DNA of 64,000 nucleotides, from assembly GCF_001194135.2 (NCBI RefSeq), contig NC_068982.1, forward strand, positions 150,373,183 to 150,437,182, in the 5' to 3' direction. Every line of letters begins with the position of its first letter. Position 1 is the stretch's first letter. The stretch comes from Octopus bimaculoides (Eukaryota). Below, one piece after another: positions 1-64,000 of this stretch. The position numbers and the translations under genes are program-made. The notes beneath the pieces were generated by a model. The model was not told the origin of the DNA. It worked only from the letters and a program-made list of their open reading frames with translations, and made no database searches.

Positions 1-657
1 ACCCGTGGCCTTTACCAGGGGCGTAACCAGCCCACTTATGCATACTTTTCCTTCAATGGACACAAATCCCTGCTTGCGAAGACTTGCTGTGGCAAGTGAA
101 ATCGAAATCGAACCAAATTCGACGACCGGCACAAATGCCAAACTCCCTTCATTGGACATTAAACTCTGCTTGCAAAGACCTGTTGGGGCAAGTGAAGTCG
201 TAACTGAACCAAATTCGATGACTGGCACCCATGCCAGTGGAGCCCTAACAGCATCATCCAAGCGGGATCACTACCAGAGCAGCAGTCTGGCTTCCATGCT
301 GATGGCATGTAAAATGTATCATTTGAGCATGATCGTTACCAGCGTCGCCTTACTGGTACTTGTGCCGGTGGCATGCGAACAAAACATTTGAGCGAGGTCG
401 TTGCCAGCACTTCTGGACTGACTCCTGTCCAGGTGGCATCTAAAAACACCAGTTGAGCGTGGCCGTTGCCAGTACCGCCAGACTGGCACATAAAAGCATC
501 CACTACACTCTCGGAGTGGTTGGCACTAGGAAGAGCATCCTGCTGTAGAAACTCTGCCAGATCAGATTGGAGCCTGGTGCAGCCATATGGTTCGCCAGTC
601 CTCAGTCAAATCGTCCAACCCATGCTAGCATGGAAAGCAGACGTTAAACGGTGATGA
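1..657 (+). mobile_element. RTE-LINE 3' end / RTE-tailed SINE-like repeat with internal tandem subrepeats
   Basis: Internal direct repeats (cttgcgaagacttgctgtggcaagtgaa / cttgcaaagacctgttggggcaagtgaa) are followed by the tail motif ggcactaggaagagcatcc...catgctagcatggaaagcagacgttaaac, which recurs many times in this window. At 55440-55950 the same tail follows an RTE C-terminal coding remnant. Confidence 0.75.
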
Positions 658-1774
658 ATATAATACAATGTTACATAGAGGAATGCAATTTAGAATTGAA
701 TATTTTTCTTATCCAGTGTAATTTCGTATACCCTCTATTTTTTTTTTAAGTTATGGTTTACAGAAAACTGGACTTTTGTTTCTAGTAGACAGAGTGATTA
801 TGTCCTCGTCGACGAATGTCAAGGTGTAGAACCTAAAACGTGTACTGATTCATAATCTTCACACCAATTGATAGTGAATATAGCAGTAAACAACTTTGAA
901 ATCTTGAAATTTGTCCTATATCAATTTCTAACATTGCTCAGTGTTTTTTAATGAAAATAAAAATCACAAAATAACTATGAATTATAGAGAAAAATGTGAT
1001 GTATGGCATAAGTATTAGAACTTTTCATGCATACAGATAAACGTTTAAATTAAAGCATATGGGAAATAACTCTAGTAAAAAAGGAAGTAACTCTGTCGTT
1101 TTGTGGACAAAAATATCTTAGTTCTACTTCCGTAGTTTGCAAGTCAAAACCACACAGCAAATGAAGAGGATATTTAGGAGAATATCCCCGCCATAGTTTT
1201 TCCAACCTTCCATTTCTTCAATCAGACATGAAAATTTTACTTCATAACAGAATTCTGATTCATTTATGTCACATCGCTTAAACATCTTATTTTGTTCATT
1301 CTCTTTAAGATTTTATTTTTAATTTTTCCTTTGTTAAATCAATCTATTTCGGAATTTTCTGTCTTAATTTTAATTTAAACATATACACTTGTAAGCCGTT
1401 TTAGTTTTAGTTACACTGCTATAAATTTCGAGTTCTATGAACAAATTAGTCAGAGTAAATAGCAGAGGTATTTTACTAAACTGCATCACCAACGATAGCA
1501 GAGGTGAAATTCAAGAGGGAATGTAGCCCACTACCCATTTTAGATTGAGAATATTGAACTGGAGGAACAAACCAATACATTTATTAGTGCAACTCGTAGC
1601 CATATATTGTACATAAAACTGCGTTTAGTTGTTACTCGTGTCACAATGTTTTGGTTTTACTAAAGGTTTTATATCTTTTCAAATGAACATGCAAGGGTAG
1701 CCCGAAAAGTTCATTGGCTATGAAGGAGTGATGCTGCAAAAACTTGCATGCATTCATTTCAAATCTTGAAATTA

Positions 1775-1776
<2 letters not shown>

Positions 1777-1818
<42 letters not shown>
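1777..1818. repeat. (TA)n microsatellite
   Basis: Directly visible. Confidence 0.95.
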
Positions 1819-1821
<3 letters not shown>

Positions 1822-1849
1822 CATTGTTTCTTTGTAAGTAAACTGATAT

Positions 1850-2900
1850 ATGACTGTTCAAAGACTTCAAAATTAACTAGAAGCAACCCCTCTTGAAAAT
1901 GGACACAATATAGAATTGTGGTGTTATCAAGTACCTGCAGGGAAAAGGTTTTGCTCCCAACGACATTCACTGACGTGGTTGCTCCATTATGGGATGACAC
2001 TCTAGTTTTATTATTAACAGTGCAAAAGAGGGCAGCTGAATTTAAGAGGGAAAGGTAGTCTTGAAGATGACCCAAGGTCCGGACATCCTGCAATTGCCAC
2101 TACCAAGAAAAACAATGATCGTGTTCAGTGATGGATGACAGACAACTGACTATAAATCAAGTTGTCAATGATATTAGCATATCCCATTAGATATTTGTGT
2201 ATATTCTGTGCAATGGACTTAACTTGATAGTTTCTGCTCAGTGTGCACCACATCATCTGAGACCTGATCAAAAGTACATCAGATTGATCACATCATGGGG
2301 AAAATGTGACATTGCTTGAAGCAGAGCCAACAGGTTTCCTTGAATGTATCCTAACACAAAATGTGTGTTGCATTCATCACTTTGAGCCAAAAAAGAGACA
2401 CACATGCAGTAGAAACACCCCTCCTCACCTGCTCCAAAAAAGGCCCTCACTTCCATCTGCAGGCAAGATGACAGCCTGCTTTTGGGGGTACAAAAGGCAT
2501 TGTGCTTATTGACCATCTTCAAAAGGGAGCAAACAATAAATGGAGAGTACTATGCCAACCTTCTGAGGCAGTTATGAAGAGCTGTCAAGACCAAATGCCC
2601 AAGAAAACTGACAAAATAGGTCTTGTTTCAGCAAGACAATACTCTAACATTCAAGTCCTTGGTTTCAGTGGCTGCTATGCTTAACTATGGCTTTGAACTG
2701 ATTAATCACCCACCCTATTCTCCTGGTTTGGCCAAATGTGCCCATCATCTATTCCCCCAACATGAAAAAACACTTGGCTGAGAATCAGTATCGTAATGAT
2801 GATGATGATGTCATATCTGCTGTTGATAACTTTTTTTACAATAGGATGAAAGCTTCTTCAATAGGATCCAAGCGCTGCAGTACCAATATCTTTGAACCTA
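1850..2900 (+). mobile_element. Degenerate mariner transposase remnant (Hsmar2/irritans-like)
   Basis: Broken reading frames resemble the mariner N-terminus (VIKYLQGKGFAPNDIH...AAEFKR...LEDDPRSG) and the downstream HPPYSP..A motif (caccaccctattctcctggtttggcc). Many stops and frameshifts. Boundaries approximate. Confidence 0.8.
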
Positions 2901-3346
2901 TTAGAAGACAACTTTCTGTATATGACCTCATGTTATGTAAGGGTGGAGTTTCATTAAAAAGTATGACTCAGACATTATATACGGCACAACAGTTTTGAGG
3001 AGTAGGCACAACAGTTTTGAGGAGTAATCGTAAGTTAATGATATTTACCATGAAACTGTGGGATGATTTAAATCCGAACACATTATATACAGGATAGATT
3101 AGATTGTATTCCATGTGTAAAAAGTAAAATCAATGTTTTCAAGTTTTATCAGAAGACATAGACCAACACCCACGTCAGGACTTCATGTGACTGCTGAGAG
3201 CAAGGATAAAACTTATCCCCAGACAGAATTGGCTACTAAAAGTATTCCAGAACCATGTGATGGTATTAAACTGGACAACAGATCGAGTCAATTAACCTGT
3301 CCAAATACTTTCATTATTTCCATAGTCACTACTAGATAAATATCTA

Positions 3347-4157
3347 CAGGGTGGCTCAAAAGCAGGTTTACCGTTATCACGTAGGCACTTTAAATTTCTT
3401 TTAAAACATTTTATTACATTTAAATTTCTAACTAACAATCGTATCATGTGCATATTAAACAATGTTTAATCTCTCAGATGTCCTCCTTCAACATTGAAGC
3501 AAGCCTCATCTGATGAGATGGTCTTGTCCAGATAGTCTGGTTGCTCATTAGCAATTTGGTCACATCTTTTCACAGAATTGCAGCCAGCAATCTGGGTCAT
3601 CCTCCAAAAGACCATGTACCAGTCGTAGATAGAAAGGTTTTAATTTCAGCTTATGCATTAGGCATTGCAATGTTTTCTGTATGGATAGTTCTAGAGAAGC
3701 ATGTTGTGTAGACTTCTTTGGACTGTTCACAAATGTCATAGCCACTAATATCTCATTTCTTTCAGTCACACAAGTCTTAGGGTGTCCAGATTTTGACACA
3801 TTACTCACTGAACTTCTGGTATCAAATTTATTTCTTATCCGATAAATTATCTGGCGTGAAGGTGGAGTGTGAAAGGCTTCTGGCCATGTTGTGTACACCT
3901 GCTCAGCATTTTCAGACTTCCAATACTGCTTTAGTATCCACTTTCTTGGCTCTTGATTTAAATTATTTGCCATGGCTGACACTTTATAGTACCTGAACAA
4001 AATAACAATTACAAACTAAAAAGGGAGCTTGAAAAAATTAACTAAATTAGCATAGAATAATGGTCTCATACTGTTTTATAATTAAGATCTTAACTGTTAA
4101 TATATGAATGCGAAGGAGATAGTTGAATAACTGTAAACCTACTTTTGGGCCACCCCA
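3347..4157 (-). mobile_element. Internally deleted Tc1/mariner-superfamily DNA transposon with TIRs and TA TSD
   Basis: Left end ta|cagggtggctcaaaagcaggtttac and right end gtaaacctacttttgggccacccca|ta are imperfect inverted repeats. ORF 3560-4000 (RKWILKQYWKSENA...IIYRIRNKF...SGHPKT...SPKKSTQHASLEL) resembles the HTH region of Tc1-like transposases; no catalytic domain is present. Confidence 0.85.
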
Positions 4158-4729
4158 TAAGTAGCAGCCACTGACAACCTTCTAGAGAAAGAGACGAAAT
4201 GATGAAAGAAATTAAAATATAGAAAAGATTATTTTCATGAACACTAACTTATATTGATGCTGAACAATAAAAACTTTAAGGCTAATTTCGTTCATTATTC
4301 TCCATTAAAAAAGGATAACACTAATCCAGTCTGTGAACAGAGATTTCACCTTTTCCTATGTACATTCCCCTTCTTACATGGGACAAACGTTTAAACCAAA
4401 ATTACAATAAGGGGGACAACTCTTCATCCGTTATACTTTAGCGCGGAAATAGTTTTGGCTAGACTCGAAATGTTACCAAGTGACAAATGAAAAGCGTTGA
4501 GTTATCTTGCGTCCATTTACCTGCTGCATTAAATATTAAAACTTAATAATCATCTCCCAGTGTTCATTATAGTGATACAAGCATTCAGCCTCATTCTGAC
4601 CGTATACATTTTCTTTGCAAGGCGGCGAGCTGGCAGAAATGTTAGCGTGCCAAGCAAAATGCCTTATCAGGCACCTTTTAATCCTAGAGGATTCTTTATT
4701 GGGCCTTGGACCCATCATGTATTGAGCAC

Positions 4730-5830
4730 ATATTAAATTCTATTAGATTTGACATTTTTCAAGCAATGAACAATTTTTATCAGCTTATGCAAATTGGATC
4801 TTATTGCAAAACTCCATTCAGGAATTTAATACAATTCTTTCCTAACCTTTTTTCTGTGGATATTTTCAACCATCACAACTGCCAATATACACCATTCAGA
4901 CTTCACCACCAGTTTTTTTTTTACATCACTTACTATCCACCAATTGTCCCAGACTGCTTCAGCTACCACCACCTCAATCACAACCATCAATCTACTACTG
5001 CCACAATTACTCTCACCCCAACATGAATAGTGAGAGCAGGAAGTCAAATTAGTTTTTCGCATTTATCATAGTTATGCATTTTTCTGAAAAGGCTACGCAA
5101 TATGGGTTACCTTCACAACCACTACAATAGTACTTTTAGGGATATATTGTCTAAATATTAGGCGACCCCTCCATGATACCAAAGTTCTGTTAACAACAAC
5201 TATTTCTTCTAGAATGTAGATCTCCATGTAATTATTCTTCGAAACATCAATCAATGGGTGAATCTTAGCTAGTCTGTCATCTCTTGTCTGTTTGTTCATT
5301 ATCTGAAAAACGAAAAGTTTAGGAAGTTGAAACCAGTTTCTAGACTGTTTTCCATTCACAGATTGTCTGTCCAGTATTCATGTGTAGCCCCTTTTATTCA
5401 ATTCCATCCATAACAGTAAACTCGGGAATATCTTCACTTCTTATGCAGTTGTTTAGATGTTTATTTACTATGGGCTTTGGTTTTATTTTAGCGTTTTGTT
5501 GATTTATCTTTTCTTGCGCAGTAAATAAGTAAATAAGTTTAACAGCCAAATCAAGTATTTTATCATTTACAAAGTGAAAATTTTTATCAGGTTGCAGGTG
5601 TTTGAGCATCATTTATTCCTATAAATGGAAATACTCTTTGTCTATTATTAAAGGGAGTCAAATTTGGCATGGCATCTGAAGCACTTACATCTGGAAGATC
5701 ATTCTCACCCACCTCTTTCACCTTCAAAAATATGATTAACTATTCATTCAAATCTTAGACATCACCCATCAACTTCAGATCTTGCCATCAGAATAATCAT
5801 CACTTCCACATTCTTCGTAATTTTCTCTTT
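4730..5830 (-). mobile_element. Degenerate piggyBac (PGBD-like) transposase remnant
   Basis: ORF 5093-5359 reads DDRLAKIHPLID...LVSWRGRLIFRQYIP, the piggyBac DDE-domain signature. An acidic N-terminal remnant lies near 5760-5820. Boundaries approximate. Confidence 0.75.
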
Positions 5831-6107
5831 TGTTAATTTTTTAAAGTTAACATTTTTTCTTCCAACAGTAATAAAATAGAATTTGTTAGTAAGTAAATCT
5901 GGAAAATAATACAAATGAAATAAGCATATTTGTATATACTAATAATTATTTGACGTTTTTACACAAAGAGGATTGTGTATCATCAATACCAGTATTAAGT
6001 ATCAATACCAACTACTGATAAAAAAATTTGTAAAATCTTCGGTATGTTGAACTGTCCAGCCCTGTGTTTACAAGTATAGGTTTTTGTCAGTCTTCCAAAT
6101 CTACTCA

Positions 6108-6206
6108 AGAGAACTCAGACATCCAAGAAAGGAAGGTGACCTTCACAGAACACATCTCGGGTGGAAACCGCGAACAAATATGTTCAATACATCATCATTG
6201 TTCTCT
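6108..6206 (-). ncRNA. SNORD14: U14 box C/D snoRNA, copy 1
   Basis: Minus strand reads agagaac-a-ATGATGA(box C)...TTCGCGGTTTCCACC(domain A)...CCTTTCTTGGATGT-CTGA(box D)-gttctct, with a 7-bp terminal stem. Both antisense elements match those of vertebrate U14 (CATTCGCAGTTTCCACC; CCTTCCTTGGATGTCTGA). By the D+5 rule the guide targets the C in 18S ACAU[C]CAAG (human Cm462 / yeast Cm414). Confidence 0.93.
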
Positions 6207-6671
6207 GAAGCATCAAAAGCTGGGTTAAGAGGTCAGAATGACAAAATTAGCGTATGATATATCCTTAATAACTGTGTAAACGTCCTATACATGAATAAGT
6301 GTGAGCCATGAAATAGTACTGGTGTTATATTAAAAACACCTAGTACAGTGTTGATATGAGGAAGGGCATCCAGCTATAAAAACCAAGCCAAAACAGACAA
6401 TGGAACCTAAAGCACTCCCTGTCCCTGCTAGTTTATGTGAAGCCATTTAACCCATGCCAGCATGGAAAACTGACACGAAAAGTTGATAAACAATTTTGAA
6501 ACTTCTTAATGAATAAATGAGATGTTGATAGTGGATATGAATACTGTAAGCTTCAAAAAGCTTGTCATGCCAGAATTCAGCTAATGTATTCAACATTGTT
6601 TACAGCAATCAAACTTTACCAGTTAAAAGAAAATGAATGGTCAAATGAGTATAGCATCAGACTGCTGCAGA

Positions 6672-6770
6672 AGAGAACTCAGACATCCAAGAAAGGAAGG
6701 TGACCTTCACAGAATACATCTCTGGTGGAAACCGCGAACAAATATGTTCAATACATCATCATTGTTCTCT
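6672..6770 (-). ncRNA. SNORD14: U14 box C/D snoRNA, copy 2
   Basis: Same boxes, terminal stem and both 18S-antisense elements as copy 1; differs only in the central variable region. Confidence 0.93.
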
Positions 6771-7076
6771 GGAACATCAAAAGCTGGGTTAAGAAGCCAG
6801 AATGACAAAATTAGCGAATGATATATCCTTAATAATTGTGTAAACGTCCTATACATGAATGGGTGTGAGCCATGAAGTACTGGTGAAGTACAGTGGAGTT
6901 GATATTAGGAAAGGCATCCAGCTATAGAAATAGATGGAACCTAAAGCACCCACTGGCCCTGCTAATTTGTTAAGCCAGCATGGAAAGCAGACACCAAAAG
7001 TTGATAAATGATACATACATTTATCGAAACCACATTAAAGTGAATCACTGAATTTTGACATACTAGGTGTCATCTT

Positions 7077-9146
7077 TTAACCTTTTCATTACCAAACCAC
7101 CCAAAAACATTTTGGTTATGACCAAGGCAAAAACCAGCCATAATCGCATTCATATTTAAATAAGAATATCAGGGCAAATCTCAGTACATTCATGAAAACA
7201 CGTGATTATACTGTGTAAACAGTTCAGCTACAGTTTTGTACAACAATCGACCTGTTATTTTAATTGTGAATTTTGAGAGATTTTTTTTTCCAAATTTGCT
7301 CCTGTTGTGTTTTCAAAATTTGCAATTCTGACCAAAAAATGGATACGAATTTCATTGTCAAGCAGCGAGTCAGAATTTGAAGGACTTTCCACTGAAGACC
7401 TTGATAAATCTAACTCTAACTGAAAAAACAAAAAAGCATGTGGTATTTGATAATGAATGTTTCATTTCCCGAAAGTGAAAGCAGTGAATCCGAGAGCTCC
7501 AATGACAGCGATAAAGAAAATAAATTGGTACCTGAATGGAATAAATTTAAAAACGCTTTCTTTCAGTGATTTTTCTGAAAGAAACTGGACCAAGTCTTTC
7601 CCAGGAGAGCAAAGCTTTGGACTATTTCTTTTTACTTCTTCCTATGTACCTATTTGAAATAATTATGGTGGACAGTTACGCTGAAAGTAAACTAAGTGTA
7701 AAAAAGGATAGTTTGTGGTTTCCCACAAGCTTAAATGAAATTAAGGCATATTTTGCAATAAATTATGGGCATCAGAAAGTTACCCAAAATTACTGGAATA
7801 GTGATGAACCCTTTGGAGACAAATGTCTCGAGTATCATGACAAGGACGTGATTTTTGAAATTGATTCAATATTTACAGGAGACACGTGGAGAAACAAATT
7901 TTGATCCCTTATTTAAGATAAGGCCCCTCATTGACTGTGTTCAAAACATACAAAACAGTTTATAAACCAGGGAGATATCTATTGATGATGGTATGGTGGG
8001 CTATAAAGGTGGAGTGCGTTTTTGACAATATATGCCAAGAAAGCCCACAAAATGGGGGAGGGTCAATGTTTGGAAGAATTGTGAATCAAATACTGGGTAC
8101 TGCTCTGGATTTGAATTTTATACTGGAAAAAAGAGACAATTATGTCAGTCAGCACGGCCACATGTGGATGAAAATGGCACGCCATTTGTGAACATGGGTG
8201 GTGTACACTGGCTGAATCACATGTCTTATCCAGTTGGCAGACCGGAGATGGCAATATCTCATTTGATATATAAATGAGTAATACCATATGCTATCGCTCG
8301 AAAGCGATGCAACCATCTGCAGTTCTGAGCAGATACAGCAACACAACTAAGAGCTGGTTAATCCTCAAAAAAAATAACTGTAGGTAGAAAAAGCAAAGCC
8401 TGCCAGAGTGATATCCTACTGAATTCAGCTGGTCTCCATAAATTAGAAAGAAAAAAGAAAAAAAATCGAGGGTCGCAAAAGCCTTCATCAAAAAAGGAAA
8501 GCTCCTGTTGAAACAACTTTCCAATGTGCATTCTGCAAGGTTGCATTATGTAGAGCAGGGTGCTTTACAAGTTTTCATGATAGGAATATTGTTTGATTTG
8601 TATATATGTGATTTGATTTAATATTTTCAAAAATTTACTTGGCTTTAATTTTTGTTTAATTTTAATTTACTTGTTATTGTAATTTACCTGTAAAGTGAGT
8701 GACAAATTGATTAATTTTTTTTGTAAATCATTATTGTATATTTGTGTATGTGGGAGAGCTTATTTAATCTCGTTCATGGTGTGTATTTTGTTTTCTAGTT
8801 TTCTTCATACCTTTATGGTGCACCTGTTTTGTGGTTAAATTTACCTGATGAATCCAGTATTGTGCACAACTCTTCTATAGTAAAATTTTGTTGTATACCC
8901 AATTGAATATTAGCTAATAACCCATGTTCTATATCAATGTTTGAACAAAGATTTTAATAATTTTATATTTTGTTGAATTTACCTGTAATTAGTCACTTTG
9001 TGACAAAAATTATGGTATAGAATTGGTAGAGAACCTTTTCATTAAATTATCTTCCAGAAATCACATAAATATGCTGATAAATAAAAAAGAGAGTTGTTTA
9101 ATGAAACCAGACTAAATTTATGATTATGTTAGAAATTAATTGAAAC
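7077..9146 (+). mobile_element. Degenerate piggyBac element (PGBD4-like), right end truncated
   Basis: Begins ttaa-ccttttcattacc. Coding remnants include an acidic N-terminus, the RQYMPRKPTKWG.VNVWKNCESNTGYC motif (8020-8110) and a C-terminal Cys-rich QCAFCKVALCRAGCFTSFH (~8522-8578). No right TIR found. Confidence 0.85.
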
Positions 9147-9157
9147 AAATCTACTCA

Positions 9158-9253
9158 AGAGAACTCAGACATCCAAGAAAGGAAGGTGACCTTCACAGAA
9201 CACGTCTCGGGTGGAAACCACGAATAAATATTTTCAACACATCATTGTTCTCT
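9158..9253 (-). pseudogene. SNORD14: U14 snoRNA copy 3, probably decaying
   Basis: Clear U14 homolog, but a 3-nt deletion changes box C to ATGATGT and domain A reads TTCGTGGTTTCC. Box D and its guide are intact. Confidence 0.75.
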
Positions 9254-9618
9254 GAAGCATCAAAAGCTGGGTTAAGGTCAAAATGACAAAATTAGCATAT
9301 GATATATCCTTAATAATTGTGTAAACATTCTATACATGAATGGGTGTGAGCCATGAAAAAGTACTGGTGTTACATTAAAAGCAGCTAGTAGAGTGGAGTT
9401 GATATTAGGAAGGGCATCCAGCTATAAAAACCAAGCCAAAACAGACGATGGAACCTAAAGCATTCCCTGGCCCTGCTAGTTTATGTTTAGCCATTTAACC
9501 CGTGCCAGCATGGAAAATGGACACGAAAAATTGATAATGGTTACTTTCGCATCAAGATTTCTCTAAGCCAGGCTAAAGTGAATCACTGAATTTTGACATA
9601 CTAGGTGTCATCTGTTAC

Positions 9619-9647
9619 CGTAGGTTCTTAGTATAGATGTAATTCAG
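9619..9647 (-). other. Candidate 29-nt micro-exon between U14 copies 4 and 3
   Basis: attgttttacAG|ctgaattacatctatactaagaacctacg|GTaaca. Confidence 0.4.
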
Positions 9648-9828
9648 CTGTAAAACAATTTTGATACTTCTTAATGAATAAATGAGATGTGGATGTGAAA
9701 ACTAAGCTTTAAAAGGCTTGTCATGCCAGAATTCAGCTAATGTATTCAACATTGTTTACAGCAATCAAACTTTACCAGTTAAAAGAAAATGAATGGTCAA
9801 ATGAGTATAGCATCAGACTGCTGCAGAA

Positions 9829-9925
9829 GAGAACTCAGACATCCAAGAAAGGAAGGTGACCTTCACAGAATACATCTCTGGTGGAAACCGCGAACAAATA
9901 TGTTCAATACATCATCATTGTTCTC
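9829..9925 (-). ncRNA. SNORD14: U14 box C/D snoRNA, copy 4
   Basis: Intact box C, box D, domain A and D-box guide; gagaac/gttctc terminal stem. Confidence 0.92.
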
Positions 9926-10374
9926 AGCATGAAAGCAGCAACAGAAATAGTTACAGCAATGAACACTGGTCTATCATAGTGAAATATGAAGTGACCAACA
10001 ATAGATCATCATAATAATGCTAGTGGCATTTAGTCATAATTGAGATATAACAGCAACATCCTTTTTGTGTCTATGCGAAAGTAGTGAATTCATGTTCTCA
10101 CAAGAATGGACAATAATATTTTGTTTACCCTCTGTGGGAGATAATCTGGACAGTCAAGAAACGAACCACATACATCAAGTTAACTTCACACAGATACACT
10201 TTTTATGTAATAGAATAACTATAGCATACTATGAAGGCAAGATAATAGCCTAGTGAAAAATAAATGTGCACAAAATCAGTCAGATATCTTAAGTAACAAA
10301 TACAAGTTACTGTAGTGCTGTTCACAGTACTTGTACATATATCACACTTTCATATATTAAAGCTCAACTTTACA

Positions 10375-10440
10375 CCAATCAGATAAATCAAGTCTCCACA
10401 GAAGTTTCAGAACAGGTCTGTGAGATTATCATCATGTTGG
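10375..10440 (-). ncRNA. SNORD25: U25/snR56-family box C/D snoRNA (guide for 18S Gm, human G1490 / yeast G1428)
   Basis: Minus strand reads ccaac-ATGATGA-taatc-TCACAGACCTGTT-CTGA(D')-aacttct-GTGGAGA(C'-like)-cttgatttat-CTGA-ttgg, with a ccaa/ttgg terminal stem. The 13-nt element is complementary to the conserved 18S AACAGGUCUGUGA. The layout matches human U25 as I recall it (TTCACAGACCTGTACTGA...GTGAGGA). Confidence 0.88.
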
Positions 10441-11187
10441 AAAAACCAGTACTAACACAAGCATGAATTTTGGGCATCTAGTGTACATTATTTGTGTATT
10501 TCAATAATTATAATGAAGAGTCAATGACACAAAACTAGAAAGCTTTAACCACCCACATGTCAATGAACATAAACCAACACAGTTAACCAACATGAATACT
10601 GTTCATAGTATTGTAAATAGAAACTAACCAAAACTCAAGAGAACAAACATTGTGAAAGATAAGAATTCAGACAATCAAGAAAGGATTTCAACAAATCCAT
10701 CATGAATTTAACCGAAATATTACTATGGCATAACTTTTTTACATGCACTTTGTTAATATTCATGAAGGAGGAATGCATTTCCCGTTTTAAGCGAAACGCA
10801 GTATTGTTTAAAAAAACTATACACCAGCCTTCATTGTCATGATCCAAATCAGTTTTTCTGTCCTGTATAAGACGATATCTTTGTAAGATTCTAGTTGGAT
10901 TATTTGCCAGCAACCAAAGCACAGAACAAGCTATTTTTATTCAGAGGATTATTAAGACATTTAGGTGTAAGATTCTAATTCTAGTTATATTCTAATTAAA
11001 ATGAGACTATTTCAAATTGTTTCATTTCAGATCCACTCTAAATAGCATCTTAATATGACCTTCATTGCAAGCATAACATCACACAGATCTAAATCCAACT
11101 ACTGAAAACTTACTACAGAAACACATTAGAAAAGCTTTCTCAATAGAAGTCTACCTCTACAAAATAGATTATCGATTAACAGCATTT

Positions 11188-11266
11188 GAGGTCAGTTACT
11201 GTCTAGTGAGCATGGTCTCATTGATGTTACATCTCATGAAAACCCAATTAATCTTCATCATTCCTC
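11188..11266 (-). ncRNA. Candidate orphan box C/D snoRNA (79 nt)
   Basis: Minus strand reads gagga-ATGATGA-agattaattgggttttc-ATGA(D')-gatg taa catc(mini-stem)-aATGAGA(C'-like)-ccatgctcactagacagtaa-CTGA-cctc. It has a gagg/cctc terminal stem, perfect C and D boxes and a D'-hairpin-C' arrangement. A plausible 3' splice site lies 87 nt downstream. No rRNA or snRNA target recognised. Confidence 0.62.
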
Positions 11267-11847
11267 AATATGCAATTTAGCTTAGAATGAAATATTGGAT
11301 ATAAACCAGAAGACCGGAATCCTACACTGGAAGCATCGTTTGGATCAAAATTTACATAGGAAACCCATCTGATAGTTGGGTTCGTATGTGTGATAGGAAG
11401 CCCATCAATCAAACATTTCTCATAAAATCCATTTATGTACCTAAATCTTTCATAAATTATTCAAGATCTTGATCAGGCATCTTTTACCTTATAATACCAA
11501 ATACCATCATACTACTGTCCTGATTTTTTGATGCTGTATTTAGATTCATTTCCACAGCAATGGGGAAATCCTAATTCATTGAACTTTTAAATCATGCTTG
11601 CATTTCATGATGTTACTGAGTTGCAATTTTCTCTGCAAGTTTAACCAAATGGATAGCAATTTCAAATCCAGATTAACAGAAATAAATGCGATTTCACCAG
11701 TTCTATTATCGAGGAGAGATTAGAGCTAAATGTCTATCAGTATAGTGATGAAAAACTAAGAAAACAATTGAAACTAGCATAAATTGTTAGTCTTGCATAC
11801 TTTAATTGATTAAATCTATGGGGGGGAAAAAACTGACCATGAATGCT

Positions 11848-13541
11848 GTAGGTTGGCATGAAAGTAACTTCGGTTTTTTAGTATGTTTTTTGGTTTATGT
11901 TTAACACCTGGCCAACAAAACTAACAAGAAAAAAAGTGTATCAAACGAATATGAGAATGAAAATTTGCACCAACGAACCGGTTATAAACATTCAATACAA
12001 CTCTCCTACTCCTAATGGTGCGTTGGCACATTTTTTTAAACTGTAAAACACTCACAGTTCTTCCTACTCCCATTAGGCTTAAAACTTGCTCATTAGAATC
12101 TGAGAGAATTTGTAATTAATCAAAAATATTAAACAAGGAAGGTATCAGATCAAAAAATAATTCATGAATTTGTCTTCGAAAGTTCTCCCACCCCCTTGAA
12201 AAAAAATTGTCCTCACAAATTTCGTTGGTTCCTTGGCTCAAATTTTTGTTCTCATTCGTTTAATACATATTTTACACTTTTTTAATTTTCGTTGCTGGGT
12301 GTTCATGTAAACATTAATACTTTTTTTTTTCCCCCATATTTGGAATGATCTTCAATCAATTATATATTTTCCATTTTGATCGATGACCTTTTGCCATCTT
12401 TCTGGTAACTTCATGATTCCGCACTCATAGAACTTCTGGTCCTTATCAGCCAAAAACTCGAGCAAGTGCGATTTCAGGTCGTCATCATTATTGAAAATAT
12501 TATCATTCAAAGAATTTTGCAAACTTCGAAATAAATGGTAATCTGATGGTGCAAGGTCAGGGCTATATGGTGGATGTGACATCACTTCCCAACCAAGCTC
12601 CAATAACTTTTCACGAGTTGGCAAAGACGTGTGTGGTCTAGCATCGCCATGGTGGAATATGATTCCTTTACCATTTGCCAATTCTGGCCGTTTTTCAATG
12701 ATTGCTTTATCCAGTTTCATTAGTTGTTGACAGTAAACATCTGAATTGATTGTTTGGTTCCTTGGAAGCAGCTCAAAATACACAACACCTTTGTAATCCC
12801 ACCAAATTGACAGCATAACCTTTTTTTGATGCATTTCAACTTTCAATATGGTTTGTGTTGGTTCTTTATGCTTGGACCATGATCGTTTTCGATTGATGTT
12901 ACTGTAGACAATCGATTTTACGTTACCAGTGATGATTCGTTTCAAAAAAAGGTCGATTTCATTGCGTTTGAGATGCAAATCGCAAATGTTGATTCGTTGT
13001 GTTAAGTGAATCTCTTTCAATGTATGTGGAACCCAAATTTCGAGCTTCTTAACGAATCCAAGACATTTTAAGTGATTTTCAATTGTTGTATGTGATACAT
13101 TTAACCTCTCTGCAATCTCTCGCACAGTTATATGACAATCAGATTCAATTATAGCTTTGATTTGATCATCATCAACTTCAGTAGGTCGACCAGAACGCTG
13201 GTCATCTTTGAGTGAAAAATCTCCAGAACGAAATTTTTTAAACCATTTCTGACATGTGCGTTCTGTTAAGCAATCAACACCATAAACTTCACATATCTCT
13301 TTGTGAGCCTGAGCAGCTTTCTTCCCTTTACGGAAATAAAAAAGCAAAATATGGCGAAAATGTTCGTTTTTGCGTTCCATGTTGAACAGTCGTAAACAAA
13401 ACTACGCGCAATTTGCTTCTAAAGCAAATAACAGCTATCAAATGGCAAAAGGAAAAATCATAACTAAGTCATTCAAAAACAAAAATCTTAATTCTATGAT
13501 GATAATTTGCGAAAAATGAAACTACTTTCTTGCCAACCCAA
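11848..13541 (-). mobile_element. Mariner element (mellifera-type by resemblance) with TIR-like ends
   Basis: Right end aaaatgaaactactttcttgccaacccaa|ta. An inverted-repeat-like ggttggcatgaaagtaacttcggttttt lies near 11848, about 500 bp beyond the ORF stop, so it may belong to a second element. Confidence 0.75.
12352..13380 (-). CDS. Mariner transposase, open 342-aa ORF, catalytic motifs altered
   Basis: WVPHTL and PYSPDLAPSDYHLF motifs are present. The canonical TGDEKW is TGNVKS and the canonical HDNARPH is HGDARPH. Confidence 0.9.
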   Translation of the reverse strand: MERKNEHFRHILLFYFRKGKKAAQAHKEICEVYGVDCLTERTCQKWFKKFRSGDFSLKDDQRSGRPTEVDDDQIKAIIESDCHITVREIAERLNVSHTTIENHLKCLGFVKKLEIWVPHTLKEIHLTQRINICDLHLKRNEIDLFLKRIITGNVKSIVYSNINRKRSWSKHKEPTQTILKVEMHQKKVMLSIWWDYKGVVYFELLPRNQTINSDVYCQQLMKLDKAIIEKRPELANGKGIIFHHGDARPHTSLPTREKLLELGWEVMSHPPYSPDLAPSDYHLFRSLQNSLNDNIFNNDDDLKSHLLEFLADKDQKFYECGIMKLPERWQKVIDQNGKYIID

Positions 13542-13563
13542 TAGTTCTTTTATTTACATTCAC

Positions 13564-13609
13564 CTGTCCTGCATACTCGGTCGTCACCAACCGCTGACAT
13601 TGTCAATAT
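13564..13609 (-). ncRNA. Predicted internal exon of the snoRNA host gene, containing an ATG (MSAVGDDRVCRT...)
   Basis: Minus strand reads ttcttttatttttcAG|atattgacaATGtcagcggttggtgacgaccgagtatgcaggacag|GTgaat. It is a 46-nt GC/CpG-rich island between a strong acceptor and a donor. Confidence 0.6.
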
Positions 13610-14465
13610 CTGAAAAATAAAAGAACATTCGTATAAGTATAACAGTTTGATATATTTTAATTTACACGACGTACGGGTATAAGAACGACTGTGGCAAAGG
13701 TCTATACAATACACCAAATACATGGCATACACTAGTGTATAAACACTTTGTCTAATATAATTTAGCAATTATTATACACAGTCATCCAACATATGAAGAC
13801 TGCTCTAGCAAAATTGCCGTTACCAGTTTTCAAATTATTTCTATAAGCTCTCACCATCTGCGTAGGGTAAATAAAACTAAACAATTTTTTCATAACATAG
13901 CAGTTTTAATATCAAGCACTAAAAAGAATAGCAATCCTTGAGATGATAGCCATGCATTAGCATTTGAAAATTTATCTAGGTGTTCGGCATTCTCCGGAAA
14001 TCATGATAAAAATTCATGTGTACAAAAGATTCATATACATACACAAGAGATTCGTAAAAAAAAAAATAAGATGCACAAGTGTGCGTGTGAATATGTTCAG
14101 CTATCTCGTGTAGATCAAGCAATTTTTGGCAAATAGATTTTTCATTTGGCGTTAAGTAGATGAATACCGAAAGATAGCCAGAACGGTGCTAATGCAGTTT
14201 CGTATCTCTCCTTCAAAAATGTCATTATTTTGAAAAAAAAATTTCGTATTCCTATGTCGGAAATTACGAATATGCAAAGAAAGAAAATTTTGTAATTCCC
14301 CCACCTCATCACACTTTTAAATATTTGATTTTGTTTACTTTAAAGAGATCGTAGCGAATTAACGAACGTGCAAATCGAAATTAAATAGACAAAAACATTG
14401 AAGTGAAAAGAATTTGGGCTATTAGCTGTCAGAAGTGAAAGTGCTCACTGCTAGTGAAGTATCTG

Positions 14466-14475
14466 NNNNNNNNNN
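14466..14475. other. Assembly gap (10 N) with sequence duplicated on both sides
   Basis: aagtgctcactgctagtgaagtatctg occurs on each side of the gap. Confidence 0.9.
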
Positions 14476-14923
14476 AAGTGCTCACTGCTAGTGAAGTATC
14501 TGTCTGTCTGCCTGCATGCCTCTGTGTGTCCGTCTGTCTGTCTGCTGGTTTGAGTTGATTTATTTTTTTAACTTATGTGGAGGAACAGGGGACTTATCTT
14601 TTAAAGTTGGCGTAAAGCGAAAGAGACAGCAATTGATGTGTGTTGAAGAAGCGTGCGAGACCTAAGTAGGTGAAGTTCTGTTAGTGTGCGTGAAGAGACA
14701 GAGGCAACATACACGCAAAATTCCGAATGCAATAAACCATATGTATTTGAGGGGAAATTGTCATAAGCAGGTCACAATATTAACCACAATGAGAAAAGTT
14801 GAAACGGTTTATAGTATCTAATCAAGACTAATGATTTATAAACTATAGCCAACACAAGGGAGGTGAAATTGTCATGGACCTAATTATTCAGTACAGCAAA
14901 CTCAAGAGCGAGAACTGCACAAA

Positions 14924-15022
14924 AGAGAACTCAGACATCCAAGAAAGGAAGGTGACCGTCACAGAACACATCTCAGGTGGAAACCGCGAACAAATATGTT
15001 CAATACATCATCATTGTTCTCT
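14924..15022 (-). ncRNA. SNORD14: U14 box C/D snoRNA, copy 5
   Basis: Intact boxes, stem and both antisense elements. Shares the aaaagctgggttaag...gatatatccttaata flank with copies 1-3. Confidence 0.92.
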
Positions 15023-15159
15023 GGAACATCAAAAGCTGGGTTAAGAGATGAGAATGACAAAAAAGTAGCTCATGATATATCCTTAATAACTGTGTAAACC
15101 TTCTATACATGAACGGGTTTGAGCTATGAAAATATTCTTAATCTGCATTTTCCCCACGT

Positions 15160-15832
15160 NNNNNNNNNNNNNNNNNNNNNNNNNNNNNNNNNNNNNNNNN
15201 NNNNNNNNNNNNNNNNNNNNNNNNNNNNNNNNNNNNNNNNNNNNNNNNNNNNNNNNNNNNNNNNNNNNNNNNNNNNNNNNNNNNNNNNNNNNNNNNNNNN
15301 NNNNNNNNNNNNNNNNNNNNNNNNNNNNNNNNNNNNNNNNNNNNNNNNNNNNNNNNNNNNNNNNNNNNNNNNNNNNNNNNNNNNNNNNNNNNNNNNNNNN
15401 NNNNNNNNNNNNNNNNNNNNNNNNNNNNNNNNNNNNNNNNNNNNNNNNNNNNNNNNNNNNNNNNNNNNNNNNNNNNNNNNNNNNNNNNNNNNNNNNNNNN
15501 NNNNNNNNNNNNNNNNNNNNNNNNNNNNNNNNNNNNNNNNNNNNNNNNNNNNNNNNNNNNNNNNNNNNNNNNNNNNNNNNNNNNNNNNNNNNNNNNNNNN
15601 NNNNNNNNNNNNNNNNNNNNNNNNNNNNNNNNNNNNNNNNNNNNNNNNNNNNNNNNNNNNNNNNNNNNNNNNNNNNNNNNNNNNNNNNNNNNNNNNNNNN
15701 NNNNNNNNNNNNNNNNNNNNNNNNNNNNNNNNNNNNNNNNNNNNNNNNNNNNNNNNNNNNNNNNNNNNNNNNNNNNNNNNNNNNNNNNNNNNNNNNNNNN
15801 NNNNNNNNNNNNNNNNNNNNNNNNNNNNNNNN
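15160..15832. other. Assembly gap (N run)
   Basis: Directly visible. Confidence 1.
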
Positions 15833-16059
15833 AATTATTTCACCTTTTTGTTTTGGTGAAACTTTCACAAGCTGCGGGGAAAATTTCACTTTCGGGCATA
15901 AGGTGGAGGACAGGGTCTTTTTTTTTTTGTTTTTTTAGAATCAACGTAAATTTACCAGAAATAACTGAAAGATATCTTTGCAGAAAGGTGAGTAGATTGA
16001 TTACACAATTTCATTCATTGTTATCAGTTTTGTGAGATTTGGCTGTTGTTTCTAGCATA

Positions 16060-17010
16060 TAAATAGCCCGCTTGAAGGGGGGTTATTTTTCTTTTGAGAA
16101 ATTGAAATTTTACATTTTTTTTTTTTCAGAATCAATCTCCATATTTTGTACGTATTTCGCCAGAGAAAAAAAATTCCGAAAAATGAAGAAACGGAGAGTG
16201 GGGAATTTGAAATTTTGAACTTGTGTTTTACAAGTATTCTATTATCAATGTTATTGATAATAACATTGTGAAAATAATCTGTACTTACCCATGTGGTAGA
16301 TTTGTTGATTATTTTCAACTCTGGAAGCAGGACGGAAAGCCTGCATGAACTATATTGCTTTAGTTCTCTTGGGGGCCCCCCACACTCGTTCGATGTTCTG
16401 TGTTAACTAACGCGTTTGCCAGATGGACGAAGTTCTGACTATGCTTAATTTGTAAATGCGTATAACCTAATTTTGGAGAGAACTATAAGCACCCCAACAG
16501 TCACTATAAATAATGGATCCTTGACGGATGTGGCGTTTGATTAACGGGATAAGAATTGAAGCATTTCGTCTTTCCCCTTCGCCACACTCCAATGACAGAG
16601 GTATCAAACTTTACAAGCCTATCTCGGTTGTATTTGCTTCGAACCAAACATAATGAAGGCAAGCTTCCGAACAGAGAGATCGCCAATCAAAAGACGTGGC
16701 AAGTGTTGTATCTAAATTTTCCATAACAGATTTATGTGGCCAATTTTCTGTTAGGAAATTATTAACTTCCACGCTCCAAAAATGTGTTCTTTAGGATAGA
16801 CACTGAAAACACACATTCTGTTTTCCTTCGTCTCCAACGACGAACCATCTTCCAACATCGAAACATATTAGCCCCATTACCGAACAATGCAAGGTGAATT
16901 ACAAGTTGGGCAATTCACAGATGCAGGAATCTCGGCCCTCAATATAGTGTATTCCTGTAAAAAACAGAAAATATGCCAAAGGGGGTTCGTCCATGATTTT
17001 TACCTCCACT
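16060..17010 (-). mobile_element. Merlin (IS1595/ISXO2-like) transposase remnant
   Basis: Broken minus-strand frames read RSKYNRDRLVK...VIGVWRRG, KRHIRQGSIIYSDCWGAYSSLQ and HSQNFVH, typical of Merlin DDE transposases. The end gtccatgatttttacctccact (to 17010) resembles the TIR of the element at 24080-25186. Confidence 0.75.
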
Positions 17011-17829
17011 GAATATATATATATATATATATAAAGTAAAAAGTACACTCGGNNNNNNNNNNTATATATATAAAGTAAAAAGTACACTCGGTATTTAGGG
17101 TTAGGGTTATAGCTACTTAGGCTCGCCAGATAGTCTCCTTCATGCAATTCATATACGAGTGTTTCCGTAGTTTTATAGAGAGTCCATGTGCTACACATAA
17201 GAGCGAACTAAGCCACGTGGTCGCACAACGAACTTGCAACACCGAGCCATGTCGGCGTCTATAATCAATATATACTCATGAGGAAAACTACATCCATGAT
17301 TTGATTATTAAAGAATAATTTCAGCGGAATGGGTGATAATGGAAAGCATTATTTGAAAAATCATTTTTCCGAAACAACCATAAAGAATTGTACTTTCTAA
17401 CCAAATCATCCCTTCAATAGCAGATTCCGTTTTTCGTTCACGGTAACTGACGTTTTGGTATGTTGCAACATCTAAATTCTCAGTACGCCAATTAAGAAAC
17501 AAAGCGGAAAAGGTGACGTTCTAGCATACCCATGTATAGCTAAGACAAGTGAGGCGCTAAAAACGTGCGAAAGCAAATTGTTTAGTACTGCACTAATAAT
17601 TTTTACAAGGTTTTACAAAATTATTAAAATTCAATCAAAAACATTCACCACGTGTTATGATTAAGAATCTTGTAACAATAAAATAATATAATCATTAAAA
17701 TAAAATATTCATAGCTCTTGCTGCAGATATTAATTCTATCTAATATTTTAAATGACTATATTTCAATATTCGTTCACAAGATAATTGCTACCATGAATGA
17801 ATGTGTGACAAAACAGGAGCGATACTTAC

Positions 17830-17864
17830 GCGACGTTAACTCGGAGACGGACACCAGTGAAAAG
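17830..17864 (-). ncRNA. Predicted exon 1 (5'TOP) of the snoRNA host gene
   Basis: Minus strand reads atcatc-C+1TTTTC-actggtgtccgtctccgagttaacgtcgc|GTAAGT: a TCT-type initiator followed 35 nt later by a consensus donor. No ATG in the exon. Confidence 0.6.
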
Positions 17865-17881
17865 GATGATTGAATGAGATA

Positions 17882-18128
17882 CCGGAAGTTCGTAGATAAG
17901 CACAAACCAATGAAAGTAAGATAAAAGCAGTATTTGTTAAAATACATAGATAAACTACTATTGTAATTAAATAAATATTTTTAAATATTACAAATACTTA
18001 TAGTGCGTAATAAAGTAAAATACTTTCATTTGAGAAAATATATCCAAGTTAAATTATTTTGCGTGATACTAGCCCGTGTTTCTGAAGTCACTTCCGGAAT
18101 AATGTTAGCCCCCTCCCTCTTCCCGCCC
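17882..18128. promoter_or_regulatory. CpG-retaining promoter region with two opposed ETS/GABP sites and a GC box
   Basis: CCGGAAGT at 17882-17889, ACTTCCGG at 18090-18097 and CCCGCCC at 18122-18128. ETS/GABP sites are typical of ribosomal-protein/TOP promoters (established). Confidence 0.55.
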
Positions 18129-19559
18129 TCAGAAATGTTTAAATAAACTCTTTTCGGTACGAGTTTAATTTTCAGTTTTTGCTCGAATAAATCCGTTTTT
18201 ATTTTTTAAATTCTTTTCAGCCTTGCAGCCACTTAGAGTATGTGCGGGTACAGAAGAAACTAACTTTTAAGTAAAATAATTTAAGAGTACGAAGTACTAA
18301 AGATTCAAGTCAGTCTTAAAACCCAATACCGAAAGTAGAAGAGAGGTTCGCCACTCTAGCGAGTCTTACTGGATTCGTAAACCTTCGGCGCTTCTTCGTT
18401 TCTAAAGCTCATGAAAGTGAAAAGTATTTAACTTGTCGAATATGATTTCAAAAGAAATAAAAAACCTTTTAGGTACAGTAAAATAGTGGTCAGTATTGTA
18501 CAGTTTAGATGCTCTGGAAGCATCTAATACGATATTTCAGTGAAGCAATCAAAATTGTTGGCCTCGTGTTTTATCAGAAGCTATTATTTAAATAGGATGC
18601 ACCAAATATTTCATGATTACCTTCTTATTTCGTGTGAACAAAGCTTCGAATGTAAAAAGTTTACAGCAAATACACGATATGTTATTACTTTTAGGCAAAA
18701 TAATAGTTTTTATTGTTTCATCACACTCGATGACTGTGTTTCGCTGAGACAGTCATTTGCTAGAAAACTCGGCGATAAAACAGAAGTAGAAGAATTGTTT
18801 TCTTTGGAGTGATATAAAAGTAATAAAAACTTTGTGACAAAATGGTGATAGTGAAATAATTTTTAAATGCTTTGAGTTATTTTATAATTTATTTAATAAT
18901 AAACTAGAACATAAGGATTAGGCATCATAATACGGTTGAAAGGATTTAACAAATTGTGCACTTGTTTCTAAGTAAATTCCTAGAAACAAAGAATATGATT
19001 GCCTGAGGTACTATACATGGTTGGAAATTTTCTTTTACATTACTCCATGTCTTTTGAATTATGTTTGTGTGGACAGATTTCTTGTGTTTAGAAAATAGTC
19101 TCATGATTTGGTCACCACACCAACAATCAGTTACAATACATGTAGCTGGTAACACTTGATCAGTCTTGAGTGGCAATAAAGTAATGCAGATATCGATCAG
19201 GGACAGGCACAAGGACACACTTAAGGGTCATGCGTTCCCCCATACCGAGAATTCTCGATAATAACTACACTGGGATTTACAGTTCATGAACTTCGACTCT
19301 TCTGTTTCTACGATTATATTGTTTCTACCAATCTGTACAGGGTGATCAATACACTAAATAGCACATACATTTCAAAAAGGTTATACCAGAACTGTTGTTT
19401 CTCTACTGACACTAAAATGCTTCATAACAACATATTGTTTACTGTCAAGTGCTAAACCAATAAATATATTCTACTACAGATGACACTATGGGATATGAGA
19501 CTCGAAGAAAGAATCATGTCTAATACTTTGGTACTGTCTGCATACATAACGCCTCCAGG

Positions 19560-21350
19560 TTTTTCCATCAGAACATGTGTGGCTATTCACAAACACAGTG
19601 AGTTATTAGAACATACTACTGAATCATGAACTAATGTTAACAATACAAAAAACCGTTGTCCTCCTACACAGATATTGGCACCGCTAAACAACATTATCCT
19701 ATCAGTTCACAAATGCGCCAGCTCATTCAAGTCTTTTTAGGATTTAAGACTCATCAGCAAAATCTAAGTCAATAATCCTAGTTTCACCAATGAGAGCACC
19801 ACAACTCAATCCAGTCACCATTCAGCCAAGTATCCAATCCATGCAGGTATTGGAGAGAATGGCAGCCCAGACATAACCCTGGTGGACCCCAGATGCAATT
19901 GGAAAAAAGTCAGAGGTTGAGCCTCCAATCCGAACTGCACAGATTGTTCTGGTGTACAAGGCTATCATTAGCCCAATCAGTTGAAGAGGTATACCGCCAG
20001 CTCCAGAATCCTTCAAAGCACATACCTGTCCGCTGAGTCAAATACCTTGCGGAAGTTGGCACAGGTTGCAAGCATCCCCAACCAAAGGCTCTGCTTGTGT
20101 TCAATGAGTACATGAACAGACAGGATATTGTCAGCACTTTACCTCTTCAGTCTGAATCCTAACTGCTCCCACCGTTGAGACGCCAGCAGATGATTTCACA
20201 CTCTGTTAAGGATAACACTCGTAAAAACCTCATTGGGCACTGAGATGAGTGTAACAGCATTATAATTGTTGCAGTTATGAAGGTCACATTTACTTTTTCA
20301 GCATGGGATAATTATGCCCCTCTTCCAGTCAAGCAGTATGATGCTGGATTGAGCAGATGATCTGCTGCAAGAATAAGACTACAGCAGTCCTGCTTTTCTT
20401 GATCATCCACCGATGGATGCTACAAACACTGGCTGCCTTCCTGCCCTTCAGCTGATTTACCACCATACAAATCTCGTCATCAGACGGCAGATCACAGCTG
20501 ACTTGTTGGTTGGTCATCAGTGCTGAAGTCATTATGGTATTCAGATCAGTACTGGGTCCACCTTGACACTTCTGTCAGAAGTGTGCCATGAGAATTCAAG
20601 ACTCCAGAACACCAAGGGGAAGGTTTCACCTCACTGAGTATGGCAATTCTTCTGTAGGCAGTACCTGAGATGAACGTGTGAAACTGACTTTTGACCTTGC
20701 AAATTTCTCGGATTTGCTGTTTTTGTTGAATCTCAGCCTCCAAAGCAAATCACTAGGGGCTCTACCCAGTCTCACCCTGCAACTACGCTCCACCAATGTG
20801 AGTGTCTCCCTGGAAAGGAAAAGTTTCCTGACCCGATTTTGGAGACTGATACATTTCCTAACAGTTGACGGAAGTGTTCCTGTAAATTTCCCTCATTCCC
20901 ACAGGATCAAATGATGAGTTAGCCCCAAATAGCACAGATCCAATTTGCTGCAAATAAATCTTGCTTATACTGTTGTCTTTCAGCCTTTCAACATCCAATC
21001 TGGGACTGGCTGTGTTCAACTTCTTAAACTTCAGTCGCAATCTCAATACAGCCACAAGTCTATGGCCGGTGCCCAAGAAACTAGCACTCCAGAAATCTTT
21101 GCAATTCTGTAGGAGTCTCCAGTAGCTATCTACAAGTACATGGTCAATCTCCTTTGCCTCACGACCTGTATTGGTATATCAGGTCCAGCGATGCAGCTTA
21201 GAACGTTGGTACCAGGAGCCAACAATGCGATGTCCATGGTTTTTGTAAAAATCCAGGAGCATCACATCACCTTTGTTCCAAGCCCTGGATTCAAAAGGGT
21301 CTCTGGTCCTCCCGCTCCTGCTCTACACTTGTGAGACTTGAACACTGTCC
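19560..21350 (-). mobile_element. Degenerate RTE-clade LINE (APE + RT remnants)
   Basis: Fragments GHRLVAVLRLRLK, QLKGRKAASVC, YRRIAILS and FPIASGVHQG...ACMDWILG-like. Confidence 0.85.
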
Positions 21351-22680
21351 GGGGCCCTTAGGACTTGTCTTAATTTTGGCACCAGAATGCTTTGCAGGAT
21401 TATGGGTTACCATTTCTTCAACACATAAATAATTTTAAAATAAACTTTCATTTTCAAATAAAACATCCTCGCCAGTTCATTTCATTTCATTGCAATTTAA
21501 GTTCCATTTTATTATGCCAGCATCAGTGGTTTCCATCTCTGGATGATAAAACGGAACATCACCCATTCGACTTTGTCCTGATAATGGTGAAGATACGAAT
21601 CAACACACATAATTTCCACATCAACAGTGACGTAGACAGCCTTTACTTAAAACGAAAACAAGGGGCAGAGGTTTAACATCAACAGACTGCTCTTGAATGT
21701 CGAATCATATCACTTTGGTAACATCTTTTAAGCACCAGTGTAGAAGTGCATCCCTTGACCAAGGTTGCTAACATTGTGAGACTTGGAAAGCAGATCCTAG
21801 AGCAGTATTCCCTATCTGATAACCTTAAATGCATACCCAAAGAAATCGCATGACTCAACCGCAATGTATCATCAGATACAAGGATGAGTGTATATCAGCA
21901 GAAGACCATGCATGGATATGCTAATAGAAAGCTCCGGGATGATAGCAACATTGATCATCAAAGCAGTCTATCATAGACCAACAACTGGATTACTAACTCC
22001 CACTTTGAAGGGTATGCATTTGCAATCCAGGGACAAGAAATATCAACCAAATACCTAATGCACAAAAGGGACAGAGATGCAGGAAAAGTAGCAAAATGTG
22101 ATAACCGATGCAGATTTTGTGGAGTTAAAACTGAAGCAGTTGTCCGAAAATGTCATCATGGTGTTATCTGCCAATCAGACATAATATTGAAGCTAGGACA
22201 CTCTATAATGAGATCCATTGGAAGGATAACCCCAGCATCAAAGAAATAAGAACTTACAGTATGATAGAAGCCATTGCCACTCACAATACAAAGGAGTACT
22301 AGTGGAATGTCCCAGTGAAAACTTCAATAAAATGTAAACATAATAGACATGACATAATTTGGGATAGAGAAGAGAAATTGTGTATAGTTGTTGAAATCAG
22401 CTGCCCAGTGGATGTTAACATAAAGCTAAAGATCAGCGATAAAGAAAATACCTATGCCGATCTATCGAGGAATCTACACCACTCTATCCAGATTACAAGT
22501 TCAGGTTTATACCTGTAATTATTGGGATACTAGAATATGTAACACACCACCTATATACCAATCTTCAGAAATTAGGTTTCTCAAAACCAGAAAGGAGAAA
22601 GCTGATTGAAGACTACAGATCCAAGCCATCACAGGAACTGTAAAAATCTGTAAAATTTTCCAGAAGTTTATCATTTAAAT
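21310..22680 (+). mobile_element. Degenerate RLE-type non-LTR retrotransposon 3' part (R4/NeSL-like)
   Basis: CRFCG zinc-knuckle remnant and DIIWDREEKLCIVVEISCP..N...KENTY, the PD..E..K restriction-like endonuclease region. Confidence 0.75.
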
Positions 22681-24079
22681 ATATATGAGCATGTCTAGAC
22701 ATGCAACTACATGCATAAGAATGCATACATAAAACAAAACATAGTAATCTGCACATATACATACATACACACACACACATACCCTATTGATGTTGTGGAA
22801 ATTCCAATGAAGGAAGCTTGGATCTAGGTTAGAAACTAGCTCTTTCTCTATTGGCAAGAAATTTGAAGTAAAATTGAATAATGACAGACATACATACATA
22901 CATACATACACCCATCTTTTATCTTTTACTTGTTTCAGTCGTTAGACCATGGTCAACTTTGTTTCAATTAAAGTGTATTTTATGTGTGTGTGTATATATA
23001 CATATATGTATTAAAGAAAGCAAAAAATAAAACAAAAATGTTAGTGTTCAGTATGTTGGCGATGAGACATGGTTAAACAAAGTTGTACATCATCTCCCTC
23101 TTTCTCTCTTATTATTACTCCCACTGCCACCATCAACATACTACTTTTAATAAAAATCAACTATCCCTAAATTTCTTTGTCTCTCTTTCTCTCTCTGTTT
23201 GTCTTCGCCACCGCCCTCTTTTACTCTCACCCTAGCACGAGGAAGTGTCAGTGAATAGTGAGAGAGGAGGGCAAAGTGTTACACACAAATTAGTTTTTGC
23301 ATTTATTATATTAGATATTTCTTAGTTGTAGTGCACCTAACTGTTTTCATATTTCATATATATATATATATATATAGACAATATTAAAATAAGGACACAT
23401 TCGCACACGCAAATATATATATATTCATTTATTCACTTCAAGCTGTTTAAAGTATGTACTTCCAGTTTATCTCTCCACGTGGTACTTTCAGGTCTCTTTG
23501 AAATCGTCCTACTCTCATTCATTTCTCTCCCCTTTAGCAGTTCGCTTGGTAAGTTGAGTATAAATCTGCTTCATTTTGATCATTCATCTCGTAATTTTTA
23601 AAAAGAGACAAAGTATATATCCACCATTTACTTACATTCTGATTTCCTATAGTGTAAAACAGTTATATTTCCCCGTATCGTTCAGTTAATTTTCGTTATT
23701 ACGTTGTACTTTCAAAACTTTGCACTCAACGAAAATTTACGCGAAGGCTTCTGTCAACATGGCCGTCGGCCTTTTATTTCGAACAAATGGCCAGCATTTT
23801 TTAGTATAAAAGAAAATAATGTACTTTTTTAAATATTGGAAATTCCTTAATGTGGTCAGAGTGATTAGTTCAATAGAATTCAAGGCTGGAAAAATCTGGA
23901 AACCATAAACGAAACGATACCCATTTTAGCAAAGGGATTCAGTTTATTTTTATTTCATACAGTTAAAAATATTTGGCTGTTTTCTTCAGGTAAAAAGCCG
24001 AATGAATTAAGCGTACACAAGCTTAAGATACAGAATAGTGGTTCAAACGATATTCTGGTTTTTCTGAGATTGATCATTC

Positions 24080-25186
24080 GGCAGAAGTAAAGATCATGGA
24101 CCGCGCCCATCCCCTTTGGGATTTTTTTTTTTTTTTTACAGGAACACACTATATCGAGGGCGAAAATTCCGAATCTGCATTTCAAAATTTAAATCCCCAC
24201 CCAAAATTCTTAAATTTTCACTTAAAAAGCGGGGGGGCGAAATACAGAGATTGATTCTGAAAAAATAAACACCCCCTCCCCTCCGTCCTATGACAAGAAG
24301 TGAAATTAGTGTTTTCTCAACTAATGCTTCACGCATGCATAAAATTATAAAATAGACGCAAAAAGTATCTAAACAGAAAACCTGACATCCTAGAAACACG
24401 TTCTCAAAATTTTAANNNNNNNNNNNNNNNNNNNNNNNNNNNNNNNNNNNNNNNNNNNNNNNNNNNNNNNNNNNNNNNNNNNNNNNNNNNNNNNNNNNNN
24501 NNNNNNNNNNNNNNNNNNNNNNNNNNNNNNNNNNNNNNNNNNNNNNNNNNNNNNNNNNNNNNNNNNNNNNNNNNNNNNNNNNNNNNNNNNNNNNNNNNNN
24601 NNNNNNNNNNNNNNNNNNNNNNNNNNNNNNNNNNNNNNNNNNNNNNNNNNNNNNNNNNNNNNNNNNNNNNNNNNNNNNNNNNNNNNNNNNNNNNNNNNNN
24701 NNNNNNNNNNNNNNNNNNNNNNNNNNNNNNNNNNNNNNNNNNNNNNNNNNNNNNNNNNNNNNNNNNNNNNNNNNNNNNNNNNNNNNNNNNNNNNNNNNNN
24801 NNNNNNNNNNNNNNNNNNNNNNNNNNNNNNNNNNNNNNNNNNNNNNNNNNNNNNNNNNNNNNNNNNNNNNNNNNNNNNNNNNNNNNNNNNNNNNNNNNNN
24901 NNNNNNNNNNNNNNNNNNNNNNNNNNNNNNNNNNNNNNNNNNNNNNNNNNNNNNNNNNCAAAAACCATCTTTTCAAATTTTTTAATTTTAACTTTTTTTC
25001 GGGGAGCGGGGAATTGAAAATTTTGAAAATATGGTTTTTAGCATATTCAGAATCTCTGTCATCGAAAACAGGAATCCACTGAAAAAAAAAAAAAAAGGTC
25101 AATTTTTTTTTCGTGCCGATGTATTTGTTAGACATTAACCGAAAAAAACCGCAAAGGGGCTGCTGTCCATGATCTTTACTTCCGCC
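24080..25186. mobile_element. Merlin-type element spanning an N gap, with GG termini and 8-bp TSD
   Basis: TIRs ggcagaagtaaagatcatggac and gtccatgatctttacttccgcc. Flanks gatcattc (24072-79) and aatcattc (25187-94), 7/8 identical. Confidence 0.82.
24416..24958. other. Assembly gap (N run)
   Basis: Directly visible. Confidence 1.
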
Positions 25187-26439
25187 AATCATTCTTTAAT
25201 TTTTTTGCGCGTAGGTTTTGCTGTTACATTGTCGAAGCCAATAGATGAGCGAAGTTACCGCTATCTCTGGGCAGGGTTTTCTTTTTTCTCATTGGCAGGG
25301 TCCTCTGAACAAACGTAGTACACATTAGAGTACTTATCTCATTCATCATATCTGATATCTAAGCAAAGTCTATCCAAATGTAAGACAAATATCATTGCTT
25401 CCTCTCATCTACTGCTGCACTCAGTCAAAATAGAAAAGCTCTACTTAGTTGTAAGAACCAGATTTCCCTCAAATCAATGGAAGGACATAGGGGATGAAGT
25501 AGCTCTGGATACATTGAAAAGTAAAGACAATGTTCGCGACTGGAATTTCTCCTAACTATAATTCTCAGCGTTCCTTGTAACGGACATTACCCTTTACATA
25601 AATTTTATAAATACTCAGGCTAAATATCAGCCTACAGAAGATTAGTTAAGGACACTGACCCCTATAAATATTACTATTGATGTGACAAAAGTCTGAATGT
25701 ACTGTGCAATTCATGTTCGAGCAGTCTTTATTAGTTGAATGACTGTGTATAATAATTGCTAAATTATATTAGGCAAAGTCTTATACACTAAAATGTAATG
25801 TCAGGTACTTTGCATACTATATAAGACCTTGCTACAACCATTATACCTGTATGTGTAAATTTTAAAATCTAACATCTAATTGTTATAGTTGGATATTATT
25901 TTATATTTTAGGTAATACCGACTGAGCAAAATATCCAGGATGGGTGGATATCCCGTGAAATGACAGTTTTCTTGAAAATATTCCTATATCAGTTTCAAAA
26001 CTAATTTGCCTTGAGTTTAAAACAGTGGTTCCCAACCTTTTCACTACCAAGGACCCCTTTTATTTAAATGAGTTGGGAACTTGTTTAAAATATGTGCAAG
26101 AACAACAGTTGTTTTTAATCTAGTTTTGTTTGCAATTTGAGGTGTTTTACATTTGTTTTGTTTGCAATTTACAAATCTTGGTTGAATTAAATTCACCTCA
26201 AGTTCAAATCTCACGAGATTAGATTTGTACAACTAATTGTAAAGTGCTATACACTTTGTGTTTTCACACCCCATCGTTATCTCCCCTCTCTCCAACTGAG
26301 GTAACCATGTATCTAAAAGATACTTATTTCTATCCTTCTGTTCATACTCTTCTCATCACTTGGTACATAACCATCTCCCTCAATATACCCCCCCCCATTC
26401 AGTTGAGGGGTAAGTTACTTAGTGACCTCAGTGTTGCCA

Positions 26440-27310
26440 CATAAAAAGCACCCAGGACATTCTGTAAAGTGGCTGGCATTAGGAAGGGCATCCAGCTGTA
26501 GAAATGCCAATGCAAACAGTAGAGCTTGGCAGTGTTCTGGCTTGCCAGCTCTTATCAGAACGTCCAACCCATGCCAGCATGGAAAGAGGATGTTAAAGAT
26601 GAGTTACTGAAACCAGTAAAGGAATATAAGATACTAATAATTGTTTTCTTTTTCCCTATTACAAATATTTCAACCACTAGTCTGTTGAAATAGTTGTCCA
26701 CAGAAGTGGATCAGCTTAACAATGATGCTGTATCTATACATGTCGGTAGCATTGCCATGCTGATTTTGTCAATTTAATATCTTTTACTATGCTCTTATCA
26801 CTGTGATAGATTCCACTTATTTTCATTCTTAAAATAACTTCATTCTTGATCTGTCTGTCTCTTTCTAGCTGGGTAACCATGTACCTCCTCTACAGCAAGA
26901 CACCTATTTCTGTCTCATTATATAACCTTTCATCATCTGACACAAGATCACCTCCTCCAATGCTTCTTCCCTTCTCAAAGGATTGATCTTTGTCTTGCAA
27001 GTTACTTGGTGACCCTGCCAGTGATGATGTCACATAAAAAGCATTCAGTCCACACTGTAAAGTGATTGGCATTTGGAAAGGCATCCAGCTGTATAAAAAC
27101 CATGCCAAAACTGACCTCGCCTGTGCTTTTGCTAATTAAAAAGCACTTGGTCCACTCTACCGGGCGGTTGGTGTTAGGAAGGGCATCCAGCCATAAAAAC
27201 CCGGCCAAAACAGACACAAGTCTGGTGCAGGCTCCTGACAAACTGTCTAACCCATGCCAGCATGGAAGGTGGATGTTAAACAATGTTGATGCCTCCATGC
27301 TGAGAACGAT
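26440..27310 (+). mobile_element. Cluster of RTE-tail/SINE copies
   Basis: ggcattaggaagggcatccagctgtagaaa...ccatgccagcatggaa motif at ~26475, ~27067 and ~27175. Confidence 0.8.
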
Positions 27311-30300
27311 GATGCATTAAATATGTTTGCAGTTTCCACCAAAGATGTATTCTGTGACAGTCGCCTTCCTTTCTTGGATGGCTGAATTCTCTTCAGGAGC
27401 AGTTCATTTTTTTTACCACTTTTCACCTTATTTCTAAACATTTCTTTTATATTTTTCAAACTCTCCCCTCACTGCTACTGGAAAAATATGTCTATAGTTT
27501 GAAATTTTACTCCTATTTCATGTTTTTCCTATTTAACTACTATGAGTATATTTCTATTCCAATGGTGGATTCTTCATTCGTTTCAATGGTGAATATCCAG
27601 TTGTTTGATCAACTGAATTCCTACTTGTGAAATGAAAGTAGAAGACGAATATTCTGCTAACCTGTATACCCTTCATACAATTCTCAGGCTAGATCTTTGA
27701 ATTACAGGTACAATCCTGTGAAGTAGGATTTTGCTTCCTTGGTGTATACATTGGTTGTCTTTGTGCAGTTAAGTAAGGCATCTTTTATTAACATTTTTCT
27801 GGAAAGATGTCTCTTTGCATATGGATGATGCCTGTGTGTAGAGGTTTAAAGCATGAAGAGTGGGAATTGTTAGGTGATATCTACATTAATCACTTGTCAG
27901 TTTCCATTAAGTTATATGTAGATAGCCACAACTGCAGTCTCTTTGACCTGTCAGTTCAGTCTCTACAATTGTACCTGAAAGAATAGTACATAAGAGAACA
28001 TGTGCATTTGATATGATAAGGCTTTTAGTACCTTAATAGGATTTTTATAGAAACTTATAGTAAAATGTTAATTTACTGAAAGAATTGTGGGGTTACTTTT
28101 GAGCATCTGAAATCTAGGGTAGATGACTGCAGTAACATGGCCATGTAGTGTAAGTAGATAACTGTTGGGTTTGATGGAAAGGTCTCCTAATAAGAATAAG
28201 CAAAGATGTAGTGGTGTTGATTGGAGAAAATGAGTAACTATCAATTGAAATATGGAAATTTTGCAATTCAGTGGAAAATATTGTTATAAAGAGTTACACT
28301 TTTAGATATTTAGTTGTCATCGTTTTACATCTGCTTTCTATGCTGGCATTTAAATCAGGTTTCCGACATCCTAATCTCTTCTGAAATTATATGGATTCTA
28401 AATGCAACTCATCAGTATAAAATATTGATTTAGTGAGAAATAAAGTAAAAATGCATTTATAATATTAGCAATATATGCATGATAAAAGCATTCTAACAGT
28501 TGTGTGTATTCATTTTATACTAATGTCTGAACTGTAAAGGGCTGCAGGACAGGAGTAAACTATCAGCAATGTGTCATCGAAGTTTGGGAAAAGTTTTTTT
28601 TACTGCATTTGAAAGTATAGGATACAGTGCAAATTCACATAATTATGTGATTCCATTTGAATTGCAATTATGTTTGTGTTGGTGGCAAAAAGTGCATCCA
28701 GCTGTAAAAATCCTGCCTCAAAAGTTTTTGTCTGAGTCATGCTAACATGTAGAATGAATAATGTAATACTTTAAACATCACAATTATAACTGCATCTCTG
28801 TTTGAAATGAAGTTTCTATAACTGAAAAATCTGTTCCAGGTTCTTTTTTTCTAAATAATACATTCACTCTCACTTGCTATCATTTTTCTAGTTAGAAGTT
28901 GACATATAAATGGAAGGTTAGATGATAAAAGAAACAAGCTCAAACATTTTCCATTGCTAATATTTTACTTGCCACAAGTAATTGGAAGCAAAAGAGGCAG
29001 AAAAATCTGTATTTAGTTTTACATTGAATAAAAATTCTATACAAGCCTCCATTTGAAACAGCATTGAATATAATGTTCAAACATATTACAAAGACATGCT
29101 ATCAGCTTCAAAATATTTTGTAGCACTTAAAACTAATATGCATTTCCATTACTGTCCTGGTTTACCAATTGAAAAATCAGTATATTTCTAGGCTTTCCAT
29201 AAAGACCAATATATCTATAGCATTAAATATCAAAGATTTTATTGAAGCATATATTACCAGATGTTGTTTCTGATCATGCAATAGGCTTAACACATTTTGC
29301 CTAATGCTAGGATATCTTGAAATATATACTGGACATTTTAAGCCCAAAGTTACTGTTGAAAGAAGCAGAGTAGATTGTTTCTGACCTTAATATACATTTA
29401 AAAAATAGGGAGAAGTTGGTAGCTGCTCAGATTTGTTTTAAAATTGGTAAAATGGAAAGGAAAATGTTAATGAGAACAATGGAAGTCTTGAAAATTCACA
29501 CTGAGACTTTTACATGTGCATATTATCAAATGCTGGGTTGCTATTGTGTAAGATATATTTGTGACAGCATATTCAGCATATCATTGAGCAGAGAGACTGC
29601 TTGGAGTTGAAAATTCAAGAATCTAAGACAAGATTGACATAATTCTGGATGAATTGGCTGCATTCCATTCTGGCTTTCATAAAATATATACTGCCTATAT
29701 TCAATCGAATAAATCCATACTGAATTCTTTAACATAGTACAAGGGAATCGATAATTATAGTGGATATTATTAATTACCATTAAAAATAAGCATTAGGTCA
29801 TGATATTTCATTACTAGTTGTGAATTAAGTAATAAGTTGGTAGAATGGTTAACTGAAAAGTTTTAGTATTCAAAATGTAATACACACACACATGTATATG
29901 TGTGCATGTATTAATAGTGAAGTGTTGTTGCTTTATAAGAAAAGAAAGCAACACAACTGCTGAAATAGTAATAGCAGTAGACTAACAATTAGCAGTCTAA
30001 AAGATGGCAAATTACAAGGGAAGATAGTCTTCAGTTCATTGTCTCAGTTGTAATATTACAACTGAGACTTCCTTACATATGAGAACTTTTTTTTTTCTTT
30101 TTAGTGTGAAAAAGTTCATCATATAATTTATACTATTTTCTTGCTGGTAACTTTGAATACTTATATGAATTCCTTAGTATCTTCTCAGTTGATCATTTTC
30201 AAATCATTAACACATCTCATTTGTTTTTTGTTTTTTATATCAAATCATTCAGTTATACCAAATTAAATACAAGGCAATATTTCTGTCCAACCTGAAACGT

Positions 30301-30400
30301 TAGTAATCGAGAATTTTGCTGCTAGAGGATGAATGACTCTCATTGCATTGAGATAGGGGGATGAGGAATTTTGTGATTAAATTTTGATTCATTTGAATAT

Positions 30401-30406
30401 TTTATT
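30401..30406 (-). terminator. Candidate AATAAA poly(A) signal for Rab39
   Basis: tttatt on the plus strand about 355 nt past the stop. More distal sites are also possible. Confidence 0.3.
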
Positions 30407-30761
30407 GTTTTAATAAAACAATTTTCTTGGGAAAATGGAGAATCATTAAATGATTTTGGTTGACTGGCAAATAATATACAAATTAAGATTGTGAAGCAAG
30501 CATTAGTATTTTAAACTAGACATTTACACAATGAATATTTAGATTAGAAATTTTTTGGTTTTCTCATCGATATTGAAACGACCTCTAAAATAAATCGTCA
30601 GTGATTTCAGTCATATAGGAAAACAGATTTTGTAAGGAAGAAGTCTCTTACAAGATGAATTCCAGCTAAAACATGACGGAATTACAGGGAAAAAAGTAAG
30701 AGAGAAGGTGAAAGATTGCAGTGGAAGTAGTTGAAAAACTATTGCGTAAGAATGAGAATAG

Positions 30762-31188
30762 TCAACAGCAACCTCCACCTTCTGGTTCACCCTCTACTAA
30801 ATGTAAAGTCTCTTTGGGTCGAGCAAAACCATTTTTCACACCGTCCCAGCCTTCTTCAACTGTAATTTTACCTTCTTCTAACATTTGATATATGTCTCTA
30901 GCAACAACTAGAAAGGCTTCTTCCACATTTGTACCAGTTTTGGCGGAAGTCTCTAAAAATCTTAGTCCATGATATTCAGCAAATTGACGTCCTTCCCGGG
31001 TTGTCACTTTACGTTCATTATCCTTATCTGATTTGTGGCCAACAATCAGATAAACAGCCTTATGTGGTTCTATATGCAACTGCGACTCTTTCAACCAATC
31101 CTCCAAGTGTTCAAAACTACTGCGTTTTGTTATGTCATAAACTATTAAAGCTCCAACAGAGTTTCGGTAGTAAGATCTTGTTATGGAT
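30762..31188 (-). CDS. RAB39: Rab39 small GTPase, terminal coding exon
   Basis: Acceptor tttttcAG|A TCC ATA ACA AGA (phase 2) gives (R)SITRSYYRNSVGALIVYDITKRSSFEHLEDWL...VGHKSD...ETSAK...EGWDGVKNGF...GGGCC*. RNSVG, VGHK and EGWDGVK are Rab39-type features. The intron position (ERFR/SITR) matches vertebrate RAB39 as I recall it. Confidence 0.93.
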
Positions 31189-31689
31189 CTGAAAAATCAC
31201 AGAAAGAAATTTGAATAAGATTGATGAAATATATATATATATACACACACATATATATACTAAGCAAGATAACTGATGTGGTTGTAAAAAGATGTTAAAT
31301 AATGTCAATATATGAAAAACATTCCAAACACTGTCAGTCAAAATCTCTCTCCGCAATCTGATAAGAGAAGAGGTATCTATAAGAAATGTTCACTGATGTA
31401 TGAGGTTATACCAAAAGTGGTTTCTCACAATTTAAATTCCTGGTTATACAAGAACATATCAACTGACCATTTTTGTACAATATGGTTAACTTCTTACACT
31501 ATGTTGCATTTAGATTACTGTCTGAATGTATAATAATTCAACCATAAATGATTAGTCTTTATAAGAATTACCAAATGAACCTCAATGTGATCATCTAAAA
31601 ATAACCAAATCTTTGTACACCTTCAAAATAACACTATATCCCCCTCATACTCTAGGACTGTACATTGTGAGAGGTAAAACCAAACAAAT

Positions 31690-32900
31690 TATTTACAAGA
31701 GGGAAAAATGTGAAGAACTTTGTGTGTTGAGGGGAGTGTGAATCAGAATGCCATCAGCACATGCTATGTTGGAGGGATTTAACAGAAAACCTCTAACTCA
31801 AGAGGCAAAAATCAATGAAACCCACAGGTGGCCAGTTAAGGATATTTCTGTGCCTGACTCCATCAAGTGTAATAAATTAGTTTCAATGAATTTCTCAGGA
31901 GTGTGGGGTACTGGTGAGTGTCACAGAAGTGCAGATAGTAATCACTATACTTTTTACAGAAAGTATACAGTGATTGCTAACCAATGTCTCATATTTGGGA
32001 TGCTGGAAAGTGATAATGAAATCTGGGAGATTACTCTTGGGGAGGGGACACCTTTCTCAAAAATCTGGCTTGATGCCTGTAGTTCAAGATTGAAGAATAT
32101 AGCAAGGACAGTGATTGATTTGAACCAACTGGAGGTGTTTCATTATTTGGTATGTATAATGGAAGCATAAAGTTTTGTAATAGTATGCGTGTGCAATATG
32201 GAATTGGATGCAAACATTCTGTCAGTAATGTTTACAGAGCCATTAAAGGTAAAGAGAAATAGAGCTGGAAGATTTCACAAGTTGAGAAAATATCTTTTTA
32301 TCAAGAGATTAGCTGCAATTTGCAGGTTGTGCATCTTGAAATTTTGCATTTCAAATGGTAATTATAACAGAAGTGGATAGAACCACCCAGATGTTACGGA
32401 TGGATAATTTTTCTAGTTGTAAGCCAGGTTCTTTATCTGAACAATACAGGAGATTTGAAGTCATGGGCTTAGGTTGTGTGAAGAAAAGAGGTTGTCTTGG
32501 GTACGTTAGTGGTGAAGTATATTTGCTGCCTGGTACAGTTTGTGTAAAACTGATTGAGCTTTGGTATGAAAGGACATAAGACAGTAGGGCAACTGTGGGA
32601 AAAGCATGCAGTTAAAACTAAATCACTATTTGCTTTCATCAAAAGCCTATGACAGGGTCCCTTCCCTTATCTGGTGGTTACTGTGAAGCTACAAGTAAAA
32701 AAATGGCTGGTAAAATCCATACAAGCCACATAGGGGGTGCTGTCAGTAAGATAAATACAGCAATGAAGACTGTGCAGGTAGGGGACTATCTCCAGGTCAT
32801 AAGAATTCAAGACCAGTTGTCCATGGGAATTCTTAAATGCTGATGACCTTGTCATAGTGAAATCTGCTGTAGAATTAGAAAAAAATGTAGAAGCAAAACC
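31690..32900 (+). mobile_element. Degenerate RTE LINE fragment
   Basis: EFKTSCPWEFLNADDLV (YADD-motif region) at ~32804-32854. Confidence 0.75.
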
Positions 32901-35900
32901 TGGTATCAACAGGTGATAGAATTAATTTAATTTAGCACTTTGCTAAATTTTGAGAAATTGGAAAAAAAAAAAAAAAAAAGACCACTGAAGTAGATAATTC
33001 ATGAAGAATTTAATAATCCTGTAAACACTATTGAATAATTAATGCTATGATATTCATGTTGACTGAAATATATTTAAGTCAAATGATCACTGTGAGGTAG
33101 GTAGAGCTGGTAAAGAGGTTAAATGGTACTTGAGGTGACAGTTCATCCTTCTGCAGTCAATAAACAAATGAAATCATTCTAGTTATATCAGAGTTTATGA
33201 ATAAAAGCATCGTGTGAAGTTTATAGGTACAGTCCATTCATCCCAAGTAAAACCATTAAAAAAATATACAAAAAAGCAAACAAAAACTATCCATACATAA
33301 AGTCTTGTTTTATTTCAATTAATGGTGGTAGTTTATGCTATATAATTTATAAGGCATCATTGTTAATATGCTTATAAATTAAGAAAGTTCACATAGTATG
33401 TGTATACACATAAAAACATAAATATGAACACACCTAGTGTTTATATGTTTATGCCATGCTTTATATGCACAAACGTTTTAAGTCCTCAATATATGAAGTA
33501 TGCAGAGTGTGTGTGAAGGTAACTATATAATTAACTTAATACCATGGCCTCACGTGAGACTACAGTATGAATTTAATAATACATTTACCAAGACACACAT
33601 CTGAAATAAAAATATAAAACAAATTCTAAAATAAAATAACTTAAAATAAACATTTTTTTGTTAACATTACAAATCTGAGGAAGAGGACTCTGATAAGGTT
33701 GATGTTTAATTCGACCACCTGTAGGCTTATACCTGGAAGGAGAATGTAAGCATGGAAGAAACACTATTGGATTGGATTGGATTTCTGAGGAAGAAAGGTT
33801 TGATGTAGGAATTTGAAGCTACAACATATAATGGGATAGGTGGGTTTAGACATGGAAAGTGATTGCAACATACTGGGCTAGCATTTAGCCAATATAAGTC
33901 TAGCAACTGTTGCATTCAAGAAATGTAAATGATATTCTAGTATAGACATGTTTTTCTATGTTTAGGGTTAGTGTTCAGAAAATTTAGAAAAATCACCAAC
34001 GAGATAACCTCAAAATGATTAAGTATTTTGTCAATTTATCTCCTATGGTGTAATCTGAATCCTTAGAGTACAACAGATCTTGTCGGTAACTAATCTTTAG
34101 AGTGACAGTACTTCTCTCAACATTAATAAAAAATGAAGATGGCTTTGTAATGTCATACTTGAAGTTGTGATCATGAATAAGCAGTCTAATTAATATAATT
34201 ATTAGTAAAACTAGAGATATTTGTAATATATTGATGCTACTTTGTTAGTTTCATCTTTTTGAAGAGAGATAATATATTCAAGATTTTCTTTATCTCATTT
34301 TTTTACAGCTTTAAATTAATAAGTTGCTAAAAAGTAATTATTCAAACAGACTGAATTTCAAGTTATTCATTGTCGTCACCAAAGTGAATATGTTTTTCAT
34401 AATAATAAATTGGCATTTGAAGATAAGACTAATTTATTAGTGACATATCTGTATTGGATTTTAAAAGTTCCATTCGGCTAAATATTTTGCTTGGTTTTCA
34501 CTTAATTGTTATATAATTCTTTTAGGAGCCCCATGAAATAATTGTGAGTGAAAAACTAAAAGATAGGGGATGGTAGGTCCTATAATGTATTTCCTCATAG
34601 TTGTAATGACTGAGGTCTGTATATGGCAACTGATTGTTTTCTGAGGGCCTGCAAAGTCAAAGGGGACCAGTCATCTTTTAAAAGCAAAGAGAAGAAAAAA
34701 AAAGCATTAATTTAATCAATATAACATGAAGTCTAAATGAATGTATGCAGTGTCTGATTGATTCAAAGATAATTTGAAGTGAATGTAAAGGAAAAGATAG
34801 AGTGGAGAAATGAACTAGCCTTTTACCTAATATGTATTAGCTTTATCTGAATATGATAGAGAAAGATTAAAACTACTTCATATTTCAACCTTTGAAATTG
34901 AGAATATTCAGTAAAAAAATACAAGCAATATTGTGATCGCCAAAAATGGTGTCCCAGCATAGCAACAATTTAATGACTGAAATCAGTAAAAACACAACCA
35001 TCAAATTAATTAAAATATTAGGAGGATAATAACTCTTGGACTAAAACTGGCTAAGGAAACTCTTTACTACTTCTGCAGAATACAACCTATTTATTGACAG
35101 AGATATGATAAAATGTGCCCAATTTTCACTAAGATATACACAACAAAGTGGGCCAGTTTTCTTTGTTGCTATATGTGCTATGTGACTATAACTGCAATGA
35201 GTGTCAAAACTCATGCAACCTATGGACACCCGGAAAATGATAATGATAATTGGCCAACAATTGAAAGCTTCCTTTTAATTTGATAAAACCTAAATTAAAA
35301 AGGCAAAAAAAAAAAAAACGAGTAGACTGGTGGTAGTCTGCATTGGGAAAAGTTCTGATTGTTTCTCTCTAAATTTAGCAGTACCCTATCCACAAACAGT
35401 ATCATAGCAATATTTTCACATTCACATCTACTAAAAAACATCTTTAGTTAGAAATACAAAATTTTCACACACACAGTCCATGACATATCCCAACATCATT
35501 AATTTCATTATTATATTATATAGAGTCTATAGTCTAATAAATTTAAATATTTCACTACAACAAATTTGATCATATCTTTATTTGAAATTATTTCAAATTT
35601 CTAAGTTATACATGCATTAGTGTTGGAGAAACTAACTCATTATAATTCCCTACAAATTTTACAGCCAGTATGCTTTAGGTCAGTCAGCTTCTCTTTTCTA
35701 CGTTGTCACTTTCCCCTCACACCATCATGCTTTGAAGCTGACTGAATAGTAGCAGTTATAACTGAGTCAGTTAAAAGTAAACAACTCTTGAGTTGAATTT
35801 GCTGGATTGCAATTTTTGGCAGAAGCAAGATGAAATTTTAAACTTAATTGAATCTTTATTTAAAATTTAATTTATTTAAAATCTTTCCTTTAAACATGCA

Positions 35901-36990
35901 CTGATGTAGGTTATACAACCAGCCTGTTTTGGATTAATATGTACCCACACCAGCAAATGTAACTAACAATTTCTCAGATGTCAACATTCAACAATCCTTC
36001 TATATAGTACTATAGAGACAGTTTTACTTCACACCCAGAGTTCCTTTGCAACCCTGCCAACTCTGGAGACAATCTTTATGCCAAGCAGCATCGGTTAACA
36101 ACCAAGCTTCTCCCTGTCAGTAACTAAGGTTCTTCTTTTCCCTTAACCCTTTAGTATTCAGATTACTTAGTCATACATTATCTTGTAACTTTGAGATTTG
36201 AATGACATGATTGTGTATTTTTAGAACAATATTGTAAGGTAAGTGTGAGAAGCTGGATCTGGCCAATTTGAACATAAAACCAGTAGAATATTTTGGCTAG
36301 ACAGAGCCAGTTTAAATGCTAAAAATGGTAGATCATACAACTAAGAAATAGATTCAGCAAGAGACATCACAGGCTACCAGTCTTGGACAGAAGTAACTAT
36401 AAATAAGAGCCTACATGAGATAAAAGGGACTCTTCTATCTGGCTTGCACTGGACAATTTCTTTACGGTTGGTGGCACAATATAATGCATACAGTACACTC
36501 TGTAAACTGGCTGATGATAAGGGCATCAAACAATAGGAACCATGCAAAAAATGAAATAAACAAGTAAGATGTGAACTGCACAAGTTGTAAAACAGCCTAT
36601 CCAAGTACAAGTGTAATTACTCTGAATAAGAACTGGAATTACCTGTAAAGTTGTTGTTATTACTAACCATTGGAGGGTGGTGGATTAGCAGAATGGCAGT
36701 ATTTATTTATAACTCCTAAGCTCTATTTCTAAATCCTGTCAAGGTTAATTTTGTTTACATTTTACCAGGATTGATTAAAAAAAAAAGTATAAGTCATGGG
36801 GTGGCGTCAATTTAATCAATTCATGGTCTTGCACCTATGTTTGAAATCATAACCAAAAGTCATAATATTTATTAGAGAATATTAGTGTTGCTGAACAACT
36901 TTCAATTTGTAGAAATCACATCAGATTTAACAATAGTCTTTTAAGCAAGCAAACATGCTGACCAGTACTATGAAGTAGATACATTTATGT

Positions 36991-36991
<1 letters not shown>

Positions 36992-37024
<33 letters not shown>
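36992..37024. repeat. (GA)n microsatellite
   Basis: Directly visible. Confidence 0.9.
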
Positions 37025-37027
<3 letters not shown>

Positions 37028-37729
37028 AAGTGAGTGTGAACTGAAGATTGTTTTATCATTAAGAAAATATTTTAATGGGACTATAGTTTAAGAAAAATCA
37101 ATAGATATGAAGCATTATCTTGAAAAAGAGGCCATTCAAAACAAACATAAAAGAGTTTTCTCAACTAGAACTAGATGTCTTATATGAAATTACTGAAAAA
37201 GTACCTAGCCCAAGAGTCTAAAACAACATACAAGAGACTATAAAACTCCTAATATGTATCAGTAATCATGCTGGTAGCTCATCACAAATAGCTGAAGCTA
37301 CTCAATCAAGATACAAGTAAATATCTTGAGCCAGGATGGACAAGTAAGTTACAAACTAAAATGTTATTTCCATGAAGAAACATCTAATAGATTCTTAGTT
37401 ACGAAATGTAACACAGATAAAAGCAAAACCACTTTCTCCACTCCTCTATAGTAGTAAGTTTTTATTTCAACACTATTTTCTCTTTTCCACACATCATCTC
37501 TCACTTCCTTCTTTTACACAGAATCATAGATTTATTGCTATAACTTTCATGTAAATTCAAATGTACACAATAAAGGATTGGAGTAATGGACAGCTGGAAT
37601 TTCTAAATAGAAGGACCTACTGAGGGCTAAAGACCGAATTCAGCTGGGGCAAAGTTTCAGCCAGAACAAGGGTGATATGGTGATGGAAGTGAGATAGATA
37701 GGACTATAAAAGCAAAGAACCAGGCTTGG

Positions 37730-38600
37730 AAAGATTGGAAAATGGAGGCAGCAAAGAATTATATCAGAAAGGTAGCTAGATGACAGCTTTATTAAGCAAA
37801 GGCAGAAGCAAAAAGGGAAAAGTTTGCCAATGTCATATAGTATGAGGTGTTTTGGATTGTAAGACAATGTATCAGAAAGAATCGAGATATTGTCGGAGAG
37901 AAGTGAGTATGGATGTTTAATGATATGATTCAAAAAAGAAAGTAACACTTCCATGCCTTTATGGAAGTGTTACTATGAAAGGGTATTAAATGTGGAAAAT
38001 GCATGGGATAATCTTTCCAACATGGACCCAACAGAGGGATCAGCTATCCTAGTATGATAGATATGGCAATTAAGGATATAGAGATAAGGAAAGCCCCTGA
38101 TCTACTGTGTATCACAACTGAGATGCTTAAAATATCTGTAACCTAATGTCCATGTTCCATGCTGGCATAGATCCAGAGGCTGCATCATGAATGTCTTCTT
38201 TGGCATGGTTTCTACAGCTGGATGCCCTTCCTAATGCCAACCCTAGCCCAATTAATTAGGAACAGAATTAGAATGGATGAAGTTTGGTTTTGTGCCAGGG
38301 AGAAGTACTACTGATGCCATCTTCCTAGTAAGAGAACTGCAGAAGTATTGAACTAAAAGTAAACCATTGCACTTGGCATTTGTTGACCTGGAGAAAGCCC
38401 TCAACAGAGTCACTGCCTCTATGATCTGGTGATCTTTGAGGAAGTTAGGAGTAGATAAATGGCTTGTGAAAGCCATGTACAGGGATACTATCAATAATTG
38501 AAAGTTAGTCATGAGTGCAGTGATGAGTTCACCAGGGCTCAGTTCTCTGTCCCCTTCCATTCATCATTGTCATCCAGGCCTAACAGAGGAGCTTATGACC
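37730..38600 (+). mobile_element. Degenerate RTE LINE fragment with a nested inverted SINE (38150-38250)
   Basis: GFVPGRSTTDAIFLVRELQ...LHLAFVDLEKA reverse-transcriptase motif. Confidence 0.85.
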
Positions 38601-39789
38601 TGTTACCTTTATACTCTGAAGGTTTGCTCTGGTTTCCCATCACTAGCATTTTATTGTCTTCCCATTTACTCCCGACCACCCTTAAAAAAGGCAGGGTAGC
38701 CATGTCTTTTCTCTATAGCAAGATACCTGCATTTATTTGTCCCTCTACCATATTTAAATTTCTCAACACTTGGGATAAAGCCACCTCCCTTCTCTCAAAT
38801 AGTCCCTGCACCAATGAGTCAGGAGGGCTTTTCTTTTCCCTTTTCATATTCTTACCTGTTTTGTAAGTTACTTTGTGACCTCACTGGTGCTGGTGGCACA
38901 AGAAAAGTACTTAGTACACACTGTTAAGTGGTTGGTATTAGGAAGAGTATCAAGCCGCAGAAACCATGCCAAAGCTGACATTAGAGCTTGACACAGTCCT
39001 GCAAACTTATTAAACCATTAAACTCATGCAAACCTTAAATAGTGATGATAATGATGATGATGATGAAGAACAATTAATTTATTACTACACATTTGTTTTT
39101 TATCTCTGAACTTTGCTGAATTTGTAGAAATCCCAACACATTTAACAGTATTCTTTTAAGAAAGCAAAAAGAAAAACACCAGCCAGCAGTTCTGGGTGGT
39201 TTCCACTTCTTTTCATTACACCATTATTCTGACTGCATCTTGTAAGTTTATTTATTGTTAACTATCCCATCCACTTCTAGAAATTCAAACTTTACAAACA
39301 AAACATACAGCCTACCCTAAGCCCTGCTTTTTGATCCAAAACAAATCTAATATACTGTAAACATACACTACCTCTTTCCTTTCTTAATCTACCCCTGTCT
39401 TTCTCTTTTCTTCATTGCCTTTGCTGTTTGAGCACTCTTAGCAGTATTATAGAGACATAGGCCACAATGAAGACTGCTCAATTAGGAGAGCAGAAATTTT
39501 AAATCAAAACTCTGCAGGAAGATAATATGAACTCTGAACAAAGACAACCTATTTAGAAGAACAGTAATTCTAAATAAAAACAGACACAGAGTAGTAAGGA
39601 CCCTTTATTTTGGCAAACAATTTCTCTAGTATTCGTGATATGATAAAGTACATCTAGTCCATGTGTAAAGTATTTGATGACAGGAAAGGAATCAAACCCA
39701 TTAATTCATACTAAAATTAAGACAGCCACAATCCTTATATGCAAGAGTAGTACTTGTGTTAATACTGCAATGGTATTGAGAATGACCAG

Positions 39790-40620
39790 TGCACTTGGCA
39801 TAATTGACATTAAGAAAAAGACATGGAAGTGTTGTACAAGGGGTTGCTGAATATGGAGAATGCATGTGAGAAAGAAAGCCTTTCCTAAGTAGAATTAAGA
39901 GAGATCAGATACTGAAGTCGACTGATGTATAATCAAAAGCATGATTAAGGATAGGAGATGTGATGCTAAAAATAACAACAATGTAAGGCTTGCATTAGTC
40001 ACTTGCATACTCAATCAAGTAGTACAGGAAGATGACATAACCAATGACTAGTTTGGCAGTGTCAAATTGATGGACAAAGTTATGAAGATAATAGAAAAAT
40101 TTATAGCTTAACAGATTAGCAGATAAATTAGTTTAGATGAGATTCAGTTTAGGTTTGTGTTGAGTCAAGGTACCTTTGATTCTCTTTTCACAGAGAGACA
40201 ATTACAACCAAAGTTCTTAGCTAAAAGTAAGCTACTATATCTAGCAGTCACCAGTCTGGAGAGACTTTGATAGGGTACCTTGCTTGTAGTCTGGTGGTCA
40301 CTAAGAAAGCTAGATATAGCTGAATGGCTTCTGAGCAATGTACTGAAGTAAGTCAGCAAGTTGAGAGTTAGTAATGAGTTCAAAAAGGAATTTAGCACAC
40401 AAGGTAGGTAGGTATACAGCAGGGTTCAATTCTCAGTATTATGCTATTTACTAAAGTTCTTCAGGCCATAAGAGGAATTCAAAACTGGCTATCCATGGGA
40501 ACTCAGTATGCCAATGATCTAGTTCTCATAGTGGAATCTATCCAAGTATTTAGAGAATAAATTCCAAATGTGGAAGCCATATTTAAAATGGGCCTCAAAG
40601 TAAAACAAGTAAAAACAAAA
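39790..40620 (+). mobile_element. Highly degenerate RTE LINE fragment
   Basis: PWEL/YANDLV-like remnant near 40490-40530, similar to the other RTE copies here. Confidence 0.6.
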
Positions 40621-42249
40621 AATATTTTATGAAGAAAACATTTGTTGCTAATTACAATTCTGAGGTGGAAGTATTGAATAAAAGATTGATTGGATTAAAT
40701 AATTTGAATGTCTGTGATAATTAAGACTATCTTTTTTTTTATAACACCTAATCAACTCTGACTTGTGAATCATGTTCTAATATCAATTGCTTTCACTATG
40801 ACATAAGTTAATTTTATTTACTTTTCTCTCACAACAAGACCATTAAATACCATTAAATAACATTTCTCTTTATAAACATTAATTTACTATTGTTTTGATA
40901 GTCATATTTTATCACTCCCACTCAAACACACTCAAAGCACTTACATCCCCCCTCCCTGTATCATTCATTATATGCTGGCTTTATTGACATTCCAGTCATG
41001 GGTATTGTTTTTTATCCCGTTATATTATTTTCTGAATTGAAATTTTCAATATGTTTTTACCATTTTAAAATAGTAGGGAGTAGGTTAAAAAGGATTTGGC
41101 TGTTATCACAAGCGTGTCCAATAACTATGTACAAGCTCCTATATTGGAACAAGGATGTAGACTATCAGAGATGAAGGAGAAACAGCAACTGTCATACTAC
41201 AGCTGAAACCTCTTTACTTGCCTCTAGTGAAGCTCCTACTAGAGTCTACAAGTATACGGGAATAGCAAAAGACATGAAACACTCAGATTGTCACAATTCA
41301 TTCCTTCCATCAAATAAACTGCTCTAAGTTGGAATAGTCTATATAAAAAGCTATGGATCACACCCTGTTGTTCAACTAACTATATAAATATCATACAGCT
41401 GTTCAACCAGGGTTCACTAAATCTAAATAACAACAGCCTACACAACAACAACCTTCACTTTTTGACCAGTCATCCTGTCTCAAGATGCATTCCTCTGTAA
41501 TTCACTCTATGCTCATGTTTTCGTCTCCTATATTAACTACTTGTTATCTCTAATTCCCTGAAGAGGGATAACATTTACTCATCTTCACCAGACTAACAAA
41601 TAAATAATTTAGAATGGGTACATAATTATTAAAATCAATCCCAAAACAGACAATTGGAGCCTGATGCAACTCTCTGGCCAGCCAGCGATATACTGTGCTT
41701 GAGAAAATCTGTCAAATAGTTGTGGCCAATGCCAGTGTCACATAAAAAGCACCCATTACTCTCTTGGAGTGGTTGGTGGGCATCCAGCCATACAAACCAT
41801 GCCAAATGAGATTGGAACCTGGTGCAAACATCCATCTAACCCATGCCAGTATGGAAAGTAGACACAAAATGATGATGATGATGATAGTATAAGATCAGAG
41901 ATTTGTAAAAGTGGATTGAGTATGTGTAATTGTTTCAATACCCTTTGTAACTGATAGCCATTTTATCCACCCTGGAAAAAATTTGAACTTTGTTGGGGTA
42001 AGTAACTATATACCAATAAAGAAAATTGAGTCCAACTTTCTACCATCTCAACCACTCCAACAACAGCAATAATAATTTAAGAACTGTGGTTGGCAGAAAC
42101 ATTAGAGTGTTAGACAAAATATCTTGCAGAATTTGTTTCAACTCTAAACATTCTGAGTTCAAATCTTGAAATGCAAATCCTTTGCATTTCATCCTTTCAG
42201 TGTTGATAAAATAAAATATTCAAGTACTGGAGTCAATATAATCTACTAC

Positions 42250-42640
42250 TTCCCACCTCCCAAATTTCTGGTCATGTCCCTACATAAGAAATTAACGAGA
42301 AAGATATGCCATAATATACATCTGGAAGATCCTCGAAGGAATTGTCCCAAACTTTGGCATCGAAAGTTACACAAATAAAAGAACTGGACGCCATTGCATA
42401 GTGCCAAAGATGTAGGACAAGCTACTGCAATAGCCTGGGCTTCAGAGGTCCACAGCTCTTCAATATCCTCCCGAAGGACCTGAGAGACCTGCATGCGGTG
42501 GATGTAGGTGTCTTCAAGATGAGGCTGGACCTCTTCCTGTCAGGTGTCCCAGATGAACCAACTTCACGGCAGGAGGTGCGGATGAGAGCAGCTGTATCAA
42601 ACTCTCTCATGCACCAAATGTCAATTCCTGAAGTAAAATT
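42250..42640 (+). mobile_element. CR1/L2-like LINE 3' end
   Basis: One frame reads SLGFRGPQLFNILPKDLRDLHAVDVGVFKMRLDLFLSGVPDEP, typical of CR1-group C-termini. Confidence 0.7.
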
Positions 42641-43552
42641 TGTGAAGTAAAATTGTGTAGCAACACCAAATGGCAGTGCCCCAGCATGGCCACAGCTCAT
42701 GAGCTGAAACTAGATAAAATGAAAAAAAAAAATTAATAATAGCATTTCTGTATTTGATGAAACATTCAGCAAGTTGATAATGTTAGCTACACCATGTACC
42801 TGTAATAGAGAGGATAGAGGACACCTACTATAGCTACAACAGAACTAGACAGATTTAAGAGCTACTGTAAAATAAAATATTAAATACTAGCAACAACAGA
42901 ACATTTAAATGGTCACTAGTGGCAAGAAATAGCAACTTGCTGCCTTACGTAAAGAAAAAGGTACATTAGATAATGCAGCCCTGAATACCATTAAAAAGAG
43001 AAGGCAGTCATGGTTGGAATGTCTTTGATTATCAAACTGCTTGATTGAGATTCACCTCAAGAACAACTTTTGATGTTAATCTTTTTAAAATGAGTGAGTG
43101 GTGCGCGCACACACACGTGTGTGTGTTCATGTATGTACATGTGTGAATACGTATTTATCAGGTTGTTTCAGAACAATTATTTAATGTTCTTAGCTGACAT
43201 GGCTTAAGACTTATAGATTATAGCTGATTAGTATTTCCGTTTCAACTTTATTCACCACTGGGCCAATGACTATGGAATTAGAACTATTTAAGACCTATTT
43301 AGCTTATTTGTTTACTGACAACTATAAAAGCACACAAAAATTTGAAGTATGAGGAACAGTTTAAACTTGCAGATAAATGTGAATTAGCATGGGTCCACTG
43401 ACTAGCTTATTTCAATGTATTGATAATTACAAACAAAAAAAGTTTCAACTTTGAGGAAAACCTGTCAGAAATAACAGCCAAATCTGTACCCTCCAATGTA
43501 AGAAAAAGGAGAGAAAGGTCAGCTAATACAGTCATAAAATACTTAAAATTAA

Positions 43553-45960
43553 CTCTCTGGTGTTGCGGTTTTGTATTTTTCATAGTTAGTGCGGTGGGGT
43601 ATGGAGAACTCCACTCATAGTTTAGCTATTTTTAGTACTTTTTATTTCTTTATATGTGTTCTGAAGCAATAATATTACCAAAAAACATATTCTGATATAA
43701 TGTATTTATTTAACATGTAAACAAAAACAAACGAGAGTACTCTTTGAAAATGAAGGTCAAACAAAATAAAACTATTTTTTGGTGGGGAGAGTGCTCCTTT
43801 CATGTTAACTCATTCTTTGCACTATCATCCTCATCACTCTGAGCGAAGCAGTCAATCCAAATGTACATAGCATGTTCCAAGTAGATGGGCTTATAGCAGT
43901 TCTGGTAGCAATTTCTTGTCTTATGATCTTTTGCCCTGGGGCACAATGAGCATCTTTGTATGGAATCTTCACAATGACATTTTGGAGGTAATTCCTTAGA
44001 TGCCGAGAAATGTTGAATCTTCCTTTTCAAGTCTTTCCTCAAATATGAGTTTGTCTTCTGATGATGGATATGGTCCTCCACCAACTTGAGTCTCAGTTCC
44101 CTCAGAAACTTTAAGCACCTGACAGCTGTTTGAGAGTTTTCCATGAATATATTGTATGCATTTATTCCTGCAACATTGAGTATAGTGTAGAAAACTGTAA
44201 CTGGCCAATGTGAAGTATTTCTGGAAACATTGTAGATGGAATACAAGTGATCCACAGTGTCTACTCCTCCTTTAGTACTGTTGTAGAAGGTAATAATCTC
44301 TGGTTTTCTTTTGTACTTTCATCAATTGTAGCATCATGATGCATTGTGCTCAGTAGGACAACATTTTTATCTTTCTTGGGAACATATGAGGTCAGTGTAA
44401 CATCCTTCTGGAAACCAAACAAGCTTGTGTATTCAGTTTTGCCTCTTGTGGCAAAAAACTGAGGGGGAGGTTCTTTCTTGTTCTTTCTCAGAGTTCCAAC
44501 TAATGCTAACCTGTAATTCTTCAAGAGACCAACTTCAGATCCGTAACTTGTAAACCAATTATTCATTGTAATATTTTTTCCAGACCCATTTATATAAGAC
44601 ACCAACCATTTTATCACTGCTGTTCCTGAATTATCTACTATAGAAGAGCCTTCTGGTTGTTTCCCCAAATAGAACTCCATACATGACACAGAAAGTTTTA
44701 GCATCTGCCAAAATATATTTTTATGCCGTGTTTTGCTGGTTTACTTAGCATGTAGACCCTGAATGGACAGTTCCCTCTAAAAGCAGCTAACATTTCATTA
44801 TAATTGGAGACATTATAACTGGAGATACAATTATCAATAAATTTCTCAAAGAACATTCTAAAAGGTGCCAACTTATCTTCCAGTCTCCTTTCAGCCATCA
44901 AATCTCATAGACCCTTCAGTCATCAAAACTCATAGACTTCAGCAGGAAACAAAATCACTGCAAAGACATAGTTACTGGAAAAATTTCAATTCCTGTACTA
45001 TCAGTTGCCCAAACATCTTCCATATTCATTCAGTTAACACTAAAAACTCCTAACAGATAAAGCAGTCTTATTACAGCTTCCATCTCCCGTTCATTAGTAT
45101 GATCTTCTTTTGATTTAGCTTTATATTTTCCTTGTTTACTGTCAATGTAGATATTAGTGCAAGCTACTAATTCATTCAGAAGTTCTTGTGTGAGAAACGA
45201 AGACCAGCAGTCCTTTGCAGCATACACATATTTTGCTGCTTCTCTTGGTCCTGGTGAATCCTTGTATGTGTTGTGTGCACATGTATGCCATGGAAGACAT
45301 GGGGGAACTTCTTTCCAGAGAGTTTTATTATTTTTGCCTATAAACTGTTTTTTCTGTGTTCTTGGTAGCCTGCTGTTCATCTTCATCATTAGCTTCATCT
45401 GTTTCTTCTAAAGGATCATCTGGTGAAGTCTGCAACATGCCATCTGCTTCAGTTCCTCCCTCTTCATCTGTTGTTTCATCCTCAGCTATACTCTCTTCTT
45501 CCTCTTCATCTGGTTCTTCATCAAGAAATGATCCTGATTCTTCTGTCTAATTCTCTCTCAACCATCTCTCTCAATTTTCCCGTTTGTCTTTAGTAAACCA
45601 TTGTGAATCTGAAAGGAAAGAAGATTTCTCACTTTTGGTCAGTTGACAATAATATATGTGAGAAATAATCAGCCTTTCAGATATAAAAATAAATAAGTAA
45701 AATAAACAATAATAAAGAAAAGGAAACAAAAATGTACCTGTCAATAAATAGTACAGTGAATGGTATGGTGGGTTATGCACAACCCCAGACACAAATAACA
45801 GGTGTGTACACTTCTCATCACTCAGCAAGTAACCAAGTGGAATTGTGCATTACCTCAGTGAAGTGTGCTGAGATGGATAGCACTATAACTGCTGCCAGAT
45901 GTAAGATACACATACAAACATCACCTGGGGTATGAGATATCCCACTGCACCACCAGAGGG
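43553..45960 (-). mobile_element. Full-length but broken piggyBac element with TTAA TSDs
   Basis: ttaa|ctctctggtgttgcgg ... ctgcaccaccagaggg|ttaa. Transposase fragments include FRGNCPFRVYMLSKPAKHGIK, NITMNNWFTS...LVGTLRKNKKE, WPVTVFYTILNVAGINAY and a Cys-rich C-terminus. Confidence 0.92.
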
Positions 45961-47484
45961 TTAAGGTGGAAATTAATTTTCTTTCTATATAAACTATATA
46001 GAGTTACACCCCTTCACATTCTGAGTTCAATTTTCACATCTTTCTTTCACAAGGGACTGTATCTCACCCCATCTTCAATGTTTCTAACTTTGAACCTATG
46101 TCAAAAATAATTACATCTCTACACATTTTGGCAAAAATATGAACATACACAAAACAATGGAATCGCAATCATAATATTTAACCCTCATTTTAAGGGTTGA
46201 TATAGTATATTTTAATTCAAGACATTAATAGATGATTATCATTTAACCCTTTTCCTTTATAAATCATCATCATTGTTTAATGTCTACCTTCCATGCTGAC
46301 ATGGCTTGGACGGTTTGACAGGAGCTGGCCAGACAGGAGCCTGCACCAGACTTGTGTCTGTTTTGGAATAGTTTTTACAGTTGGATGTCCTTCCTAACAC
46401 CAACCACCCAGCAGAGTGGACAAAATGGAAACAGAAATTAATATAAGGAGAAATAAAGTAAATAAAGATGTTAATATCTCTCTCAATATGGTAAGCTGAT
46501 CTTGCAGAATAAGTAGAGCAATGGACAAAACGTCTTGCAGCATTTCTTTATGTTGTGAGTGCAACTTTGCTCTCCATCCTTCTAGGGCTGGTGAAGTAGT
46601 GAAATCAATTTTAATTGACTGTTCTCCAGCCTTAAAATATGTGGATATAAAATGAACTAGAATGCCTGACCTACAAGAAATAACAGTCAAGTCTCCCTCA
46701 TATCATTCACCTTCTTAAAAACAAAAAGAAAAGAAAGTACACACTATGTAGTCTAGATGTATATTATGTACTCCAATATATACAAAAAGATGGGTTAGTT
46801 ATAGCTGGAATGGCTCAGTAAGATTTGAACTAGCAACATAAAGGGAAAAACTAAAACAGGTAAGGTATTATATAAGCAACAATATATGATAAAGAACATA
46901 ATTCTGATCACATCACACATTTATGTACAGACCACACTCACACATCACCTAAAAACAAAAAAAAAACAATATTGAAAATGAAAGACAACTTGGACATGCA
47001 TGAAGTACAGCTTGTTTCTGCAACAAGTTACAACTCACACAGTACCTGTCACTATGTGTTCACCCCAATCCCCAAAACATATTTACATCTCAGAACACCA
47101 CAGAACTATCCTAAGTGAATGAGAGAGAGCATTTGTGTGGTGGCTTGACTTATAAAAAGAGTTGTCAAATAGCACACTACCATCTTGAAAGAGAATAGAA
47201 ACACTGAATAATGTAGCCCTTGATGTAATAATATTCAAGAGAATAATTGGATCTGCTCAGTCATGGATGACTTGGGGCTAAACAACTACAACACCATCTT
47301 AACACTATTCTTCTTGTTCAGTTGAGACAAAACTATATGCATAGATGCTGGTATGGCTTGCAACCATGTGGTTTCACATTCAGTCCCATTGTTTGGCACC
47401 TTTGGCAAGTGTCTTCTGCTACAGTCCTGGGCCAAATAAAGCCTTGTGACTGGATTTGGGAATCAGAAACTGAAAGAAGTCCAG

Positions 47485-47585
47485 TGTGTGTGTGTGCGTG
47501 TGTGTGTGTGTGTGTGTGCGTGTGTGTGTGTGTGTGTGAGAGAGTCCAACCCATACCAGCATGGAAAACGGACATTAAAGGAGGA

Positions 47586-47618
<33 letters not shown>
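47485..47618. repeat. (GT)n and (TA)n microsatellites at SINE tails
   Basis: Directly visible. Confidence 0.9.
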
Positions 47619-47621
<3 letters not shown>

Positions 47622-48099
47622 AGGTGTACTCTTGTCTTGACACTGTGTGACAGTTGTGAATAGGCATCAGCATCCTACAAGGGACGTTGTTTGTTTCTAG
47701 TCTTCTGTGAAAAACATGTCTGGCCATAGGGAAATATTACCTTGCTGGAAAACAGTGACAGTCGGTCATAGGAAGTGTATCCATCCATAGAAAATCTGCC
47801 TCAACATGGAAAAGAGAATGTTAAAACAATGATGGTGTATCCGTGTACTCTGCAAAAATGTACAAATGTACCCAGTAAAAGGCTGAACTAAAATAGCTTG
47901 AAATCTTAAACCAATTTTGTTGGAAACTTGCTCTTCCTAACCAAAATATGTGGGAGACACAGACTCAGTGCTTTGGCTTTTTCATTGGTTTGATTTGAAG
48001 TAAAGGGCTGTACTCATTGTCTTTGAGACTGGTACAGATTCCTCTTTGAGCAATGTCAGAGTGATGCCGAAAAGAAGAAAATGGTCAGAGAAGAAATTA

Positions 48100-49420
48100 T
48101 GCAAAGCTGAACTGTCATTCTAGGAAGGAAGGACTGGGCATAGTGGTTAGTGTAAATCAAGGGGGTGGGGCCAGACACAGTATGAGTAATGAAAGGAAGC
48201 AAGACAAATCAAGAGTACATGAAACCAGCCAGCTCCAAGGAGTAGAATCAACTGTAGTAGAGGTAGAAAAGGTAAAGTGAGGGGACAGCATATGTCTGGG
48301 CTGGAACTTAGAATTTTCTGGCTTGGGAGAGGAAGGTTAGTTTTTGTGATGCACTTTGTAGCAACCTTGAGGGTTCTAATTGTAAGTTGTTCATGTTTAG
48401 GAAGGAGAGTGTATACCAGTTTTTTTTATGTGCAGTGATTATGTATGTGATATTGATATGACCTCATTGGAGAATCGTTACTTTGAAGTGATTTGCAGTT
48501 CTGATGGAGTGGAAAGAGACAAAATGTGCATAGTGAAGTTGGATACATTCATAGAGGTTTTTTCTGCGGTACTGGAGAAGTGGAAGGGAGGAGGATTCCA
48601 CAAAGTTGTTGGAAATCCATTTGACAAGGACCCCAAAAATTAGCTGCACTTTGGGAAGTTTTAGATAATGGTCTTGAAGGAGATGTAGTACTGGCTAAGA
48701 GCCAACAAGTTTACAGTAGTAAGTAATTTTTCTCCAAGTGTTGCAGGTCATGCCTGTTGCCTGAACTATTGCAATGCAGCTATGAAAGCACCACTTTTGG
48801 TTATGTGTGGGATGTGGAAGGCCATTCTAAAGAGGATGGTTTCAACCACTTACCTAGCTGTACTTGATGGTTCAGTGATAACACTTACCACCAGAGATAG
48901 TTAATAGAATTGAGTTCCAACTTGGCTTCAAGTGCCACAGAATGCAGTAGGTAGAAGTGTTGCTTTGTATGTGAATGTGTGGATGGTAATCTCAATAAGA
49001 CAGTGGTTAAACCCAATAGATGTGGTGAAAAAGAGATAACAGATGTGATGTTTGAATTTCTGTGTTAGTTAGGGATGCAGGGGATGAAATTAATTGGTGT
49101 AAAACAATGGAGATTGCAACCATCAGTATGAGAGGAGTGGAAAGCACTGAAGATACCAAGAATGATACATCAGAAAAATGTGAGGTGAGATATATTTCTT
49201 TGATAAAGATTGAAGAGGATTGGGTTGCTAGAAGAGTTTGAGCCAAAGTAACTGTAAGACCTTGCTGCTGATGTCCAAGGAAGAGTGATGAGTGTCAAGA
49301 AGAGTAGACTTTATATAGGTACAGAAACCTCCTTTCAAAAAGAAGTTCAAGTACAAAGTGTAGCTTGGATAGCAGAAATGAGTTATAAAGTACCAGGTAA
49401 GAGCTTGGTTTTGAGACAAA
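48100..49420 (-). mobile_element. Degenerate CR1/L2-group LINE (APE and RT remnants)
   Basis: KGGFCTYIKS...LWLKL endonuclease-like and LVKWISN RT-like fragments. Confidence 0.6.
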
Positions 49421-51494
49421 TAAGATATATAATTTGCATATTAATAAGACATGATGTATAAGGTCTAGGTTGAATTAGATTCAACAGATATTAGTAAAGA
49501 GAATGGAAAATTATCTAGAAGATTTATTGTTATTTACTAATTGAGGGGGGGGGGTCTAGGAAAGTGCAGTGGATATCAGTGAACCATGAGATCATAATAA
49601 CAATAAATTTTTTGTCAAGTGCCTGGTCACAAACATTTGCAACAGAGTTTAATATCACTTCTATGGGCCTGGAAGTGATTTCAAATTGTGTGGCACCACC
49701 ACAAACCTCTACCATCCCTCCTAAAAAGAAGACTCCCTATATGTTCATTTAGCTCATTATATATAGCAAGATTCATTAGACAATATGACACCAGTCACAT
49801 GATTCACGGCCAAGCAACAATGCATCAAAAGTGTCAAAAGAAGGAGATCAAGAGAGAGTGAGAGAGAAAGAGAGACATTAGAGATACCAGTGTCAAATGA
49901 GCAAAATGAGGAATATAGAGAAATAGTAAGAGAAAGAGGGCATGGGAGGCAGATAGTAGACAATTGCTCACCTCACAGTGTGGAAGGTACTGACTCAGTG
50001 TGGGAAATACAGACTCAGTATGAGAGATACACACTTTAATAATGAAATAAACTGGTCAGGTAACAAATAGTTTCTAAATCAAATCCTGTGAAGTGGCTTG
50101 ACAACAGTGCAAATGTAATTAATGAGCTCCTAAAATAGCAAATAAAGGCACATTGTGCTTGCCTACTTAAGTACAAATGGAAGGAAATAGGATTATTGTT
50201 CAAAGATGAGTTCTTCTAAATAACAGTAGAATAACAATAATACAACTATGATGAAATCAAAGGATTAAATTCACAAATAATCTAATCTGAAATCTGTGGA
50301 AACAGCTAACAGATTTTAGATAAATAGGGAGAATGTTTCTAAATGCTTCAAAAGCAGAAAAAACAAAAGGACTTTTTTTTTTTACAGATTTATTACCTTA
50401 TTTTAGTTGCTGAACAATCTTTCTGAGCCATATAAGATACTGTATTGTGATCTAATAGTATTCCTGAAGAAATTTTATAAAGAACAAATATCTGATATGG
50501 TGCACTCAGAGAATTCTTCTACTGAGTTCAGAATGATGGAGTGAAAACACCCTAAAAATTGCCTCTGTCCAGAAGGAAGACAGAAGCATCTGCACTATAT
50601 TATTTAACTACCATAGTAACATCTTCATACATGTTAAAGTTGATATGCAACATATAGAAGCAGCACTGTGAGAGACTCAACTCTGATTTTAGAAGACATC
50701 AAAGCATATGTGACTTGAGATTTACTGTCAGGCAAATCATAGAAAAAAAATTCATCAAACAAATTATATGTATTGTAATTAATGAAAGACTGAGATTTTT
50801 TCCAAATTAATAGTATAAATAAATTGTGCTGCATGAAAATTAGAAATATTCTTCATTCTTTTATATTGTAATGGAGATTTAAAATATATATTAATACTCA
50901 AATCCTTGAGCTTCCATGATGAGAAGGTAGGTGCTTAATCAAAAGGATACATTTACTTCAGTTGTTTGCAACTTTTAAGACAACACCTTTTGTGTCTCTA
51001 TGGGGAAAAGAATAGGCATTGAGGTTTTCACTGTGAGAAGTTAACAGAGTAAACCAGTTCAGACTGAGTTTGTTGTCATGTTAGATATATGAAATGTACA
51101 AGTTAAGGACTGAAATGATTAGGGACATATACAAAGTACAGAAAATATTCCAGTTCATGTCCCAGACATCTACTAAAATATAAGGGTGTGTATTCAAACC
51201 CTGCTAGAAGCGCCATAGCTTGGAGAGAGAGAGTGTGTGTGTATGTGTGCGTGTGTATGTGCACGCACGCACCAAAGCTTACCTATCAGGCCTACTATCA
51301 GGAAAATATGTACGGCAATACTACTTTGTGGTAGGAAAGATATCAATCTGTGCATCATGACTTGAAACAAGGCAATCTAATCTCTCGACTTTAGTTAAGA
51401 CAAAAACTAGAAACAAACCAAAAGTGATAATATCTAAAAAGGAAATTACGAGAGTTATATCAAAAGTAATGCAAAAGTGGGCATAACTTTTTTA

Positions 51495-52062
51495 GGATCT
51501 TTTTTAAAACGGGGGCCACATTTTTCATTAACGAAACACTTTGAAACTTGGAACACTGGTAGAATGTGTCATATAAAACATCTTTTTCTCTTAGTCTTCT
51601 TTAAAAAAAAAGAAATCCATAAGTTATTCCATGTTAAAGTTGTCGTATTTCTGTAATTTCAACCAATCACTGACGTCCATTCAGCCGATATACATTAAGT
51701 GCCGACTACATAAACAAACGATTCTGAAACAATTAACCCTAACCCTAGGGTTAGGGTTAGGGTTAGGGTTAAAGTAAATTTAAAATGAAAAAAGCAAATA
51801 AAACGAAAGTATGGAGATTAAATACGCTTTACATCGCTTAATCAGCCAAAGGAGTAAATGTAAACAACTGAATACTTGTCAGTGATTGGTTGAAATTATC
51901 GAAATAAAACAATTTTTCACATGAAATAAATTCGAATACAAAAATATTTTTCTGTTCTATAACACAAAATAGATAAGTATACGAAGTTTGAAAGTCTTTC
52001 CGTACCAAAAACACTACGTAAAACATTAATGAAAAATGTGGCCCCCGTTTTAAAATAGATCC
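51495..52062. mobile_element. Merlin-like MITE with GG termini, ~37-bp TIRs, perfect 8-bp TSD and a central telomeric palindrome
   Basis: TIR ggatct(t/a)ttttaaaacgggggccacatttttcattaa at both ends. TSD ctttttta at 51487-94 and 52063-70. Confidence 0.85.
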
Positions 52063-52099
52063 CTTTTTTATTAATTAACACAGGATGTTCAAATTCCAC

Positions 52100-53560
52100 A
52101 TATTGCTAGAGTAACTCTTTTGTTCTTCATTGCAGGAAAATAATGGGTTCTAGCAGCATAGCATCACTGAGTTCTTGACAAAGGAGGGGTGTTGGCTGTC
52201 TGACATCCACAGAAGGCTACAGGTTGTTTACAAAAATGATAACATTGAAAAAAAGCAATATGCACAGAAGGATGAAGTTTAAAAAGGAAACCAGCATTGA
52301 AGACAAACTATGCAGTGGGGGATCATCGACTATGACCAGACATGAATCGCCAGTGAGTAGATAAACTGATTCACAAACGCAGACAAGTCACAATAAATGA
52401 ACTTCCTGTACACCTAGACCAGTGGTTCCCAAACTTTTTCAGGCTACCAGCCCCTTGACACTCAGGCCACATTCCTAGCTCCCCCACCCCAAGTAACCAT
52501 CACAAACATAGACCTCTTTCTGAAACAAATTCAAAACAACTGTATTTCACAAATAAAACTTAACCTAATGACCCCATTATTTTGTTGTTTTTACATAAAT
52601 TGCCATCCCATTATCACCTCAATCTTTACATGAATTGCTACCCCATTATTGCCCCAATTTTCTTCAACACTCCTTAGGAACTTTCCACTCCCCCCAGGGG
52701 GGCAATACAGCCTACTTTGGGAACCACTGAACTAGACTATGGTCATAATGCATTACCGAAAATGGAAGGCTTTTGGTATCGGAAATCATCATCATTTAAC
52801 AACCATCTTCCATGCTGGCTTGGGTTAGATGTTTTGACAGGATCCAACAAAATGGCAAGACCGTGTCAAGCTCCATGATTTCTACAGCTGGATGCCCTTC
52901 CTAACACAAACCACTTTACACAGTGTGTACCTTGGCAGTTGACATCCGATCTGAAGGTAGAAATTTGCCAGAAATGTTTGAAGCTAATGAAGACAATGTT
53001 TTTTCCCAATTTCATGACAGGGAATGAAACATGGACATATCTTAATGATTCAAATAAATGAAGGCTCAGTCCACAGAATGGTATCACACCTCTTCTTCAA
53101 AGCTTAAGAAGTTCAAGAACCAGTGACTGTGTTTTAGGATGACAAGAACATCATTCTCCTTGATTTTCTAGAATGTGGCATCACCATAAACAGCAAGCTG
53201 TACACGAAGACGCTCAAAAAGCTTACAGAAACCATGAGGAGTTAGAAACCAAACAAGAATTTGAAAACAATCCACATTCATCATGATAATGTGCAACCAT
53301 ACACAATTTTGGCAACAAATCAGATAATCAGCAAATCAAATTTGTCAGTGGTCCCTTCTTTACTGTTACTGCCAGGGTCTGGTGTGCATTAACTTTCACC
53401 AGTTTGGTCTAATGGAGGGCAGTCTTTAGGGATAACAATTTGATGATACACAAGAAGTGAAAGTGGCTACAATAATGGCACAAATGCATCGCTCGTGATG
53501 GTAGACTTTACTGAGTTGTGGTTTTCTATGGAAGAAGTTATTTTACCAACATGTGCAATT
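52100..53560 (+). mobile_element. Degenerate mariner remnant interrupted by a hAT MITE and a SINE
   Basis: TGNETW...FLECGITINSKLY...IHHDNVQPY remnants. Confidence 0.7.
52420..52729. mobile_element. hAT (Charlie-like) MITE
   Basis: TIRs cagtggttcccaaa and tttgggaaccactg. TSD acctagac / aactagac (7/8). Confidence 0.85.
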
Positions 53561-53934
53561 TAAACACCTTATATCAGTTATGTCCACTTTTGCATTACTT
53601 TTGTTAGAATCTTTGTATAATTTAAAAATCAATAAAAAACATAAAGCATGCACTAACTTATACAATATAGCTCAATTTAACGGATGAATGGCCATTATCA
53701 TTAGTATCTTCATTGTTTCCAGTTGAAAGGAAAATTTTGACTATGTGCAGCTATTACTGAAATTTATTATGAAGTATTATAAGAGATACAGTGTCACAGA
53801 TTGTTTTAGGGTGAATAAGTAACTTCAATTATTAAATGCATGTCAAACACTACCAATATCAGAGATGTTAGTTCATGCAGTTTGAGTTAGCTGAGTAATA
53901 ATTGTCAACAAACAGAATAGAATATTTTCTTTGT

Positions 53935-54345
53935 TAGCACGCCGGGCAAAATGCTTAGCGGTATTTTGTCTGTCTTTACGTTCTGAGTTCAAATTCCTCC
54001 GAGGTCAACTTTGCTTTTCATCCTTTTGGGTCAAAAAATTAAGTACCAGTTGCATACTGGGGTCAATATAATCGACTGTCCCCCTCCCCCCAAAATTTGG
54101 GCCTTGTGCCTAGAGTAGAAAAGATTAGAAGGCAGCAAGCTGGCAGAAACGTAAACATGCCGGGCGAAATGCTTAGTGGTATTTTGTCTGTCTTTACATT
54201 CTAAGTTCAAATTCTGCTGAGGACGACTTTGCCTTTCATCCTTTTGGGGTTGATAAATTAAGTACCAGTTGCATTCTGGGGGCAATCTAATCAACTGGCC
54301 CCCACCCCCTAAAATTTCGGGCCTTGTGCCTAGAGTAGGAAAGAA
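53935..54345 (+). mobile_element. Tandem dimer of a tRNA-like SINE
   Basis: Two ~200-nt units (gccgggcgaaatgcttag...gagttcaaattc...gggccttgtgcctagagtag). Fragments of the same family occur at ~4620, ~36670 and ~42085. Confidence 0.8.
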
Positions 54346-55439
54346 TATTTTCTAGGATTTTTTAACACTATAGGCTATCTGAGTTTCCAGACATTTTACA
54401 GAAGAGAATGTTAGTGGACAGAAAAACTTAGATAGCTCACAATAAAATGTTTATGCTAAAGCAGAATGAAAAATGTAAAGCTTTCAATGGTAGGAAACTG
54501 TGACACCTGTAGACATTCTGTTATGGTCACATAGAAACAAAGCATGCAAATAAATTTCTCATTTGAAAATCAGCTAATATGGACCCATTTATGGAATTAC
54601 TTGATTATAGAACCAATGATACAGGCTAAGAAACCAATAAAATTGTGATCCTTAATTTAGTTTATGTTGTAATTGCAAACCCTTCTCACTCAAAACATTG
54701 TTATAGATCAATTTTTTTTTGTCTTCTTAAATACTAGATGAGGTTACAACATGCCCCTATTTTCTTTATCTTATGTAATATATAACTTAAATAGCTTTTT
54801 ATATATAACTAAAATGGAAATAATCATCATCATCATCATTACAATTATTAACATGTCGTAAAAATATAAGCTGATAAAATAATGTTGTTTAACAGGTGTC
54901 AGCCTTGATTCAACAAGCCTATAATCAAAGGCATTCCAGCCATGACCATCTCATTTTTTTTTCAGCTATAGTGTATCAAGGACTATATTATCCAATATGT
55001 ATTACCCAGTTTTTGAAGATGAGGCGTGATATGAGGAAACTTTCATTGCTATTTTTAGCAGGTTGACTGACTATGTAAAAAGTTACCTCATTGCCTTGAA
55101 ATAACTTCTTTCTTTTCTAGTCTGTTAGTCATCTGATATGTCAGTTGCTCTTTACATTTGGTCAGGTTGTAGTGGCTGTTCAACAGTATCAGCCTGTTGT
55201 CATTATCTCTCTTTATGTTGTCACTTCCTTTCTCCAATTGTCCTTCACATACACTATTTCTCTTTTCTCTCTCACCGTTTTTTTTTCTTCATCTTTTTTT
55301 TTAAATTATTTCCAAACATACATAATAGTATTCAATACTTTCCAAATTCAATTGCAATGTTTTAATAATGTTGTTCTTTATGTGATTTGTTAAGCTTTCT
55401 TTCAACCATTTAGCAACTAGGTTCTGTATTTGATTTCAA

Positions 55440-55950
55440 CAAACCCACATTTTCCTAGGTCATCTTTCTGTATGGAGGAGGACAGCTGCATAAAGAAGTG
55501 TCAAGCTCTAATTGTAGAGGGTACCTGTGGAAGGGATGGACCCAGGAAGACGTGGGATGAAGTGGTGAAAGAGGATCTTCAGATGCTGGGCCTCACTGAA
55601 GAAATGACAAGGGACCGAGAAATGTGGCAATTTGCTGTACTTGAGAAGACATGTCAAGCTAAGTAAAATTGCTGTCTTCCATATGTACAGGCTTGTTCTT
55701 TCAGGTGCTGGCGCTACTTTAAAAAGCACTCATGCCGGTGCTGCATAAATGCACTTGTGCCGGTGCTGCATAAATGCACCAGTGCCGGTGCTGTGTAAAA
55801 AGTGGTTGGCATTAGGAAAGGCATCCAGCCGTAGAAACCACACCACAACAGACAGTTGGAGTCTGGACAGCTCCCTACTAGCCAGCTTCATGTCTAACCA
55901 TCCAACCGATGCCAACATGGAGAGTGGACATTAAACGATGATGATGATCT
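55440..55950 (+). mobile_element. RTE LINE 3' end (C-terminal codons plus 3' UTR/tail)
   Basis: VEGTCGRDGPRKTWDEVVKEDL...DREMWQFAV followed by tandem gccggtgctgcataaatgcac repeats and the tail ending gatgatgatgat. Confidence 0.85.
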
Positions 55951-56489
55951 TCTTCAGATACCCTCCTCTAAAAGCAGATGGCACTTCTTTGTGCAGTCAC
56001 CTTTCTTGCACACATCAATTGATAAATTTAAAGCCCAGCCAGTTTTTCAACTCACTTGTGCCCCACTTTTCCTGTAGGTTAACACTACACATCTAACTTT
56101 CCATAGATGTTCCACATCCAATAACCAAGTCTTACAAAGCAGCATCATATTGTTGACACATATTTCATACAGTCCAACTTGCACATGAAGAGAGAACACT
56201 TTTGTTGCCAACAGAATTAACAGCCCCCTAAGCTTCTTACACCCTCTCTATACTTTTAGCAACTATATATCACTACAATTAACATCAATTAGATTACCTA
56301 GGGAACAAAAGCTGTCAACTACATTTTGTGATTGTCTGGGCAGTTCAAAGACTTCGTTTCATAAGTACTTCCTAATGTTAATCACCCTTTTACATCTATC
56401 ACATCTGAAATCCTGGTTCACTGATGTCATTTTTATTAGTACTCCTGCTGTTGAATACCCCTGTAAATCTATCAGATCTGATGTGAAGG

Positions 56490-56795
56490 TGCATGGCTTA
56501 GTGGTTAGGGTATTCAGCTCACGATTGTAAGGTTGTGAGTTAGATACTCAGTGGCATGTGTCCTTGAGCAAGATGCTTTATTTTACATTGCTCCAGTTCA
56601 CTCAGCTTACAAAAATGAATTGCACCTGTAATTCAAAGAACCAGCTTTGTCACATTCCATATCATGATGAATCTCCTTGAGAACTACCGTAAGGGTACAT
56701 GTGTCTCAGTACTTGCATGTTAAATTCATGAGCAGTCTGTTCCGTTGATTGGATCAACTAGAACCCTTATCATTGTAACTGACAGAGTGCCAGTT
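56490..56795 (+). mobile_element. SINE (tRNA-like head ggcttagtggttaggg)
   Basis: An inverted homologous copy lies at 57670-57955. Confidence 0.7.
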
Positions 56796-57669
56796 AGCAG
56801 ACCTGAAGTCTTGGTTTACAAGTGTCATTTTATGAGTACTATCGCTATTAACTACCCCTGCACTTCAATCACATCAGAAATCCTGGTTCTCTGTCAGTCA
56901 GTCTGTGAGAAAAATTGACTTCATTAGAACAAATAAGGTCTACAGAACAATAATTATTTGTCAAGCTCCTACTTACTTTTTATGTCAGATGGATAAACTT
57001 AATTGTAATATTGGAAAAGCTCCAGAATATGGTGGAGTTGTTGCAAACTTGAAGCCTACACTAATACTTACTTTTACTAGAGAAAGATTTCAGCCAATCT
57101 AAGTACCAATGAGTACACTACTTCATTACATAATACTGCATACTACACAGGACTCACTATACTACTGCACCACATCACATTCCATAACTTTGCAAGTGAA
57201 CAAGTGAGTCGTAAACTGGTCATTCAAAATAGCAGCCAAATCTTTCACAAATCACACCCTATCTTAAAAAAGGAAGGACACACTGGAAAATATAATAATA
57301 GAGACACTGTCAATGAGTGAAAAATTGGATAGGTGGTCACAGCTACAATGTCTCTAATTATAGGTCTGCTCAATCAAGGGTGACCTGGCCTTGATGACAA
57401 GGGGGTGCTGAAAAGAGTTTTGTGAAAGGCCTGGTTGGAGGCCCAGCCTTCTGAGTTCTTTTACAGGGCTTAAAAAAACTAAAGGACTATTGCAGTAAGT
57501 GTGTGAATCTGAGAGGGGAATATGTTGGATAAAATCATAATTAATTGATCCTCTTGTATTTCCTTTTAGCCAAAGCTAGGAATTTCTCAGCACTCACTTG
57601 TACAACAACTACATCACATTATACTACCAAAACAGTACTCTACTCTCTCTTTCTCTCTCTCACACATAT

Positions 57670-57955
57670 AACTGGCACTTCATTGGTTATGACAACTGTT
57701 CTAGTTGATCCAATCAATGGAACAACTTGCTTGTGAAATTAATATGAAATTAACATTCTCAGGGAGATTCAGTGTGACACAGAATGTGATAAGGCTGGCC
57801 CTTTGAATTACAGGTACAACTTATTTTTACCAGCTGAGTGGACTGGAGCAACATGAAATAAAGTGTCTTGCTCAAGGACACAGTGCACCGCTGGAAATCA
57901 AACTCATAAGCTTATGATCAAAAGCCAAATAGCCTAACCACTAAGCCATATGCCT
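57670..57955 (-). mobile_element. SINE, inverted relative to 56490-56795
   Basis: ttctagttgatccaatcaa...ctttgaattacaggt...cctaaccactaagcc is the reverse complement of the upstream copy's motifs. Confidence 0.7.
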
Positions 57956-59629
57956 TCATACATGCACATATATACATAGAAACTATGTCATAATCACACC
58001 TCAATATTTCACCCAACTCTAATTCATTAAGTTATTTACAATTGGTAAAATCCATTTGGAAAGAATTGTTAGACAGTTTAAATACCTGAAAGATTAAGTC
58101 TGTAAGTAACTACTTTATAACAGAAGTGGGTCATAAAAATACCTGCAAAGCAACTGTTATCATAAGCCTTAAGTGATTTCATAAGTCATGTCATAATCAC
58201 AAATGATATGAAAACCATGTTGTGGGATATTTGATTGCTATGTTGTGTAAGTATGTGATAGCTACACTAAGGAAGAATCTAAAGAACTTCAGTATAAATT
58301 ATAGTCTAACTGGAAACACAGAATGACACTCATTAAAAATAAAAGGTAAATTGAAGTCAAAAAGACTAACTAATTTTCATTGAAAAATTCACTATTTATG
58401 CTTTCAAGAATTCCTACCTCTCAAAAAGAATAAATGACTAACAGTTTAAGACTTCAGGTATTTTAAACTTGAAATTTCAACTAATATTTTTATGTATGTA
58501 AAAAAAAAAAAATTCCTATACCAGAAGTTATGCCTTGTGAAATCACTTCAATGTCTTATCATTACTAAGGCAGATATCACAACAGTCCACTAAAGACTTA
58601 AATCTTGGATATTACAAACATTTTTATTTGTGTGCTTGACAGAGGCTAAGACTTACAACAAACCACATCTAAGAGGCTGATTCTCAACCGCTTAGCAATT
58701 TATAAATACTTACAGCTTTACTGTACGTATATTTTAGAAGAGATATGTCACATCACTGTATGTCAAAAGAGACAACTAAGTGTTGGCAACAGGAGGAGCA
58801 TTCAACGATAAAACACTGCTTCAGAAAAACTATCCAACCCCTGCCTATACAAAAAAGAACACCTAAAATGCTGATAATAACTACTTTGAGTTAGATGTGG
58901 TTTTCCTTTTAATTGGATTGTTCTGATGAAAGAGGCTATACCTATGAACTTCACAAGCTTTCTGAGACCAGTGAGATCACTGCAGTTAACATTCTTCTTG
59001 AGCAGTTGCATATTGACAACTGCAGGAAAAACATGTACAAGAGAAGGTTCCAGAGGGTTTACAATCAAGGAAGGATTGGATCTTGTGGTTAGTATGAAGC
59101 CTGGAGGAAAACAAACTCTATGGTTGATGAGAGGAGAGACAAGTGAAGCAAGAGTGTAAGAGTAGAGATGGAAAAAAAGACCATCCAACTCCAATGAGAT
59201 AAAGCCACAGTAGTGGAAAAGTAGAGAGAGGAGACATCACATCAGTGTAGTGGAAGTTGAGATATACTAATGAGTAACTTTGCAAAAATCATTCAGGTGG
59301 GTTTTCTTAGGATGTCTGCAAGGGTGTAGCAGCAGTACTGATGCAAATGAAGGAGCAGTGCTCCCTGAACTTTGTAGTGGGTTAGTTGTCAGGGACTAAA
59401 TTATTTTCTGACCCTGAAGAAGATGGCTAGTCTTTACTACTTAAGGAGATGCATTTGCCATGTTGTGTGCTGTGTATATTTAGGGGAGTAGGGGAAGGAG
59501 TGATATTTTCTTGAGTGTCTTAGTTAGTATGTCTTTGTCCTGTTGAATGAAAGATTGGCATGACTCAGTTAAAGGAGATTTTTAAGGTCCCTGTTCGTGG
59601 GGATGGTGCAAGTTTAGTATGAGTGTCTT

Positions 59630-59791
59630 ACTTGCATGCTGGAGTGGCTGTGTGGTAAGAAGCTTGCTTCCCAATCACATGGTTCCAGGTTCTGTCCCAT
59701 TGTGTGGCACCTTGGACAAGTGTCTTCTACTAAGCCTTAGGCCAACCAAAGTCTTGAGTGGATTTGGTAGACAGAAACTGAAAGAAGCCTG

Positions 59792-59828
<37 letters not shown>

Positions 59829-60030
59829 CATATAGACATTTATATGTGTGAATTTGTGTCTGTTTCTCCCCACACCATTGCTTGATGTGTTGGTGTGTTT
59901 ACATCCCTATAACAGATAGAATAAGTACTAGGCTTACAAAGAATAAGTCCTGTGGTCAATTTGTTCAATTAAAGGTGGTGTTCCAGCATGGCTACAGTCA
60001 AATAACTGAAACAAGCAAAAGAGAATATTT
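59630..60030 (+). mobile_element. SINE with an internal (TA)n tract
   Basis: gtggtaagaagcttgcttcccaa...gacagaaactgaaagaagcc...(TA)n...ccagcatggctacagtc. A related copy lies at ~47340-47490. Confidence 0.75.
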
Positions 60031-63000
60031 CAGTGTGGAAGGGAAGGCAGTTTTGGGGAACATTGAGGATAACTGAAGTATATTGTTGTTACAACCAAGT
60101 GGCCTTGTTGGTTTAAAGCAACCAGAGGTGGTTTCACACATGGCATGTATGCACATGTAGAGTGAAAAGGATAGCTTGAGAGATATATTTTATGTGTGTA
60201 GAACTGGATGCAAAATGGACAGCAAATGTGGATGCTTTTACAGTTAAGAACTGGAAGGAAAGATGATTCCACAAAGTTGACAAAAATCCTTTTAACAAAG
60301 GATTAAAAGGATCAGCTGCAATTTGGGAGGTGGGAGGGAGGTCAAGTAGGCAGTGCAAAGCACAGGAACATCCTTTGCATTTTGAATGATGATCTCCAAG
60401 AATTCTATCTATTTTGTGACAAAACTCTTGAATTACATTGAACACCACTGAAAATGTTTTTGGGAAATATGACAAAGACAACCTAATGGACTTCATATCT
60501 TACCAAGCTGCTGCAACAACAATCAAATTAGAGTCAGGTATACAGTATGATATATTACTCATTCATGTTTATCTGGTCTGTGACAGTAACAATCATAAGA
60601 TGACTTCATTTCTATTTCCTGTCAGGATTATATTTCCCATCAACACAGTACTTTACCTATTTGTCAATAACAGTGCTGTTATCTGCTTTGTTTATGCATC
60701 AGTTGATGTATTTAATGTCCAACCATTCTTCCCAGCTCACTTGTGCTTCACCCTACAAGCAGGTTAAAATTAGGTTTGTGTATGTGTAATCTCAAGAGTG
60801 ATCCAGAGCACGTGATAATGTGCATTATCATATAATTCATTATAAGAAAATAATGTAATATAGAAACATTGAGAAGATAAGTAGTGAACTTCATCAGTGA
60901 CCTGGTTTCATTTCCTGATTGTAATTTTACTTGACAATTGTCCCCATATTAATGTCACAACACCAACTTACCATATAAATCTGAAGCCTAGCAGCACCAG
61001 CATTACTGTCAATTTCAAAAATAATAAGAATCTTTCCTTTTCAAGTAATTGCAGGAAAATAGCTGAAATTTCAAAAGCTGTAAAACTACCATCATTGTGC
61101 TTCCCTTTTTTAAACCTAGCACATTGGTCAATGTTCTTTGGTTACCAAACAGAAAAGTATGCTTACTTTGAAAATCTACAAAACTATATTAATACTTTGT
61201 TTCCTTATTTGCTAACTTCTTTCAAGAATCTTACAGAAATTTCTTCAATCTTTATTACCATTAACGGCGGTGCCCCAGCATGGCCGCAGCTTTGAGCTGA
61301 AACCGATAAAAGAAAGTAAAAGAAAAGAAAGTAAGTTACAGTACTAAAGAAAAGATTAAAAGAACATTACAGTTCCAAAATATGGAATGCACTGCCAGTA
61401 GCCACTGTGAAAGTTGAGGACAAACAAATTTTAAAAAACCCTTTTTCCACAGCAACTTAGAATATTACTTTCTAACTTGACATAATTTACATTTAATAGC
61501 ATCTGCAACTAAGCAGTGTTCTAAAACTATTCCTAGGTTGGCAAATGGAGCAGTAACTGTGCACTAATAGATGTTTTATTTTTCATCATCTCTGAATTGG
61601 CTGTAAACTGCTGTTTGTACTACAGTTTGTGTACTATTTACTTAGATAGAACTATAGCAACATATCACGCGATAAAACTCTTTTATAAGTACAAACACTA
61701 TAATTTACCATAGACACGTTTGATTGACAAAATGCATGACTCAACAAAAAAAAAACGAAACCATAATCAATAAGGATAACCAAACCATGCAGACATTTTG
61801 GTTACGTAAACTACGTATTTATTACTTAAATTATTTATATTGCATGTTTAGTGTGGTCTGATAGACTTTTGCGATTTACAGAAATGCTTAATAAGAGTAT
61901 AAAGCAAACGGTTCATCTGTCTGTTCAAAAGAACTGAGCAGATGTTAACGGAAATAATGAAATCCTAACTCGAAGTAGATGAAAATGATTGTGTGGCTTA
62001 TATTTGAAATAATTCAACTTAAAAACACCCTTTGTACCAATCTTTTATTTTGCAATACAGGATGATTGCTCTATCACCGATAAGAAAATGAAAATGTATG
62101 GTTTCTAGGAAAATAGGGTTTTTGCATCACCATTGTTAGTGTTTGTACACTAGAGGAATGGTTTTAATGGTGAACAGATATCATAAGACGAAGAATTGAT
62201 AAATTGTTCGCAACTACCAACATCTCGTATAGAAATGGAATAAAATAAAATAAAACACGCATTTCTAAGAAAATTTATATGAATAAAACAACTAATAAGT
62301 ACAAATATGGTAGTAATAAATTTGTTACGTGGTTGTAGCATGACTGCAGGTGTATGTGTGTGCAACAAGCTCTCCCCCCGTCCCCATGCTGTTTGTAATT
62401 GCATTCAGAACACCAACAAGGTAACATCTACGAGGTCGTTCGAACAATTAGAAACAACAGCCAAATCTTCCTCAAATCATAGGCTACTGTCTTTTAAAAA
62501 AGGGAAGGACACTTTAAACAATGTATATTCCCTGATAACAGCAAAAACATAAATAAATAAAAGACGGGTCGTCATAGCTGGAATGCCTTTCATTACAAGT
62601 TTGCTCCATCAGAACTGTCTTACTAGAAATAGCAGTTAAATGTCATTCAATCGTCACCCGACTGTCTTAAAAAGGACACATTGAACAACGTAATCAGGGT
62701 ACGCTATTTCTGAAAAGGGGTGCGAATCGAGGGAAACGTGGTTGCTATTTCTGAGAGGTTGCACAACTATGTAGAGGCTCACTCGTTGGTTCGTTCATTA
62801 GTATGGGTACAGAGGAGGTGTGATAAGTCAATATATTTTTTTTATCTGAGTTGAAAGAGAGGGAGGAGATAAATGCAGTCCATCACATCAACATATTTTT
62901 AATCCGTTTCAATAATTTATATATTAAATTGTTGAACTGACATCACAGAAGAGGCACTGTTAACAGAAACCGTGCAAAAACGAAGTTGTAGACATTATAG

Positions 63001-63583
63001 TAGTACTTTGCCTCTATAACAGTGCTGAAATGCATACTGAAGTAGGAATATAGCAGTATTCATGAATTTTTCGTCTACGCAGCAATGCTTGCAGAGTTTA
63101 AATATACATGGGTGGCATGATTCATAGAGTTTATTTTACAGAGTAAATAAATAGAAGACGAAATAATGGCTAATGGGGATTTCTTAATTATTTACTACAT
63201 CGAAGCCACTTAACGAATTCCGCTTTTTCATTAGACAAACAACAGTATGCATCTGTCAGGTGCTTCGTTTGAAGCCTACTGCTTGCTGTCTTGTTATTAT
63301 TGAAAGAGGCGTTAGTGACAACAACAAAGATAAGAAGAGTGAAAGTGTAAATGTAGCATCTTGCAGTGAGATGAACTGGAGATGTCAGCCATGTTGAATA
63401 GCTAATGTCACACGAGATGTGTGTGGGGGACACAAGGAGAGAATAAACATTAATCGGACCCCACCTCTTTCAGAAACAAATCGAATATTGCTAGGTGTAG
63501 TATTTTGGCTTTATGAACAATACAATAGGAACATATGGAAGAAACTTAAACATCATGTGCACACACACAAACACGTGATGAAA

Positions 63584-63584
<1 letters not shown>

Positions 63585-63636
<52 letters not shown>

Positions 63637-63725
63637 ATATATGTGTGTGTGTGTGTATATATATATATGTGTTTGTGTATATATATATGTGTTTGTGTGT
63701 GTGTGTGTATATATATATGTGTGTC
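63585..63725. repeat. Compound (GT)n/(TA)n microsatellite
   Basis: Directly visible. Confidence 0.95.
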
Positions 63726-64000
63726 TGTCATGTGTATATTTGCTAAGATAGTAAATTAACTGAATAAGAATTAAAAACTTCATTCTTAAAAACCGTTCTT
63801 TAGATCCACATATAAATAACTGGGAATAACTCAGTTTCAAGCCTTGTTTAAATATGAATGAAAATCAAAGCAGACAGTGAAGCGTATAATTGATATTATG
63901 AATGTCTCACTATAAATGTTCTGCGTCAACACAGACACATAATATTAAGGAACTTAGTGACTAGATCAAGTGTTAAAATAATAATAATAGAATCGCATAG

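Follow-up and report, generated by a model that had tools for sequence, protein, structure and literature searches.

The minus strand of a 64,000-nucleotide stretch of Octopus bimaculoides DNA (the window) carries seven box C/D snoRNA genes within 9 kb: five U14 genes, one U25/snR56-type gene and one orphan. The question is how these RNAs are produced, and in particular whether they lie in the introns of a single host gene. The cluster is real, and constitutes a tandemly expanded box C/D array of this species. Judged from its sequence, it is best explained as four functional U14 genes, one decaying U14, a U25/snR56-type guide and an orphan guide. The combination of seven same-strand snoRNAs with a promoter in ribosomal-protein style and a lack of recognisable coding exons suggests that the locus is probably an unannotated non-coding snoRNA host. 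We regard a UHG/GAS5-like host, which would be a member of an already known kind of gene, as plausible and moderately favoured.

Composition of the snoRNA cluster

The seven same-strand genes proposed in the first-pass annotation are borne out by Rfam in E-value mode and by an independent motif scan. SNORD14 (RF00016) matches the minus strand at 15019-14927, 9923-9831, 9250-9161, 6767-6675 and 6203-6111 with 45-49.8 bits (E 4e-8 to 9e-7; gathering score 64), and snR56 (RF01188, SNORD25 clan CL00049) matches at 10439-10377 with 37.5 bits (gathering score 54; E 0.038 in a 16-kb search and 0.0024 in a 1-kb search). The Rfam search that had been recommended for these families thus finds both in E-value mode, but at gathering thresholds the whole window gives no match. 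All U14 and U25-type copies fall below these thresholds and are therefore missed by default annotation. In the Rfam alignments, the low SNORD14 scores stem from the central hairpin of the vertebrate-weighted model, which the octopus RNAs lack. Their boxes, terminal stem and domains A and B align over the full model length, and depart from the consensus by one C-to-U in domain B and one A-to-G in domain A. To count as a match in the motif scan, a sequence had to have box C, box D and a terminal stem. The strict form of the scan yields six matches on both strands of the 64 kb, compared with 0.2 in shuffles: four U14 genes, the orphan at 11186-11268 and one low-complexity sequence. The relaxed form yields ten minus-strand matches, seven of which are the cluster genes, where ~0.9 are expected per strand. 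Beyond the cluster genes, the scan returns almost nothing in 128 kb (both strands).

Four of the U14 genes are intact, with perfect boxes, terminal stems of 6-7 bp and both 18S-complementary domains. These are copy 1 (14924-15022; 7-bp stem AGAGAAC/GTTCTCT; 49.7 bits), copy 2 (9829-9925), copy 4 (6672-6770; 49.8 bits) and copy 5 (6108-6206; 48.8 bits), the last snoRNA of the cluster. Copy 2 is identical in sequence to copy 4. The intact copies are 96-100% identical and differ from one another only in the central variable region, which carries copy-specific variants (CCUGAG, CCAGAG, CCCGAG), while the flanks have diverged by 10-20% (shared 5' flanks 79-90% identical, 3' flank of copies 2 and 4 87%). 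In a 282-nt duplicated block (6488-6769 and 9653-9925), all 14 differences fall outside the 93-nt snoRNA (P ~0.004). Since RNA identity exceeds flank identity, these comparisons indicate that selection acts on the U14 RNAs. Domain A variants among the copies are, in our reading, transitions that would preserve G-U pairing. The duplication history comprises a two-U14 module doubled at 91-95% identity, over older duplications at 77-81%.

Copy 3 (9158-9253; 45 bits) was described previously as one of five minus-strand U14 genes. All five are present, but copy 3 (Rfam match 9250-9161) has a degenerate box C, UGAUGU, caused by a 3-nt deletion. In alignment with copy 5 every difference is carried by copy 3, and its identity of ~91-93% matches the rate of its own flank, so that it is probably relaxed or decaying. 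A sixth U14, not described earlier, occurs on the plus strand at 27304-27389 (37.3 bits). In O. vulgaris and O. sinensis this copy has box D CUAA and a domain B short by 3 nt, features that mark it as a decaying pseudogene, outside the proposed host.

The U25-type RNA (10375-10440) carries the D' guide UCACAGACCUGUU directly before CUGA, identical to the consensus over CACAGACCUGU, and aligns to snR56 over the full model length. Its predicted target for methylation is the 18S guanosine that corresponds to human G1490 and yeast G1428. Domain A of U14 would act in 18S rRNA processing, and domain B would direct 2'-O-methylation to the 18S cytidine that corresponds to human C462. The orphan candidate is closed by a 6-bp terminal stem (UUGAGG/CCUCAA) and has AUGAUGA as box C and CUGA as box D, with a D'-like AUGA, a small hairpin and a C'-like AUGAGA in its interior. 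In Rfam nothing matches it better than snoR64 (E 0.5), so no family is assigned.

Putative promoter and exons

The only CpG-island-like stretch near the cluster (17000-18450; CpG observed/expected 1.1-1.6, compared with 0.33 for the whole window) surrounds the putative promoter. The start motif, C+1TTTTC at 17864-17859, has the TCT/5'TOP-type form YC+1TYTYY, and an ETS/GABP-type core ACTTCCGG (17882-17889, minus strand) lies 18 nt upstream of it. Only two sites for CCGGAAGT occur in 64 kb (0.25 expected), at 17882-17889 and 18090-18097, both in the promoter region. E-boxes (CACGTG) are found at 17649-17654 and 17214-17219, no more than 650 nt downstream of the putative start; Myc E-boxes are also a mark of Uhg promoters in flies and of SNHG promoters in humans (PMC4430873). 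Putative exon 1 (17830-17864, minus strand) contains no ATG and ends after 35 nt at the donor CGC|GTAAGT, which scores 6.7 (97th percentile) with position-weight matrices built for this analysis. From the putative start to U14 copy 1 (15019) is 2.8 kb. The earlier description of a start motif, ETS site and GTAAGT donor about 2.8 kb from the nearest U14 is thus upheld by the sequence, as is that of a clean 46-nt internal exon. This putative exon 2 (13564-13609, minus strand) has an acceptor scoring 8.2 (98th percentile) and a donor scoring 9.0 (99th percentile) among all AG and GT sites.

A candidate H/ACA-like RNA (13687-13818, minus strand) consists of a hairpin, the hinge AAAUUA (ANANNA), a second hairpin and an ACA at 13692-13690. 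It has no Rfam match. Together with exon 2 it has an inverted paralogue on the plus strand (25706-25943, collinear with 13817-13607), made up of an H/ACA-like RNA (25706-25839) and an exon-2-like mini-exon (25912-25943). The 70-nt core is ~95% identical between the two copies, whereas the surroundings are ~75% identical. The two-hairpin fold is common to five sequences including Argonauta, with 91% of cells paired and four pairs showing compensatory changes; the Argonauta orthologue of the plus-strand RNA is at 40460-40330 of L001. In the paralogue, a 73-nt core is identical across three Octopus species. The mini-exon keeps its AG and GT in all three, with a 4-nt indel between species in its interior, the pattern that would be expected of a non-coding host exon. 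From the 3' end of the RNA to a good downstream acceptor is 77 nt in the minus copy, 72 nt in the plus copy and 81 nt in Argonauta, a spacing classical for intronic snoRNAs. The H/ACA-like RNA probably belongs to the cluster and, with its conserved paralogue and the sixth U14, adds to what was known of the locus.

Further exons are less evident. The top-scoring acceptor in the interval 30-140 nt downstream of a C/D snoRNA does not surpass those at random positions, U14 copy 3 being the one exception. For copies 2 and 4, the strongest acceptor lies just 11 nt away from the snoRNA. No exon candidate appears between the orphan and the U25-type gene at moderate thresholds, so the one-snoRNA-per-intron rule is not demonstrated. 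All three assembly gaps fall inside putative intron 1 and leave the snoRNAs and proposed exons untouched. On either side of each 10-N gap (14466-14475 and 17053-17062) stands an exact duplicate of 27-29 nt, so these gaps are artefacts of overlapping contig ends, and the sequence runs on without a break once the duplicated letters are set aside. At the 673-N gap (15160-15832), 140 nt upstream of U14 copy 1, the flanks do not overlap, and this gap is real.

Host gene and alternative arrangements

In the favoured UHG/GAS5-like arrangement, RNA polymerase II would initiate at the TCT/5'TOP-type motif at 17864, under a promoter composed of the CpG island, ETS site and E-box, and produce a single minus-strand transcript with all of the snoRNAs in its introns. 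Splicing would join exons that are short, unconstrained and non-coding, among them 17864-17830 and 13609-13564, and exonucleases would trim the excised introns to snoRNP-protected cores, releasing the snoRNAs. That transcription begins at 17864, that the transcript is spliced, that the snoRNAs are processed from introns and that the host is non-coding are inferences from sequence features, the last from the absence of recognisable domains. Of the earlier proposal for such a host, the promoter features, the exon-2 splice sites and the absence of coding exons hold up, while the lack of enriched downstream acceptors and of an orphan-U25 exon count against it. No match came from four exact look-ups of locus ORFs, from a homology search with a U14-overlapping ORF or from a search of a representatives library with a 95-aa ORF. 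The 2.8 kb, transposon pieces and 673-N gap between the start and the first snoRNA also weigh against a host, as does a sense-oriented, intact mariner in putative intron 2. This element (11851-13538, minus strand) begins 25 nt downstream of the exon-2 donor, has inverted terminal repeats at 11851-11877 and 13512-13538, and encodes a 342-aa transposase at 12352-13380 (Pfam Transposase_1, HTH_48).

The missing exons would be accounted for if there were no spliced host, and each U14 had a private promoter or if the array were transcribed as one long polycistronic RNA that is not spliced but cut up by endo- and exonucleases, as happens with plant and yeast snoRNA clusters, with the 17864 promoter serving something else. 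Tandem U14 arrays are the plant-type arrangement, and the 125-nt upstream flank common to copies 1, 3, 4 and 5 includes, at about -55, a TATA-like GATATATCAT. This flank, however, is missing from U14 copy 2, the U25-type gene and the orphan. As copy 2 equals copy 4 in sequence, the flank is not a required private promoter. With 79-90% conservation against 96-100% for the RNAs, it behaves as hitch-hiking duplicated DNA, and no snRNA-type upstream element common to all seven genes was found. The strong donor 35 nt past the start motif and the conserved splice sites of the paralogue mini-exon also argue for splicing, and it is exceptional in flies and vertebrates for a guide snoRNA to be transcribed independently (PMC4430873, PMC2653536). 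We consider this arrangement unlikely.

A protein-coding host, either a small or lineage-specific ORF assembled from short exons or a larger gene below coordinate 1 or in the 673-N gap, seems more doubtful again. The majority of animal snoRNA hosts code for protein (PMC4430873), and the window stops 6 kb past the last snoRNA. The sequence ACAATGTC, opening MSAVGDDRVCRT, occurs in exon 2, with an ATG that has A at -3, but this ATG and 14 neighbouring bases are missing from the paralogous exon, which also has the interspecific 4-nt indel. Among 142 open segments of the minus strand (2931-18881), Pfam detects transposon domains only, although such a screen is blind to exons of <28 aa and to novel proteins. 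Plus-strand open segments near the cluster contain no coding exon except transposon remnants. Exons of RPS13, HSPA8 and ELOF1 were not found (tblastn E of at least 0.84 for RPS13 and HSPA8), in agreement with the first-pass annotation, which saw no ribosomal-protein or Hsc70 coding exons; Pfam and tblastn covered both strands near the cluster.

The window matches the O. bimaculoides assembly GCA_001194135.2 (chromosome CM046602.1) with 100% identity, which bears out the earlier assignment to a cephalopod. RAB39B is the only protein-coding annotation in 20762-64000 of the public record. It is on the same strand, with its stop codon 12.9 kb upstream and its 3'UTR seen to 29047, and is not the host.

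Finally, it is very improbable that the array consists mostly of silent segmental-duplication pseudogenes in transposon-rich DNA, with at most one or two copies expressed: degeneration is demonstrable in copy 3 and in the plus-strand copy, the region is rich in SINE, mariner and piggyBac insertions, and every copy scores below the Rfam gathering thresholds, but the low scores reflect the missing model hairpin, and four U14 genes retain perfect boxes, 6-7-bp stems and both 18S-complementary domains, with differences confined to the central region while flanks diverged by 10-20%. One of these insertions is a piggyBac-type remnant (7277-8618, plus strand), antisense between U14 copies 3 and 4. 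It is identified by DDE_Tnp_1_7 and zf-Tnp_2 among plus-strand segments, and placed by a run of open plus-strand segments and a weak zinc-ribbon-type match at 8456-8539.

Comparison with known snoRNA hosts

Vertebrate UHG/SNHG1 carries U22 and U25-U31, and human UHG, like the octopus cluster, includes U25. GAS5 holds 10 box C/D snoRNAs among 12 non-conserved exons and is a 5'TOP gene (PMC7400976). The octopus cluster resembles both in its several same-strand box C/D guides, in a putative start that combines C plus a pyrimidine run, an ETS site and a CpG island, and in putative exons that are short and apparently unconstrained, with no recognisable ORF. It differs in its kilobase-long, transposon-filled putative introns, in exons and a promoter without similarity to any vertebrate SNHG, and in having U14 as its main cargo. 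Vertebrate U14 resides in the protein-coding HSPA8 and RPS13 genes, in chicken in HSPA8 introns 5, 6 and 8 (PMC2653536).

An invertebrate precedent for a dedicated non-coding host is provided by the seven Drosophila Uhg genes, U-snoRNA hosts without ORFs that have Myc E-boxes at their promoters (PMC4430873); in octopus, too, E-boxes follow shortly after the putative start. Drosophila Uhg introns are short, carry a single snoRNA apiece and are regularly spaced, a regularity that the acceptor and exon searches did not bring out in the octopus cluster. Orthology of the octopus cluster to Drosophila Uhg is not expected.

Plant snoRNA clusters are released from unspliced polycistronic precursors, whereas the octopus 5' donor and mini-exon argue for splicing. 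In copy number, the octopus array grew by tandem duplication, as did plant U14 clusters and the chicken gas5-like host, described as a particularly active site for the multiplication of snoRNA genes (PMC2653536).

Box C/D snoRNA genes of the cluster

The cluster consists of seven box C/D snoRNA genes on the minus strand: five copies of U14, one U25/snR56-type RNA and an orphan. At curated gathering thresholds Rfam returns no matches in the whole 64-kb window. In E-value mode it gives five full-length minus-strand matches to SNORD14 (RF00016), at 15019–14927, 9923–9831, 9250–9161, 6767–6675 and 6203–6111 for copies 1 to 5 (45–49.8 bits, E 4e-8 to 9e-7), and a full-length match to snR56 (RF01188, clan CL00049) at 10439–10377, also on the minus strand (37.5 bits). 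The Rfam search proposed in the first-pass annotation therefore finds both expected families, all matches being below the gathering scores (64 bits for SNORD14, 54 for snR56); the E-value of the snR56 match improves to 0.0024 in a 1-kb search. Our own motif scan uses no family model and requires RUGAUGA, a CUGA 40–140 nt further on, and, no more than 2 nt from these boxes, a terminal stem of 5 bp or longer. In its strict form it yields six matches on both strands of the window, compared with 0.2 in shuffles: four U14 copies, the orphan at 11186–11268 and one low-complexity match at 39036. The relaxed form yields ten minus-strand matches, seven of which are exactly the genes first annotated, and that set is thus recovered by Rfam in E-value mode together with an independent scan.

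The shortfall of U14 against its gathering score arises because the central hairpin of the model is absent; the functional elements are not at fault, and the posterior probability of the alignment is high throughout box C, domains A and B, box D and the terminal stem. Copies 1, 2, 4 and 5 carry box C AUGAUGA, box D CUGA and a terminal stem of 6–7 bp, and copy 3 has UGAUGU in place of the RUGAUGA of box C. Domain A is the 18S-complementary element of U14 needed for 18S processing. Here it reads UUCGCGGUUUCCACC against a consensus of UUCGCAGUUuCCaCC, an alignment that represents a match to the family in sequence only. Domain B (CCUUUCUUGGAUGU, followed by CUGA) differs from the consensus CCUUCCUUGGAUGUCUGA by a single C-to-U change, which would presumably pair as G-U with the conserved 18S sequence ACAUCCAAGGAAGG. 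We take domain B to be the guide of ~14 nt directly upstream of box D, with its Cm site in 18S at human C462 and chicken C423. Chicken U14 has a 3' guide of 14 nt (PMC2653536).

The D' guide of the U25-type RNA, UCACAGACCUGUU followed by CUGA, is the same as the family consensus over CACAGACCUGU. It presumably complements 18S AACAGGUCUGUGA and would direct methylation to its first G (human G1490, yeast G1428). The orphan (11186–11268, minus) combines perfect C and D boxes with a stem of 6 bp (UUGAGG/CCUCAA), and a small hairpin in it is flanked by D' and C' elements that can be recognised. It matched no Rfam family (best E 0.5), and a 95-aa open reading frame between the orphan and the U25-type gene found no match in the representatives library.

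Putative promoter, exons and coding content of the probable host

The most economical reading of the cluster, and one that we regard as probable, is a host gene of the UHG/GAS5/Uhg type. One housekeeping, TOP-like promoter would drive the host, its exons would be short and non-coding, the snoRNAs would be processed out of its introns, and U14 would have been amplified through tandem duplication. Tandem snoRNA duplication has occurred in the gas5-like host of chicken (PMC2653536), and we propose likewise for octopus U14. Mammals, chicken and flies have well-documented non-coding 5'TOP hosts of snoRNAs (PMC7400976, PMC2653536, PMC4430873), and as of 2009 such non-coding hosts had not been found in C. 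elegans (PMC2653536). The giant-squid genome paper counted snoRNA loci at the level of Rfam only (PMC6962438). If confirmed, the cluster would document a non-coding host gene for snoRNAs among lophotrochozoans, and U14 would be seen to reside in another type of host than it does in vertebrates. A cephalopod host carrying U14 would be useful for annotation and for the study of snoRNA-host evolution, while being unsurprising to a specialist. Since the seven snoRNAs score below gathering thresholds and the host would have no protein, standard cephalopod annotation misses the locus.

The promoter motifs noted in the first reading of the sequence (a TCT initiator, an ETS site and a GTAAGT donor) are all in place. 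On the minus strand an ETS core (ACTTCCGG, 17889–17882) lies 18 nt ahead of the putative start motif C+1TTTTC (17864–17859), and the putative exon 1 (17864–17830, 35 nt) is without ATG and ends CGC/GTAAGT. Transcripts of 5'TOP hosts start at a C followed by a run of at least four pyrimidines. The sequence CCGGAAGT occurs twice in the whole window (17882–17889 and 18090–18097) compared with 0.25 expected. The observed/expected ratio of CpG is 1.1–1.6 over ~17000–18450, compared with 0.33 for the window as a whole, and two CACGTG E-boxes follow the start motif at distances of 210 and 650 nt. Promoters of fly Uhg and human SNHG genes typically carry Myc-bound E-boxes (PMC4430873). Together these features constitute good circumstantial evidence for a housekeeping-type promoter near 17864, the strand and start being putative.

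The second ETS core (ACTTCCGG) reads on the plus strand, with the pyrimidine-rich CCCTCCCTCTTCCCGCCCTC after it (18090–18135), and is located 230 nt from the minus-strand start motif. The region may drive transcription in both directions, producing a divergent transcript. Further CpG-rich patches (observed/expected 1.1–1.5) occur between the cluster and RAB39B at 23500–23950 and 25000–25350, the latter with partial conservation only in O. vulgaris and O. sinensis. A promoter similarity between 17960–17780 (minus) and 25000–25700 (plus), suggested by MAFFT, scored 25 against 19.9 ± 2.2 in shuffles; the score was reached by 12 of 300 shuffles, which is not significant, and the claim was dropped. 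Likewise, the O. bimaculoides sequence at 25000–25700 lacks conservation in O. vulgaris and O. sinensis.

In a host of this type a single transcript is expected to be spliced and polyadenylated, with the snoRNAs in its introns, as a rule one in each. All seven snoRNAs share a strand, as a single host transcript demands. Splice sites were scored by position-weight matrices that reflect approximate metazoan frequencies. The donor of exon 1 falls in the 97th percentile among all GT sites, and the clean 46-nt exon picked out earlier, here exon 2 (13609–13564, minus), stands up well, with a predicted acceptor in the 98th percentile and a predicted donor in the 99th. Acceptors 30–140 nt downstream of the C/D snoRNAs are no better than random positions, except for that of U14 copy 3. 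For copies 2 and 4 the best acceptor is just 11 nt from the snoRNA, and the interval between the orphan and the U25-type gene holds no acceptor–donor pair above moderate thresholds. Good predicted sites are therefore found at exons 1 and 2 and downstream of copy 3. Because the acceptors elsewhere are poor, misplaced or absent, a one-snoRNA-per-intron architecture is graded as no more than possible.

Acceptors of this quality might also be expected if the cluster were expressed without splicing or from private promoters, which we consider unlikely. The upstream flanks of the U14 genes bear on private promoters. Copy 1 has ~110 nt of upstream flank in common with copies 3, 4 and 5, at 91% identity. 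Copy 2 equals copy 4 in sequence, and the sequences upstream of the two are unrelated past ~11 nt; the flank of copy 2 is common instead to an old plus-strand U14 copy, its paralogue pseudogene. Since copy 2 is without the 125-nt flank, that of copies 1, 3, 4 and 5 is read as hitch-hiking DNA, which argues against its being a required private promoter.

Three assembly gaps are situated between proposed exons 1 and 2, and no snoRNA is interrupted. The 10-N gaps at 14466–14475 and 17053–17062 have an exact 27–29-nt duplicate on both sides, so they represent overlapping contig ends and the sequence is continuous; such 10-N scaffolding artefacts persist in this chromosome-level assembly. The 673-N gap at 15160–15832 has no flank overlap and could hide anything, including an exon of an unrecognised coding host, a reading that is improbable. 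A Pfam search of 142 minus-strand segments of at least 28 aa from 2931–18881 returns transposon domains only (pieces of piggyBac, DUF4817 and IS1595-type transposases), and tblastn with human RPS13, HSPA8 and ELOF1 sequences gives nothing better than E 0.84. These searches bear out the initial impression that no ribosomal-protein or Hsc70 coding exons are visible, and among segments of at least 28 aa and known domains no conserved protein-coding ORF is found. A weak Pfam match to the Elf1 zinc-ribbon was not read as a gene; human ELOF1 matches best at 8456–8539 (E = 1), inside a stretch read as a piggyBac remnant.

RAB39B contributes the sole genuine coding exon of the window, its last (31193–30765, minus; Ras family, 3.8e-29), which is identical to residues 72–214 of O. 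bimaculoides XP_014774493.1. RNA-seq contigs of the RAB39B transcript splice into 31193 and extend to at least 29047 in the 3'UTR. RAB39B transcripts are present in runs SRR16213284, SRR16213285 and SRR32601320. The region 31194–64000 is RAB39B intron, with exon 1 ~1 kb past the window end. Since the RAB39B stop codon is 12.9 kb upstream of 17864, the cluster lies outside RAB39B introns. Window position x corresponds to position 150,373,182 + x of CM046602.1 on the same strand, and the window is 100% identical to GCA_001194135.2. The cephalopod origin assumed in the first reading is thus correct.

Several transposons are present. An intact mariner transposase (ORF 12352–13380, 342 aa, minus; Pfam) is bounded by inverted terminal repeats at 11851–11877 and 13512–13538, and the element (11851–13538) lies in sense orientation with its end 25 nt after the exon-2 donor. 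As its ORF is intact and its CpG undepleted, the mariner is probably young. Its best relative in a transposase search is 85% identical, and the others are from insects (mostly), spiders and mammals, a distribution consistent with horizontal spread. Pfam on named ORFs identifies a piggyBac remnant at 43800–45400 (minus). Putative remnants of piggyBac at 5096–5612 (minus) and ~7277–8618 (plus), and of an IS1595/ISXO2-like transposase at 16300–16900 (minus), would fall in or beside the proposed introns; their placement comes from reading translations and from pooled Pfam summaries lacking per-segment matches. A piggyBac-type remnant is found below ~5900, at the downstream side of the cluster. The window also contains a weak match to the type-P3 twister ribozyme at 40237–40317 (plus; 26.8 bits compared with a gathering score of 39.9, E 0.3).

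Divergence and duplication of the U14 copies

Copies 1, 2, 4 and 5 of U14 are 96–100% identical, with differences confined to the central variable stretch, where the copy-specific variants are CCUGAG, CCAGAG and CCCGAG. Identity is 79–90% in the 5' flanks that they share and 87% in the 3' flank of copies 2 and 4. In a duplicated 282-nt block (6488–6769 and 9653–9925) all 14 differences fall outside the 93-nt snoRNA, an outcome with a probability of ~0.004 under uniform divergence. This indicates that copies 1, 2, 4 and 5 are maintained, via selection or conversion. Copy 3 (9253–9158) looks relaxed. A 3-nt loss is what makes its box C UGAUGU, all the changes between it and copy 5 are on its side, and it has diverged as much as its flank has. 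A sixth U14-like copy (27304–27389, plus; 37.3 bits) has UGAUGC as box C and is positioned 9.4 kb beyond the putative start. Its orthologues in O. vulgaris and O. sinensis have CUAA as box D and a 3-nt deletion in domain B, changes that mark the sixth copy, on the available alignments, as a decaying pseudogene. That the array as a whole is largely silent, as copies 3 and 6 might suggest, is highly improbable given the apparent maintenance of the other four. The copy-specific variants and decaying copies offer a small natural series for snoRNA birth and death.

The duplication history has more than one layer. A module of two U14 genes (9925–9146) was duplicated to 6769–6096 with 91–95% identity, and older duplications (77–81%) link the regions upstream of copies 3, 4 and 5. 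A SINE-like repeat (containing GGCATCCAGC and, further on, CCCATGCCAGCATGGAA) is abundant in the window, at 6300–6490, 6880–7010 and 9360–9540 on the minus strand and at 26400–26600, 27000–27290 and 38900–39000 on the plus strand. The duplicated U14 units include antisense copies of it. A search of the literature with strings from the repeat found no papers. The lineage-specific pattern of U14 found no match in a metagenome scan, a homology search of public assemblies with a U14-overlapping ORF returned no candidate U14 loci or transcripts, and none of five ORFs from the locus is on record by exact look-up.

An H/ACA-like RNA and its inverted paralogue

A broader reading, which we put forward tentatively, is that octopods hold an anciently duplicated, inverted pair of non-coding snoRNA host loci immediately downstream of RAB39B. 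The minus locus, from 17864 to ~6000, would be a UHG-like 5'TOP gene with U25, the orphan and a lineage-specific tandem expansion of U14. On this view U14 would have changed hosts, residing in a non-coding gene here and in protein-coding HSPA8 and RPS13 in vertebrates. Both loci would keep an undescribed H/ACA-like RNA, from Octopus to Argonauta, placed 72–81 nt upstream of a mini-exon that evolves fast. Together with the pairing of the loci, this RNA adds modestly to the interest of the cluster.

Exon 2 and the 210 nt upstream of it (13817–13564) have an inverted and collinear paralogue at 25706–25943 (plus). A 70-nt core is ~95% identical between the paralogues, compared with ~75% around it. 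On the plus strand 73 nt of the core are invariant in three Octopus species, compared with an overall identity of ~87–92% for the region. The loci of O. vulgaris, O. sinensis and Argonauta were compared over the 10 kb past RAB39B, ending ~2.8 kb short of the putative promoter. The sequence that continues from there lies just below 107,390,999 of CM016860.1 in O. sinensis and just above 106,441,311 of OX597815.1 in O. vulgaris. Argonauta hians has a recognisable orthologue of the H/ACA-like element on L001 (40460–40330, minus); in O. bimaculoides the element occupies 13818–13687 (minus) and 25706–25839 (plus).

The same fold, with a 5' hairpin, a hinge of 13–14 nt and a 3' hairpin followed by ACA, is obtained for all five sequences. 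The ACA is kept throughout, and the hinge hexamer fits ANANNA in every case (AAAUUA in Octopus, ACAUAA in Argonauta). In the five-sequence alignment 91% of cells are paired, a value matched by 6 of 500 shuffles, and slid controls give 33–45%. Compensatory changes at four pairs are matched by 28 of 500 shuffles; as there are only four distinct sequences and the structure was derived from them, the covariation support for the fold is suggestive. The spacing in the 5' hairpin is 14–15 nt by count, compared with the 14–16 nt that usually separate a pseudouridylation pocket from the H or ACA box; the pocket of the 3' hairpin is ill-defined. The element belongs to no Rfam family, and we describe it as a candidate H/ACA snoRNA.

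From its predicted 3' end to a good acceptor the distance is 77 nt in the minus copy, 72 nt in the plus copy and 81 nt in Argonauta. On the plus strand this acceptor opens an exon-2-like mini-exon (25912–25943), whose AG and GT are kept in the three Octopus species and whose interior shows a 4-nt indel and substitutions. Such a mini-exon, combined with the spacing from the 3' end, is what one would expect where a non-coding host carries a snoRNA in an intron, and this pattern is the best indirect support for exon 2. A second host transcript, on the plus strand, may arise at the mini-exon locus; no promoter for it turned up. It is in this plus-strand paralogue that the evolution of exon and snoRNA can be compared: the RNA core is 100% conserved across the three species, and the interior of the mini-exon is variable.
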